Assembly: GCA_048615375.1 (NCBI GenBank)
Contig: JBMCLJ010000001.1
Location: 1 to 45,968, forward strand
DNA length: 45,968 nt
Direction of reading: 5' to 3'
Source of the DNA: Candidatus Dojkabacteria bacterium
GTDB taxonomy: Bacteria; Patescibacteriota; Dojkabacteria; JAOAGR01
A model generated the notes under the pieces. The model had not been told where the DNA came from and searched no databases. It worked only from the letters and a program-made list of their open reading frames with translations. Positions 1 through 45,968 of this stretch are shown piece after piece (within the stretch, counting starts at the first letter, position 1; each line of letters starts with the position of its first letter). Made by a program: the position numbers and the translations under genes.

Positions 1-82
1 AGTATACCATAAAATTGCTAAAAAAGCTCTCGAAAATTTACAAGCGATAGGAACTATGCTTATACCCCTCCTGAGTGGTCGA

Positions 83-1093
83 TTAATTGAGCTCTTCTGT
101 ATTTGAAGTATCCATATCTTCCCAAGATTGAAAATTACTATTTTCTGGCGATTCTAAAAATAAAGTCAACCCTCCCAGCCCATTAGTCCAGATACGCATA
201 CCTGGCGAAAGTGGCATATCATAACCTCTAAATTCTTCTTGATTGCCTCTATTAGCACCAAACAGTATTTCTGTATCAACTTGAGCTTGAGCCAATTGCT
301 TAATCCAAAAATTATATAAACCATGGTCGTAATTAGGATTTGTAAGAACAAGCTGTGATAAATAATAACTTCTAAGATCTACAGCATTAGATCGAAGAGC
401 CTGAATAATTTGAAAATCACCCAAACCCTCTTCCCGAAGTTTTTGTGCGATCTCTGCTGTCAAGGCGAAGCGTATAAAATGGTCGCCATAGAGCCACGAT
501 TCATTTGGGACCTTTCTAACATTCGCAGCATCATTACCACCATTGTACCCCATCAATGCCCGTGCCCATATCCGTACATCGTCATGGCTAGCGGCCCAGT
601 TAGATTCCGCTCCTTTAACAGCGTTATTTACGAGATTTTTAAAATCTAACAGAACTTCCATGCCCTTCCTGCCGTTGATGAGGTGATCGTACATGTCATC
701 AGCTTCTTTGAAGTGAAACGGCATAACCTGAAAAAGTCCTGCAGCTCCTACATATGAAGTTGCCTGATCGTAGCCACATGATTCAATGGTCATAATGGTA
801 GCGATGACATTTACTGGAACATCATATTCACTAGACAATTTGTAGATTAGAGCTTTATGTCCAATCACACTTGGGGGAAATATCGGTAGTAGTTGTTGTG
901 CGTCATTAATAGCGTTTATTTTCGTCAGGTCATATTGATCTGGAATTTTAAAAAAAGTTCCGTATGTAATTCCTAGAACTTCGGCTAACTCTTGAGCTTG
1001 GTCAGATTCTCGGAATGTAATTTCGGTTGTAGGGGTTCTTTCACGGTTTTGATCTTGAGTCAATTGTATATCATCTTCTTCAATGAAATCCAC
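83..1093 (-). CDS. Lytic transglycosylase (SLT-domain) protein
   Basis: 336-aa ORF. The motifs TIESCGYD, AAGLFQVMPFHF and GYNGG match the E-S / GLMQ / AYNxG signature of Slt70-type lytic transglycosylases. Confidence 0.75.
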   Translation of the reverse strand: MDFIEEDDIQLTQDQNRERTPTTEITFRESDQAQELAEVLGITYGTFFKIPDQYDLTKINAINDAQQLLPIFPPSVIGHKALIYKLSSEYDVPVNVIATIMTIESCGYDQATSYVGAAGLFQVMPFHFKEADDMYDHLINGRKGMEVLLDFKNLVNNAVKGAESNWAASHDDVRIWARALMGYNGGNDAANVRKVPNESWLYGDHFIRFALTAEIAQKLREEGLGDFQIIQALRSNAVDLRSYYLSQLVLTNPNYDHGLYNFWIKQLAQAQVDTEILFGANRGNQEEFRGYDMPLSPGMRIWTNGLGGLTLFLESPENSNFQSWEDMDTSNTEELN

Positions 1094-1301
1094 CTAAAAA
1101 ATGCCCAAATGCTCGCCACGGTCGAGTTACTGAGATAACAGAAGTACTTAAACCACTACCAAGCAAGGCAACAATAAAACTATCTCTCCTTAATGTTTCT
1201 TGTTGTCTAGAGATATAACGGCTTAAATCACACCTTATATCAATAGCACGTTGCCGCGTTAGGTCAACAAATCTTTGCATAGAAGAATCATTCATGATCA
1301 A
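1080..1301 (-). CDS. Small hypothetical protein
   Basis: 73-aa ORF whose 3' end overlaps the start of the SLT gene by 14 nt on the same strand. No recognisable motif. Confidence 0.3.
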   Translation of the reverse strand: MIMNDSSMQRFVDLTRQRAIDIRCDLSRYISRQQETLRRDSFIVALLGSGLSTSVISVTRPWRAFGHFLGGFH

Positions 1302-1385
1302 TCCTATAATTATACTTTTTTTTATATTGGTGTCAAAAAGTTCCTCTCAGCCCTATTCGCCACAACCAAAGCCATTAGCCTTTTT

Positions 1386-2129
1386 TCACTTATCTATTCC
1401 CAATTGCCTCTCCACCTCCCTGTAAAATCTTCTGTCTCCGATACTACTGTTATGGACATTTAGGCTTCTGTTGAGCGGGAAAAAGCGGTTGGTGATGAGG
1501 GTGCTGATGTCAGAGCCTTCAGGTTGATAACCAAAGAGTCCAGCTGGTTTATACCGGTTAATGATGCCGGAGAGGCAGAGTGTGATGTCCCAGAAGCAAT
1601 GGTAGTTGAGGAAATGTAAGTGTTTTTTTTGCAATCGTGAATAAACTTCCGGGTTATTTATCAATAAAGTACGAGGTATATCAGCCTGCACTAGTACAAT
1701 GGTTTTCACGCAGCCAGGCAATCCCAGATCAGGATTATTTATCATATTAAACACTAAAAAAGCTCCCATTGAATGACAAATGAGTGTTGTAATCCGCTCA
1801 CGCTGGATTTTTTCATAAAGCTGTACTTGCGCCGCCGACTTACTGACAATCTTTTTTTCGCGCAAATACGTCTTTAATGGGTTTGCAACTTCAAAGAGAT
1901 CTTTCCACGTAAGCTGGGAATAATCCGGATACCAGCAATACAGGTTATAATCTGTGGTCATGTTTGACTCACGAGTTGGTTCTGATGTATCTACTTCTGC
2001 ACCCATATGCTGCCCCTCCATAATCGCAAACCCTACTGTTCTCTGAAAAGGCGTCCTGAGACGCAAAAGCTCAAGAAAGCGAATATATATGCCTACATAA
2101 TAGCCATGGATGAGAAGTGTTTTGTTCAT
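1386..2129 (-). CDS. Alpha/beta-fold hydrolase-like protein
   Basis: 247-aa ORF with an N-terminal LLIHGY strand and a nucleophile-elbow-like motif, LICHSMGAF (GxSxG variant). Confidence 0.5.
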   Translation of the reverse strand: MNKTLLIHGYYVGIYIRFLELLRLRTPFQRTVGFAIMEGQHMGAEVDTSEPTRESNMTTDYNLYCWYPDYSQLTWKDLFEVANPLKTYLREKKIVSKSAAQVQLYEKIQRERITTLICHSMGAFLVFNMINNPDLGLPGCVKTIVLVQADIPRTLLINNPEVYSRLQKKHLHFLNYHCFWDITLCLSGIINRYKPAGLFGYQPEGSDISTLITNRFFPLNRSLNVHNSSIGDRRFYREVERQLGIDK

Positions 2130-2292
2130 GAATAGTATAGTTTAACACATTGCTTGATATACATGCTGAACTTCTTCATCGATAAACCTCACTCGTAATC
2201 AATGAGGGGTTAAAGCAAAAAATAGCGTTATGAGTATTACGTACTTTCTTTTGAGCAAATATTTAGTAATGCTCCAGGGGGTACAAAGTGAC

Positions 2293-2318
2293 AAAAAAAG
2301 AACCGGTTCCCCGATTCC
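2293..2318 (-). terminator. Intrinsic terminator downstream of the 2345..2902 gene
   Basis: On the minus strand the sequence reads GAATCGG-GGAA-CCGGTTC, a 7-bp stem with one G-U pair and a GGAA loop, followed by T7. Confidence 0.55.
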
Positions 2319-2344
2319 TTTTCCCGCAAACGTTTATTAAATAT

Positions 2345-2902
2345 TTACGCATTTACAGAAATTTCGCGTTTATCAGTCGCGTTAGCTTTTTCAAAAATGT
2401 CTTTTAATTCACTTCCATTGAGCTGATCTTCCGGTACAGCGATTAATATCTGACCTTCTTCAACTTTATCTGCAAAAGACCGTGCCTGCTGCTCAGAAAT
2501 CCCCAGACCAACCAGCGCGCCCACTATTCCTCCACTGACAGCGCCAATACCCGCACCAGCGAGTAATGAAACTAAAGGACCGACTGCAAACAAGTTTACG
2601 CCGGGGAGGAGTGCAGCAGCGCCAAGTAGACCAATAATTCCGCCTGTTACTGCACCACTTCCGGCACCGATCCCTGTGCCTTTACTCGCTTCGACATCAG
2701 AGGTGGACTTGAGGTCATTTACCATTTTTTTATCTTTTACGATTATCGATACTTCATTTATATCGACATTTCGTTGTTTAATTTTGTCCAGGAATGTATC
2801 CGCGTCATGTCGTGACGCGAACGTCCCGAATACCATTTTATCTGCCATAACGTTTCTTTTGTACGGTGGTATTACAGTTGAGAGTTTCCGTACATAACGC
2901 AA
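2345..2902 (-). CDS. Stress-protein-like protein with glycine-zipper membrane segment
   Basis: An N-terminal FGTFASRHDADTFLDKI...EVSIIV segment resembles the YflT/general-stress domain. The central region is a long G/A-rich glycine zipper (GAGSGAVTGGIIGLLGAA...GAGIGAVSGGIVGALVGLG). The real start is probably the internal MADKMVF near 2848. Confidence 0.6.
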   Translation of the reverse strand: MRYVRKLSTVIPPYKRNVMADKMVFGTFASRHDADTFLDKIKQRNVDINEVSIIVKDKKMVNDLKSTSDVEASKGTGIGAGSGAVTGGIIGLLGAAALLPGVNLFAVGPLVSLLAGAGIGAVSGGIVGALVGLGISEQQARSFADKVEEGQILIAVPEDQLNGSELKDIFEKANATDKREISVNA

Positions 2903-2951
2903 GTCTCTAGCTAAACTCTTAAACTATCTGATATAATAACTTTATAATATC

Positions 2952-4736
2952 ATGAATCCTGAACTCAACCTATATATAGACAAAATAAGTTGCATAAGCG
3001 TAAGCCCTTTAAAAGATTATATTCATCATCTTGCTGGAACTCATAATACTTGGGGGCATGTGTCTTTCCCTTCAGCCATGGGAGACACTGCGGTATTCCC
3101 ACGAGATACTGAGGAAGCCCAGAGAAATAGAGCGCAGATTCTTTGCCATTTACCACCCAACGCTGCAGAAATGTATCGTCAAATAGTAACGATCAGTGCA
3201 ACCGGGCAACTCGAAGGTAATCCTCCAGGCAATGGTGCAGCTCGTCAGTTAACAGAACCTGAAAGAGTACTTGCTAACAGGATCGCTGCCGGGTATGCGC
3301 CGTATGTGGCGGCCAGTTTAATTGAACATGAAATGAATACAGCTGCAAAAGCACGACAGATATTGCCTATCATTAGTACTAATGATACAACCACAACTCT
3401 GGGGCCGGATGAGCCAGTTACAATTGATCATTTTTGGCAACTTTTTGGTCATGGATATAACGCTACAAGACGCAATTCTCTTGCAAATGAATTGATCAGC
3501 AGATGTGGTGAACAAAAACCAATTGATGCCCTACTTGGATATGTTGATCAGCTAAATAAAAATCAGTTATCTGGCGGTACACGAGAACGCGCACTAAAGT
3601 TACTAGCCGAAACGAACAGAATTGAATGTGCGCAGACATTACTACTCATGAAAGCTGTACTTGAAAAGCAGCGTGAACAGGGATTTAAAAGTTTGGATAG
3701 TAAATTAATTGCAACATATGGAGACGATTCTGATGCTTTGTTCCATCAAATGGAGCAATTAGCGAATCTCCTTAGAATGCAAAATTCTCATAATCTCGAT
3801 TACTTTAGTCTTGTTGCTTTACGTGAAGATGCAGGTGGTGATACATTGGATTTTAAAGGAAAAGATGAGTATTATGTTATAAAGGATTTTATTAAGCAAC
3901 ATCCTGTCCTCAGGAACATACTGAATAAAGATCACTTTTTTATTAATAATAAAGCCCCTGGCAGCTACGTTGGATTGGGTTTTTCATATCCAATTGCACC
4001 AATAACATTACCTGATGAAATTTATCAAAATATTCCAAGTTTACAGCAACTTAGGGAATTGCTTTCAAAAGGAATCAACGCTTTCATTTTTTTACCTGAT
4101 TCAGGAACTGAAAAAATCACAAACTGGAGACGTGAACTTATTATTCATGAAAGCGGACATGTAGCAACATATGTCGCTAACGCTTTGCTCGATAAGGAGT
4201 ACGGCCTTCCAATTGGAGCTACCAACCTGCTCACCCCTCGTGACTGGCAGGAAATATTTGCGTTTACTTTGGAAATACTGAGCTCAGATGCAAATCACTA
4301 TGAAGTAATACGGACAGATGCTTTAGTAGATGCAATTAGGACAATGGGACATATTAGAATGTGGCAGGAAGCTCAAAAACTGATTGATAAAGAAGTTACT
4401 GCAGACGAATTAATGCGCGTAACTGACTATCTTACTTCATGGTATCAAGATACAATGCACAGTTCTTTGAATACATATGATTGTCCAAGGTCAGCAGGTG
4501 ACAGAGTAAGTTTGCTGGAGTTGAGCAGACGCGCTTATCCAATTGCTTTTGGAGTGAGCATTTACTTAGCGGAACAGATAAGAGGGATGACAGAAGATGA
4601 CGGAGTCAGATTACAGAAGATTTTTAAGTCGATCGCCTACTCTCCAGACTACCAAACTCTTCTCCAAAACCTTGGTACAAGTGAGGAGGAGTTGTTAGAA
4701 TTCCTTAAAAAGCGCATTACAATCCTAAGCGATTGA
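2952..4736 (+). CDS. Large hypothetical protein with HExxH motif (possible zinc metallopeptidase)
   Basis: 594-aa uninterrupted ORF. The only recognisable motif is LIIHESGHVATY (HExxH). Confidence 0.55.
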   Translation: MNPELNLYIDKISCISVSPLKDYIHHLAGTHNTWGHVSFPSAMGDTAVFPRDTEEAQRNRAQILCHLPPNAAEMYRQIVTISATGQLEGNPPGNGAARQLTEPERVLANRIAAGYAPYVAASLIEHEMNTAAKARQILPIISTNDTTTTLGPDEPVTIDHFWQLFGHGYNATRRNSLANELISRCGEQKPIDALLGYVDQLNKNQLSGGTRERALKLLAETNRIECAQTLLLMKAVLEKQREQGFKSLDSKLIATYGDDSDALFHQMEQLANLLRMQNSHNLDYFSLVALREDAGGDTLDFKGKDEYYVIKDFIKQHPVLRNILNKDHFFINNKAPGSYVGLGFSYPIAPITLPDEIYQNIPSLQQLRELLSKGINAFIFLPDSGTEKITNWRRELIIHESGHVATYVANALLDKEYGLPIGATNLLTPRDWQEIFAFTLEILSSDANHYEVIRTDALVDAIRTMGHIRMWQEAQKLIDKEVTADELMRVTDYLTSWYQDTMHSSLNTYDCPRSAGDRVSLLELSRRAYPIAFGVSIYLAEQIRGMTEDDGVRLQKIFKSIAYSPDYQTLLQNLGTSEEELLEFLKKRITILSD

Positions 4737-4918
4737 AATAGCAGTATTATGAATTACATCATGTACGGAAACTGATGAAAATTGGTTAAACCCTATTCAA
4801 CCTGTATAGTAAATGAATCGGAATATACATCAGCCGGCATACTCATAAGGCCTGGTTGATCTCGATACCCGGCTTTTTGTAAATATTCTTCATGGGGAAT
4901 CTGAAGCACATTTGGTAT

Positions 4919-5755
4919 TCATCGTCTATAAGCAATCCTATACTTTCCCTTACTTCCAGCTGGAAGATTGAGTTTGCCATTGTCGATGTATTGATCTTTT
5001 AAAAAGAACACAATCGTATCCTTCACCCCATCAGATTCGTCAAGCACTTCAACTTTTGCTTCCACAAATCCTCGATACGGAGTCTCTTTTCCTGTCACAG
5101 AAGATTTATACGTGAGAGTGATATCATATTTTTCTCCAGGCTTGACCATGTTTGTAGTGTTCACTAGCAGCTTTTCTCCAAGATACGCCTCCTTAAGAAC
5201 AGTTACATTATCAGGCTCAATGATTCTCTCACTCCGGCAATTCTTATCCTTAGTCGCATCACAAGTAGTCCATTCAATATTACCTTCTTTTGGCCAGGCT
5301 TTACGATTAATATTCACTGCCTCAATCCGCACAACTCCAATCCCTTCCGCCAGATACCAATCCTCTCGCAACCAGGCTTCCATAAATCTAACTCTGATGG
5401 CTGGTCCTGTATATGCTGGGGTCTCAACTTCCAGAACATCGTAATCTATGTGCCATGCATGATCATTTGTTTTACCACTTGCTTTTGTATTGCAAAATTC
5501 ATCATGTGTTTCAGGAGCAAACAAAAATTCTTTATCCCAGGTATTAGTTTTTTCCCATCGAATATCAAGCTCTGAAGGGCTAAGTAAGTATGGTGGATAT
5601 AATTGATTCTCATAAGAACCAAAGTAAAGACCAGGATCTACAGGCTTATTAAATGTATCTAAATTCGCGAATCCTTTTGATTTATAGGTTTTGAACCCCC
5701 TCGCCCATAGATAGGAATACTTCCAGTTATGTTTTTTAAAGGTACTACAAACCAC
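4919..5755 (-). CDS. Hypothetical protein
   Basis: 278-aa ORF starting 4 nt downstream of the 5760..6449 ORF on the same strand. No motif recognised. Confidence 0.5.
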   Translation of the reverse strand: MVCSTFKKHNWKYSYLWARGFKTYKSKGFANLDTFNKPVDPGLYFGSYENQLYPPYLLSPSELDIRWEKTNTWDKEFLFAPETHDEFCNTKASGKTNDHAWHIDYDVLEVETPAYTGPAIRVRFMEAWLREDWYLAEGIGVVRIEAVNINRKAWPKEGNIEWTTCDATKDKNCRSERIIEPDNVTVLKEAYLGEKLLVNTTNMVKPGEKYDITLTYKSSVTGKETPYRGFVEAKVEVLDESDGVKDTIVFFLKDQYIDNGKLNLPAGSKGKYRIAYRR

Positions 5756-5759
5756 CGAA

Positions 5760-6449
5760 TTACATCATCCGCTCCCCCCAGTACCCAGCATGCCCGGATT
5801 TAGTAAAACGCCACGGAGTAGACGTTACATCACATATTTTTTCAGGGGCTTCAATTTCTATTTTCGCGGTAACAGATTTATTAGCAGGAGTTCGTATTGT
5901 GATTTTTTTCTCCCACTTATAGTAGTCCGTAGAATCGTATAACCAATAGTTCCCTGGCTCATTCATCCAGTATTTTGACATATCATACGGGTCAATATTG
6001 ACGGTAATTGGATTACTCCACTCCCAATCTGATCCACTTGGACGGAACACCGCTTCGTAAGAACCGAGTTGTACATCTTTCAGTAGATTTCCATCTACCA
6101 CTACCTTCCCCTGGACGGCATTCATCCATTTCCCTTCAGTGGTACGACAGGTTTCTGATGTTGATTCAAGGTACTCGCAAAGATTAAGCTTCACATCAAG
6201 CTCTCCTGAATAGCTTTCTGGCTCATCAATAAACAGTGTATAGCTTTCACCCTGATTAACAGTACCAGGATCAACTCTTACCTTAAGCATTTTACCCTTT
6301 GAAGCATTGCCGTCAGTTGATGCTGAACTTCGTGAATCCGTATCAGTCTGTGTATTTATTATTACCGTAGTAACAATAATACTGAAGAGCAATATTACAA
6401 ATATTATAGGAATTAAATATTTCCTGGTCGGAAGATGAGGAAGTTGCAT
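5760..6449 (-). CDS. Hypothetical membrane-anchored or secreted protein
   Basis: 229-aa ORF with an N-terminal hydrophobic anchor (KYLIPIIFVILLFSIIVTTVII) followed by a Ser/Thr/Asp-rich linker. Confidence 0.55.
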   Translation of the reverse strand: MQLPHLPTRKYLIPIIFVILLFSIIVTTVIINTQTDTDSRSSASTDGNASKGKMLKVRVDPGTVNQGESYTLFIDEPESYSGELDVKLNLCEYLESTSETCRTTEGKWMNAVQGKVVVDGNLLKDVQLGSYEAVFRPSGSDWEWSNPITVNIDPYDMSKYWMNEPGNYWLYDSTDYYKWEKKITIRTPANKSVTAKIEIEAPEKICDVTSTPWRFTKSGHAGYWGERMM

Positions 6450-6943
6450 AGACCACTATAGAAAGTTTTCAATTCTTTGCAATACTACCATATACGAAGC
6501 ATTACAATACATGCATTATATTTGTACATTATATGGAACAAATCATGAAAATATTTATTCTACCCGACTTCCGATATTTGAGTAACATAGACTACATCAT
6601 ACAGTCCGGATCAGAGCAGATTTTCCATTCTTCTCCCGTCAATTCTCTCATCACGCAGGCGATAAGAAACAGCCCCAAAAGCTCTCTTGGAAAGAGATTA
6701 GTAAACGAATCTTTTTTCCCCGTAATCAAATAATTACCCTGGTTGCGTTGCAAGATCAACCTGATCTGAGTATATAAACACTCAAGCAAATCCTTAATCA
6801 CCCACACCTCAGTACGAGGATACTTTTCCACTGTATCCGGATTCATACACTACCTTTCTAGAATTGAGATAACGTCTTTATTATACACACATACTCAAGG
6901 CTACAGAAAAAATTCTAAATTCGTTGTGTTTTATCTCTTCACC

Positions 6944-7174
6944 TCAATAACCTGCCGTGTACAAAGAATCATTTACGATCACACAACCTGATTTGTACCA
7001 CCAATCATGAGCAGCCGACATCCTACCCACGACCCAGGATTTCCAGGTAGCCTTTTTGATAAAAGCATAGTTTGCTTCCTGTGACTCACACTCGTACTCA
7101 TTCGTGTGATTGGAATGATGGTTGAATAAAACTTTTATAGTTTTTTGTGGTAAGGTTTTCATAGTAAGTTCCAT
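6944..7174 (-). CDS. Small hypothetical protein
   Basis: 76-aa ORF with no motif. Weak call. Confidence 0.3.
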   Translation of the reverse strand: MELTMKTLPQKTIKVLFNHHSNHTNEYECESQEANYAFIKKATWKSWVVGRMSAAHDWWYKSGCVIVNDSLYTAGY

Positions 7175-7350
7175 TGCTGGATTAGCATGAACCTTGCCGC
7201 TTGAGATTGCTTTATATCAGGTGCAGCATAGTACTACTCCGATTGACTTGCGAAGCATAACAGATTATATGTCATATGAGCTTTCGGTATCTTTATGAAG
7301 AGGAAAAGACTGAAGCTTGATATTTCAATTAATAACTAAGATAGTTCAAC

Positions 7351-7983
7351 ATGCACGTAGAAGTAATTGAATTTGTACGAAAAACACGAGGCGACTTGAA
7401 AAAGTCTAGAAATGAAAATGCTTTTATTTGGCTCATTTGTTTAGCTTTTGTAATTGTATTGTTATTTATTACATTACTAAAAGTTAATACTAGTTTTGAA
7501 CGTATGGCTTTTCTGTTTCTAGTTGTATTCTGTATTTTGATTGCTGTTGTTCCAATTTTCTTAACCTTAGAATTTTACAAAAATCAGTATACAAAAACTC
7601 TGAGAAATCTTGAGAAAGCGGAAATAATCCTCCAAAAAATGAATAGTGAAACTGATACTAAAAAATATGATTTTGGAAGTGGAATTTCTAAAACTTTATA
7701 TTACCTTAACAATAACTTTTTATTGTTTTACTATCCAAATCGGTTAGAAGTAATTTTTATTGATACATCAAAAATAGAAAAGGTAATTATCCGAGAAAGT
7801 CCCTATGAGTGGAATAAACAACTGTATATTAATGTTATTCACAACACGTATCAAACAAGTATAAATTCTCATTTATTTTTTCCTGAATTAGGCCCGCTTT
7901 CCAACTATACAAATGAAGTACAAGATATCATTGCTTTTCTCAAGTCTAAAGCGCAAGTAATTGAGGAAAAAAAGTTTTCATAA
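7351..7983 (+). CDS. Hypothetical membrane protein
   Basis: 210-aa ORF with two N-terminal hydrophobic helices (FIWLICLAFVIVLLFITLL and FLFLVVFCILIAVVPIFLTL). The DNA is very AT-rich. Confidence 0.55.
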   Translation: MHVEVIEFVRKTRGDLKKSRNENAFIWLICLAFVIVLLFITLLKVNTSFERMAFLFLVVFCILIAVVPIFLTLEFYKNQYTKTLRNLEKAEIILQKMNSETDTKKYDFGSGISKTLYYLNNNFLLFYYPNRLEVIFIDTSKIEKVIIRESPYEWNKQLYINVIHNTYQTSINSHLFFPELGPLSNYTNEVQDIIAFLKSKAQVIEEKKFS

Positions 7984-8004
7984 CATAAATAGACCTGATT
8001 TTAT

Positions 8005-8709
8005 TAACGTGAATGACATAATTAAGAATAAGCCTTCATAATCGTATAAACGAGACATGCGGCCATGTATCTCCAGAAGTATCCGTTTGCAGATCTGGGT
8101 GGACTTGATACTGATCCCTGTCTGTATTTTATGCTTCCGATAGCGGTTTCTATTCTTTGTCGTAATCTCCTTAATCGATCATATGCTTGCGTGACAAGCT
8201 GTTTTGTTCCCTTTCTTAGACCTGTTACAAAGGTAATACTTTTCTTTCCAAGTTTCCTCGTCAAAGGTTTTGACTGATAACCTGCATCTCCTACCAGAAT
8301 GCCTTCGATATCTTTTACCAGCGATAGAACTATCTTATGATCCTTATCTGATGTATTCCCGGAAGAAAGATGGATAGTTAACAGATTTCCATGCGGATCA
8401 GTAATCAAATGAAGTTTAAATCCATAAAACCAGCCCATACTGCTTTTCCCTCTATCAGGAAGATGAGATACTTTGTAATTGAATATTCTCTTATTGTTGC
8501 ATACAGGAAGAGGTACTGAATCAATGAGAAGTTGTTTGTTGATCGCATTGACAATATCGTCAACACTAACAAATATTTTTAAAACAATGTCATTTGAGAA
8601 ATTATAGTGTATTATGTCCATAAAGGCAGTTTGATTTTTATGTAAACAGTAAATGATACTGCCTTTTACCCTTTAGATAAAGGTGAATTGAATTACGTCA
8701 TTCACGTTA
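8005..8709 (-). mobile_element. IS982-like insertion sequence, short (about 0.7 kb) internally deleted derivative
   Basis: Terminal inverted repeats AACGTGAATGACATAATT (8006-8023) and AATTACGTCATTCACGTT (8691-8708) match at 17 of 18 positions. They bracket a DDE transposase ORF. Confidence 0.7.
8022..8621 (-). CDS. IS982-family DDE transposase lacking the N-terminal region
   Basis: 199 aa. The motifs LIDSVPLPVC, GWFYGFKLHL, LVGDAGYQS and RQRIETAIGSIK are typical of the IS982 DDE core. Family members are about 270-310 aa, so roughly 90 N-terminal residues are missing. Confidence 0.8.
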   Translation of the reverse strand: MDIIHYNFSNDIVLKIFVSVDDIVNAINKQLLIDSVPLPVCNNKRIFNYKVSHLPDRGKSSMGWFYGFKLHLITDPHGNLLTIHLSSGNTSDKDHKIVLSLVKDIEGILVGDAGYQSKPLTRKLGKKSITFVTGLRKGTKQLVTQAYDRLRRLRQRIETAIGSIKYRQGSVSSPPRSANGYFWRYMAACLVYTIMKAYS

Positions 8710-8767
8710 TTAGAGTCTTATCCATACTTTATATAGACAAAAACAAACACATCTTATATAATATATA

Positions 8768-10204
8768 ATGAGTCTTTTCTCAGAACTAGAACCTGCTAAT
8801 CCGAATACCTTAGTACAAGAAGGTGGTATGAGGGCTGTACAAGCTTAATCAACTACAGTTCGAACCAGGATTTATCGAAACGGTTTTACTACCTGCAGTA
8901 GCAGGAAATGTAACAGAACTTGCTATACGAGCTCAAACACAAATCCAAGCTTGGACTGGTATAAAAGACGATTCTACTCAAAGAATAGTAATTGAATCCA
9001 CACTACTTGCACATCCTAGTAATGATCCAGTAATTCGTTATATTTTCGCATCACTTTGTGAATACTTTTCTAACTCTGTAAATATTGAAAGATTACTTAC
9101 TACAGCAAGTTGGTTTGAATCAGCTGCTGAAATAGCAGAAACAGATCCAATTTTTTCAACAATATCAATGGACAAGCAGGGAAATGTATACTCTACTCTT
9201 GGAAATCCTGATTTAGAAGCAAAAGCTGCTTTGAAACAAAAGGCTAAAACCGAAAATGACACAACTGGCGAACAAAAAGTAACCCCCCAGATGATCACCC
9301 GCTTGCAAAATTTATGACAGGAAATACTCCTGTACATGTAATATATAAAGCAGTAGCTGACTGGATAAGAACTGCATCGATAGGACAAATCAATGATTCA
9401 GAAAAAGTGGAAAGGGTAATGGAATCACTTTTTAGTATAACCTGGGCTATGGGTGATAAAGTTAGGTCACTGTATTGGGAGTATTTATTTAAAGAAGCCT
9501 CATTAACTGATGAGCAAAGACAGACAATTCATCATATGTTAGCAGCGGATGAATTACCGAGTCTAGAATTCTTTTCTGTTGTACATAACGTCAGTTATAG
9601 CAAATTTCAGATGGATGCAAAAAGAAAAGTTAATCAAGCTCTAGATGGAAAAGGAAGGCTTTTTTCTAGCAGCGTTACTAAGAATTTGGCAAGTGTGAGA
9701 AGAGAATTAGAACGCAATGCAACTGGTACAATGAAAGACCTTCTGGATAGACGTTTAAGCTCTTTACCTGAGATGATAGAAGGAGATAGAGGCATTCGAG
9801 TACAAGGCGGTTTTTATGGCAATCAATATCTTTACGTTCCGCAATTTAGAGAGTTTGACCTTGGGTACAGTTTAATAGATTCAGGACAACAAACTAACAG
9901 AGCAGAAGATTTTTCAGGCTGGGTTTTTGGAGAATCAACTGTAAGAACAACAGGGTTTAATGGTATTTTAGAAGCAATTTATCAAGGTGAATCTATAGAT
10001 GGACCAAGCCTTTACAGTTTTAGATCCTCAATTAACGGAGCGATCGGAATTTACTGTCCAAAACCCGGTACATTTGGTATGGAAATTCTCTTTAGAAGAG
10101 CCAATGACGATGTAGCGAGACCAACCAATCAAAGACTTACAAATATGGACTTCTTAGCTGCATTTGCTAAAGATCTTGTATCAAGGTCAGGAGAACTTAC
10201 ATAA
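8768..10204 (+). pseudogene. Unknown gene split over three reading frames (two apparent frameshifts)
   Basis: An ATG ORF at 8768-8848 (26 aa) is followed by a 161-codon open frame at 8832-9317 with no ATG, GTG or TTG until near its end. That frame overlaps, through an ATGA stop/start, the 296-aa ORF at 9314-10204. A C6 run at 9283-9288 lies in the zone where both frames are open. Confidence 0.45.
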
Positions 10205-10428
10205 CGTATTTATGTGGGTATGAATAGAGGAAAATAAATTCATTAGCTCCATTCTACCTTCTACTTTCATTAAAACAGTTGAAAATGAAATTGAATCACT
10301 AAGTTTAAAAAAAGAAAGTTTAAGCGAAGATTTATCAACTGAAAAATATACCCGTTTTGATTTTGGAATCGCCAATTTGTCTCTTCCTGCTAAGGTTTTT
10401 TACACTCAGCAGGGAGAAAATTTATCTG

Positions 10429-10853
10429 TGGTGGAGATGGCGGGAGTCGAACCCGCGTCCGCGCAGTAACTTTTATGCATTCTACAAGCGTAGCAGAGTT
10501 TGGTTACTTCACTATCCTGCAAACTCTGCAAAGTGACAATGAAGGCTTGCCCTGATAATCAGCAGAGCCGGACAAGACTCTCCGCTAATATCCGATTTTT
10601 GTTTAAGGACATCCGCTACACCGGATAACTCGCGATATATCCTTCGCGTTTGAAATGGTTATTCCATCCAATTACGCAGCGAGAGCAACTTGAGTGTTAG
10701 CTCTCATTTTTTCTGCTAAAATTCTTGTTAATTTTGCAGTAAGTGTCTCATTTTCGTTGACATTCTTTTGATGAGCTGTATTCTGGTACGTGTCACAGTC
10801 AAACACGGCTTGCAACATAAAAGTTCACTACACGTCGAAGCCATTACATCCCC
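10429..10853 (-). ncRNA. ssrA: tmRNA (SsrA)
   Basis: On the minus strand the 5' end reads GGGGATGTAATGGCTTCGACG and the 3' end reads GGACGCGGGTTCGACTCCCGCCATCTCCACCA. The acceptor stem has a G3-U pair. An internal tag frame reads GCA GAA AAA ATG AGA GCT AAC ACT CAA GTT GCT CTC GCT GCG TAA, giving AEKMRANTQVALAA. Confidence 0.92.
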
Positions 10854-11212
10854 AGACAATGTATTATAGCATAAAATCATTTTTTTAGTTTGGAAAAAGT
10901 ATTGAACTACTAAGAAGAAAGCTATTGCAGCCGTCAGAAGGAAGTGCAAGTTCTGAGAGCCAGGTTTTAAAAGCGATCGTTGATGCTGAATTGAGATTAG
11001 AATTGTGGAGTCAAACAGTGACTGATTTGTTTCAACGTGAGCAATGGTGCGGTGACCCAGGATTTCTTGGCGCACTCCCTTCAGCTCTTTTTCTGTATAC
11101 ACAACATTTATCAGAATCAGGTTTATTACTTGACAACTGGATGAAACCGTAACTGAGAATCCAAGCGGAGATAAAATTTTCAAAATCTCACACCAAATTG
11201 TATACTATCCCC

Positions 11213-12445
11213 ATGTTCACAGACTATCAATTCACCGTTAAAGATCGATTTCTTAAGTATGTTAGCTTTGGCACAAATTCAGATGAAACGTCTCATACCA
11301 GCCCCTCTACACCGGGACAACTCGCGTTAGCTCATCACCTCGAAAAGGAACTTGGGGATATGGGTATTGCCGACGTACTGCTCGATGAGCATGGATATGT
11401 CTATGGAAAACTTCCGGCGAATACCGATAAAAAAACAGATGCCATCGGATTCCTCGCTCACCTTGATACCTCATCCGCCGTCAATGGCGATAACATCAAG
11501 CCTATCGTCCATGAAAACTTCAACGGTGCAGAAATCACTTTACCAGGAGACCCGGAACAGGTCATCACCCATAAAGACTCTCCAGAACTCAAAGCAATGA
11601 AAGGCTGCACAATCATTACCTCAGATGGCACATCCCTCCTTGGCGCTGATGATAAATGCGGAGTAGCCGCGATAATGGATGCTCTCCATTATCTCTCGAC
11701 ACATCCGGAAGTCCAACATGGTGATATTTATGTTTGTTTCAACCCGGATGAAGAAATAGCAAAAGGTGTTGAACATATTAACCTTACGCGTTTTTCACCT
11801 GCTAACGCGTTTACCTTGGACGGACCAGGCAAAGGCTTCATCGAATCAGAGTCATTCAGCGCGGATCGCATGACGATCACATTCCACGGTAGAAATATAC
11901 ACCCAGGCTACGCGAAAGGGATTATGGTGAACTCAATTAAGCCAGCATCGCGTTTTATCGACTCGTTACCATCTGACACCCTCTCACCGGAAACTACTGA
12001 AGGGCGCGAAGGCTATGTGCACTGCGTGTCGTGTAGCGGCAATGAAGAACAAACAACTCTTGAATTCATTATTCGTGACTTTGACACAGGAAATCTTGCT
12101 CAACACGAAGCGTTACTGGAAACACTCGCGAATGAAGCTGCTAAAGCATTCCCTGGCAGTTCATGTACCACTCAAGTCCATGAACAATACCGCAATATGA
12201 GGGAAGTTGTCGATCAATATCCGGAAATTTTACGAAAAGCAGAACAAGCAATGCGAGCGCTCGGCCTGAAACCAGAGTATAAATTTATACGAGGAGGCAC
12301 TGATGGATCTCACCTGTCATTTATGGGTATCCCTACCCCAAATCTCTCTTCAGGACAACACAGCATCCACGCCAAAACCGAGTGGGCATGTGTAGAAGAA
12401 ATGGAAATCGCGGTACAGGTGATTGTGGGGATCTGCAAAATTTAG
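11213..12445 (+). CDS. pepT: Peptidase T (tripeptide aminopeptidase, M20B)
   Basis: Similar to PepT along its whole length (FLKYVSF, IGFLAHLDTS, LLGADDKCGVAAIM, FNPDEEI, IRGGTDGSHLSFMGIPTPN). The track ORF starts at a TTG at 11198. The first ATG is at 11213. Confidence 0.9.
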   Translation: MFTDYQFTVKDRFLKYVSFGTNSDETSHTSPSTPGQLALAHHLEKELGDMGIADVLLDEHGYVYGKLPANTDKKTDAIGFLAHLDTSSAVNGDNIKPIVHENFNGAEITLPGDPEQVITHKDSPELKAMKGCTIITSDGTSLLGADDKCGVAAIMDALHYLSTHPEVQHGDIYVCFNPDEEIAKGVEHINLTRFSPANAFTLDGPGKGFIESESFSADRMTITFHGRNIHPGYAKGIMVNSIKPASRFIDSLPSDTLSPETTEGREGYVHCVSCSGNEEQTTLEFIIRDFDTGNLAQHEALLETLANEAAKAFPGSSCTTQVHEQYRNMREVVDQYPEILRKAEQAMRALGLKPEYKFIRGGTDGSHLSFMGIPTPNLSSGQHSIHAKTEWACVEEMEIAVQVIVGICKI

Positions 12446-12541
12446 ATCGATTTACCAGCTCAATAGACGAAACTTAGTTTAAAAGATATTTTCAGCACAT
12501 CACTAAGTAGGATATTTTGTGTATTTCTATTACAATAACCC

Positions 12542-12997
12542 ATGGAACTTACCCACATTAAGTCGGATATTATCAGGAAATACACGGAACATAAACAGTT
12601 TTTGTCTGGAATAGACTTTTTTTCCAACATAACTGGTACCGAGCACTTCTCTTTCCGTACTTCACAACAAGGGTATCGTTACCTGAAAGGAAAAGGTCTT
12701 CATATCGTGGAAGAACGTGTGTCCGCGGGTAGAATGGCTATTATCATCGAAATCGACACTATCAAGCTCGATGATTTCACTCTCAATAAAATAGAAATCG
12801 TCCAGGATATTGAAGTAAAAGTTGATAAGCTCTACTTTCTTTCAGGAGCATATACAACCAGACCTGAATTCCATACACGTAATCAACTCGGTCAGAAAGA
12901 TATTTCAATTTTTGACATCAAAAAGACCGTACATCATTTAATTTTCCGCATTCAGACAGGCAATAATGAGTTTATTGAATGTATGACGATCGCGTAG
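12542..12997 (+). CDS. Hypothetical protein
   Basis: 151-aa ORF with no motif recognised. Confidence 0.45.
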   Translation: MELTHIKSDIIRKYTEHKQFLSGIDFFSNITGTEHFSFRTSQQGYRYLKGKGLHIVEERVSAGRMAIIIEIDTIKLDDFTLNKIEIVQDIEVKVDKLYFLSGAYTTRPEFHTRNQLGQKDISIFDIKKTVHHLIFRIQTGNNEFIECMTIA

Positions 12998-13323
12998 CGT
13001 TCATTTTTTGATTCATCCCCTCCATACTGCCAGATCAGCTAATCCTATAATTAGTATTTTCAACATTTCTCTCACTCTTGCCAACAGAATAAGATTGCGC
13101 AGGTATATAGTTCACCGCTCCTATCACAATTAGTACGTCTATAGGATCTGTATCTGCAATGCCTCATTCTCTTTTCCACACATAGTTCTGTCAATTCCAG
13201 AAAGACAATCGACTTAAAATCACCACCCGGGACGTCGCAGTTGAAGCGAACGAATACTTATATAGCTATAGAATGGCATTATTTCACAATACAACCCCAT
13301 AGTAAGTGTGCTATCGTGAACGC

Positions 13324-13352
13324 TTGACATTTTCCACATCGCATTGTATTAT
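13324..13352 (+). promoter_or_regulatory. Sigma70-type promoter (TTGACA-17-TATTAT)
   Basis: The -35 hexamer TTGACA is at 13324-13329, the spacer is 17 nt, and the -10 hexamer TATTAT is at 13347-13352. It lies inside a gene-free region. Confidence 0.45.
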
Positions 13353-13414
13353 ATTACATAAGCTCTTATACATTATTAGGAAGGGAAGTTTAGAAAGGAT
13401 CAAGTTTATAGGAT

Positions 13415-13443
13415 TTGACAACCTGCTGAATATGGGATACAAT
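13415..13443 (+). promoter_or_regulatory. Sigma70-type promoter (TTGACA-17-TACAAT)
   Basis: The -35 hexamer TTGACA is at 13415-13420, the spacer is 17 nt, and the -10 hexamer TACAAT is at 13438-13443. It sits about 40 nt upstream of the first conserved hairpin. Confidence 0.5.
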
Positions 13444-13496
13444 AGTACTGTAATTCGCTCTTACTAATTAATAGGTAAACAAATGATCCCAGATCC

Positions 13497-13528
13497 CCAA
13501 GTCTGGTTCGGTAAAAGAAGCCTACTGG
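13497..13528 (+). repeat. 32-nt exact direct repeat, copy 1
   Basis: Identical to 13677-13708, offset by exactly 180 nt. Confidence 0.95.
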
Positions 13529-13676
13529 GCTTAGGGATTTGGGATCATATACCAATTGTCGACAACGGTGATATTTCCTGACACATTCGGGACATGCCAC
13601 CGGGGTCGGTCGGGGCAGTGCCGATCCCCAAAAAAAATACAATTGGGCAGTTTACAAGGTCGGGGAAACCCGCCTT

Positions 13677-13708
13677 CCAAGTCTGGTTCGGTAAAAGAAG
13701 CCTACTGG
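13677..13708 (+). repeat. 32-nt exact direct repeat, copy 2
   Basis: Identical to 13497-13528. Confidence 0.95.
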
Positions 13709-14104
13709 ACTCAGGAGGCGGGTTTTCTCACTTTTTATAACCCACATAACCCGTATAAACCCTCACACGACTCTCACTTTCCTCAGTTCCAAGAAATAAT
13801 AACAAAACTCTATTAAGAGCCATAACATAAATAGAGAAAGATTGTGGTACGAAGAAGCCCTTCAAACATCTTCAATGGACGAGCGATATACTATTACCTC
13901 ACAACAATAACAATATAGCTTTTATACAAGCACTATGAACATAGAACTGATCTTCTCATAACAACCAGAAGTTATAATTAGGTGCAGTTCTGGAAAACTC
14001 CAGACTACTACCTGTTCACCGTAGCTTTACTCGAAGGAGAAAAGAAAGTTTTTAATTGATTTTACAATAACGGTTTTGATTAAGCGTCCTTTATGCCTTC
14101 ATTC

Positions 14105-14134
14105 TGTCATGAGATTGTCATGATAATGTCATCA
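14105..14134 (+). promoter_or_regulatory. Three tandem TGTCAT(G/C)A boxes at 11-bp phasing upstream of the 14164 gene
   Basis: TGTCATGA at 14105, TGTCATGA at 14116 and TGTCATCA at 14127. The last box ends about 30 nt before the start codon. Confidence 0.35.
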
Positions 14135-14163
14135 AAACCTCCTGTAGCACAACTTTTTGCAAT

Positions 14164-14766
14164 ATGCTACATTATCACATGACACAAAAAGTACGCATTC
14201 TCCTGAGTCTGGTTCTCTTCGCTGGTACCATAATCTCCCTGCTCTACCTCGTTGGCAAAGGTACCGCGAAAGAACAAGAGATCCTGGAAAGTGACCGGGT
14301 AGCAAATCTGGAAACAGAGCTCAAGGAAGTACAAAACGAGTTGCAAACAAAAAAGCAGGAAGTAGCAATCCTTGAAAGCAAATTACAAAAAAAAGAAACT
14401 GAAGCCAGCAACGCGAAATCCTTTATCAATGATGAAAAAAACGCGAACCTGCCAAAGATCTACGAAGCGTGCGTAAACAATAAGGCACAGACCAAACCAT
14501 CGTCCATGAACGAGAACGACTACCTTCGTTACACCACCTCACTGCTTGTCAGCAAACCAGATGTAAAAGCGTACCTCGAAGAAGAAATTTCTCCAAAAAA
14601 GAGACGTCTGGCTCAGATTCAGGAAGTTAAAGACAATGTTGTGAAATTCGCTATACTTGAAGTATCCGTTACGGAGATTTTTCCCGAATGCAAAAGCACT
14701 ACTCTGATCCACAAAACCTTCGACTACAATCTTCAGACCCTCACCATAACAGAGACGACACCGTAG
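14164..14766 (+). CDS. Membrane-anchored coiled-coil protein
   Basis: 200 aa with an N-terminal TM helix (ILLSLVLFAGTIISLLYLV) followed by a heptad-like E/K/Q-rich segment. Confidence 0.55.
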   Translation: MLHYHMTQKVRILLSLVLFAGTIISLLYLVGKGTAKEQEILESDRVANLETELKEVQNELQTKKQEVAILESKLQKKETEASNAKSFINDEKNANLPKIYEACVNNKAQTKPSSMNENDYLRYTTSLLVSKPDVKAYLEEEISPKKRRLAQIQEVKDNVVKFAILEVSVTEIFPECKSTTLIHKTFDYNLQTLTITETTP

Positions 14767-15015
14767 AAAAATTGGTGAATGTGCCAATACGTAAAAATGA
14801 CAACAAGACCGCGCAGTAATGCATAAGATCCTCGAAATGCCGGCACATCAGAAATTTGCGGAAAAGTATAAAAATCTGCTAAACTCCCCACGGTTGAATA
14901 TACCAGTATGGAAATATAGCAATGTGCCGATGACCTGAGGAATGACCATAGTTTATGTCTACCCCGCCAGGTAATTGACATATTCACCTATTGGAAAATT
15001 CACCCATTTATGCAC

Positions 15016-15091
15016 GCCGGTGTAGCTCAGTTGGTAGAGCAGCGGTTTTGTAAACCGCGGGTCGGGGGTTCAAGTCCCTTCGCCGGCTCCA
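15016..15091 (+). tRNA. tRNA-Thr (anticodon UGU)
   Basis: 76-nt cloverleaf, folded by hand. The acceptor is GCCGGTG/CGCCGGC, the anticodon loop is TT-TGT-AA, the T-loop is TTCAAGT, and CCA is encoded. Confidence 0.9.
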
Positions 15092-15223
15092 GATAAGTGT
15101 TTTAGACTTTTATACTCATTTTTCCGTTAAGAGATTAGTCCTCCCCAAAGATATTTATTAAAGCTTGCATTCTTGATTATCAATTGCGGTATGTTGTATT
15201 TTCTGAGAAATGAATTATGATGA

Positions 15224-16240
15224 TTGAGTTTGTCGGGACACAAGTTTATAAAACGCTTTCGCGCTCCGGACTCACACATTCCCGTGAGCCAGAAAATCCA
15301 CTTGTATAAAATCAATTCACGTTATGGTTTAAAGTACCTTCCAATTCATGGTCACGAATTAAATATTGGCGTTGAACACGGACCAGACGCGGTATTGAGC
15401 CAGCAGTTTCTCAAGGAGTTGTCAGAATTACCGCATCTCCATTCCTATGACTTTCCCTTGCCTGAAGATGTGGAGGACGAGATGTACTTTGCAGAGTTCG
15501 CGAAGCACTCCCGGGAATGCGCTGATCTGATAACCAAAACATTAGAGCCAGGTGAGACCCAGGTAGTTGTTGGAGGGGATCACAGTGTAGGTTTTTCCGC
15601 GATTCTTGCGGATTTGCAACGTTTTCCAGCGGACAGGATCGGAATTATCCAGTTTGACTCACACGCGGATATAAATTCGATAAGCTCAAGCCCGACCGGA
15701 AATATTCATGGGATGTTTTTGCGACCGTTTTTAGCAGCATTTGATAATAAAACTATTGCACGACTTATACCCAGGCCCATCCCAACACAAAACCTTCTCT
15801 ACATAGGAAACCTCGAACCAGACCCGGAGGAGCTGAAATTCATCAAAGAGCATTCAATTCCAGTTTTTGGGAGAGCAGCACTAAGAAATAACTTTAACGA
15901 TGTTCAGACAACTATTGCAAATCTTCTCAGCCGTATCGACCACCTGCATATCAGCTTTGACGTTGATATCTTCCACAGAGATCTGGTTTCCGCGACCGGC
16001 ACACCAGCGCTGGACGGATTAAAGCTTGAGGAAGTATTCGCCACCTTCCCACTTATACAAGACTTCCCCTCCAAGTCCATTGACCTGGTAGAGGTGAATC
16101 CGGGTAAGCTGGCATCAACTCAAACAGTGGCAATAGCGCAATTGGTTTTAACAAAGTTGCTATGTGCAATTAGTAAAAAAAAGCAATTCCAGATGCAACA
16201 TACCATTACTGTGTCAGATAGCAAATTCTGCAATCTTTAA
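15224..16240 (+). CDS. Arginase-family ureohydrolase (arginase/agmatinase/formiminoglutamase-like)
   Basis: The Mn-ligand motifs GGDHSV, DSHADIN and SFDVDIF are present. The start is uncertain: the track uses a TTG at 15224, and there is no in-frame ATG until much later. Confidence 0.8.
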   Translation: MSLSGHKFIKRFRAPDSHIPVSQKIHLYKINSRYGLKYLPIHGHELNIGVEHGPDAVLSQQFLKELSELPHLHSYDFPLPEDVEDEMYFAEFAKHSRECADLITKTLEPGETQVVVGGDHSVGFSAILADLQRFPADRIGIIQFDSHADINSISSSPTGNIHGMFLRPFLAAFDNKTIARLIPRPIPTQNLLYIGNLEPDPEELKFIKEHSIPVFGRAALRNNFNDVQTTIANLLSRIDHLHISFDVDIFHRDLVSATGTPALDGLKLEEVFATFPLIQDFPSKSIDLVEVNPGKLASTQTVAIAQLVLTKLLCAISKKKQFQMQHTITVSDSKFCNL

Positions 16241-16257
16241 AAGTAAAATAATTATAT

Positions 16258-17157
16258 TTACTTGAAAAAAGATGTTGTAGCAACAGAGGTGCTAGTACAA
16301 TCATATCCATCAGGAGTCTCTCCCGCATTTACCATAGCTATAACAACCAAACTACCGTCCTCAAGTGTAACAAGTATAGGTGCACCACTGTCACCTGTGC
16401 AGACCGTAGGAGGCACATCCAGTCCTTCAGGAAAGAGAAAATTTACAAGAAAAAATAATGGCGCATTAGGGAATTCGTAATCAGGCTGCCTCTCTTGTAC
16501 AAGAGAAGATTGATTAACCACTAAAATCTTTGTTCCGTTTAAAAAAGTTTCAGGATCTGGAGCGGTGTGCAAAACTGCGTTATTAGTAGTTAATTGTGTA
16601 CCTTCTGGAACTACGAGCAAAGGCGACATACTTGAAACTACCTGAGAATCATTCCCCATTTCTTGAGAACAGAGAACTGGTTCCTGTCCGTCTGGCGCTC
16701 TAAACGTTTCGAATGTACCAAGTACTCTATTATCAAATCTCAGTAGATCAGGTTGACCGTCAATAACCACTCCCACAGCTAACTGAACTGAACTCATCCT
16801 CCCTTCTGCATCATACTCGTTCATCGCTGCCTCCATTGATGTTAAAACATGTGCTTGAGTACATAAACCCTGACCTTCCAGGTAAGTTACCGTACCATAC
16901 ATACGCAACCCTCTTTCTTCTGCTATTAAGAGTTTAGCCATATGCCTTCCGAAGTCATTAGAAAAGTAATTCGACACCTCAGCCGCCTCCTGCCCTGCAC
17001 CTCCACTACCACAGGCGCAAAGTAATAAACCTGTACATAACAGCTTGGATAGAACTATCCCCCCTCTTGGTGGAGAAGTGCGATCTGGAATTTCCCACGT
17101 TAACTGAGAAGCATTCCATAGAGAACCCTCAGGTGTATCTCCATAAATATTCGCCAT
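16258..17157 (-). CDS. Secreted trypsin-like (S1) serine protease, possible lipoprotein
   Basis: Contains GDSGAP (the catalytic Ser motif) and QAHVLTS (a His motif). The N-terminal hydrophobic segment is Cys-rich (LLCTGLLLCACGSG). Confidence 0.65.
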   Translation of the reverse strand: MANIYGDTPEGSLWNASQLTWEIPDRTSPPRGGIVLSKLLCTGLLLCACGSGGAGQEAAEVSNYFSNDFGRHMAKLLIAEERGLRMYGTVTYLEGQGLCTQAHVLTSMEAAMNEYDAEGRMSSVQLAVGVVIDGQPDLLRFDNRVLGTFETFRAPDGQEPVLCSQEMGNDSQVVSSMSPLLVVPEGTQLTTNNAVLHTAPDPETFLNGTKILVVNQSSLVQERQPDYEFPNAPLFFLVNFLFPEGLDVPPTVCTGDSGAPILVTLEDGSLVVIAMVNAGETPDGYDCTSTSVATTSFFK

Positions 17158-17251
17158 GATAACAATTCTACCACATTTTTGATAAAAAAATGCCTGAGCT
17201 TGAAGTACTAGTAATTTTCATAATTACCCTCAAAAATCGAAAAGTGAAGGA

Positions 17252-17327
<76 letters not shown>

Positions 17328-17451
17328 AGAAATGAATCTGCCAATATGTACATAAACCAATGTGCCAATAACCTACGGGATTCTCAAGGTTCTTGCCTGC
17401 CTCGTCAGGTAATTGACATATTCACACAGTGGCACATTCACAAATTCAATA

Positions 17452-17538
17452 TGGTGCAAGCGGGAGGATTTGAACCTCCGTAGGCATTCTGCCGCCAGAT
17501 TTACAGTCTGGTGCGTTTGACCACTCCGCCACACTTGC
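17452..17538 (-). tRNA. tRNA-Tyr (anticodon GUA), class II with long variable arm
   Basis: 87 nt on the minus strand. The anticodon loop is CT-GTA-AA, the variable arm is GGCAGAATGCC, the T-loop is TTCAAAT, and CCA is encoded. Confidence 0.9.
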
Positions 17539-17661
17539 ATAGGTATTAAGAACTGATTACATTGCAAAGAATACATCCACTCTGCAAGTAAATCAACAAG
17601 GGATTGTACATTGAATTCAGCTTCAGGGCAAATAGAGTATCAGACTTTGTATACAGGATAG

Positions 17662-17690
17662 TTTACAGGTGGTGGTTTAGATTGTATACT
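17662..17690 (+). promoter_or_regulatory. Candidate promoter of rpmG (TTTACA-17-TATACT)
   Basis: TTTACA is at 17662-17667, the spacer is 17 nt, and TATACT is at 17685-17690. The -10 hexamer ends about 30 nt upstream of the L33 start. Confidence 0.4.
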
Positions 17691-17721
17691 CCCTTTACAA
17701 AGTAATTCACTCATTATTATC

Positions 17722-17892
17722 ATGGCTGGAAAAAAAGGAAAAGGCAAAAAAAGGCTCATAAAACTGGTAAACAAAGAAACTGGTTTTGTTTACTGGACAT
17801 ACAAAAACCCGAAACTCGAAAAAAAACTCGAGCTTATGAAGTATGACCCGAAAAAACGACAGCATACAAAGTTTGTCGAACAAAAAGCGTAA
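17722..17892 (+). CDS. rpmG: 50S ribosomal protein L33 (Cys-less form)
   Basis: A 56-aa ORF below the track threshold: MAGKKGKGKKRLIKLVNKETGFVYWTYKNPKLEKKLELMKYDPKKRQHTKFVEQKA. It fits the L33 pattern (Y.T.KN...LEL.KY.P..R.HT), but both CxxC pairs are replaced. Confidence 0.8.
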   Translation: MAGKKGKGKKRLIKLVNKETGFVYWTYKNPKLEKKLELMKYDPKKRQHTKFVEQKA

Positions 17893-17921
17893 GTTCACAC
17901 AGTTAGTAGTGTGCATTACTA

Positions 17922-17950
17922 AAAAGTCCCTGTTACGTACAGGGACTTTT
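17922..17950 (+). terminator. Intrinsic terminator after rpmG
   Basis: AAAAGTCCCTGT-TACGT-ACAGGGACTTTT, an 8-bp G/C-containing stem flanked by A and T runs. Confidence 0.65.
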
Positions 17951-17990
17951 ACATTATTGTGTAATATACTAGATAGATTTATTCTACACC

Positions 17991-18692
17991 ATGGATATCC
18001 ACGAGAAGCAAAAGCTGGTTACAATGTTAGACACTTCCTGGAAACCACAATCAGAACACTATAAGGAACGAATCAAGGATCTCGTCACCGGTACCACGGT
18101 TATCCTCGACATTGGTTGTGGCAGAACAGATTTTATGGCTGATGTATTCAAAGAAGCGAAGCATGTCATTGGCCAGGATCCGGATGAATCTGCAATCCTG
18201 GAGAACCCCTGCATTGATCAAAAAATTATTGGTGACTTTGAATCCCTTGACCAGTTGGAAGATGGATCAATAGACTTGATTATCTCAGCCTGGACACTAG
18301 AACATCTTGAGCATCCTGAAGCTATGTTTGCACAGACACATAGACTCCTCAAGGTCGGCGGATCACTCATAGCTCTCACACCAAATAAAAATTCACTTAT
18401 CACATATGTCAGCCGAATAATCCCTAACAAGTTTCAAGCGAAACTTGTAAAACAGTTTTGGGGACGCGAAGAACACAATACGTATCCAGCACATTATCTC
18501 GCTAATTCCATTACATCAATAAAGAAACTCACGCATTTGTTCAGTTTAACTATCCATAAAATCTCACTCCTCAAAGATCCCACCTACTACATGCTCCACC
18601 CTTCCCTGGCAAAACCAGTTCACGCTCTGCATAAACATCTTATCCCCAGGAAGATGAGTGAAGGATTGCTGGTACATATAAAGAAACTGTAG
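17991..18692 (+). CDS. Class I SAM-dependent methyltransferase
   Basis: Motif I is VILDIGCGRTD, followed by IDLIISAWTLEHL and LKVGGSLI. Confidence 0.75.
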   Translation: MDIHEKQKLVTMLDTSWKPQSEHYKERIKDLVTGTTVILDIGCGRTDFMADVFKEAKHVIGQDPDESAILENPCIDQKIIGDFESLDQLEDGSIDLIISAWTLEHLEHPEAMFAQTHRLLKVGGSLIALTPNKNSLITYVSRIIPNKFQAKLVKQFWGREEHNTYPAHYLANSITSIKKLTHLFSLTIHKISLLKDPTYYMLHPSLAKPVHALHKHLIPRKMSEGLLVHIKKL

Positions 18693-18715
18693 GATGATAA
18701 GTACTGCCATAACAC

Positions 18716-18964
18716 ATGAACACCAAGAATAATAAACCGCTTCTCCTCCTTCTTATTGCGGGTAATATCTGGTATTTCGGGGAAGGGATGTTCGGACCAC
18801 TGCTTGCAGTATTTGCAGAACGAATAGGCGGAGATCTGCTTGATATTACCTGGGTATGGGCAACCTTGATCGCCAAACATGCTCTGTGCTCAACGCTTGG
18901 TTATCAATTACCCCCACTCTTCCCCGCTACAAACCCGGAACTCCATGCCCAGGAGAGGTTATAA
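18716..18964 (+). pseudogene. Possible N-terminal remnant of an MFS-type transporter
   Basis: 82-aa ORF whose opening (KPLLLLLIAGNIWYFGEGMFGPLLAVFAERIGG) looks like the first MFS helix. It runs into and overlaps the 3' end of the convergent flavoprotein gene. Confidence 0.3.
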
Positions 18965-20211
18965 CCGCCAACATCTCCATCAACATTCAGTATTTCTCCA
19001 CAAAAATATAGATTTTGAACGATCCGTGACTCAAGGGTCAGTGGGTTCACCTGGCTTGTATCAACTCCTCCCGCGGTAAACTCAGCTTCGTTCCAGCCTT
19101 TAGTAGCGGTTACCTGAACACGATACGCAGTGAGTAATTGCATAAGATGTTGTACTTCCTGACTTGTAAGGCTTCCTGCTTGCTTGTTTAAGGGTATTTT
19201 TGCCTGTTGCAGCAAAACCGGGGGGATTTTTGGTGGAAGTAAGCCGTTCATACTCATTTCTACTGTCTGGTCAGGGCGCTTGTCCCATCGCGATTGAAGG
19301 AGATTGTGGACTTCGGAGGCAGTTTTACCAGGAAAAAAATTAAGTTCTACTTCCACCCTGTTTTTCCGCTCTCTGTTCAAATGGATCGAAATCTCTCTGC
19401 TGATATTTAAAATTGCCGGACCAGAAAGACCATACTGTGTGAACATTACATCATCAACTGTTGATTTGACACGTTTGCCATTAATAAACGAACGAGCCTC
19501 TATCTCCATCTTGGTTCCGTTAGCGCTGTGACTGAGCGGGCTCTTTGCTTCCAGAGGAAGCGCTGAGGGCACAGGATCAATAATCCGGTGACCAAGCATC
19601 TTCGCGAGCTCATAGCCGCTTCCATTCGAGCCAAGAGCTGGATAAGTGCGTCCCCCGGCTGAAATAACCAGACATTCGGAAGTAAATACCTGGTGTCGAT
19701 CAGTACGCTGATTATTTTCTACTTCGTAGGCATCAAACACAAAACCTGCATCGCTTTTCCTGACTCGAGCAACTTCTGTGTTCAAATAAATATCTACTCC
19801 GAGGCGACGCATCTCATCTTCGAGGAGCAGGTTCACAGTCTTCGCCTGGTCAGTCACGGGGAAGACCTTTCCAATAGATGTTTTTCTCTCTGTATACAAT
19901 TCTATTCCGAGATCATTAAAGAACGTAACTATTTGTTCATAGGAGAATTGCTCTAAAACGCTCTGTATAAATTCTTTATCCGCGCCATAGTAATGTGCAA
20001 CGGCACCAGCATCAAGATTAACATTAGTAATATTACACCGCCCCGCTCCGCATACCAAAACCTTTCTTCCCAGGGCGAAAGTACGATCAAGAAGTGCAAC
20101 CGATTGATTCTTATTATGTCGCTTCGCCGAGATAGCCGCCATCATCCCGGCAGCTCCACCACCGATAATAACAGTATGAATTTTTTTATGCGCTACCGAC
20201 ATACTTACCAA
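18904..20211 (-). CDS. HI0933/BaiN-type FAD-dependent oxidoreductase
   Basis: Contains the dinucleotide-binding motif VIIGGGAAGMMAAI, the family motif GAGRCNITN, and C-terminal GEILNVDGDVGGYNLSWAWSSG. Confidence 0.8.
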   Translation of the reverse strand: MVSMSVAHKKIHTVIIGGGAAGMMAAISAKRHNKNQSVALLDRTFALGRKVLVCGAGRCNITNVNLDAGAVAHYYGADKEFIQSVLEQFSYEQIVTFFNDLGIELYTERKTSIGKVFPVTDQAKTVNLLLEDEMRRLGVDIYLNTEVARVRKSDAGFVFDAYEVENNQRTDRHQVFTSECLVISAGGRTYPALGSNGSGYELAKMLGHRIIDPVPSALPLEAKSPLSHSANGTKMEIEARSFINGKRVKSTVDDVMFTQYGLSGPAILNISREISIHLNRERKNRVEVELNFFPGKTASEVHNLLQSRWDKRPDQTVEMSMNGLLPPKIPPVLLQQAKIPLNKQAGSLTSQEVQHLMQLLTAYRVQVTATKGWNEAEFTAGGVDTSQVNPLTLESRIVQNLYFCGEILNVDGDVGGYNLSWAWSSGFVAGKSGGN

Positions 20212-20214
20212 TTC

Positions 20215-20889
20215 TCAGTTTCTACTTACTAATTCAAGCAGATACACCCACTCTTCATTTCCGCCTCTCTTCCCCTCAATAGGTGACTTCGTTCGTGCAA
20301 GTACTTGTAAACCGATACTCATGAAATACTTCTCCACCCGATCAAGAATATCTGGGATAGATTCTGGTTTCGCGACACCTTTGAATAGTTCTGCACGCGT
20401 TGCTTCGTAATGAGGCTTTACTAAAGAAATAACCTGCCCGCCATCTTTTATTTGGGTGATCACATTCGGCATAACTTTTCCCTGACGTGTCCATGAGGTA
20501 TCTACTGTGATGATATCTACTTTTTCCGGTAATTGCACATGCATGGCATTGTTCCTTTCCAGCACTACTACTCGGGGATCGATCCGAAGCTTATACGCCA
20601 GTTCACCATACGCGGTATCTACAGCGTACACTTTCGCCGCGCCATTCTGCAACAGACAATCTGTAAACCCACCTGTACTGCACCCAAAGTCCGCCACAAC
20701 GAGATCTCGCACCTCGACACAAAACTCCTTCAATCCGTGAGCCAGTTTCTGCCCTGCACGCGAAACAAAAGGTTCTTTTTCCATCCCCACATTGTACCAC
20801 ACATCGAAAATCGCCATACGCCCCGTACGGACGCAAAATCTTGCGTCCGAATCTTGCTTCCGTATCCTGCGTGCAAATATAACATCCAA
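20215..20889 (-). CDS. tlyA: TlyA-family rRNA 2'-O-methyltransferase (no obvious S4 domain)
   Basis: Contains VSRAGQKLAHGL and ADFGCSTGGFTDCLLQNGAAKVYAVD (the FtsJ-like fold). The N-terminus is too short for the usual S4 domain. The true start may be the internal MEKEPF. Confidence 0.75.
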   Translation of the reverse strand: MDVIFARRIRKQDSDARFCVRTGRMAIFDVWYNVGMEKEPFVSRAGQKLAHGLKEFCVEVRDLVVADFGCSTGGFTDCLLQNGAAKVYAVDTAYGELAYKLRIDPRVVVLERNNAMHVQLPEKVDIITVDTSWTRQGKVMPNVITQIKDGGQVISLVKPHYEATRAELFKGVAKPESIPDILDRVEKYFMSIGLQVLARTKSPIEGKRGGNEEWVYLLELVSRN

Positions 20890-20917
20890 ACCACAACAGT
20901 GATTTATGACAGCGTCA

Positions 20918-20933
20918 TGACATAATTATGTCA
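20918..20933. promoter_or_regulatory. Perfect 16-bp palindrome TGACATAATTATGTCA in the tlyA / phd-like divergent intergenic region
   Basis: Read directly from the sequence. It is preceded by a second small palindrome, TGACAGCGTCA, and lies about 60 nt upstream of the antitoxin-like ORF. Confidence 0.35.
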
Positions 20934-20994
20934 ACTTTCCGGTTCACCCCTGGATTTTCTTCATAAACTATGCAATTATGGTACCATCAGTACT

Positions 20995-21264
20995 ATGAAG
21001 TCAGACCAATATTCCACTATCAGGGAATTACAACGGGATTACAAAAAGATAGCGAAGAAAGTACAGGAGTCAGGCGAACCATTAGTCATTGTCACCGGAA
21101 ACGAGCCACAATTTGCCGTAATCAGCCTCGATGCCCTGCACAAGCTGCAGCAACAAGCCAGCAACTCCACCACCGCGCCATCTGACAAACCAGACCACAC
21201 CCACACCGCCAGGGCACTGAGAAAACTTGCAGATATATTGGATGGTGGTGAAACTCAGGAGTAA
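20995..21264 (+). CDS. Phd/YefM-type antitoxin-like protein
   Basis: The N-terminus (STIRELQRDYKKIAKKVQESGEPLVIVTGNEPQFAVISLDALHKL) fits the Phd/YefM fold pattern. No cognate toxin ORF lies downstream. Confidence 0.65.
   Translation: MKSDQYSTIRELQRDYKKIAKKVQESGEPLVIVTGNEPQFAVISLDALHKLQQQASNSTTAPSDKPDHTHTARALRKLADILDGGETQE
21220..21253 (+). repeat. 34-bp perfect direct repeat, left copy
   Basis: AGAAAACTTGCAGATATATTGGATGGTGGTGAAA, identical to 22824-22857. Confidence 0.95.
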
Positions 21265-22085
21265 CTGCTGCGAAAACGTTTATATAACAAGTGAAAATTT
21301 GCACACCACTCTGTAATAAAAGCATCACTTTCAAAATATATCCGTAAATCAGCGTACAAATCTCGAAAATTAATCTTAACGACTTTCTCGTCCAGTTGTG
21401 TAAATACATTTTGTAAGTTTCCTGATACTCCCTCTGCTTTCAATTTTTTCAGATCTGGTTGCACCCCTCTTTGCATATACCAGATCAACTCAAAATAATC
21501 TCTTCCTTTGACAATAATGCCACTAGAACCTTTCTGCCAGGTTCGTTGAAGACAAGCCCCTATTTTTCCTGAAAACATTTGTTCTAAACTGAAGTGTTTC
21601 ATCACTACAGTTTGGTTTTCAAATGTGAATGCAGTAGTCTCACAATTAAAGTTTTGCGAAGATGGGCTGAGTTCTACTTTTACATGGATCTTTTCATCCT
21701 TGTAGTTGGATAAGCCAAGTGCATACAGTATCGGAAAACGAATAGTCAATCTATTAATATTCTTTCCTTTTTGTACAAGAAAATCAAATTCTGTTAAATT
21801 AATAGCCAGGAAAAATTCCTCAATTGCATTGCGAACTGTCTCTATCTTAACTTTTTTTGGGTTCTCAAAATCCAGGTCTTCTGATAGCCTGTTTAAACCA
21901 TACAGCTTCCTTAAACATGTCCCCCCAGTGAATACTAAACTATCTACTTCACTACTGGAATACATGGCAAGTAGAACATAGTTTTGCAACTCCTCCTTTA
22001 AAGCAATTCGAATGTAATCAAGACTAACATGCATTGATTCCCATACATCTTTTTTTGATTTAAGCAACTGTATAATCTGATGCAT
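21255..22085 (-). CDS. AbiEii/AbiGii-family nucleotidyltransferase toxin (type IV TA)
   Basis: The motif FTGGTCLRKLYGLNRLSEDLDFE is typical of AbiEii (DUF1814). The gene overlaps the upstream AbiEi-like gene by 26 nt. Confidence 0.8.
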   Translation of the reverse strand: MHQIIQLLKSKKDVWESMHVSLDYIRIALKEELQNYVLLAMYSSSEVDSLVFTGGTCLRKLYGLNRLSEDLDFENPKKVKIETVRNAIEEFFLAINLTEFDFLVQKGKNINRLTIRFPILYALGLSNYKDEKIHVKVELSPSSQNFNCETTAFTFENQTVVMKHFSLEQMFSGKIGACLQRTWQKGSSGIIVKGRDYFELIWYMQRGVQPDLKKLKAEGVSGNLQNVFTQLDEKVVKINFRDLYADLRIYFESDAFITEWCANFHLLYKRFRSSYS

Positions 22086-22773
22086 AATGCATAATATTGT
22101 TTATTATTCTTTCCTGCTTTGTACCAGCAACTAACTTCCGGTAACTATCAAACTCAATATAATCTTCCTTGGAAAAAGAGTCAAGGTTTAACCTTAGTTC
22201 TTCTGTAACATTCACATTTTTTATATGAACTGGTAAAAATTGTGATTTAAGATACAAGAAATCAAATAGCGCTTTTGCTTTTGAGGCGAAAAAAACTTCT
22301 TTATCATTAAAATGCCTCTTATTATAACCGCAATATAGATCTTTTTTGATCTTATGGTATCGATACGTCCCTGTGAGATTTTCATAAACCCTTGTAATTT
22401 TCAAGGTAAAGGACGTAATTCCGAACGTTGCATCTGACAAAATATCATGTTCACGAAGTATGGTATCAGCCGTCACATAAGACGGAAATCGAAGTGAATT
22501 AGCAATTGCTATGTTAAAACTCCTATCATACCTGTACTGTTCAAACAGTTCTCCAGAGATATATAATCCATTTTTAAGCTGGATCAAAGTCCTATCTTCA
22601 ATCCACCGGTGGATATTAGAATTTAACGAACCTGGTGAAATCGAAGAGTCAACTGCTGCTAAATCTTTTTTACTAAAAATTATTTGCTTGTTAAACTTTT
22701 GTAAGTTGCATCTTTTCATCGTACGTTTCACAATTATAGCATTTAATACTACATTTCTGAAACGTATAACCAT
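22060..22773 (-). CDS. AbiEi-family antitoxin / transcriptional regulator
   Basis: The position and overlap with AbiEii fit this call. So does the N-terminal wHTH-like segment (FSKKDLAAV...IHRWIEDRTLIQLKNGLY). Confidence 0.6.
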   Translation of the reverse strand: MVIRFRNVVLNAIIVKRTMKRCNLQKFNKQIIFSKKDLAAVDSSISPGSLNSNIHRWIEDRTLIQLKNGLYISGELFEQYRYDRSFNIAIANSLRFPSYVTADTILREHDILSDATFGITSFTLKITRVYENLTGTYRYHKIKKDLYCGYNKRHFNDKEVFFASKAKALFDFLYLKSQFLPVHIKNVNVTEELRLNLDSFSKEDYIEFDSYRKLVAGTKQERIINNIMHYASDYTVA

Positions 22774-22823
22774 GATATTCCAACCTCCCCTTCCTGAACC
22801 CTACTTAGACCAACAGAATGTTA

Positions 22824-22857
22824 AGAAAACTTGCAGATATATTGGATGGTGGTGAAA
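22824..22857 (+). repeat. 34-bp perfect direct repeat, right copy
   Basis: Identical to 21220-21253. Confidence 0.95.
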
Positions 22858-22861
22858 GGCA

Positions 22862-23146
22862 CTAATTACTTTCACGCAACACCTCTTGTTCAGCACATTC
22901 AGAACTTAAGCCTCCTCCATCCCCTTGAAACAGCGAAGTAATACTAAGACTCGAAATATTTGCAGTTCTCAGCTGCCAATCAATATCATGAAGTCTTATC
23001 CCATCCCGTTTTGGATTTACATACACCGCGGCTCCGGATTGAACGATATGTTTTAACTGCTGCAACGGCCTGGAATCAAGTAACTCAAAAATTACAGGTT
23101 CGTTAATTGCAATAGAGCCATAGACGAACTTATGCAATCTGTACAT
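22862..23146 (-). pseudogene. 5' fragment of an HD-domain phosphohydrolase gene
   Basis: The first 47 or so aa (VYGSIAINEPVIFELLDSRPLQQLKHIVQSGAAVYVNPKRD) parallel the N-terminus of the 24538..25509 protein. The DNA at 23002-23125 is about 93% identical to 25368-25491. The rest of the ORF is unrelated. Confidence 0.7.
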
Positions 23147-23234
23147 TCAATATTCAATCTGCATAGAACCAACCATAAACTAGACCAGGCTAACACTCTA
23201 AAGCGAATTTAGTCGATACCAAATCGACATTCAC

Positions 23235-24419
23235 ATGCTAATTTGGTATAGTTTTATCATGAGTAACTATAGAATTCTTAACAAAAAAATCAAGGAGCAT
23301 TTTGGTCAGTACAAGCAGGCTCTGGTATTAATTGGTGCTCGACAGGTGGGTAAAACGACACTTCTACAAAACATATACGCAGAAGCGTTGTATTTGACCG
23401 TCGACAACGAAAACATTCGCAGGCAACTAGAAACATATAACATTGAAACCTACAAATATCTATTTGCAGGTAAAAAAAACATCATTCTAGACGAAGTACA
23501 CCTACTTTCAGAACCTGGACGTGCTCTCAAGATTATATATGATCAAACACCAGATGTTCAGCTTATTGCGACAGGCTCTTCCTCTCTACACATCAAGAAT
23601 AAAACTAGCGAAAGTATGGCTGGACGAAAAATAACCTACCACATGTATCCACTTACTTTTACCGAAAGTCTTATTCAACAAGGCATCGCCATACTCAAAG
23701 ATAAAAATATCATAGATTCTATACTCAATACGCCCAAGGTTACACCAAAGTTGTATCCACAACAGGAAATGTTGCAAAATATTCTTAAATTCGGTCTATA
23801 TCCAGTAACAATAAATATTTCTGATAGATCACACTACTTAAAAGAACTCGCTAACGATGCAATATTTAAGGACATAGTAGATCTAAATTTAATTGAAGAC
23901 AGAGGAAAAGCACTGCAATTGCTTAAATTATTAGCCCATCAAATTGGAAACATAATTAATTACGAAGAACTTTCAAGAAAGCTGTCATTAGACAGAAGGA
24001 CTGTAGAACGATATATTGAGATATTTGAACAAAGTTTTATACTCTATCGTCTCTACCCATTTTCCAAAGATAGAAGAAATGAAATAGGAAAATCACCCAA
24101 AATCTACTTCTGGGATCTTGGACTTAGAAACGCGCTCATTAACAACTTTGAAGATATAAACATACGTGGCGATGCTGGTGCACTCTTCGAAAGCTTTATA
24201 ATTACCGAAGTCAAAAAAGAAGTTGAATATTTAGATTTGAATTTTGAAGTTCATTATTGGCGAGTAAAATCTGGTTACGAAGTTGACCTCGTACTCTCTA
24301 GCCACAAAGAACTCATTGGTGTAGAGCTAAAGTTAAATAAAGGTTCAATAACCAAAGCCTTTACCAACAGATACCCAGAAGCCAAAACAATAGTAATTAA
24401 TTCAGAAAATTTCTTCTAA
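23235..24419 (+). CDS. COG1373-type AAA ATPase with DUF4143-like C-terminal domain
   Basis: The Walker A is GARQVGKTTLL and the Walker B is NIILDEVH. The C-terminal part resembles DUF4143. The probable start is the internal MSNYRIL at 23259. Confidence 0.75.
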   Translation: MLIWYSFIMSNYRILNKKIKEHFGQYKQALVLIGARQVGKTTLLQNIYAEALYLTVDNENIRRQLETYNIETYKYLFAGKKNIILDEVHLLSEPGRALKIIYDQTPDVQLIATGSSSLHIKNKTSESMAGRKITYHMYPLTFTESLIQQGIAILKDKNIIDSILNTPKVTPKLYPQQEMLQNILKFGLYPVTINISDRSHYLKELANDAIFKDIVDLNLIEDRGKALQLLKLLAHQIGNIINYEELSRKLSLDRRTVERYIEIFEQSFILYRLYPFSKDRRNEIGKSPKIYFWDLGLRNALINNFEDINIRGDAGALFESFIITEVKKEVEYLDLNFEVHYWRVKSGYEVDLVLSSHKELIGVELKLNKGSITKAFTNRYPEAKTIVINSENFF

Positions 24420-24537
24420 CCATGACCTTCAACGAACTAATGGTACAAAATCAGCCATGTTGACGGATTATATCACACGTTATAGGTTACATCACAGAAA
24501 TATAATTATTCTCCTCGTTTTCGAGGAATACAGGCTG

Positions 24538-25509
24538 CTACCCCACCCGCTTCACCCCAATCATCGCATATCGCTCTTTAAACTCCCTCATAGAGTACCC
24601 GATATTCGAGACCAGCTTTGAGGTTCGCTCTAAACGGTCTTCGACCTTAACCCACGGGTCTACGGTGCGGGGCTTGTTTTTACCGTAATAATCAGCATCT
24701 TCCTTTGAAGCGTACTCAAACTTCAATTGCTTGAGTTCCATAAGCTGAGTGGTAATCTCCTGATCTCCACTGGCATAGAGCATATTCATGACCTCGCTGT
24801 CTGTCCTGAAAAAATCTTTCTCGGTAATGATCCCCTTCGTAAGCGCTTTTTTTAAAATCTTCGCGAGAAAGAAATACGAACCGTGTGAATCCGGGTCTAT
24901 CCACATCAGTCTCGACATATTCATAAATAATATCGCGTATTGCGCTGCAATACCTGGGTCAGTGAAGAAAAGTATGTTATTTTCACACTGAAAATTATCG
25001 AGGAACATACGCGCCGTCTCTAAGGCCAGTAAATCCAGGCTTATCCCATCCCGTAAAAAATAATCAAGGCGGTCAAAAGAAATATCCGGTAACTCATTAT
25101 CGAGGAGAGGAAACTTCTCTTTATCCAGAACAGATTTCACATTGATATTGTGTTTCTCCAGAATTGCGGGAATTTCTGAGTTAAAGATTATATCCTCAAG
25201 GAACGCTTCATGGTATTCGTGATTATCATTTTCTATCACAAAATCTACTACATGTGAAAACGCTGTATGAGGCACATCATGAATCAGACAAGCGATCTGC
25301 TCCTCCATCGACCGCTTGAACACATGTGAAAGGTACCAGACTCCTACGCTATGCTCATAGCGTGTCACATCCCGTTTTGGATTTACATACACCGCTGCTC
25401 CGGACTGAGCGATGTGTTTTAACCGCTGCAACGGCCTGGAATCAAGTAACTCAATAATTACAGGTTCGTTAACTTCAATAGAGCCATAGACTCTGTCTTG
25501 TATGTGCAT
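24538..25509 (-). CDS. HD-domain phosphohydrolase (COG1078, dGTPase/SAMHD1-like)
   Basis: Contains YGSIEVNEPVIIELLDSRPLQRLKHIAQ, RYEHSVGV and CLIHDVPHTAFSH (the H...HD signature). Confidence 0.8.
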   Translation of the reverse strand: MHIQDRVYGSIEVNEPVIIELLDSRPLQRLKHIAQSGAAVYVNPKRDVTRYEHSVGVWYLSHVFKRSMEEQIACLIHDVPHTAFSHVVDFVIENDNHEYHEAFLEDIIFNSEIPAILEKHNINVKSVLDKEKFPLLDNELPDISFDRLDYFLRDGISLDLLALETARMFLDNFQCENNILFFTDPGIAAQYAILFMNMSRLMWIDPDSHGSYFFLAKILKKALTKGIITEKDFFRTDSEVMNMLYASGDQEITTQLMELKQLKFEYASKEDADYYGKNKPRTVDPWVKVEDRLERTSKLVSNIGYSMREFKERYAMIGVKRVG

Positions 25510-25575
25510 GAAGACATTGTACCCGGGTTAGAAAGAATAAACAAATGACGATATCGGTTTATCACTACACTCCCC

Positions 25576-27072
25576 TCACCCATTTGTCCTGTCCACCTTA
25601 TGTGCCTGGGTGCCATGTTTGTCGTAAAATTCTATCGCTTCCGCGAGTTCGCGGTGATCTTTGGCGTATTCGTGGATATCAGTCTTTTGCTGCCAGGCTT
25701 CGCATGCCTGAACGAGTGCTGTGGAGCCGGCCTTTGTGCCGGATGGATGGCTGTGTACACCGCCTCCCATTGTCGTGATGAAGTCTATGTCTTCCATAAC
25801 AGTGATAAATGGAGCGAGAAGTACAGGATTAAGACCTCCTGAGATAATCGGGCACATTTTCTTAAGCGCGCGCCACTCCTGGTGGAAAAAATTACCAACT
25901 GAAGCATCTCCTGAACTATGACCATGCTGTAGCCTCTGCTGATGAGCATCTACCACATTCCGAAATCCACCTGTCTTCTCCAGCTTCTGGTTAAACTCAA
26001 TCTCTGCCTGCAGGTCATGGTCATTATCAGGAATTAAACCCCAGGTCTGTTCGAAGAAATGACCACTCGCGTGCAGCCGTAAGGCGAGTTTCGCTGCCCG
26101 GACATCTTCATCAACTGTTCCGGACATCTTACCAATTCCGGCCGTACCGGTATGTAACCCGGAAGCGCCAGCGAGCCTCGCGAACTTGGTCAACACAGGA
26201 ACCGTCATACCAAAAGGATTTTCCGGCCTGGTGAACGCTCCATGCCCCGCTCGATGAAAATGAAGGAATACATCAGGATATCTTCTGCGGATAGTCTGCA
26301 CCACTGTCCACCCTGCGGTGATACCATCAACGAGGAGGGCGTAACTACCTGGTTTCATATGCTCTACAACATACTCTGCACGGGCAACCATGGTATCAAA
26401 GTCCGCAGCAGAAACATTAAAGGAATGTACCTTGGTCTTCCCTGTTTCCCGCTCAACCTGATCCATCGCCTGGCGTACCAGATCAACCATGGTGGTGAAT
26501 GGACAAAAATCCTGATCTGCCTGGGGCTCGTCATTTTTTACAAAATCCCCTCCTCCGCTCCAGAAATCATAACAAAGCTCAGCATACTCACCAGCGGTTA
26601 AGCCGATTTTGGGCTTAATAATGGTACCAAGTATCGGACGGTTATAGACATCGAGGTATTCACGCATTTCATCGATGGAATAAGAAGGTCCGTCATAGAG
26701 ATCAAGCATAGTATTCGGGAACCACACGTCAAGCAGCTTGCACGCCGCGAGATTCCCCATGCCGAGGATATTTCCATTGATAAAGGTAATAATATTCTGC
26801 ACATTCCCACCACGGTCAAACATTCTCCACGGATATGCGATCCACACCAGCCCGCGTTCCGGGTCGGACTTATAAACAATACCACCCATTGAATCAGAAA
26901 ACTGAGTTGCAGTACCTACCTCCAGGTTTGAACCATTTGATGACTCCGCGGCAATTTCCGAAGCGGCATCAAGCAGGTCAATCCCACCGTAGGTTTTAAC
27001 ATGGAATACAGTTAGCAGATACTGTCCGTTGAATACTGATTCATTCCCGATCTGAATATATTTTTTTTGCAT
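25576..27072 (-). CDS. rbcL: RuBisCO large subunit, form II/III- or III-like
   Basis: Active-site motifs are present: IIKPKIGL, GGDFVKNDEPQ (the carbamylated Lys region), FLHFHRAGHGA and GGGVHSHPSG. It is 498 aa long, and no small-subunit gene is present. Confidence 0.9.
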   Translation of the reverse strand: MQKKYIQIGNESVFNGQYLLTVFHVKTYGGIDLLDAASEIAAESSNGSNLEVGTATQFSDSMGGIVYKSDPERGLVWIAYPWRMFDRGGNVQNIITFINGNILGMGNLAACKLLDVWFPNTMLDLYDGPSYSIDEMREYLDVYNRPILGTIIKPKIGLTAGEYAELCYDFWSGGGDFVKNDEPQADQDFCPFTTMVDLVRQAMDQVERETGKTKVHSFNVSAADFDTMVARAEYVVEHMKPGSYALLVDGITAGWTVVQTIRRRYPDVFLHFHRAGHGAFTRPENPFGMTVPVLTKFARLAGASGLHTGTAGIGKMSGTVDEDVRAAKLALRLHASGHFFEQTWGLIPDNDHDLQAEIEFNQKLEKTGGFRNVVDAHQQRLQHGHSSGDASVGNFFHQEWRALKKMCPIISGGLNPVLLAPFITVMEDIDFITTMGGGVHSHPSGTKAGSTALVQACEAWQQKTDIHEYAKDHRELAEAIEFYDKHGTQAHKVDRTNG

Positions 27073-27123
27073 AGAACATGGTAGGAATTGCTGACGGAAA
27101 AGTCAAAAAAGGGAAATACAAAC

Positions 27124-27291
27124 TCATCCCGCAAAATACCTCCACATCACCAGTGCAAGCCAGATAAATGGCACGAGGAGAGCGAAGATTGCGATTATTA
27201 CGAGGATGCACCACCACGGTCGTCTGGATCGTGGCACATTAGGTGTATTAAAATCTTCTTCAGCAGGTGTGTAATCTCGTGTATCAGTCAT
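27124..27291 (-). CDS. Small membrane protein (55 aa, below track threshold)
   Basis: MTDTRDYTPAEEDFNTPNVPRSRRPWWCILVIIAIFALLVPFIWLALVMWRYFAG. Its ATG overlaps the stop of the upstream gene (ATGACTGA). Confidence 0.35.
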   Translation of the reverse strand: MTDTRDYTPAEEDFNTPNVPRSRRPWWCILVIIAIFALLVPFIWLALVMWRYFAG

Positions 27292-27598
27292 ATTCCTCGA
27301 CCGCGTTAGCCTTCTTCACAGCACGCTTGTCATATACAATCCCCGCCGCGATAGCGGTCAACCCGGCAGCAGCCATCGCCCCGGTAATCATGAGCGGCGA
27401 GATCGCGGCATCAGGAAGTGGTCCATCTTTCGGTCCATTTGTTGGGGCTGAAGTAGTTGTGGGCTGCGTGGTAGTGGTAGGTATGCTATCCGCATGAGCG
27501 GTAGTAGCGACCAGTACCAGAACGAGAGGAAGGGCGATAAATAAAGCGAGGAAATAGACGAAAACCTGTAATTTGCTATGAGCAGTCTCCTTTGACAT
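27284..27598 (-). CDS. Small secreted Thr/Pro-rich protein with C-terminal anchor
   Basis: Has a signal-like N-terminus, a TTTTQPTTTSAPT linker, then GPLPDAAISPLMITGAMAAAGLTAIAAGIVY followed by a basic tail. Confidence 0.5.
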   Translation of the reverse strand: MSKETAHSKLQVFVYFLALFIALPLVLVLVATTAHADSIPTTTTQPTTTSAPTNGPKDGPLPDAAISPLMITGAMAAAGLTAIAAGIVYDKRAVKKANAVEEYD

Positions 27599-27683
27599 AG
27601 TATCAGTGTAAGTATAATAATTTAAAATAGCAATAGGTAGTCTTGTACAATAAAACAGCCTGCCTCAATTCTTCCCCTACTCT

Positions 27684-28898
27684 CTAATCCTTATACGGAT
27701 CTGCCTCTCCTGCACCGGCCATGGCAACGCCAATGGGTCTTAGCCGATGAAGAATTTTGATCGTACCTTCATGACTCTGGAGTACCTCGTCAAGATTTTT
27801 ATACACTTCGGGTGCTTCGTCCGCAGCGCCACCTTTTATTAGCACTCCCTGATGCTTTAATTCTATGCGTACCCGGTCAAAATTAACTTTTCCTCCAGAA
27901 ATATGCACTTTTTTTCCTTTCTTCCACCTGCTTTTACCTGCTGCCTGTGTACGGGACATGATTCTACCCGCACCATGGACGGTAGAGTAAAGCGCTTTCT
28001 GCGAGAGCTCTGACTCTACCCCTTCAAGAATCACCGAAACGCCTCCCATCGAAGCCCCTACAAACCCCTGCTGCCCAGGAAAAGCAGGCGTACATCCTTT
28101 CCGTACCACCCAGTAAGTCTTGCCAAAGTGCTCTTCCTGCCAGGCAAAATTATGGTGGTTATGTACTGAAAATGTTTTCTTCGCGCCGAGAATTTTCAGG
28201 ACTTCATTGACGACAATATCCCTCCCCGCGTACGCGTATTCACCAGCTATCTCCATCGCGCTGATGTAGTCCTGTCCAAGTTGGGTTCGAACATCCAGCA
28301 GCACAGGTGGTGAGTCCATCTCACCATTCCCCTGCCCTCGTTCAAAATCCTTACCTTCTGCGAGTGAGAGGAACCCTGAAGCTGTTTTATGCCCAAATCC
28401 CCGCGAACCAAAGTGCACACCTGCCCAGATCCACCCATCATCATCCTCAAAGATATCCACGTAGTGATTTCCGCTCCCTACCGTTCCGAGCTGTTCTTCC
28501 GCGAGCTTGAGAAGCTGGCGTTGTGGCGCGAAAGGGGCTTGTTCAATTAAATTAAGCACTGGATGGTGTACGGGTTTTTTATTTTTTCGCCCGACACCAA
28601 AATTTATACGCTCCGCAATTTCCTCCATTACCTTCTTGATATCGATGTCTTTGCGTTGCAGGTTCGTCCTGACCGCCTTATTCCCGCAGCCAATATCGTA
28701 CCCCACCCCACTGGGCGAGACAAAGTGTTCATACGCTATAGCCGCGCCGATAGGCTGCGAGTACCCGGCATGATGATCCGCGCACAAAACCGCGTAATCT
28801 GCTTCCTGTGCGCACGTCATCAACTGCGCCAGAGCACGTTCATCTACAGATCCAAATGTTGTCACGAGTGGAGAAGCCATAGAGAAATTATAGCACAC
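27684..28898 (-). CDS. rtcB: RNA-splicing ligase RtcB
   Basis: The motifs GYDIGCGN, GSGNHYVD, VHNHHNFAW and HGAGR are present. The probable start is the internal MASPLV at 28880. Confidence 0.9.
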   Translation of the reverse strand: MCYNFSMASPLVTTFGSVDERALAQLMTCAQEADYAVLCADHHAGYSQPIGAAIAYEHFVSPSGVGYDIGCGNKAVRTNLQRKDIDIKKVMEEIAERINFGVGRKNKKPVHHPVLNLIEQAPFAPQRQLLKLAEEQLGTVGSGNHYVDIFEDDDGWIWAGVHFGSRGFGHKTASGFLSLAEGKDFERGQGNGEMDSPPVLLDVRTQLGQDYISAMEIAGEYAYAGRDIVVNEVLKILGAKKTFSVHNHHNFAWQEEHFGKTYWVVRKGCTPAFPGQQGFVGASMGGVSVILEGVESELSQKALYSTVHGAGRIMSRTQAAGKSRWKKGKKVHISGGKVNFDRVRIELKHQGVLIKGGAADEAPEVYKNLDEVLQSHEGTIKILHRLRPIGVAMAGAGEADPYKD

Positions 28899-28942
28899 CC
28901 GATGTCGTAGGGAACACTAATCATTGTTCCTGGTCAATATCA

Positions 28943-30415
28943 GTGTACGAAACCATCTGCCCCAATTTGACATGGATAGTAATTCTGAATTATCATTGCT
29001 GTATGATTTTTAATAATCCTGAATTACTACTTCACTCTCCATGGTGGGAAGAGGGCTTCAGTATTGATGCTGATGTAAAGCTGCGGAGGCTTACAGCCAT
29101 GAAGTTTGTGTACTGTCATCCTTTACTTGATGAATATCCGTTTTCTCAGGATGCCATCCTTGTACTGCGAGGTCCACGCCAGATTGGGAAAAGTACCCTT
29201 ATCAAGCAGATTATCAGTAAATTACTTACAAACAGGATCCCGGGAAAGTCCATTTTATACCTGCCTTGCGACCGCATAGTCGATTTCAATAAGTTATATT
29301 CTATTATACTCGAATATATTCAAACACGGAGAATTGATGAGTCTGGAAGACTATACCTCTTTATCGATGAAATACCCTACGTGCCGCAGTGGCAACGAGC
29401 TATCAAGTCTCTGGCTGATACAGGTCTTCTTGATGGCACAACCGTATTAGTCACTGGGTCTAATGCCATTGATCTTAAGTTTTCTTCAGAGCGCCTCCCT
29501 GGGAGGACAGGCAGCTACTACCGCTTTGAAAAGCAGTTTTTACCACTTACCTTTAAAGAATTTTATAAATTGGTTAACCCTCAATGGGACGGATCGTATA
29601 AACCTTCGCAAGTGTATCTCTACAAAAAATACTTTCATGACTACCTTATCACTGGAGGCTTTCCAGCAGTCATAAATGAATACTACACGGAATGGTTTAT
29701 CTCCCCTTCAACCTACGAAACCTATATCAACTGGATTGAAGGAGATATCCATAAACTGGGCAGATCTGTAGAAATAATGTATGGAATTGTGAAATCAATT
29801 GATCGCCTGGCAGGGTCTCGTGCCAGCTATACGCAGATTGCAAAAGAAACTGGAGTCGCGTCACAACAGACAGTGCAGGAATATCTGGAAATACTACGTG
29901 ATTTGTTCATAACGTTTGAGTGTCCGTATCTTTCTCTTGAACAAAAACGAAGCAACTACAAAAAGAACAGAAAATTTTACTTTACCGATCCTTTTATTCA
30001 TAACGCTCTCATTGTAAAGGAACGGGGTTTTATGGATAACGGACATATGTACGTAGTGAAAAAACTTTTACAGGAAAAGCATATGGATTATCGCTTGGAG
30101 GAAACGGTTGGATGCAATATGTATAAAAAGTTTGACAAAATGTACTATGGGGATTTTAGCGGAGGGAAAGAAATTGACTTTGCAGGGATAAAAGCAGGTG
30201 AAACAAAGCTCTTTGAAGTAAAAAACTCAAAAGAAATTGACTTAAGTCGCTATAAAAGTATTCCGGCAGAATATGACAACATAACCATCATTTCCCAGGG
30301 AATCGAACAAGTGAAAGGCAGGTTTCATATCAAACATGCATTGAAATTTTTTCTCCAAGTAGACAAACACTGCTCACTAAATCAAACACAACAATACCTG
30401 CGAAAACACTCATAA
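28943..30415 (+). CDS. COG1373-type AAA ATPase with DUF4143-like C-terminal domain (second copy)
   Basis: The Walker A is GPRQIGKSTLI and the Walker B is LFIDEIPY. The probable start is the internal MIFNNPELL near 29003. The last 14 or so codons lie in a duplicated gene fragment. Confidence 0.75.
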   Translation: MYETICPNLTWIVILNYHCCMIFNNPELLLHSPWWEEGFSIDADVKLRRLTAMKFVYCHPLLDEYPFSQDAILVLRGPRQIGKSTLIKQIISKLLTNRIPGKSILYLPCDRIVDFNKLYSIILEYIQTRRIDESGRLYLFIDEIPYVPQWQRAIKSLADTGLLDGTTVLVTGSNAIDLKFSSERLPGRTGSYYRFEKQFLPLTFKEFYKLVNPQWDGSYKPSQVYLYKKYFHDYLITGGFPAVINEYYTEWFISPSTYETYINWIEGDIHKLGRSVEIMYGIVKSIDRLAGSRASYTQIAKETGVASQQTVQEYLEILRDLFITFECPYLSLEQKRSNYKKNRKFYFTDPFIHNALIVKERGFMDNGHMYVVKKLLQEKHMDYRLEETVGCNMYKKFDKMYYGDFSGGKEIDFAGIKAGETKLFEVKNSKEIDLSRYKSIPAEYDNITIISQGIEQVKGRFHIKHALKFFLQVDKHCSLNQTQQYLRKHS

Positions 30416-30488
30416 ATAAGAGAAATACCTCTCCAAACCTCTCTCGTGTAAGCTGATCAACCGTAACTTTGTTTTTATACTGTAAGAG
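30373..30488 (-). pseudogene. 116-bp duplicated internal fragment of the 34549..35262 membrane-protein gene
   Basis: About 93% identical to 34682-34797 in the same orientation. On the minus strand it would encode a segment similar to LQYKNKVTVDQLTRERFGEVFLLFMSVFAGIVVFG. Confidence 0.8.
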
Positions 30489-30518
30489 CTATTATACAGT
30501 ATAAGGGGTGCTGTCATA

Positions 30519-33500
30519 TCACCCCTTATACTTTTTCTTCATCATCGCGTACACGAATGTTGGGAACACCGTCAGTGTGAGAAAAGTTGACGCGGTCATA
30601 CCAAGCACAATAGACCAGCCTAATCCTGCCCATACAGGGTCACTGACTAATGTTAATGAACCAAGGATAGTAGTCATAGCTGTCAGAACAATCGGCCGGA
30701 GTCTTGTTGCAGCGGCGTTAATCAGCGCTTCCTGAAAGTTCTGACCGTCTTTTTGAAGCTGATTCAGATATTCAACCATAATTATCGCGTTATTTACTAC
30801 AATTCCTGCAAGTGCTATAACACCTATCATCGAAGTCGCATTAAAGTACAGATCAGTAATCTGATATAACAGCGCGTACCCTGGCATAACACCAATCAAA
30901 CCGAGTGCGACGGTTCCTAAAATTAATAACGCGAGCTTGTATGACCGGAATTGAGCTACCAAAATTGCGTAAATCAAAAAAATACCTACCAGCATTGCCA
31001 AACCGAGATCCCGAAACACATCCAGCGTCAGCTCCCATTCCCCATCCCAACTCACACTGTACCTGAATCCAGTGTCAAGATCTTCATATTCAGCTCCATA
31101 TAGTCCAAAGCCTACTCTCCTGGAGTTTTCTGTCCATGGTAATGAGTAGTTCCACATCTCCTGGAGAATATCTATTGCCGCGTAAGTAACACTACGCTCG
31201 CCCATCTCAGCCTGGACAGAATACGCTATATCGTTATTTTCACTGTGGATCACATTATCTCTATAAACATACTCCAGTGTAACAACATCACCAAGTCTCA
31301 CCTGCTTATCTGCACGTACTTTATACACTTCGCCTTCAATCTGTGTCTTTGTAGTTGGAACGTAATTGATTGTAAGATCCTTAAGTCGTTCAATATCCTG
31401 TTCGTACTCTTTTGGGAAAGTAACAAAAACATTCTCACGTTCTTTATCGACTGTCTCACGATATAATGTAGCGACTCTACCATTAAGTGCAATATCAAGG
31501 TTATGGATAATATCCGATGTATTGAGCCCCATATTCCCTGCTTTCTCAAGTTCTACGTTAAAAGAGATAGTCTGAACTGGCTCAGCAACTGTGGTATCTA
31601 TATCCATGACTCCTTCGGTATTTTGAAATATCCCTTCAAAATCCTGTGCAATTAATTTGAGTTTTTCTCTGTTTTCATCTGTTATATTTTCACGATTCTG
31701 ACCTTTAACAGTAACCATAGCAGTTGATCGAACAGGTGGTCCCGGCGCATCTTCCACGATAGTCAGCTTGGCATCCTTAAACATGTCGATAGATTCCTGT
31801 AGCTCTGGACGTAGATCCAGCGCGACCTCTTCTGACTTGTTTGCACGATTTTCGTAGAGATTTATTTTAATTGTAGCCTGATTTTTGCCTGTCCTTCCAG
31901 AAACTCCCCGGAACATACCATTAAAATCAGTAATCGGGGATGCTGCTATGAAGGTCTGTACACTTGCTACATCCTCGTGTTCAAGTATTTTGTCCTCAAT
32001 ACGTTTTGACTTTTCCAGAGTATCTCCCAGGGCTGTGTCATCTGAATAGTCAATGTATACATACATCTTTTCTTTATCGTCTTTTGGCAACATTCTGAAC
32101 TTTACTGCTTGTACAGCAGGAAGAGAAACAGCAAGAAGGACCAGTAGAATACTCCCTGACATGACTGATCTTCGGAGAACTTTCCGGGAGATAATTGCAG
32201 TAAGGAAACGTTTGTAGGATTCATAAAACCTGGTACTTCTGGACGGTTCTGAAGCATGAGCCCTTGACTGTTTTTCTTCTACTTTCGACTTCACAAGCCT
32301 GGAAATCAGAAATGGATTCAATGAATAAGCTATTACAAGGCTTCCAATAAGCGCGACAGGAACAAAGAATGGTATTGGCCCCATATATGGCCCCATCATT
32401 CCTGTAACAAATGCCATGGGGAAAAAAGCCAGCAAGGTGGTTGCGGTAGCGAGAAGCAACCCGGTACCAACTTCCCCGACTGCTTTGGCGACAGCGAGGT
32501 GCCTGTCGGCCTTTCGCATAGAAATATGTCGCACCGCGTTTTCAACGATCACGGTTGCATTATCAACAAGCAGACCCAGACTCAGGATTAATGCGAAGAG
32601 TGTGATTCTATTAATAGTTTCACCGGAAATGAGAGCAATGCCAAAAACTACAGAAATCGTTAACGGGATAGCCATTGCCGCGGTTAGAGCCGGCCTCCAC
32701 CCAAGAAATAGAAAGAGTATAATCGCGACAATTCCTATTGCCAGGAATAGACTTATGGTGAGATCCTGAATTTCTTTATTTGCTACCTCTCCATCGTTTC
32801 GAACAGTTTGCATCACAATATCCTCAGGCAAATTCAACTCTTCCGCTCTTTGCAATATCGCATTGGATACCACTGCTATGTTAGAACCCTCTTCTTTAGC
32901 TAGAGAAATGTACACAACATTATGCTCTCCATAGTCTTTATCTTTATAACGGATATAACGCTTCTGCTCCACAGCGGTATGCTCTACTGTAGCGATATCT
33001 TTCAATAGAACAGGCTTACCAGCAACCTTGGTTATGACTACATTGCGAGCTTCTTCTTCATTCTCAAATAGCGCATTGACTTCAACGACACTTCGAGCCT
33101 CATCATCGCCTGGCTCTTTTATAAATTCATCGGAAACAAAGTATCTATAACTATTTTGCCCTACTTTACCCACGACAATTCCTGGATCAATCTTGAATTG
33201 AGTAAGTTTATCTGGATCGAGCGTTATTTTTAGCTCTTTCTGTATACCCCCATGTATCTGAACGTTCGTTACCTGTGGTACTTTTTTCAATACTTCCGCG
33301 TAGTCAACGGCGTATTCACGCATTGTGACAAGAGAATTCTGATCGCTTAGTAACGCGAGTGTCACGATAGGAACGTCATCCGGATCCTGGGCCAGTATAG
33401 TAATTCGCTCGACTTTATTTACTACGCCTGGGACATCGTTCCTCAGCTCATCAACTTTTTGACGAAGCTTGATATTTGACTCTTCTTCATCTTCTCCTAC

Positions 33501-33866
33501 ATAGTAGTTCACTGTAATTACAGCACTGCCACCTTCTGTGGTAGTACTCATAACATCTTCTACCGTGGGTATATCCAGGATTCCATCCTCAAACACCCGG
33601 GTAATCCTGTCATAAAATTCAGCACTCTCCGCACTTGGGGCTTCAAGGAATACCTGGTACGAAGGTGCTGTAATTTTCGGATCATACTGTTTTGGCGTAA
33701 GAATGAACGATACAATTCCCCAGATAAAGATTGTAACAATCAGCAATATGCTTAACTGAGAATTTTTTATAAAGAAATGAGCAATTTTTCCTGCCCAGTT
33801 CAGTTGTTCTACCGTATTGTTTGGGTGAGATTTCTTATTCATTGATGTGCCTGGTTTATTTAACAA
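30519..33866 (-). CDS. RND-family efflux transporter permease (AcrB/CzcA-like)
   Basis: 1115 aa with the 12-TM, two-large-loop architecture. The conserved TM4 region is LSLGLLVDNATVIVEN. No adaptor or outer-membrane component lies adjacent. Confidence 0.9.
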   Translation of the reverse strand: MLNKPGTSMNKKSHPNNTVEQLNWAGKIAHFFIKNSQLSILLIVTIFIWGIVSFILTPKQYDPKITAPSYQVFLEAPSAESAEFYDRITRVFEDGILDIPTVEDVMSTTTEGGSAVITVNYYVGEDEEESNIKLRQKVDELRNDVPGVVNKVERITILAQDPDDVPIVTLALLSDQNSLVTMREYAVDYAEVLKKVPQVTNVQIHGGIQKELKITLDPDKLTQFKIDPGIVVGKVGQNSYRYFVSDEFIKEPGDDEARSVVEVNALFENEEEARNVVITKVAGKPVLLKDIATVEHTAVEQKRYIRYKDKDYGEHNVVYISLAKEEGSNIAVVSNAILQRAEELNLPEDIVMQTVRNDGEVANKEIQDLTISLFLAIGIVAIILFLFLGWRPALTAAMAIPLTISVVFGIALISGETINRITLFALILSLGLLVDNATVIVENAVRHISMRKADRHLAVAKAVGEVGTGLLLATATTLLAFFPMAFVTGMMGPYMGPIPFFVPVALIGSLVIAYSLNPFLISRLVKSKVEEKQSRAHASEPSRSTRFYESYKRFLTAIISRKVLRRSVMSGSILLVLLAVSLPAVQAVKFRMLPKDDKEKMYVYIDYSDDTALGDTLEKSKRIEDKILEHEDVASVQTFIAASPITDFNGMFRGVSGRTGKNQATIKINLYENRANKSEEVALDLRPELQESIDMFKDAKLTIVEDAPGPPVRSTAMVTVKGQNRENITDENREKLKLIAQDFEGIFQNTEGVMDIDTTVAEPVQTISFNVELEKAGNMGLNTSDIIHNLDIALNGRVATLYRETVDKERENVFVTFPKEYEQDIERLKDLTINYVPTTKTQIEGEVYKVRADKQVRLGDVVTLEYVYRDNVIHSENNDIAYSVQAEMGERSVTYAAIDILQEMWNYSLPWTENSRRVGFGLYGAEYEDLDTGFRYSVSWDGEWELTLDVFRDLGLAMLVGIFLIYAILVAQFRSYKLALLILGTVALGLIGVMPGYALLYQITDLYFNATSMIGVIALAGIVVNNAIIMVEYLNQLQKDGQNFQEALINAAATRLRPIVLTAMTTILGSLTLVSDPVWAGLGWSIVLGMTASTFLTLTVFPTFVYAMMKKKYKG

Positions 33867-34068
33867 ATAACTTTTGGATAATCCATGCCATTGGACAAAA
33901 TCCAGTTAACGCGGTAACGAGCAATCCAAAGGCTACGAGTATGCACAGCGCGACAAATAACGGGCTCACAAGAAATGCCAGCACGACGCCGGAAAGAACC
34001 ATGCTACTCGCGATAAATAAAGATATTCTGAACGCTTGATTGAGTGTGTATCTTTCTTCCATACACAC
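33856..34068 (-). CDS. DUF2892 (YgaP-like) small membrane protein
   Basis: 70 aa with two TM helices, ending in LTGFCPMAWIIQKLF, which is typical of DUF2892. It overlaps the RND start by 11 nt. Confidence 0.55.
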   Translation of the reverse strand: MCMEERYTLNQAFRISLFIASSMVLSGVVLAFLVSPLFVALCILVAFGLLVTALTGFCPMAWIIQKLFVK

Positions 34069-34149
34069 GGATCGTACTAGATCATAGCGAATATTACAAT
34101 AGGGGGTATGGTATATTTCAAAATACTAAACATCCTTGTATAATGTGAT

Positions 34150-34407
34150 ATGGACAAGAAACCATTGATCAATAGACTCAACAGACTCCAGGGACAGATA
34201 GAAGCTATCAAGAAGAGTGTGGAGCAGGACGAACGTGACTGTATAAAAATTCTTTCACTCACGAAAGCGGTACAGGGAGCGATAAAGAACTTCGCGGAGG
34301 AATATATTACCCAGGATATGGAGTACTGTCTGACAAAAGATGAAATGAATCCAAGAGAACTGGAGAAAAAATTGAAAGCAGTCATTGAGTCATCATTTAA
34401 ATTATAA
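34150..34407 (+). CDS. CsoR/RcnR/FrmR-family (DUF156) sensing repressor
   Basis: LINRLNRLQGQIEAIKKSVEQDERDCIKILSLTKAVQGAIKNF fits the family. The sensor positions read C...D-x3-C rather than the C...H-x3-C of CsoR. Confidence 0.8.
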   Translation: MDKKPLINRLNRLQGQIEAIKKSVEQDERDCIKILSLTKAVQGAIKNFAEEYITQDMEYCLTKDEMNPRELEKKLKAVIESSFKL

Positions 34408-34548
34408 GACTGAGTCTGGTGCAGGAACAGTTATCGATGATCAGGTTACCTGGTTTAAAGGTTATTCATCTTATGGACAGCAAGAGTAAACACAAACTTT
34501 CAATTTGATTTGCATACAGTATTTTTAAATTCGTAGGACGATTACAAA

Positions 34549-35262
34549 CTATTGAAAGATCTTTACCTCCAATGCCGGAAATTTTTCCTTCACATATCCT
34601 AACCCTGCTCTTAATACTTCCACAATCACAATCCCCATAATCCTTACAATAACCAGACACAATGCAAATACTGCAGTATTTCTCACTACACCAAACACAA
34701 CAATACCTGCGAAAACACTCATAAATAAGAGAAATACCTCTCCAAACCTCTCTCTGGTTAGCTGATCAACGGTGACTTTGTTTTTATACTGTAAGAGTAC
34801 ATAGTTTACCAGGAGGTCAAGGAGATATACCCCCACGATTAGTGCAAGCGATATGTAACTAATACTAACCTTACTCCAGAAAGTTTCACCTTGCTCATAT
34901 ACCACAAGTGCAAGAAAACCAAGCAGCGCGGTAGTAATTCCCGCAAAAAGCACAAACTCAGCGACAAAACGTAGTAACTTCGCTACACACACATAGAATA
35001 AAATTCGAGTCCTCTGTTTTTTGTACTCCTCAGCAGACATTTTATTTGTAATCTGTTTCAGAAGCTCAGGGTGCAGCATGACTTTAAAAAAATGGAACAC
35101 CATGCCGATATAGATTTCCGCGATAAAATATGCCAGCATCTCCTCCCCACTCCACGAAAAAGCCAAAATCCCCACTAGCGGCACGCAAGCAAAAAACAAG
35201 GAGTTAAACAGGTTTTTGTAGTTGAAGTAGCGATTAAAGGACATGTGAAAGTTATTATACAA
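34549..35262 (-). CDS. Multi-pass membrane protein, unknown function
   Basis: 237 aa with at least five hydrophobic helices. It contains the master copy of the 116-bp repeat. Confidence 0.55.
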   Translation of the reverse strand: MYNNFHMSFNRYFNYKNLFNSLFFACVPLVGILAFSWSGEEMLAYFIAEIYIGMVFHFFKVMLHPELLKQITNKMSAEEYKKQRTRILFYVCVAKLLRFVAEFVLFAGITTALLGFLALVVYEQGETFWSKVSISYISLALIVGVYLLDLLVNYVLLQYKNKVTVDQLTRERFGEVFLLFMSVFAGIVVFGVVRNTAVFALCLVIVRIMGIVIVEVLRAGLGYVKEKFPALEVKIFQ

Positions 35263-35683
35263 TATTGGTTGGTGTCAATACATGCAGATAATTTACTACA
35301 GCAGCTTTGCGATGCATAATTACATACTATGAGTATATATCGGGAGCAGAATATCTCCATCCATCCACCATCCATCAAGTCATATTGAACCAATCCAATC
35401 ATCATTATAGTGGATGGGGTATAAACATTTCCAGCAAAAAGACATGCCAGAAGATAACATTCTCCCGGCAGTAATCATACTTCGACGAAGACTCATTACA
35501 ACAGCTAATGATAATCATAAAGCATAACCTTAAAAAAGGACTTGCAACATTTGCCTTTCTATATCATAATTCCCGTAGTTGAATGTGACAGTGTGTAAAT
35601 TTGACAATTCGCGAATGCACGTGCAGCGGTCTTTTATCAGCAATTTACATAATGACACATTAGCACAGTGACACATTCAATAT

Positions 35684-35755
35684 GGCTCCATAGTACAGCG
35701 GTTAGTACGCTGGGTTTTCATCCCAGTAACCGGGGTTCGAATCCCCGTGGAGTCA
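35684..35755 (+). tRNA. tRNA-Glu (anticodon UUC)
   Basis: 72 nt. The acceptor is GGCTCCA/TGGAGTC, the anticodon loop is TT-TTC-AT, and the T-loop is TTCGAAT. CCA is not encoded. Confidence 0.9.
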
Positions 35756-35893
35756 TTTTATGATATGTATTTCATGAAATAAACGACATATAATCTTCTA
35801 ATTTCTTCTCGTAGGTATAGTCCACTATTCCAGATTGTACTGCTATGTATAGGTTGCTTTAATTTAAATGGGTTTTATCCAATTGACAGCGCT

Positions 35894-36628
35894 GTGCTAA
35901 AGAAAGTTAGAGGTATTTTTGTGAATCCAATGCGTGAAATATTTGCAAATTTGCCTTTTTACATTACTTTCTCAGAATGGATTAAAAAGAGTGATAAATA
36001 CGATCGTGAAGAATCTTTTGCTAGAGCTTTTAAATTATTAGGAATTGATCAAGATAGATTGAGAGCAATCGAATTATTTAGAACTTTTAATAACTTTGAT
36101 AGGAAATTATTAAGCTTAAATTTAAAAGAGTTTAGCTCACTGCCTTCCAGTTATAAATCCGAGGGTAGTGAATACGCTAAATTATTCTTAAATTCTATAC
36201 CACAAATCTTTAAGGACTATGAAGGCTTACTCAAGCTGATTACAAAAGTTAAAAAAGGAGAAGCTATAACGAATGAGTTCTTTAGCAAGTTTGATTGGTT
36301 TCCTACTAAAATCGATATTCCAAGATATTTTAACGAGATAGTTGGGATTATAGAAAAAAGAATAGATTTAATTAGTTCATCTAAAAATAATATCATTTTC
36401 GTTGAAGCCAGTAAATTTAACGATGTGATGAGTGAAAAGTATAAAGGTAAACAAAGGTTAAATATATCTCAAGAGGATGAGAACGTGATATTAGATTTAA
36501 TCTCTTCGTTGATAAAAGAAGAGCAAAGATTGTTTGTGGAATATTTGAATACACAATCAGTATCTTTAGACGAGAAGTTTAAGAACATCTTCCGACGAAG
36601 GGTTATTAATAGATTCTCAATAAATTAA
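35894..36628 (+). CDS. Hypothetical protein
   Basis: 244-aa AT-rich ORF with a GTG start on the track; an internal ATG lies at about 35930. No motif recognised. Confidence 0.45.
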   Translation: MLKKVRGIFVNPMREIFANLPFYITFSEWIKKSDKYDREESFARAFKLLGIDQDRLRAIELFRTFNNFDRKLLSLNLKEFSSLPSSYKSEGSEYAKLFLNSIPQIFKDYEGLLKLITKVKKGEAITNEFFSKFDWFPTKIDIPRYFNEIVGIIEKRIDLISSSKNNIIFVEASKFNDVMSEKYKGKQRLNISQEDENVILDLISSLIKEEQRLFVEYLNTQSVSLDEKFKNIFRRRVINRFSIN

Positions 36629-36629
36629 T

Positions 36630-37097
36630 ATGAACGACAAAGAATTACTCAAAAAACTAATCTCAATCCAAAGTTATGTAGATTCATCTAGAAATGAAAA
36701 GGAGATCGCAGATTTTTTAGTGAAATATCTTAAAGAGAATTTACCGTGGCTAGAAGTAGAGACTCAACAAGTTGAAGGGGATCGATACAACATCATTGCT
36801 AAGAATTCTGATAATCCAGACTACGTATTCATCTCTCACATGGACACAGTTCTGCCTAGTTCTAAAGATCAACTATATCCTTTTGAAAAAGACGGCAGAA
36901 TTTACGGACTCGGATCTACATATAAAACAAACTTGTCTAATGGAGGCTTTTTTGAGGCTGCGATTGTTGCAAACGCATGGAATTGTCTAGCGATTTCTTA
37001 TGGACCAGTTGGCACAGCTCACACTCCTGATGAGTATATTGAGATTCAAAGCTTTTTGAATTGTAAATCTAAATTTAAAGAACTACTGAAATCATAA
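36630..37097 (+). pseudogene. M20-family (ArgE/DapE-like) peptidase with large internal deletion
   Basis: The N-terminal part (LLKKLISIQS...YVFISHMDTV, then GRIYGLGS) is joined directly to the C-terminal part (ISYGPVGTAHTPDEYIEI). It is 155 aa against about 350-400 aa for the family. The DMK and dimerisation/lid region is absent. Confidence 0.55.
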
Positions 37098-37098
37098 A

Positions 37099-37347
37099 AT
37101 GGATATAATAAAAACACGAAAAATTCTAAAGCTGAGTAAAGATGACTACGCTGATGAAGAGGTTCAAGAAATAATTGATCAAACCGAAATGCTTGCAAGA
37201 TTTTTTATTGATATGCATATGAAAGATCAACTAAATGTTGAAGGAATTGAGGGGCTAGATCAAAATGTATTGAATCAATCGAAAATAATAAGATTATTTA
37301 CGAATCTTAAAACTAGCAAGTCAAAGTGTAGCAGTAAAAATGGCTAA
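37099..37347 (+). CDS. Small hypothetical protein
   Basis: 82-aa ORF starting 2 nt after the previous stop. Confidence 0.4.
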   Translation: MDIIKTRKILKLSKDDYADEEVQEIIDQTEMLARFFIDMHMKDQLNVEGIEGLDQNVLNQSKIIRLFTNLKTSKSKCSSKNG

Positions 37348-37550
37348 GTTATATAAGTTCTAAATTCGTGTTTAGTGATGAAAACCATTGTACAATAAGA
37401 CGAATTGCTTCTATGAGGCCAAAGAAGAAAGAGTTCGACGCTGAGACCCGTAGGGTCAAAAATACGCAGAGCGATGCGTGAATAGTAATGCGTAAAACCC
37501 TTCATAATATTTAACCAATAATAATATCCCGCTTTTTAAGATAAATATAT

Positions 37551-37597
37551 TTGACAATGTAAAGCTGTTACGATATGATATTGCGACTGAGTCGTAA
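37551..37597 (+). promoter_or_regulatory. Candidate promoter (TTGACA-17-TATGAT) plus 17-bp near-palindrome operator
   Basis: TTGACA is at 37551-37556 and TATGAT at 37574-37579. The near-palindrome TTGCGACTGAGTCGTAA at 37581-37597 pairs at 7 of 8 arm positions and ends 3 nt before the fur-like ATG. Confidence 0.4.
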
Positions 37598-37600
37598 TAA

Positions 37601-37969
37601 ATGATTATGAAAAATTTAAGACATTCTAAAAAACGAGATTTAATATTAGAAGTATTTCAGAATGGCGACTTATTAGATGCAAATGAAGTTTGTGCAAAAG
37701 TTCCTCAAGTAGACAGAGCTACAATTTACCGAAACCTAACTTTATTTGTTGAACAGGGAGTTTTAAGGGAGGTAAATATTAAAAAGGGGATCACGCATTA
37801 CGAATTAAACCATGAAGGAGACATTCATCAACATTTTGTTTGTGATGATTGCGATAAGGTGATTCCTGTAGATGTTGATCCAAATCTAATTAAATCACTT
37901 GTTCCAGAAGGAGTTGAGCTTAAAGATTTTGAGTTAAATCTGAAGGGTAAGTGTGGCGAGTGCAAGTAA
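37601..37969 (+). CDS. Fur-family metalloregulator (Fur/Zur/PerR/Nur-type)
   Basis: 122 aa with a wHTH (ATIYRNLTLFVEQGVL), then HQHFVCDDC and a C-terminal CGEC (HxH plus two CxxC pairs). Confidence 0.85.
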   Translation: MIMKNLRHSKKRDLILEVFQNGDLLDANEVCAKVPQVDRATIYRNLTLFVEQGVLREVNIKKGITHYELNHEGDIHQHFVCDDCDKVIPVDVDPNLIKSLVPEGVELKDFELNLKGKCGECK

Positions 37970-37994
37970 TATTTTTATTTTAAATGAAACAATT

Positions 37995-38960
37995 ATGAGA
38001 ATCGCATTTATGGGTAAAGGCGGAAGTGGGAAGACAACTCTAACTACTGCCTTTGCAAAATTTTTATTAAAACAAAAAAAAGATACACCAGTATTTTTAT
38101 TTGACGTAGATTTGAATTCACATATAGCAAACGAATTGGAAATTGATTTCCCTATTGAAAATTTTTTTGGAGGGAAATTTAAAGAAGTTTCAGACTTTAT
38201 TGAACCACAACTTTTAGAAAGATTATCTTTAAAGGAAATTCCAGAATTTGGAACAATTCTACCAAACCAAGATACTAAATTCATAAAATTAGATGATGTT
38301 GAAAATAAGTTTGTTAATAGATATGGAGTTAAGAAAGATAACTTAACACTTTTTGCAGCAGGAAATCACTTAACAAAAGATCATGCAGGGCATTCTTGTT
38401 ACCACGATATGCTTAATACTTATGAATTAATCATGCATAGAATTGCTGATAATAAAAATAATTATGTGATTGCAGATACTACAGCAGGAATAGACAATGT
38501 AGGGACTTCTTTATATATGGCATATGATCTTGTTGTATTTATTGTTGAACCGACAGATAGAAGTATTGCAGTTTATAAAGATTATATAAATGTAGCTGAG
38601 GTAGATAAATCAAAAGTATTTGTTGTTGGAAATAAAATTGAGAATGAAGCTGATGAGAAGTTTATCAAAAAAATTATTGAAGAAGACAGAATTCTTGCCT
38701 TATTTAAAGCCAATAAAGAAATTTATAGAGATGCAGACCAGACTTCCTACGACCATTTTATAGAAGAACATAAAGACCAATTACAAACTATTCTTAATAA
38801 ACTTGATAGCACTGATAAAGATTGGGATTCGTACTTTCAAGAACTTTTCAGATTATTCAAAAAAGAGACCACCGGATGGTGGAGTGATTTTTATGGAGTT
38901 GATCTTGAAGACAAGTTTAAAGAAGATTATTCATTTATAAATAATAATTTTAATAATTAA
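37995..38960 (+). CDS. CooC-like (SIMIBI/MinD-class) P-loop NTPase, paralogue 1, with C-Y-H motif
   Basis: Has the deviant Walker A MGKGGSGKTT, then GHSCYHDM, IADTTAGIDN, VEPTDRSI and VGNKIENEADEKFI, collinear with CooC-type proteins. The start is taken at the internal ATG (MRIAF) 25 nt after the fur-like stop. Confidence 0.75.
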   Translation: MRIAFMGKGGSGKTTLTTAFAKFLLKQKKDTPVFLFDVDLNSHIANELEIDFPIENFFGGKFKEVSDFIEPQLLERLSLKEIPEFGTILPNQDTKFIKLDDVENKFVNRYGVKKDNLTLFAAGNHLTKDHAGHSCYHDMLNTYELIMHRIADNKNNYVIADTTAGIDNVGTSLYMAYDLVVFIVEPTDRSIAVYKDYINVAEVDKSKVFVVGNKIENEADEKFIKKIIEEDRILALFKANKEIYRDADQTSYDHFIEEHKDQLQTILNKLDSTDKDWDSYFQELFRLFKKETTGWWSDFYGVDLEDKFKEDYSFINNNFNN

Positions 38961-38964
38961 TATT

Positions 38965-39915
38965 ATGAAAATTGCATTTTTAGGGAAAGGTGGGAGTGGT
39001 AAAACAACATTATCTGCTGCATTTGCTACATATATGCATGAACAGGAAAAGAATGTGCTTTTAGTAGATGCAGATGTAAATGTTCATGTAAATAGAATTA
39101 TCGGAATTGAAGAATCGGATCTTCAACCTATTTCAAGAAATATGAATGGAATTGTCAGTTATGTTAAGGGAGAGAGAGTTGATTTGGGAAATGCTCCATT
39201 CATTAGTGCTACTCCTCCATCAAAAGGATCAAGGTTTATAACTTTAGAAAAAGAAGATGAATTACTAAAAGGAAGTACAGTAAGTAATAAGGAAGGTTTA
39301 AGATTAATGACTATCGGAACTTATGAAGGCGAAGATATAGGGTTTACCTGTTATCATGGAAAAACAGATGCATTCATAATTTTCTTAAATCACTTGTTAG
39401 ATACAACTAGTGACTATTTAGTTGTAGATTCTGTCACAGGTACAGATAATCTAGGAAATCCACTAATCTACTCGTATGATCTAAATGTAATTGTAGTCGA
39501 ACCTACAAAAAAATCTATTCAAGTCTACAAAGATTTCATTCAAGGCATTGAAAGATTCGATTATCCAATAAACATTGTCGTTATTGGAAATAAAGTTGAA
39601 ACCAAAGAAGATGAAGAATTTATAAAACAACATATTAAGGGGGAACACTTGTTAGGATTTGTAAGTAAATCTGATGAGATGAAATCTTTTGACCAGGGCA
39701 GTAAAGATGATTTTAAGAAATTTGTAAGTGCAAACTCCGAAATCTTTAACAAAATATTAAAAGAATTAGATTCAAAGCAAAGAGATTGGGATTTATATTT
39801 AAAAAATATCAGAGCAAATTTTTCCCAAATGGCTCAGGAATATTACAACAGTTACTATCATGTTGATTTAGAATCCAGAGTTGATAATACTTTTTCATTT
39901 AAAGACGTTGTTTAA
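38965..39915 (+). CDS. CooC-like P-loop NTPase, paralogue 2, with C-Y-H motif
   Basis: LGKGGSGKTT, GFTCYHGKT, VVDSVTGTDN, VEPTKKSI and IGNKVETKEDEEFI. Same architecture as paralogue 1, including a helical C-terminal extension of about 70 aa. Confidence 0.75.
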   Translation: MKIAFLGKGGSGKTTLSAAFATYMHEQEKNVLLVDADVNVHVNRIIGIEESDLQPISRNMNGIVSYVKGERVDLGNAPFISATPPSKGSRFITLEKEDELLKGSTVSNKEGLRLMTIGTYEGEDIGFTCYHGKTDAFIIFLNHLLDTTSDYLVVDSVTGTDNLGNPLIYSYDLNVIVVEPTKKSIQVYKDFIQGIERFDYPINIVVIGNKVETKEDEEFIKQHIKGEHLLGFVSKSDEMKSFDQGSKDDFKKFVSANSEIFNKILKELDSKQRDWDLYLKNIRANFSQMAQEYYNSYYHVDLESRVDNTFSFKDVV

Positions 39916-39916
39916 T

Positions 39917-41338
39917 ATGTATCAATCTATTAAGCCATACATTCATCCTAGATTAAAAGGGGTTGTCGAAGCTAAAAATAAGTTATTTGAAGTTTCTAAA
40001 TTCCATAATGGAGCAATTCATATCCTCATGCCCGAAATAATGGATGAAAATATAAGTGAATTAAAAAAAGTTTTTGAAGAATTAGGAATAGATTATGATA
40101 TTAGATTTGCACACAAAACTAATAAATCATCTGCTCTTGCAAGGCAAGCAAAGTTAAACAAAATTAATATTGATGTTGCTTCATACAATGAATTAGTCTC
40201 AGCTTTATCGAATGGATTTACAGGGAAAGAGATCAGTTGTTCAGGACCAAAAGGTAAAAAATTCTTATTATTAGCTCTGCAACATAACTGTTTAATAAGC
40301 ATTGATTCAGTAAATGAACTTGAAACTATTATTGATTTATCTAAAAAATACAATATTTCAAGTATTGATATCGTTGTGCGAATCAATGATCTAGCAGGTA
40401 ACGATAGAACTTTATTAAAAAAGAATACAAAGTTTGGTATATCACAAAATAAATTGGAAGAGATTAAAAATCTTATTAAAAAAAATGAGTTTATAAATTT
40501 AAAAGGAATACATTTTCATTTCGATGAGTTTCAATCTGAAATTAAAGCAGGTGCAATTGAGAATATTTTAGATATTTTTCAACAACTTTATTCGGAAGGT
40601 TTTACACCAACAATTATTGATATAGGTGGGGGATTTAGAGTAAAAGAACTTGAAGATAGAGGTGATTGGGAAAAGTATATAGATTTTTTAAGTGATGCAA
40701 AAAGAAATAATACTCTAAGTGATACCTGGGGAAATAGAGCCTACGGAATTCATACAAATGAAAGAGGAGGAATTGAAGGTCGAGAAATAGTTACTAAAAG
40801 ATACAGAGAACTTAATAATAGTGAATTTTTAAAATCAATTCTAACCAAAGAGTTTGAAGAGAACCAGCCAATTTATAAAAAGATAAATGAAAGTTTATTC
40901 AAAGTAATGATTGAACCTGGATATTCTCTTTCAATTAATACAGGATTTACTATTTTAAAAGTTGAATCATATAAGACTTTAAACAATGGCGATGAAGCAA
41001 TTACTGTTAATGCAAATATACTAAATCTATCTAGCAGAATGTGGGAATACTATTTAGATCCAATTTTAGTTGCAAAAGAAGAAAAGAATGGTGGTGATTT
41101 TTATGGGTACATACTTGGAAATCTATGTAGAGATGATGATGTGTTAATTCAAAGGAAAGTTCATTTTAGCCAAAGACCAAAGGTTGGAGATTTGATTCTA
41201 TTAATGAATACTTCATCTTATATTTCTGATTTTGAAGATGGCAATCCTATTCAACAGGAAGTAGGAAAGAAATTTATTGCAAAAAATATTAATAATTCAA
41301 TTGAAATATTTGATGAGAATTCATCAGAACTTATTTAA
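39917..41338 (+). CDS. Fold-type III PLP-dependent decarboxylase (Orn/DAP/Arg decarboxylase family)
   Basis: Contains FAHKTNKS (the PLP Lys), IDIGGGF, EPGYSL and GNLCRDDD. The start is taken at the ATG at 39917, 1 nt after the upstream stop. Confidence 0.8.
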   Translation: MYQSIKPYIHPRLKGVVEAKNKLFEVSKFHNGAIHILMPEIMDENISELKKVFEELGIDYDIRFAHKTNKSSALARQAKLNKINIDVASYNELVSALSNGFTGKEISCSGPKGKKFLLLALQHNCLISIDSVNELETIIDLSKKYNISSIDIVVRINDLAGNDRTLLKKNTKFGISQNKLEEIKNLIKKNEFINLKGIHFHFDEFQSEIKAGAIENILDIFQQLYSEGFTPTIIDIGGGFRVKELEDRGDWEKYIDFLSDAKRNNTLSDTWGNRAYGIHTNERGGIEGREIVTKRYRELNNSEFLKSILTKEFEENQPIYKKINESLFKVMIEPGYSLSINTGFTILKVESYKTLNNGDEAITVNANILNLSSRMWEYYLDPILVAKEEKNGGDFYGYILGNLCRDDDVLIQRKVHFSQRPKVGDLILLMNTSSYISDFEDGNPIQQEVGKKFIAKNINNSIEIFDENSSELI

Positions 41339-41352
41339 CTTATAAAGATTTT

Positions 41353-42666
41353 ATGATTTACAAACACATATCACAGCTTATTGGGAACACTCCAATATTA
41401 GAAGTACCAAAAGAAGTTACAGATTTAAAAAATATAAATTTGTATGCAAAACTTGAATATATGAATCCATTTGGTTCATTAAAAGATAGAATTGCTAAAA
41501 ATATGCTTGAACCTATAAAAAGTGAAATGAAAGATTCAAATAAAACAGTTTTAGAAGCTTCAAGTGGAAATACAGGTAAAGCATTAGCAATCTTATCTTC
41601 TGTAGATGGAATAAAGTTTAAAGCTGTCTCAAATAGAATGAAAATTCCAGAGATGAGAATGATTATGCAACTTAGTGGTGCAGAGATTGAAGAATTACCT
41701 GGTATTTCGGATTGTCCGGATTTAAACGACCCAAATAGCTATACAACTGCTGCAAGCAATATGGCCAAAAATGAACCCGATAAATATCGCTACACTGACC
41801 AGTATTTTAATGAAAGAAACTGGCAAGCACATTTAGAAAGCGGAAAAGAAATAACTGAAGAACTAAGTAAAGTAGATTTCTTATTTACAATGCTTGGGAC
41901 TACAGGTTCATCTGTAGGAATCGGAAGAGCTTTAAAAGAAGTAAATCCTGAACTAAATGTTTATGGTGTTGTTGCATCAGCAGGTCAACATATTCCAGGT
42001 GCAAGGAATTCAAATGAATTGTGGGAGGTTGGATTTTATAATCCAGAGTTCTATAAAGACATTCTTTCTGAAACTACTGATGGTGCAATTAGTGGAGCTG
42101 TTAGTCTTATTCAAAAAGTAGGAATTTTATCCGGACCAACTGCTGGAGCAACATTTAATGCGGCATTAAAAAAACTAAAAGAATTAGATAAAGAGTTAGA
42201 AGGTAAGAATGAAACATATCACGCAGTATTCATTGTATGTGATAGAGTTGAGCCATATCTAAATTTCTTTAAATCTCATAAACCTGAACTATTTAGTAAA
42301 TCTACTTCATCAAAACCAAAAGTTAGTGATGTAGTGGTAACCGATACAGAGAAAATTAAAATCTCAATAGATGACCTTAAAAATCGTCAGAATGAATTCA
42401 TGGTTATAGATATAAGAGGAAACTTCCCGTACTCTATTGGACATATTGAATCATCAATTAATATTGTAGATGAATCATTGGCCAATATGATTGAAGAAGG
42501 AAAAGTATTCCCAATGGATAAAAAAATTGTTGTAGTTTGTAGGATTGGAGACATTTCAGGAAGGTATGCTCAATTTCTAAGAAATCAAGGATATGAAGCC
42601 TATTCATTAGATGGTGGAATACAAAATTGGAAAGATAAAAATTTAGAGTTAGGAAAAACTATTTAA
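41353..42666 (+). CDS. Cysteine synthase/CBS-fold PLP enzyme fused to a C-terminal rhodanese domain
   Basis: The PLP-enzyme part has MNPFGSLKDRIA (the PLP Lys), SSGNTGKALA and GTTGSSVGIG. The C-terminal part has VIDIRGNFPYSIGHIESSINI...VVVCRIGDISGRYAQFL...LDGGIQNW, a rhodanese with its active-site Cys. Confidence 0.85.
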   Translation: MIYKHISQLIGNTPILEVPKEVTDLKNINLYAKLEYMNPFGSLKDRIAKNMLEPIKSEMKDSNKTVLEASSGNTGKALAILSSVDGIKFKAVSNRMKIPEMRMIMQLSGAEIEELPGISDCPDLNDPNSYTTAASNMAKNEPDKYRYTDQYFNERNWQAHLESGKEITEELSKVDFLFTMLGTTGSSVGIGRALKEVNPELNVYGVVASAGQHIPGARNSNELWEVGFYNPEFYKDILSETTDGAISGAVSLIQKVGILSGPTAGATFNAALKKLKELDKELEGKNETYHAVFIVCDRVEPYLNFFKSHKPELFSKSTSSKPKVSDVVVTDTEKIKISIDDLKNRQNEFMVIDIRGNFPYSIGHIESSINIVDESLANMIEEGKVFPMDKKIVVVCRIGDISGRYAQFLRNQGYEAYSLDGGIQNWKDKNLELGKTI

Positions 42667-42668
42667 CT

Positions 42669-43388
42669 ATGTCCTATAGTAAATTCTGTGAAATAAACGA
42701 CTATATTTTTGAAGCTCCTAATGAAGCTCGTAAAGTTAAATTTCAAAAACTTTTCAGCAAAGTTAAGGGTGAGAATGTTTTAGATTTAGGATGCGGATAT
42801 GCAGGAATTTATTGGGCATTATCATATTTCGAAAGAGTAAATCACATTTATTTCTATGATTATTATCAAGAAAATATTGATAGATTGAACTCTATTATTG
42901 ATCAACTAACTCCTGAATATATAGAAGAAAGTTTTTCTGAAACTATTGAATATCTAAAAGATATTAATTTGATTTATAGAACAAAATCCTATTCGCAAAT
43001 CGCAGAAGAGTTACTTTCAAAAATAAAAGTGGTAAAACAACAAAGTTTTTTTAATGAACTTCCAACTTTTAATTTTGATATTGTTGTCTCAAGTGAGGCA
43101 ATTGAATGTGTTGATAATGAAACTGAGTTCAAAAGTGTATTAAAGAATATTTTTTCTTCACTAAAATATAAAGGGAAATTAATTGGAAATATTCTTAATT
43201 ACAGCAAAACAACTGACTTAACAAAAGAACTCATTTCATCAAAGATGGAAGGTAAATTAAATCCTAATGAGAATGAGCTAGAAGTATTACTTAAAAAAGC
43301 AAATTTCAATAATGTTGATATTGAAGTTGTTGAGTTTCCAGAATTAAATAATCGATCTAAGTATATTTATTATTCTGCGGTAAAGTGA
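42669..43388 (+). CDS. Class I SAM-dependent methyltransferase (NNMT/PNMT/TEMT-like by pattern)
   Basis: Motif I is VLDLGCGYAGIYWALSYFERVNHIYFYDYYQENI. The resemblance to the PF01234 pattern is by eye only. Confidence 0.65.
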   Translation: MSYSKFCEINDYIFEAPNEARKVKFQKLFSKVKGENVLDLGCGYAGIYWALSYFERVNHIYFYDYYQENIDRLNSIIDQLTPEYIEESFSETIEYLKDINLIYRTKSYSQIAEELLSKIKVVKQQSFFNELPTFNFDIVVSSEAIECVDNETEFKSVLKNIFSSLKYKGKLIGNILNYSKTTDLTKELISSKMEGKLNPNENELEVLLKKANFNNVDIEVVEFPELNNRSKYIYYSAVK

Positions 43389-44587
43389 TAATCTCCAAAA
43401 TCCTATTTCCCACACTAAACAACTCAGAATTAACATACTTAGACTCAGCCTCTACTACTCAAAAACCAAAAGTGGTATTAGATGCAATTCAATCACATCT
43501 TTCGGAACTAAACGTGAATCCTGGACGTGGAAGTTACGATCCTACATCAAAACTTGAGAAGGAGATAGAATCAATACGAAACCAAACTGCAAACTTTATC
43601 AATGCAGAAAATAAAGAAATCGTATTTACATCAGGTGCAACAGAAGGACTAAACACAGTTGCATATTCATGGGGTTTGCATAATTTAGAAGATGGAGATG
43701 AGATTTTATTATGTGAAGAAGATCACGAATCTACAGTTAAACCATGGTTTCAAATTAAAAAACTTTTTGAAAAGCAAGGAATAAATATTTTTATAAAATA
43801 TTACAAACATCACCAATATCTTGGCAATGCAGATCTTGAAAGCATAAAAAATGAACTCACAGATAAAACAAGGCTGATTGTTGTTACTCATATTCACAAT
43901 GTCCACGGGACTGTTTCTGATATGAAGGTAATTAGAAAATTAGCAGGTGATCAAGTTTTAATTCTTTTGGATGCTTGCCAAAGTATTTCTCACATCCAAA
44001 TTGATGTTAAGGAACTAGATATAGATTTTCTAGTTTTCTCTGGACATAAAATGTTTGCACTCGATAATATCGGAGTTTTATTTGCAAACCAAAATATTAA
44101 TATGTATTTACAACCATTTATTGTCGGTGGGAAAAATATAATTGACAAACATGATCTTGAAGAAAAGGGTGTTGAGATTTATAAGATACTTGAAGCAGGA
44201 TCACAAAATGTTACAGGTTTAAAATCGCTTGAAGCAGCAATCAACTTTATTCAAGGAATAGGATATGATGAGATACATAAATATATTAATGAGCTAACAA
44301 AATATCTTTACGAACAGCTCTCTCAGTTAGGAATCATAGAATTTCTTGCGGGCTATGCATTCGACCAATCTAGGATTGGATATGGATTAATTTCATTTCG
44401 AGTACACGGAGTCAGTTCAACAGATATTGGCGAGCTACTTAATCAACACCAAATTTATGTACGAACTGGGAACCATTGCACATCAAATGGAAAACATACA
44501 AGTGATTCTATAAGAGTATCAATGCATATTTACAACAGCAAAGATGATATAGATAAATTGATATCTGTGCTTAAAACGATTCACTAA
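43385..44587 (+). CDS. Class V aminotransferase, SufS/CsdA-like cysteine desulfurase
   Basis: Contains YLDSASTTQKP, TSGATEGLN, VTHIHNVHG, FSGHKM (the PLP Lys) and RTGNHCT (the catalytic Cys). The GTG start overlaps the upstream stop (GTGA). Confidence 0.8.
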   Translation: MIISKILFPTLNNSELTYLDSASTTQKPKVVLDAIQSHLSELNVNPGRGSYDPTSKLEKEIESIRNQTANFINAENKEIVFTSGATEGLNTVAYSWGLHNLEDGDEILLCEEDHESTVKPWFQIKKLFEKQGINIFIKYYKHHQYLGNADLESIKNELTDKTRLIVVTHIHNVHGTVSDMKVIRKLAGDQVLILLDACQSISHIQIDVKELDIDFLVFSGHKMFALDNIGVLFANQNINMYLQPFIVGGKNIIDKHDLEEKGVEIYKILEAGSQNVTGLKSLEAAINFIQGIGYDEIHKYINELTKYLYEQLSQLGIIEFLAGYAFDQSRIGYGLISFRVHGVSSTDIGELLNQHQIYVRTGNHCTSNGKHTSDSIRVSMHIYNSKDDIDKLISVLKTIH

Positions 44588-44702
44588 CAAATATCAACAA
44601 CAAAGTTATCTTAGCTATATGTTAAAAGCAAATTGTGAATTTTTGAGTGAAAAGCTCATCTCCGAGAACAGTTGTAGGAAGGACTTTATAGCATTCAAGA
44701 TC

Positions 44703-44737
44703 GAGTTCGACATTTCGCTACGCGGGGTCATTTTATG
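44703..44737 (+). repeat. Degenerate copy of the tRNA-Glu 3' end plus flank (possible att remnant)
   Basis: GAGTTCGAC-N13-GGGGTCATTTTATG compares with the tRNA sequence GGGTTCGAATCCCCGTGGAGTCATTTTATG. The 11-mer GTCATTTTATG is exact, and the spacing differs by 5 nt. Confidence 0.3.
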
Positions 44738-44950
44738 TAATACATATCACGAAATAGATATCATAACGCTTTTTAACTTCGAATTTTTATAATTTCCAAT
44801 CTTGTTGCTATACATACTAAGTCAGTAGTTAAGTATGCTCAAGTTTATTCAATCTAAAAATATAAATTTGCATACAAGTGGAATTTTTGCGAGCTGCTGA
44901 AAATTGAATAAATGTATATTTTTACATCTTTCGCACTAATCCCTATAGGA

Positions 44951-45916
44951 TCATGTTAGATTCTGTTCCAAATAAATCTTCATATTTTGAGTGATAGTAG
45001 GTTTAATAACATCCCATTTCTGCTGGTACATAGAGATTTCTTCATTAAGTCTTCTCCTGCTTCTTTTGATCCAGGTAATAATACTTAAGGTAATATGATT
45101 CCTTTGAGATCGTCCCGAGTGAGACTGACATTTCTCTAAACCACAGCATTGTTTTAACTCTCTGTGGTATACCTCGATCTCCCATCTGCCTTTGAAGACT
45201 TTTTTGATTTCTTCTCTTGTTGGGTTTTCTTGATTAGTACCTACATAATCCGTGCGTCCGTCTCTGGATACAAACCGGAATACTGTTATAAATCCATAAC
45301 CCTTTAAATGAACTTTTACTCCTTGTTCTGGTATATCAAGTGTTCTTAATTCCTGCTTTCTGTTTACATGTCTATTGCTTTTTAACCCCATTACCCAAAC
45401 CCATCCAAGTTGCCTTATGCACTTTAGGTTATCAAGGCTTGAGTACCATGAGTCTGCTACTACATACTCTGGTGTTAATCCTCGTTTGTGAGTATTGATA
45501 AGCATCTCTCTAAAGTGATCATTTTTGGTTTTTCCATCTTCTGGTGGATTGTAAATTCTGTAATCAAATGGAACTTTATCGTCTTCCATCAATGCCACAA
45601 AGTTAAGTATACCTATTCCAGGTATTGTCTCATGAACGTTTCCAGAACACTGCCAGTTTACAAGCTCTATTGCTTTGCTTCTGGATTTATCTGCTACGGT
45701 ATCATCTGCCATGAGAATGAAGGGTTTATTAATATATTTTGATGCCTCTTCCCATATGTCTGAAGGACTGTATTTATGATCTTTAAGCCAGCGGGAGATG
45801 GAATCGTGTGATACGTTAACAGGAGATACTTCTGACATAGATAGAGAGCTGTATCTATCAGCTGTGCTCATCAAAAATGAGCAATATAATTCTTTGCTAC
45901 ATTTACTTTGTGACAT
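44951..45916 (-). CDS. IS701/IS4-superfamily DDE transposase
   Basis: 321 aa with LMADDTVADKS, YVVADSWYSS and GRWEIEVYHRELKQCCGLEKCQ. The flanking inverted repeats are weak (CCCTATAGG at 44941 against CCCTCTATAAG on the minus strand at 45955-45965). The element may run off the window end. Confidence 0.8.
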   Translation of the reverse strand: MSQSKCSKELYCSFLMSTADRYSSLSMSEVSPVNVSHDSISRWLKDHKYSPSDIWEEASKYINKPFILMADDTVADKSRSKAIELVNWQCSGNVHETIPGIGILNFVALMEDDKVPFDYRIYNPPEDGKTKNDHFREMLINTHKRGLTPEYVVADSWYSSLDNLKCIRQLGWVWVMGLKSNRHVNRKQELRTLDIPEQGVKVHLKGYGFITVFRFVSRDGRTDYVGTNQENPTREEIKKVFKGRWEIEVYHRELKQCCGLEKCQSHSGRSQRNHITLSIITWIKRSRRRLNEEISMYQQKWDVIKPTITQNMKIYLEQNLT

Positions 45917-45968
45917 GGTAGTTTATTTTTATCTATACCATTATAAAACTTTTTCTTATAGAGGGTAG

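Follow-up and report, generated by a model that had tools for sequence, protein, structure and literature searches.

A seven-gene operon, found in a window of 45,968 nucleotides (the whole stretch of DNA that was analysed), belongs to a widespread module of PLP and sulfur enzymes that probably makes a small sulfur-containing metal-binding compound, with zinc as the most likely metal. The reading which we favour, tentatively and with somewhat less than an even chance that it is right as a whole, is that the operon is a mobile and autoregulated unit, induced by metal starvation, which encodes a pathway to a small S/N-donor ligand together with a dedicated CooC-type metallochaperone. No characterised pathway or curated family matching the module was found in topical searches of the literature, in NCBIfam or in Pfam, which agrees with the sequence-only reading of this DNA, by which the cluster fitted none of the clusters that it could name.

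Organisation of the operon

The seven same-strand genes are present in the window with the domains, spacings, promoter and palindrome first described (Table 1). The recomputed intergenic gaps are, in gene order, 25, 4, 1, 14, 2 and -4 nt, identical to the claimed range of -4 to +25 nt; the domains assigned to all seven ORFs hold by Pfam and NCBIfam profile matches, and the promoter and palindrome said to lie upstream of the regulator were both located. The start of the SufS-like gene overlaps the methyltransferase stop by 4 nt, a translational coupling to its neighbours. The first ATPase gene is taken from 37995, its listed GTG at 37953 being upstream of the conserved MRIAFMGKGGSGKTT start, and the decarboxylase is taken to start with MYQS, the listed TTG at 39881 overlapping the second ATPase gene. 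No exporter or importer gene was found in the window cluster, which is unusual for a secreted metallophore.

Table 1. Positions in the window of the genes and signals of the operon
Feature	Position	Strand	Evidence
Sigma-70-type promoter	37551..37579	+	TTGACA 37551-37556, 17 nt spacer, TATGAT 37574-37579
Operator candidate, 7-3-7-type palindrome TGCGAC-TGA-GTCGTA	37582..37596	.	Motif shared with relatives
Fur-family metalloregulator, 122 aa	37601..37969	+	PF01475 6e-19
CooC-like ATPase paralogue 1	37995..38960	+	CbiA/MinD-class models, deviant Walker A
CooC-like ATPase paralogue 2	38965..39915	+	Family profile and fold match to CooC1
Fold-type III PLP decarboxylase, DAP/Orn/Arg decarboxylase superfamily	39917..41338	+	Orn_Arg_deC_N (PF02784) 1e-24
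CysM-like PLP beta-replacement enzyme fused to rhodanese	41353..42666	+	PALP 7e-46 and Rhodanese 2e-17
Class I SAM methyltransferase, NNMT/PNMT/TEMT-like small-molecule type	42669..43388	+	NNMT_PNMT_TEMT (PF01234) 1e-10; Methyltransf_23
SufS-type (group II) cysteine desulfurase	43385..44587	+	Aminotran_5 2e-95
Weak terminator-like hairpin after last gene	44712..44728	+	7 pairs, 3 GC, T-rich tail; consensus match only

The operon lies on a foreign segment of 30% GC against 40%, with a tRNA-Glu at one end and IS701 at the other. Nucleotide identity to relatives is 83.5% over 37994-44122 and 70% over 37995-44577, and the flanks are unrelated. The island is low in GC and mobile, and the operon is a module that moves horizontally. 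This island setting is absent from the sequence-only reading.

A conserved core of three PLP enzymes

When the ATPases and the CysK-rhodanese fusion were used as queries for conserved neighbourhoods, as had been proposed, gene order proved to be kept in many genomes. Of 80 genome loci, 77 have the decarboxylase gene adjacent to the PALP-rhodanese gene, 70 have a SufS gene on the same strand and no more than 6 kb away, and 68 have both. The module is widespread: its carriers span at least eight phyla and archaea, and they include cultured Nocardia, Streptomyces and Gordonia together with Patescibacteria, Melainabacteria, Firmicutes, Proteobacteria and archaeal MAGs. What is conserved is the core of three PLP enzymes; the ATPases, the Fur-family regulator and the methyltransferase are lineage-variable accessories. 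The division into core and accessories is likewise new with respect to the earlier reading.

The decarboxylase keeps its catalytic K67, H201, GGG237-239, E333 and C404 in 84 orthologues, scores 114 bits with the lysA model (cut-off 298) and has DAP decarboxylases and BtrK as best PDB matches; it belongs to a divergent clade of the DAP/Orn/Arg decarboxylase superfamily. In the fusion protein K44, the SSGNT loop, R218, Cys121 and the rhodanese Cys396 are invariant in 85 sequences, where R218 aligns on the Arg of CysM, Cys121 is a family-specific loop Cys, and the rhodanese loop aligns on the catalytic Cys of GlpE. Its NCBIfam scores are 136 bits for the SbnA family and 141 bits for CysM, and its AF2 model (pLDDT 91.6) has as top Foldseek matches 8H4H/8H4Q, aspergillomarasmine A (AMA) synthase. 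The SufS-like protein scores 329 bits with TIGR01979 (sufS), under the cut-off of 475, and it does retain the PLP Lys and catalytic Cys ascribed to it, since Lys222 and Cys365 are conserved in 75 orthologues; the R-x-G-x-H-C motif is kept as well. The methyltransferase has orthologues in L001, L007, L008, L011, L087, L088 and L094, and the same slot is filled by non-orthologous methyltransferases in the Streptomyces-type loci (24 loci) and in L082, L004 and L091.

The CooC-like ATPase pair

The two ATPases, 32% identical to each other and both with GKGGSGKT, belong to a distinct family of 279 clusters at 50% identity (E<=1e-30). The first has a deviant Walker A with the signature Lys, DVDLNSH and SCYH, and retains every invariant residue of the family, and the second has DADVNVH, TCYH and NKxE/D. 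The family profile matches CooC1 (3kje) with E 1e-25 versus 1.7e-8 for MinD, the C-Y-H motif aligns on C-Y-C of CooC1, that is, on its C-X-C metal site, and the AF2 model of the second ATPase (pLDDT 93.6) has CooC1 as top Foldseek match (2e-11). By sequence and by fold the ATPases are therefore nearer to CooC than to ParA/MinD, as claimed, and because they group with CooC, the ParA/MinD grouping that would speak against a metallochaperone is not what is found.

Six ATPase relatives used as context queries, and the ATPase-HAD fusion P0241, all fall within the module; in L004 a second copy of the family stands beside NicO, ~4 kb beyond the module. Orthologous "type 1" copies occur in L001, L087, L088 and L094, and a gene of the second type directly adjoins the decarboxylase gene in most sampled loci. 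In L087 there is an in-frame ATPase-decarboxylase fusion; gene fusions may reflect adjacency alone. A conserved Cys/His metal site, looked for in the decarboxylase as possible client of the ATPases, was not found there. As many as 68 of the 80 genome loci carry the core without any ATPase, and the actinobacterial loci have none.

Promoter, operator and regulator

The TTGACA-17-TATGAT site scores 11/12 and is the best promoter site in 35000-45968, a region where promoter-like sites in general are no more frequent than expected (40 found, 56 expected). At the equivalent place there is a TTGACA/TTGACT element in L087, L001 and L012, and TATAAT in L008. The palindrome sits just downstream of the -10 element, and a single match to it in the window is by itself not significant (expected 0.78). 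The motif TGCRAC-N3-GTYGCA is found also in L001, L087, L008 and L012, at most about 300 nt upstream of the cluster, and this recurrence in independent relatives is far beyond chance. In L001, L087 and L012 it falls on the core promoter itself, and in L008 it stands just ahead of a TATAAT. Two copies precede cobW-fur-ATPase-ATPase-decarboxylase and the rest in L001, two copies stand 24 nt apart in L087, and in L012 the motif fronts a 55-codon ORF and a hairpin, both ahead of the ATPase; L088 has the related palindrome TTGAGAC-TAA-GTCTCAA. The near-palindrome overlapping the promoter, first read as the site of the regulator, is in this way strengthened as a candidate operator, conserved in four other lineages. 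A degenerate element, TGTAAAGCTGTTACG at 37558-37572, in the promoter spacer and 24 nt upstream of the palindrome, may be a second operator copy, its 8/12 match being judged by eye.

The Fur-family protein has the motifs H-Q-H-x2-CxxC and a C-terminal CxxC. It falls below every NCBIfam equivalog cut-off, with PerR/Fur models as best and Zur at just 27 bits, and its PDB matches are Fur, PerR and Nur; as far as profiles tell, it is not recognisably Zur and is nearer to the PerR/Fur models. Genes for fur flank the module in L001, L005, L012, L022, L025, L069, L074, L087, L088 and L089, and the regulator is probably autoregulated. In L025 and L074 there is a TGAAAATNATTTTCA box, which is a Zur box in mycobacteria and, in Listeria, a predicted regulator-box match beside iron-uptake genes.

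Metal-linked neighbours

Within 10 kb of the module there is a cobW/COG0523 gene in about 13 independent loci, a ZnuA-type gene in four or five and an ArsP_1 permease gene in six; ZnuB-type ABC-3, P-type ATPase, MerC and NicO genes are further neighbours. An HMA-domain protein is encoded near the module in 36 of 36 Nocardia-type loci, and cobW in Streptomyces. The neighbours of the module are enriched in cobW/COG0523, znuA, znuB-type genes, ArsP_1 permeases and HMA domains. The metal link first proposed for the cluster is shown by these neighbour genes of related loci, and it is because of them that zinc comes first among the likely metals. Metallophore clusters under the control of Zur are well established (PMC6103462).

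A proposed pathway and its alternatives

The genes and their conservation, the affinity to CooC, the catalytic residues, the conserved operator and the zinc-gene neighbours are observed; the presence of sulfur in the product, the order of the steps, the identity of the metal and the client of the ATPases we infer. The metal-loaded Fur-family protein would bind the palindrome overlapping the promoter and repress the operon, which would be derepressed by shortage of the sensed metal. The SufS-type desulfurase would then draw sulfur from cysteine as persulfide and hand it to Cys396 in the rhodanese domain of the fusion, from where it would probably go on to Cys121, in the loop at the active-site mouth. 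The CysM-like domain would convert O-phospho- or O-acetyl-serine to an aminoacrylate that captures the sulfane sulfur, to give a cysteine-persulfide or thio-linked amino acid; the DAP-decarboxylase-like enzyme would strip the alpha-carboxylate, leaving an aminoethyl thiol or thioether, and the methyltransferase would methylate N or S. These steps would end in a small N,S-donor ligand that serves as a metallophore or as a metal-buffering thiol inside the cell. The ATPase pair would act as an ATP-dependent dimer, with a Cys2His2 site at its interface, and pass metal to or from the pathway, with the decarboxylase as physical partner.

Every catalytic residue of the putative sulfur relay is invariant (SufS K222/C365, rhodanese C396, C121, K44, R218), and cysteine synthases can use zero-valent sulfur (PMC13188885). 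There are two counterpoints: to remake a cysteine-like compound from cysteine sulfur would seem wasteful if neither the sulfane state nor a non-serine acceptor were of importance, and the only characterised PLP+rhodanese enzymes form C-N bonds.

It is because these enzymes, AMA synthase and Fda4, form C-N and not C-S bonds that aminocarboxylate chemistry of the marasmin, EDDS or staphyloferrin-precursor type, ending in an N/O-donor zinc chelator, is a serious rival, even if a rather unlikely one. The PLP+rhodanese enzyme would here join O-phosphoserine to an amino-acid amine, as do AMA synthase, Fda4 and SbnA; an oxidase or a spontaneous step may free diaminopropionate, the decarboxylase would give an ethylenediamine-type unit (as SbnH or AesC), the methyltransferase would N-methylate, and rhodanese and SufS would be regulatory or serve another purpose. 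This is consistent with the AMA synthase structures with OPS as top Foldseek matches, with the about equal SbnA and CysM scores, with the formation of L-Dap by Fda4 together with the FAD oxidoreductase Fda3 (PMC12751119), with the FAD amine oxidase or DAO genes that recur in the extended clusters L004, L091, L092 and L094, and with the precedent of a Zur-regulated EDDS cluster (PMC6103462). C-N chemistry, however, needs neither the catalytic Cys of the rhodanese nor the extra loop Cys, both invariant, and the SufS with intact catalytic Cys, syntenic in 70/80 loci, would be superfluous for it; the rhodanese domain of AMA synthase matches weakly, and neither SbnB nor an oxidase is encoded in the window. 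The C-N chemistry of these enzymes had not entered the sequence-only reading.

Alternatively, the operon may assemble a metallocentre or cofactor: a client enzyme would receive a metal-sulfur site or small organometallic cofactor, with metal inserted by the ATPases, sulfur from a SufS-rhodanese relay and an organic ligand produced by the PLP enzymes and the methyltransferase. The CooC affinity of the ATPases, the confinement of their family to the module among sampled members and the metallochaperone-like parts in lineages without ATPases (HMA protein in Nocardia, cobW in Streptomyces) favour such a role, which is nevertheless quite unlikely: the module has no conserved candidate for a client metalloenzyme within it or close by, genes for CODH/ACS, hydrogenase or urease are absent from its surroundings, and the core so often does without the ATPases. 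Also improbable is a PerR-like, peroxide-responsive or zinc-sparing operon of stress or primary metabolism, which would produce a redox-buffering thiol of low molecular weight or provide a zinc-independent sulfur-trafficking or cysteine route that bypasses zinc-dependent SufU or Mec-type steps. It would leave the dedicated CooC-type ATPase and the decarboxylase unexplained, and neighbouring genes for zinc uptake and COG0523 proteins speak for metal supply and not for peroxide, even though the regulator scores best with PerR models, some loci have thioredoxin-like genes, a glutathione peroxidase and thioredoxin-reductase-like pair or desulfoferrodoxin as neighbours, and tiny-genome lineages (Patescibacteria, Gracilibacteria) retain the cluster. 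That unrelated island genes stand together fortuitously and without common function, as the foreign composition and the tRNA-Glu and IS701 flanks might suggest, has next to no probability and is ruled out by the synteny data, with order kept across phyla, nucleotide identity to relatives between unrelated flanks, overlapping or tightly spaced genes and gene fusions.

Comparison with known systems

To our knowledge, the only role known for CooC-family proteins is in the maturation of Ni-containing clusters; CooC/AcsF, of the MinD class, mature the Ni centres of CO dehydrogenase / acetyl-CoA synthase. The window ATPases share with CooC the signature Lys of the deviant Walker A, the Switch I DxD and a metal motif at the same position. 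They differ in that their family has an invariant His for the second Cys, an extra invariant His41, an insert of ~50 residues and a helical extension at the C-terminus, and in that it has no CODH/ACS genes nearby and is always tied to PLP and sulfur enzymes, often as two paralogues.

SbnA/SbnH of staphyloferrin B and the [S,S]-EDDS genes (aes) combine a beta-replacement enzyme of CysK fold and an enzyme of DAP-decarboxylase fold in a metallophore pathway regulated by metal, and the window has the same pair. The aes genes of Amycolatopsis japonicum are under Zur control (PMC6103462). Unlike both, the window lacks an SbnB-type dehydrogenase and an IucA/IucC synthetase, and adds rhodanese, SufS, methyltransferase and CooC-like ATPases. 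With the opine metallophore clusters (staphylopine, pseudopaline; CntKLM) the favoured pathway would share a small chelator made from amino acids under metal-starvation control; in one Obscuribacterales locus, L004, the module has a gene of the octopine-dehydrogenase family next to it, whereas the window has neither CntL (nicotianamine-synthase-like) nor CntM. Pfam thus bears out, for the window cluster, the claimed absence of CntL/CntM, IucA/IucC and EgtB/OvoA types.

In the CysM-CysO-MoeZ route to cysteine of Mycobacterium tuberculosis a protein-bound sulfur donor is fed by a rhodanese (PMC3227635). The CysM-type enzyme with its conserved Arg is common to both, but the window has no ubiquitin-like carrier or adenylyltransferase; here synthase and rhodanese are directly joined in one protein, and a decarboxylase would act next.

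Closest in architecture are the fungal AMA synthase and Fda4, which combine a cysteine-synthase-like PLP domain with a rhodanese-like domain and, in the case of AMA synthase, make a zinc chelator (PMC12751119); O-phosphoserine is the likely electrophile donor here too. The window protein is only 24-25% identical to AMA synthase. The fungal enzymes, which make C-N bonds, come with no partner desulfurase, decarboxylase or ATPase, whereas in the bacterial family the cysteines of rhodanese and loop are invariant and SufS is syntenic.

Results

Conservation of the Gene Cluster

The decarboxylase, the fusion protein in which a CysM-like PALP domain is followed by a rhodanese domain, and the SufS-like desulfurase make up a core trio that very probably constitutes a conserved functional module. 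A search with the fusion protein returned more than 4,600 relatives, and PALP-rhodanese fusions at 44-92% identity occupied the top 120. In a scan with one genome per species, at least 593 of the first 600 pattern matches proved to be relatives, which places the core in hundreds of species; the best 80 loci were analysed. The carriers span Patescibacteria, Melainabacteria, Nocardia and Streptomyces. Cultured carriers among these 80 include many Nocardia, Streptomyces, Actinoplanes and Micromonospora as well as Gordonia terrae, and metagenome-assembled carriers come from Patescibacteria, Alpha- and Gammaproteobacteria, Bdellovibrionota, Clostridia, Bacillales, Obscuribacterales and Woesearchaeota.

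When the seven window proteins were searched against the six-frame ORFs of all 80 loci, the decarboxylase gene directly adjoined the fusion gene, in the same orientation, in 77 of them, a SufS-type gene lay within 6 kb in 70, and both partners were present in 68, several of the misses lying at contig ends. The gene order on which the sequence-only reading had built its operon is thus conserved in other genomes. The module comes in several types. In the Streptomyces type (24 loci), decarboxylase, fusion protein and SufS, in this order, are followed by a non-orthologous Methyltransf_25 methyltransferase. In the Nocardia type (36 loci), the order is SufS, a 428-aa protein ending in an HMA domain that carries MTCKHC, decarboxylase and fusion protein. 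The N-terminal ~340 residues of the 428-aa protein have no Pfam match, and the idea that it is a divergent ATPase was rejected (hhalign probability 0.2%). The Firmicute type reads (Fur)-ATPase-decarboxylase-fusion-SufS-(Fur). In extended forms the additions are an FAD amine oxidase or DAO, further methyltransferases, a Cys_Met_Meta_PP enzyme, an octopine-dehydrogenase-family gene, or a HAD phosphatase that is joined to the ATPase in one protein. Neighbours were counted by assigning Pfam domains to 145 neighbour ORFs from 20 low-GC loci, together with targeted phmmer searches; single-linkage clustering of all neighbour ORFs, which these replaced, was too noisy in high-GC loci.

Some loci depart from these types. 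The L094 cluster (GCA_030431715.1) has, in this order, ATPase, ATPase-HAD phosphatase fusion, an unknown 390-aa protein, a Cys_Met_Meta_PP enzyme, decarboxylase, PALP-rhodanese, an NNMT-like methyltransferase, SufS and DAO; its HAD domain hints at a phosphorylated intermediate. Two convergent decarboxylase plus PALP-rhodanese pairs surround a 490-aa protein without Pfam matches in a Bdellovibrionota MAG (L009), which has neither SufS nor ATPase there and in which a cobW gene adjoins. The Gracilibacteria relatives, the L088 locus among them, use genetic code 25; under table 11 the L088 locus gave no translation matching the query. In several database homologues an invariant G of the family appears as W, probably from UGA called as Trp, and such rows can distort alignments.

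The Operon and Its Genomic Island

In the window, seven ORFs on one strand (fur, two ATPases, decarboxylase, fusion protein, methyltransferase and the SufS-like gene) fill the cluster. Two of the listed starts, those of ATPase1 and the decarboxylase, are artefacts of a "first start after a stop" rule. The ATG assigned here to ATPase1 (MRIAFMGKGGSGKTT) is parallel to MKIAFLGKGGSGKTT of ATPase2, and that of the decarboxylase (MYQS...) lies one base past the ATPase2 stop. With these starts the intergenic gaps are 25, 4, 1, 14, 2 and -4 nt, the values given in the sequence-only reading. The promoter matches 11 of 12 consensus positions, the top match of the 11-kb region, and a palindrome follows it. 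The operon as first described is confirmed in ORFs, spacing, promoter and palindrome alike. Rfam gave no riboswitch in the window cluster, nor in the Streptomyces or Nocardia leaders.

The G+C content of the cluster is ~30%, against ~40% in the remaining contig, and the low-GC segment has the look of a genomic island next to a tRNA gene; a direct repeat derived from the tRNA, which would mark the far end, was sought up to the contig end and not found. Nucleotide similarity to the L087 locus is 83.5% over 37994-44122 of the window and to the L001 locus 70% over 37995-44577, with unrelated flanks in both cases. Three small ORFs between the tRNA and fur are not conserved with relatives. The 155-aa ORF of this stretch is probably a deletion remnant of an M20 peptidase gene, and it is not conserved beside the cluster in relatives. 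Because similarity is confined to the cluster and the small ORFs are unconserved, the unit is taken to run from fur to sufS on a mobile island. Elsewhere the window encodes a RuBisCO form II-type large subunit, an RND efflux permease, PepT, an RtcB-family ligase and a tmRNA.

Coordinates of features in the window and in loci carrying relatives of the module
Feature	Sequence	Position	Strand	Remarks
tmRNA gene	window	10429-10853	-	Rfam RF00023, 126 bits
RuBisCO form II-type large subunit	window	25576-27072	-	PRK13475, 569 bits
RND efflux permease	window	30519-33866		
tRNA-Glu(ttc)	window	35683-35756	+	low-GC segment begins directly after
Low-GC segment (~30%)	window	35800-45968		carries cluster; ends in IS701-family transposase gene
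155-aa ORF	window	36630-37097	+	similar to M20 (DapE/ArgE-type) zinc peptidases only over their first ~97 and last ~35 residues
Promoter TTGACA-17-TATGAT	window	37551-37579		
Degenerate second motif copy (our reading)	window	37558-37572		spacing 24 nt, as in L087
Palindrome TGCGAC-TGA-GTCGTA	window	37582-37596		
Seven-ORF cluster	window	37601-44587		
ATPase1 start (ATG)	window	37995		
Decarboxylase start (ATG)	window	39917		
IS701-family transposase gene	window	44951-45916	-	NF049921, 347 bits; at end of low-GC segment
Motif, two copies	L001			before cobW-fur-ATPase-ATPase-decarboxylase and rest
Motif, two copies	L087			24 nt apart
Motif	L008			just upstream of TATAAT, ~60 nt before ATPase start
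Upstream region with motif TGCAAC-AGG-GTTGCA	L012	5430-5735		motif between TTGACA and TATACT; then 55-codon ORF (MRFYNVKTRQSEEISDDKV..., strong RBS), hairpin, and ATPase ~300 nt on
Related box TTGAGAC-TAA-GTCTCAA	L088			
ATPase2-decarboxylase ORF, 790 aa	L087	3823-6195	+	
428-aa protein with HMA domain	L013	7177-8463	+	also in 35 other loci
Cluster with two convergent pairs	L009	2860-10422		
Extended cluster	L094	6934-17689		
Cobalamin riboswitch	L044	20895-21072	-	

A CooC-Like ATPase Family Dedicated to the Module

A search with ATPase2 gave 1,023 relatives, which either had no name or bore the automatic label "CO dehydrogenase maturation factor", and an exhaustive profile search of 1.84 billion representatives gave 279 clusters (50% identity) at E<=1e-30. 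The ATPase occurs in 12 of the 80 loci, all of them non-actinobacterial and always with the decarboxylase adjacent, and when six more distant relatives and an ATPase-HAD fusion protein (P0241) were used as queries, all lay within the module. Since the clusters are so few and every sampled member belongs to the module, the family is compact and dedicated to it. One locus, L004, has a second copy of the family beside NicO, ~4 kb beyond the module. Fusions of the ATPase to a methyltransferase or to a HAD domain occur elsewhere, and in L087, where the fusion protein is 91% identical to that of the window, ATPase2 and decarboxylase share one in-frame ORF (...FSFKSVFSMYQSIKPY...), which is a natural fusion or else reflects a 1-nt difference in assembly.

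The two window ATPases are of the MinD/CbiA class and 32% identical to each other. Invariant in 46 diverse members are the signature Lys8, the deviant Walker A GKGGSGKT, D35-x-D37-x-N39-x-H41, C129-x-H131, the Walker B D155 and N209-K210, and both window paralogues keep GKGGSGKT, K8, D35 and D37, i.e., the MinD-class Walker A, the signature Lys and the Switch I Asp pair. The family profile matches CooC1 (PDB 3kje) with E 1e-25 and 94 bits, against 1.7e-8 for MinD, and the structure model (pLDDT 93.6) has CooC1 as its best Foldseek match at 2e-11, against ~3e-8 for MinD, FleN and NifH. The ATPases therefore group with CooC, as had been supposed from the sequence, and identification with ParA/MinD partition proteins is rejected on profile and fold alike.

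In the profile alignment, the family segment gstCYHgk falls on CooC1 GSQCYCRE, which we take to be the C-X-C metal site of CooC. The first Cys is aligned, and at the second position the family has an invariant His, so that its motif is C-Y-H and not C-X-C. Judged from sequence, metal binding at this variant site is plausible, and a dimer would offer a Cys2His2 site that would suit Zn, Ni or Co. The CPH motif of UreG has the same Cys-x-His pattern. The CbiA Pfam match and the HAD fusion would speak for a BioD/CobQ-type ligase or kinase, but this reading is disfavoured, since a signature Lys together with a Cys/His motif that aligns with CooC indicates a dimer-switch chaperone.

The family differs from canonical CooC in its His for the second Cys, in inserts, and in its surroundings: no CO dehydrogenase or acetyl-CoA synthase turned up among the cluster proteins scanned, the 145 neighbour ORFs (drawn from 20 of the 80 loci) or the sampled gene tables. 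The outcome that would have refuted the sequence-only reading, a grouping with ParA/MinD rather than with metallochaperones, did not occur.

A Proposed Sulfur Relay, PLP Chemistry and a Rival C-N Bond

The fusion protein scores 141 bits with the NCBIfam model cysM (cut-off 394), 136 with SbnA (350) and 128 with cysK (351), and is thus below the equivalog score of housekeeping cysteine synthases. Its PALP domain is a fold-type II PLP enzyme with PLP Lys, substrate loop and CysM-type Arg. In 85 orthologues, the ATPase-less actinobacterial ones included, PLP Lys44, the SSGNT loop (S70-N73-T74), Arg218, Cys121 and rhodanese Cys396 are invariant. Arg218 aligns on the PG-R of E. coli CysM, and Cys121 belongs to an insert specific to the family, LPGLSDCPDPxDPN, located where CysK has its active-site entrance loop. 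In an alignment of the rhodanese domain with GlpE, the Cys occupies the catalytic position.

The last gene product (Aminotran_5, PF00266, 2e-95) is nearest SufS and reaches 329 bits with TIGR01979, short of the cut-off of 475; Lys222, Cys365, R360 and the R-x-G-x-H-C loop are kept in 75 orthologues. Neither SufE nor SufU is present in the window cluster; SufS sulfur is presumed to pass to the fused rhodanese. The decarboxylase is of the Orn/DAP/Arg-type fold III; its 114 bits with the lysA model are far under the cut-off, and it keeps the catalytic set K67, H201, GGG, E333 and C404; its orthologue alignment has no conserved Cys/His metal site beyond the catalytic residues. The methyltransferase is class I and NNMT/PNMT/TEMT-like, and a PDB search with it gave no matches.

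The full equipment for persulfide relay, beta-replacement and decarboxylation is thus in place. In the proposed scheme, SufS would pass persulfide to the rhodanese domain, the relay would feed the beta-replacement enzyme, and decarboxylation would come after. That sulfur ends up in the product is a tentative conclusion, which we would put slightly on the doubtful side.

The nearest structural similarity of the fusion protein brings in a rival chemistry. Its model (pLDDT 91.6) has 8H4H and 8H4Q in Foldseek ranks 1-4 (E 2e-31, ~470 aligned columns, 24-25% identity). These are two structures of aspergillomarasmine A (AMA) synthase, one with O-phosphoserine, whose chains are deposited as "rhodanese domain-containing protein", and the shared architecture is a PALP domain followed by a rhodanese-like domain. 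AMA synthase and Fusarium Fda4, the latter annotated with a rhodanese-like domain, are fungal cysteine-synthase-like PLP enzymes that form a bond between O-phosphoserine and the Asp or Ala amine. Marasmins chelate metals, and Fda4 together with an FAD oxidoreductase yields L-Dap (PMC12751119). By analogy, the bacterial fusion protein might form C-N rather than C-S bonds and lead to an aminocarboxylate, and the recurrent FAD oxidases of the extended clusters would fit such a route, but the relay cysteines are invariant and SufS is syntenic. With AMA synthase as the top match, the reading of the product as a chelator is strengthened.

Regulator, Operator and Metal

The window Fur protein (PF01475, 6e-19) has in CDDC and CGEC the two CxxC pairs of the structural zinc site. 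It scores 27 bits with the Zur model against 46-51 bits with the PerR/Fur models, and since it is nearer PerR/Fur than Zur, its metal is not readable from sequence. The operator candidate in the window is a distinct palindrome of the 7-3-7 type. Besides the window, the motif TGCRAC-N3-GTYGCA stands close upstream of the cluster in four loci (L001, L087, L008 and L012). By our own estimate, chance alone would produce ~1-2 exact matches over the 1.7 Mb of loci, and recurrence of the motif so near upstream of the cluster is not chance. Two further loci (L005 and L069) have the box AATGCAAAT-N-ATTAGCATT, and another two (L025 and L074) a perfect TGAAAATNATTTTCA. Predictions of Zur sites in mycobacteria include the latter (PMC4298942), and so do predicted regulator-box matches in Listeria, one of them beside the gene of an Fe(3+)-citrate-binding protein (PMC6843411).

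The case for zinc is instead made by the metal genes near related loci. A cobW/COG0523 gene lies within 10 kb of the module in ~13 independent loci, sometimes in two copies; ZnuA-type genes (4-5 loci), ABC-3 (ZnuB-type) genes, an ArsP_1 permease (6 loci), and P-type ATPase, MerC, NicO, VIT1 and HMA genes are also neighbours. A link of the module to metal homeostasis is therefore somewhat probable, and that the metal is zinc is an evenly balanced proposition. A leader ~80 nt upstream of the decarboxylase recurs in Streptomyces-type loci (L044, L050, L052, L054, L067 and others), with ..CTTAGG..TGTACCTGGAAACGACTACTCCCGAAC.. followed by a GC-rich hairpin. It has no Rfam match and may represent a promoter, an attenuator or a weak half-box of Zur-like type. 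In L044, a cobalamin riboswitch lies ~10 kb from the cluster, near cobW-family genes.

Discussion

The sequence-only reading is confirmed in what it observed and supported in part in what it concluded. Taken as a whole, a pathway induced by metal starvation that makes a small S/N-donor ligand with the help of a CooC-type metallochaperone is a tentative reading, nearly as credible as its opposite. A wider claim is unlikely to hold in full: that this is an unrecognised, widespread pathway in which a CooC branch with C-x-H is integral to small-molecule biosynthesis rather than to CODH/ACS maturation, in which a persulfide-fed, rhodanese-fused CysM-like enzyme works with a dedicated decarboxylase, and in which the product is a new sulfur-containing zinc ligand (a zincophore or a cytosolic zinc/redox buffer) or a new metal-sulfur cofactor, the fungal marasmin synthases possibly being derived from the bacterial family. 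As candidate products or roles, lanthionine to thialysine (a zinc-independent DAP/lysine bypass), cysteate to taurine, a methionine bypass and selenium handling are speculation.

If the reading is true, sulfane-sulfur-fed beta-replacement followed by decarboxylation would be a new route in bacterial metal homeostasis, and a CooC-family ATPase outside the carbon-monoxide enzymes would be a new type of accessory protein. The module is among the few multi-gene biosynthetic clusters kept by the ultra-small Patescibacteria and Gracilibacteria, which suggests a basic physiological role, for example in zinc acquisition or buffering or in a thiol pool. With cultured, clinically relevant Nocardia and Gordonia and the tractable Streptomyces among its carriers, the hypothesis is directly testable. 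Zinc chelators of the marasmin type inhibit metallo-beta-lactamases, and a new bacterial chelator class could therefore have applied value.

Comparison with Known Systems

The sequence-only reading had set the cluster apart from the known opine and siderophore types, and the Pfam domains of the seven proteins uphold this: those of SbnB-type dehydrogenases and of IucA/IucC synthetases (staphyloferrin B / NIS) are absent from all seven, and neither a CntL nicotianamine-synthase-like protein nor a CntM opine dehydrogenase is encoded in the window cluster. Among the loci examined, an Octopine_DH gene occurs only in L004. Topical full-text searches of the literature, and reviews and papers on Zur regulons and COG0523, gave no description of the module or of the ATPase family, and no curated NCBIfam or Pfam model covers them; these reviews and papers mention neither a rhodanese nor a decarboxylase, nor a desulfurase or cysteine synthase where these were sought. 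Metallophore clusters under Zur control are established for coelibactin, EDDS and pseudopaline (PMC6103462). The module may be a variant within this class, with cofactor assembly or a thiol/stress pathway also kept in view, and two of its features are unprecedented: the CooC-family ATPase, and the coupling of a CysM-like enzyme to a SufS-rhodanese relay.

Follow-up and report, generated by a model that had tools for sequence, protein, structure and literature searches.

The window studied here, a stretch of 45,968 nucleotides from the genome of a Candidatus Dojkabacteria bacterium (contig JBMCLJ010000001.1), encodes two adjacent P-loop ATPases, A1 and A2 (Table 1), which an earlier note made from the sequence alone had compared to the CooC-type nickel-insertion ATPases, with C-Y-H in place of the C-x-C metal motif. 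This raises the question of which family these proteins belong to, whether their altered loop might still bind a metal, and why two copies lie side by side. The open reading frames and the motifs then described (KGGSGKTT, the Cys loop, the switch, EPT, GNK and DWD) are all present in the translations. Both proteins have GKGGSGKTT at residues 7-15; switch I reads DVDLNSH in A1 and DADVNVH in A2, switch II reads DTTAGID and DSVTGTD, respectively, and DWD spans residues 276-278 of A1 and 274-276 of A2. MRIAF is taken as the start of A1, since initiation at the other candidate, the GTG at 37953, would make A1 run into fur, and all homologs begin with MRIAF. The two proteins are 31% identical.

Table 1. 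Features of the ATPase operon and its flanks, in window coordinates
Feature	Position	Strand	Support or remark
Sigma-70-like promoter TTGACA-17-TATGAT, 5' of the fur-like gene	37551..37579	+	11/12 consensus
Degenerate copy of the operator palindrome, TGCGACTGAGTCGTA, 9/12	37582..37596	.	between -10 box and fur ATG
Fur-family regulator, 122 aa, H-x-H-x2-CxxC...CxxC	37601..37969	+	Pfam FUR 6e-19
A1, divergent CooC-like ATPase, 321 aa	37995..38960	+	CooC1 top PDB match, sequence and fold
A1 His-rich loop NHLTKDHAGHSCYH, ending in C135-Y-H137 (the latter at 38397-38405)	38364..38405	+	translation, group alignment, CooC1 C112/C114 alignment
A2, CooC-like ATPase, 316 aa, nearer the family consensus than A1	38965..39915	+	
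A2 C129-Y-H131 motif	39349..39357	+	translation, alignment to CooC1
Fold-type III PLP decarboxylase (DapDC/BtrK-like)	39917..41338	+	Pfam Orn_Arg_deC_N 1e-24
Cysteine-synthase-fold PLP enzyme fused to rhodanese	41353..42666	+	Pfam PALP + Rhodanese
NNMT/PNMT/TEMT-type methyltransferase	42669..43388	+	Pfam; co-occurrence
SufS-like class-V aminotransferase/cysteine desulfurase	43385..44587	+	Aminotran_5 1.7e-95
Terminator-like hairpin, 3' of the last gene	44712..44728	+	

A family of ATPases related to CooC

In a phmmer search of all PDB chains CooC1 (3kje) was the sole match to reach past the P-loop (A1, E 3.8e-10; A2, E 3e-7), with the segments 'ghsCYHd' of A1 and 'gftCYHg' of A2 aligned on CooC1 'ggsqCYCre', i.e. 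on C112-Y-C114. Foldseek places CooC1 at rank 1 for both proteins (E 4.8e-12 and 3.1e-11), followed by ParA and MinD structures, with NifH and Mrp-type HypB also among the fold relatives. The sequence match, with C-Y-H aligned on C112-Y-C114, is far beyond chance; the suspected kinship with CooC is thereby borne out in both sequence and fold, and the C-Y-H loop is homologous to the C-x-C loop, whose Cys residues in CooC1 bind zinc or nickel at the dimer interface (PMC6006190). The single-chain AF2 models of both proteins are confident (pLDDT 92.7 for A1 and 93.3 for A2, pTM 0.92) and contain a helical C-terminal extension running from about residue 245 to the end. The earlier note had given each protein an extra helical tail of about 70 aa with the DWD motif; the helices are real, but the net extra length is closer to 45 aa, as CooC1 itself has about 35 residues beyond the aligned part. 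The DWD/[RK]DW motif is kept in two of the three family clades, and is missing from the Fur-ATPase-PALP/rhodanese clade.

By sequence, A1 and A2 are members of a widespread, uncharacterized sister family of CooC within the MinD/SIMIBI-class, deviant-Walker-A ATPases. We define this family by the motifs GKGGSGKTT, D-x-D-x-N-x-H, C-[YF]-H, D-x-x-x-G-x-D, EPT and GNK, and by a length of about 310-330 aa, which includes a C-terminal domain made of helices. A1 and A2 show all these features, score 396 and 403 bits, respectively, against the family profile, and carry every column that is invariant in both alignments (K8, K13, T14, D37, D39, N41, C135, H137, D161 and G165). The family comprises about 366 clusters at 50% identity, ranging from Patescibacteria-size genomes to Streptomyces, and C-[YF]-H is found in nearly every member seen. 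The C-x-H motif is present in all 120 word-search matches and in 77 of 80 genome loci, the remaining three being over-extended ORF calls with the motif outside the scanned span. Among further representatives 137 of 138 fit (CYH in 113, CFH in 22, CHH in 2), and one has CIH. The variant, for which the earlier note had proposed a survey, is hence the hallmark of the whole family.

Actinomycete members stand alone, with neither Fur nor PLP-enzyme neighbors. A seemingly conserved actinomycete 'neighbor' was rejected as an antisense ORF artifact of high-GC loci; its match to the Pfam entry 'NucS shadow ORF' indicates that the true neighbor is nucS on the opposite strand. Several homologs are labeled 'CO dehydrogenase maturation factor' at JGI. 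No paper describing the family surfaced in full-text literature searches, which did not query it by sequence or accession.

Operon organization and regulation

A1 and A2 lie within a seven-gene operon that encodes, in order, the Fur-like regulator, A1, A2, the decarboxylase, the PALP-rhodanese enzyme, the methyltransferase and the SufS-like protein. The ATG of the decarboxylase lies 1 nt past the A2 stop codon, and the GTG start of the SufS-like gene overlaps the methyltransferase stop codon. PDB matches of the decarboxylase are DAP decarboxylases and BtrK. In the PALP-rhodanese protein the rhodanese active-site Cys is present (CRIGDISGR) and is conserved in clade I; among its PDB matches only 8h4q and 8h4h share its architecture, and it scores about equally against ordinary CysK. 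The SufS-like protein reaches 329 bits against the sufS subfamily, under the 475-bit cut-off.

Operons of this type are found in different phyla, preceded by a conserved operator of the Fur-family kind, so that the link to a Fur-family regulator, proposed earlier for this locus, extends well beyond it. A Fur-family gene adjoins the ATPase in 33 of the scanned non-actinomycete loci, and the ATPase is syntenic with Fur, PALP-rhodanese, decarboxylase and AT5 genes in about 50 such loci. In survey loci L168 and L169 the first gene of the homologous operon encodes a COG0523 protein. The family operator is the palindrome TGCAAC-N3-GTTGCA, with 41 matches in 32.8 kb beside ATPase and Fur starts versus 32 in 662 kb elsewhere, an approximately 26-fold enrichment across 72 other loci; L168 has TGCGACTGAGTTGCA, nearly identical to the window's degenerate copy. 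Scanned for across the whole of this genome to define a regulon and thereby the metal, the operator is not enriched (40 sites at ≥10/12, with 45 expected). The promoter that precedes the window's copy is the best promoter-like site within 37000-45000.

In its core, TGCAA-N5-TTGCA, the operator is similar to the Nur box, tTGCaa-N5-ttGCAA (PMC2691836). The Fur-like protein itself matches Nur weakly (3eyy, 1.5e-5) and, judged by offset from the CxxC motifs, seems to lack the Nur-specific Ni-site histidines (His70, His72 and His126), with no His at the place of His126. Its sequence does not mark this protein specifically as Fur, Zur, PerR or Nur, or link it with one metal, as its matches (Fur, PerR and Nur structures) are all weak and about equal. 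The other Fur-family gene of the genome, on contig C116, is flavodoxin-linked.

Pairing and fusions of the ATPases

The earlier note had derived a Cys2His2 site from the pairing of the two paralogs. This does not hold as the source of the site: C-[YF]-H is family-wide and about 158 of 160 surveyed loci contain a single ATPase gene, so a homodimer would already suffice and a heterodimer is not needed. An obligate A1/A2 heterodimer in this particular lineage is plausible on comparative grounds, as an A1-type copy always precedes an adjacent A2-type copy, tandem ATPase pairs arose independently at least three times, and the paralogs are fused to different enzymes. A1-type copies are about 40-87% identical to the A1 of the window, which forms a long branch in the family tree, and they alone contain an H-x-C-x-H motif with the His-rich loop (group alignment and translation). 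We considered whether the operon arose by merger of a 'Fur-ATPase-PALP' module contributing A1 and an 'ATPase-DC-PALP-AT5' module contributing A2, and rejected this because both paralogs fall inside the decarboxylase-operon clade.

A2 is fused in frame to the decarboxylase in survey loci L172 and L173, and natural ATPase::methyltransferase and ATPase::HAD fusions were also found. The methyltransferase is present in all five two-ATPase operons (in L177 fused to the first ATPase) and in none of eight complete single-ATPase decarboxylase operons, a correlation that represents only two independent evolutionary events. Through fusion, one paralog is joined to the methyltransferase and its counterpart to the decarboxylase. 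Since the actinomycete genes are solitary, a tie to enzymes of ligand synthesis does not extend to the whole family.

Proposed function and alternatives

The family probably acts on a metal, for instance zinc or nickel, and it is reasonable to infer a Cys/His site at the dimer interface. The reading that we favor, and hold to be slightly better than even, is that these are C-x-H metal-switch ATPases, acting here probably as an A1/A2 heterodimer that is physically linked with enzymes of ligand synthesis within a metal-starvation operon. ATP binding would close the sandwich dimer and juxtapose the two C-x-H loops to form a UreG-like Cys2His2 site for a divalent metal, with Zn or Ni the likeliest, and ATP hydrolysis would reopen it. 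Such closing and opening would make the ATPase a metal-handling or -sensing switch, produced only under shortage of its cognate metal. The functional form in this lineage is probably the heterodimer, to which A1 would contribute H133-x-C135-x-H137 with the His-rich capture loop and A2 would contribute C129/H131. The dimer is likely to be physically attached to enzymes, through A2 to the decarboxylase and through the A1-type copy to the methyltransferase, in which case ATP- and metal-dependent dimerization would unite the enzymes of the pathway. From O-phosphoserine these enzymes most likely make a small metal ligand of the amine/carboxylate (possibly thiol) type, much as SbnA and AMA synthase do.

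The alternative closest to this accepts the metal-binding family but regards A1 and A2 as separate homodimers with separate jobs, for example with A2 bound to the decarboxylase as its partner and A1 serving as a His-rich chaperone for metal capture. The overwhelming single-copy state of the family implies an ancestral homodimer, all catalytic and motif residues are kept in both paralogs, and the fusion of each to a different enzyme would also fit. Against this, an A1-type gene never occurs without an adjoining A2-type gene, the 4-nt spacing of A1 and A2 suggests coupled translation, and the repeated independent emergence of tandem pairs suggests selection on pairing itself; we regard separate homodimers as possible, though on the unlikely side. 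Considerably less probable is an Fe-S carrier or scaffold of the Mrp/NBP35/NifH kind, in which a [2Fe-2S] or [4Fe-4S] cluster would be held between the paired C-x-H loops, with sulfur drawn from the SufS-like and rhodanese proteins. These two enzymes with the conserved rhodanese Cys, the NifH and Mrp-type HypB structures among the fold relatives and the Fur-family regulation are what such a carrier would have in its favor, but the genome has its own, separate SUF system, many family members have no desulfurase or rhodanese neighbor, and the decarboxylase and methyltransferase have no role in Fe-S assembly. Furthermore, the family has no Mrp CxxC: the motif is absent from A1 and A2, and PF10609 (Mrp type) matches only the P-loop region, covering just residues 7-54 of A2.

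The Cys might alternatively be a persulfide-relay or catalytic residue, with the His as base, in an ATP-dependent pathway enzyme comparable to BioD or CobQ and with no metal site at all. The tight physical linkage to biosynthetic enzymes, through three kinds of fusion, and the sulfur-relay context would suit such an enzyme. Yet the motif is homologous to a proven metal site, the deviant Walker A with the signature Lys8 is that of dimer-switch ATPases and not of BioD/CobQ-type synthetases, and the actinomycete members have no sulfur enzymes beside them, leaving this explanation quite doubtful. An identity as a true CooC/AcsF maturing a Ni-Fe-S CODH, or as a ParA/MinD-type positioning ATPase, is largely refuted and appears very improbable despite the JGI labels and the position of ParA and MinD right after CooC1 in the Foldseek ranking. 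The second Cys, strictly conserved in CooC, is missing, and no Prismane/CODH gene (PF03063) was found in the 92%-complete genome by a search that was positive in 5 of 14 control genomes. The ParA_partition (NCBIfam) and minD_bact models match only the P-loop, with 33-39 bits against a cut-off of 180 and 21-33 bits against a cut-off of 213, and there is no ParB, MinE or MinC context at A1/A2, which sets the pair apart from the partition ATPases, a grouping that the earlier note had named as one that would refute its view.

A bolder extension of the metal-switch reading, advanced tentatively and less likely to be right than wrong, is that the C-x-H ATPases represent a new class of ATP- and metal-gated dimerization modules that assemble biosynthetic enzymes. 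In the two-paralog form the A1/A2 heterodimer would join the methyltransferase and PLP decarboxylase around the Cys/His metal site, so that the metal would directly switch the synthesis of a hitherto unknown ligand of its own, or the loading of that ligand, and the module might have spread horizontally from ultra-small bacteria to Streptomyces. If so, the Fur-family repressor would have a post-translational counterpart in this switching by the metal.

General implications

Nucleotide-dependent metallochaperones are few (UreG, HypB, CooC and COG0523), and each is informative on cellular metal allocation. The present family is large, covers a broad phylogenetic range and is invariant at a Cys-x-His loop whose homolog is a proven metal site. 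It is consistently linked with a regulator of metal starvation and with an enzyme built like a zinc/nickel-chelator synthase. Its paired form and its fusions to the decarboxylase, methyltransferase and HAD hydrolase provide concrete partners. The operon offers a compact system for understanding how very small genomes meet metal scarcity, and bears on whether bacteria make aspergillomarasmine-like chelators.

Comparison with known systems

Carboxydothermus hydrogenoformans CooC1 (PDB 3KJE-3KJI), the ATPase that inserts Ni into CODH, shares with A1 and A2 the fold, the deviant Walker A GKGGxGKTT, the D-x-x-G switch II followed by EP, and the position of the metal loop, with its first Cys and Tyr. 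It differs in the second ligand position, which is His instead of Cys in A1, A2 and nearly all family members, in the longer helical C-terminal domain of A1/A2 and an insertion that they carry between switch I and the metal loop, and in context, as A1/A2 are accompanied by Fur and PLP enzymes and not by coo/acs genes. The nearest functional analogy for the proposed metal site is UreG, whose invariant Cys-Pro-His, likewise a C-x-H motif, binds Ni at the dimer interface and makes a Cys2His2 site across a nucleotide-dependent homodimer (PMC3792862). However, UreG sits in another SIMIBI branch, the G3E GTPases, and no cobW or UreG family is found among the Pfam/NCBIfam matches of A1 and A2, suggesting that the likeness of the motifs is convergent or very distant. 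The COG0523 proteins (ZigA/ZagA/Zng1 and CobW; Zur regulons) resemble the proposed system in nucleotide-dependent metal handling under a Fur-family metal-starvation regulator, but form a separate family whose motif is CxCC; a COG0523 gene of this genome lies elsewhere.

Paralogous SIMIBI pairs are known in Nbp35-Cfd1, the A1/A2 halves of ArsA, and BagA/BagB of M. tuberculosis, in which duplicated MinD/Get3-like ATPases form hetero-(pseudo)dimers with the ligand site at the interface. The A1 and A2 proteins of the window have no closer kinship to these than the shared fold, and their heterodimer is a prediction only. The window's PALP-rhodanese enzyme is comparable to aspergillomarasmine A synthase (PDB 8H4H/8H4Q) and Fda4 in combining a cysteine-synthase-fold PLP domain with a rhodanese-like domain, and enzymes of this type convert O-phosphoserine and an amino acid to a metal chelator or a Dap precursor (PMC12751119). 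Unlike the window's enzyme, aspergillomarasmine A synthase and Fda4 are fungal and have no ATPase partner.

The C-[YF]-H ATPases and their relationship to CooC1

Translation confirmed both ORFs of the tandem ATPases A1 and A2 (31% identical). In each, a Walker A of the deviant type (GKGGSGKTT) and a switch I reading D-x-D-x-N-x-H precede C-Y-H (C135/H137 in A1 and C129/H131 in A2), a D-x-x-x-G-x-D switch II, EPT and GNK, and a DWD motif within a helical C-terminal domain. The nucleotide-site residues are intact in both. The GNK region, N-K-I-E in A1 and N-K-V-E in A2 (N-K-V-R in CooC1), is near the guanine-specificity N-K-x-D of G3E GTPases, a sequence feature that may raise the question of ATP or GTP preference. 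Pfam assigns both proteins to the broad CbiA/MinD/ParA superfamily and nothing narrower; no specific NCBIfam model was found, every match being P-loop-only and far under the cut-off.

In phmmer searches of all PDB chains the single match extending past the P-loop was CooC1 of Carboxydothermus hydrogenoformans (3kje; E=3.8e-10 with A1, 3e-7 with A2), whose C112-Y-C114 is aligned under C-Y-H in both. In CooC1 these cysteines are strictly conserved, Zn or Ni is bound at the dimer interface, and dimerization is induced by ADP or metal (PMC6006190). With the AF2 models (pLDDT 92.7 and 93.3, pTM 0.92), which are least confident in the loop immediately preceding C-Y-H, Foldseek ranked CooC1 first for both proteins, ahead of ParA, MinD, ATPase-type HypB and NifH. 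The proposed homology of the C-Y-H and C-x-C loops is thus upheld, and A1 and A2 do not cluster with partition ATPases, ParA-type models matching the P-loop only.

A word-indexed search recovered at least 200 homologues, with C-[YF]-H in 120/120 among the matches listed, and a profile search, run in full against 1.84 billion representatives, yielded 366 clusters at E<=1e-30. The motif reads CYH (113), CFH (22), CHH (2) or CIH (1) in 138 new representatives, and it was seen in 77 of 80 genome loci, the other three being over-extended ORF calls with the motif outside the scanned span. The survey suggested in the earlier note therefore finds the motif family-wide. The invariant columns comprise the two P-loop lysines, T14/T15, D37, D39, N41, C135, H137, D161, G165, D167, E185-P-T and N213. 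At the sequence level, the family is homologous to a metal-site ATPase and carries an invariant Cys/His loop.

Hosts include Streptomyces and many other actinomycetes, Ktedonobacteria, Melainabacteria, Eubacteriales, Bdellovibrionales, a gammaproteobacterial MAG, Parcubacteria, Saccharibacteria, TGA-recoded contigs and one Woesearchaeote. On the recoded contigs L170/L171 the P-loop is called as MWKWWSGKTT when TGA=Trp; table 25 (TGA=Gly) restores GKGGSGKTT, direct internal evidence that they use the Gracilibacteria/SR1 code. Full-text literature queries, made without family sequence or accession, found no paper on the family.

Gene neighborhoods and regulation

The seven window genes (fur-like, A1, A2, a fold-type III PLP decarboxylase, a PALP/rhodanese enzyme, a methyltransferase and the SufS-like aminotransferase AT5) have intergenic distances of -4 to 25 nt and hence form one operon. 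Homologues of the neighbor genes were sought in 160 loci drawn from genomic and metagenomic scans, and four arrangements recur: [Fur]-ATPase-decarboxylase-PALP/rhodanese-AT5, Fur-ATPase-PALP/rhodanese, Fur-ATPase, and, in actinomycetes, a solitary ATPase gene. A five-gene version on a gut Eubacteriales contig keeps the window's gene order. The family tree has three clades matching these contexts, with A1 and A2 both in the decarboxylase-operon clade. Downstream of the solitary ATPase, a conserved ORF (L013/L081 and 25 other actinomycete/Ktedonobacteria loci) matches PF20704 'NucS shadow ORF'; the gene truly conserved beside the ATPase must hence be nucS, encoded on the other strand, with no evident functional link to the ATPase.

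The palindrome TGCAAC-N3-GTTGCA, derived from four loci and sought in 72 others, occurs in 29 of the 72 directly at the ATPase or Fur start (41 matches/32.8 kb by such starts versus 32/662 kb elsewhere, ~26-fold enriched). Together with the recurrent Fur-ATPase linkage, this bears out the significance earlier attached to the Fur-like neighbor and links the family to a metal regulator. At its core (TGCAA-N5-TTGCA) the palindrome is similar to the Nur box of Streptomyces, tTGCaa-N5-ttGCAA (PMC2691836), but the window's regulator bears only a weak and roughly equal similarity to Nur, Fur and PerR. On contig C116, immediately downstream of a flavodoxin gene, the genome encodes a second Fur-family protein (144 aa, HHHH-x3-CxxC), probably a housekeeping Fur responsive to iron, making the window's regulator an extra, dedicated one. 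The COG0523 gene heading the L168/L169 operon is preceded by two operator copies, TGCGACTGAGTTGCA and TGCGACATAATTGCA.

Positions of the features discussed
Sequence	Feature	Positions	Remark
Window	low-GC stretch	35900-45968	operon and upstream ORFs
Window	promoter	37551-37579	TTGACA-17-TATGAT; strong, predicted
Window	palindrome	37582-37596	degenerate, 9/12; between promoter and fur-like gene
Window	A1	37995-38960	321 aa
Window	N-K-I-E	38628-38639	A1
Window	A2	38965-39915	316 aa; starts four bases downstream of A1
Window	N-K-V-E	39586-39597	A2
C106	COG0523 gene	1855-2898	minus strand
C116	flavodoxin gene and second Fur-family gene	1229-2381	
L006	tandem ATPase pair	7010-8945	
L013/L081	PF20704 ORF	9036-9428	
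L168/L169	operator copies and COG0523 gene, operon head	1216-1266 and 1289-2290	cobW and CobW_C
L170/L171	recoded ATPase homologues	8001-9883	
L172/L173	A2::decarboxylase fusion	3823-6195	790 aa

Paralogous pairs and enzyme fusions

Two-copy loci are rare: besides the window, L006 is the only one of the 160 with a pair of family genes. The view that two paralogues are needed to create a Cys2His2 site does not hold: single-copy loci predominate, and in most organisms the putative dimer would be a homodimer. Nevertheless, an A2-type gene follows every A1-type protein placeable in context: COG0523-Fur-A1-A2-decarboxylase-PALP/rhodanese-methyltransferase-AT5 (L168/L169, 62% identical to A1), A1-A2-decarboxylase-PALP/rhodanese-methyltransferase (L170/L171, ~40%), and Fur-A1-[A2::decarboxylase]-PALP/rhodanese-methyltransferase-AT5 (L172/L173, 87%), where an in-frame fusion has a sense codon in place of the window's TAA stop. 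A1-type copies share H-x-C-x-H, most with a His-rich loop (NHLTKDHAGHSCYH in the window), and deviate at near-invariant positions (FDVDLNSH for DADxNxH, TILPN for TTPP); A2 is near consensus.

ATPase::methyltransferase fusions (~550 aa) form three 50%-identity clusters (P0054, P0164, P0232), their methyltransferase part being 31% identical to that of the window (E=9e-28). At L177 one such fusion precedes a second ATPase and a decarboxylase. Every one of the five two-ATPase operons has the methyltransferase (at L177 as a fusion with the first ATPase), against 0/8 complete single-ATPase decarboxylase operons. These fusions physically link the ATPases to pathway enzymes. The tree separates the L177 pair from A1/A2 as a duplication of its own, and the L006 pair as a third. 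The latter, from a Bdellovibrionales MAG (GDCYHF and KACYHG), lacks Fur or PLP-enzyme neighbors. A HAD-family hydrolase is a third enzyme type fused to a C-x-H ATPase (P0123, 562 aa).

The host genome

At 92% completeness the assembly totals 1.36 Mb (relatives all 0.6-2.3 Mb). Across the operon and upstream ORFs GC falls from 40-48% to ~30%; such a 30% stretch in a ~41% GC genome makes horizontal acquisition of the operon likely. The family occurs in only 4/41 related genomes, the three relatives having the three-gene Fur-ATPase-PALP/rhodanese type rather than the seven-gene type, which adds to the island-like look. A classical CooC role for A1/A2 is unlikely, as no CODH/Prismane gene was found in the 92%-complete genome, and so is replacement of SUF, as the genome has its own SUF system. 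As its other candidate metallochaperone the genome encodes, on contig C106 among dTDP-rhamnose genes, a COG0523 protein with GCICCV and a Cys/His/Asp/Glu-rich insert (...EGCCGGDCGCCGGGCSSDHDHEHEGHHNHEHEH...).

Predicted mechanism and comparison with known systems

Obligate A1-A2 adjacency and the one-paralogue-one-enzyme fusions make a heterodimer the most economical reading in the window's lineage, which would set methyltransferase and decarboxylase side by side; elsewhere a homodimer would usually form. By analogy with UreG, which builds such a site from its invariant Cys-Pro-His (PMC3792862), the ATP-closed dimer would form a Cys2His2 site. The PALP-rhodanese enzyme shares the architecture of aspergillomarasmine A synthase and Fda4, which couple O-phosphoserine to an amino acid, giving a metal chelator or Dap precursor (PMC12751119); comparable chemistry here is putative. 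This chelator analogy and the COG0523 neighbor suggest zinc as the metal, while CooC/UreG ancestry or analogy and the Nur-like operator suggest nickel. On sequence grounds, A1 and A2 belong to a CooC-related, UreG-like Cys/His family of predicted nucleotide-dependent metal proteins, of which the two-paralogue form is the rarer.
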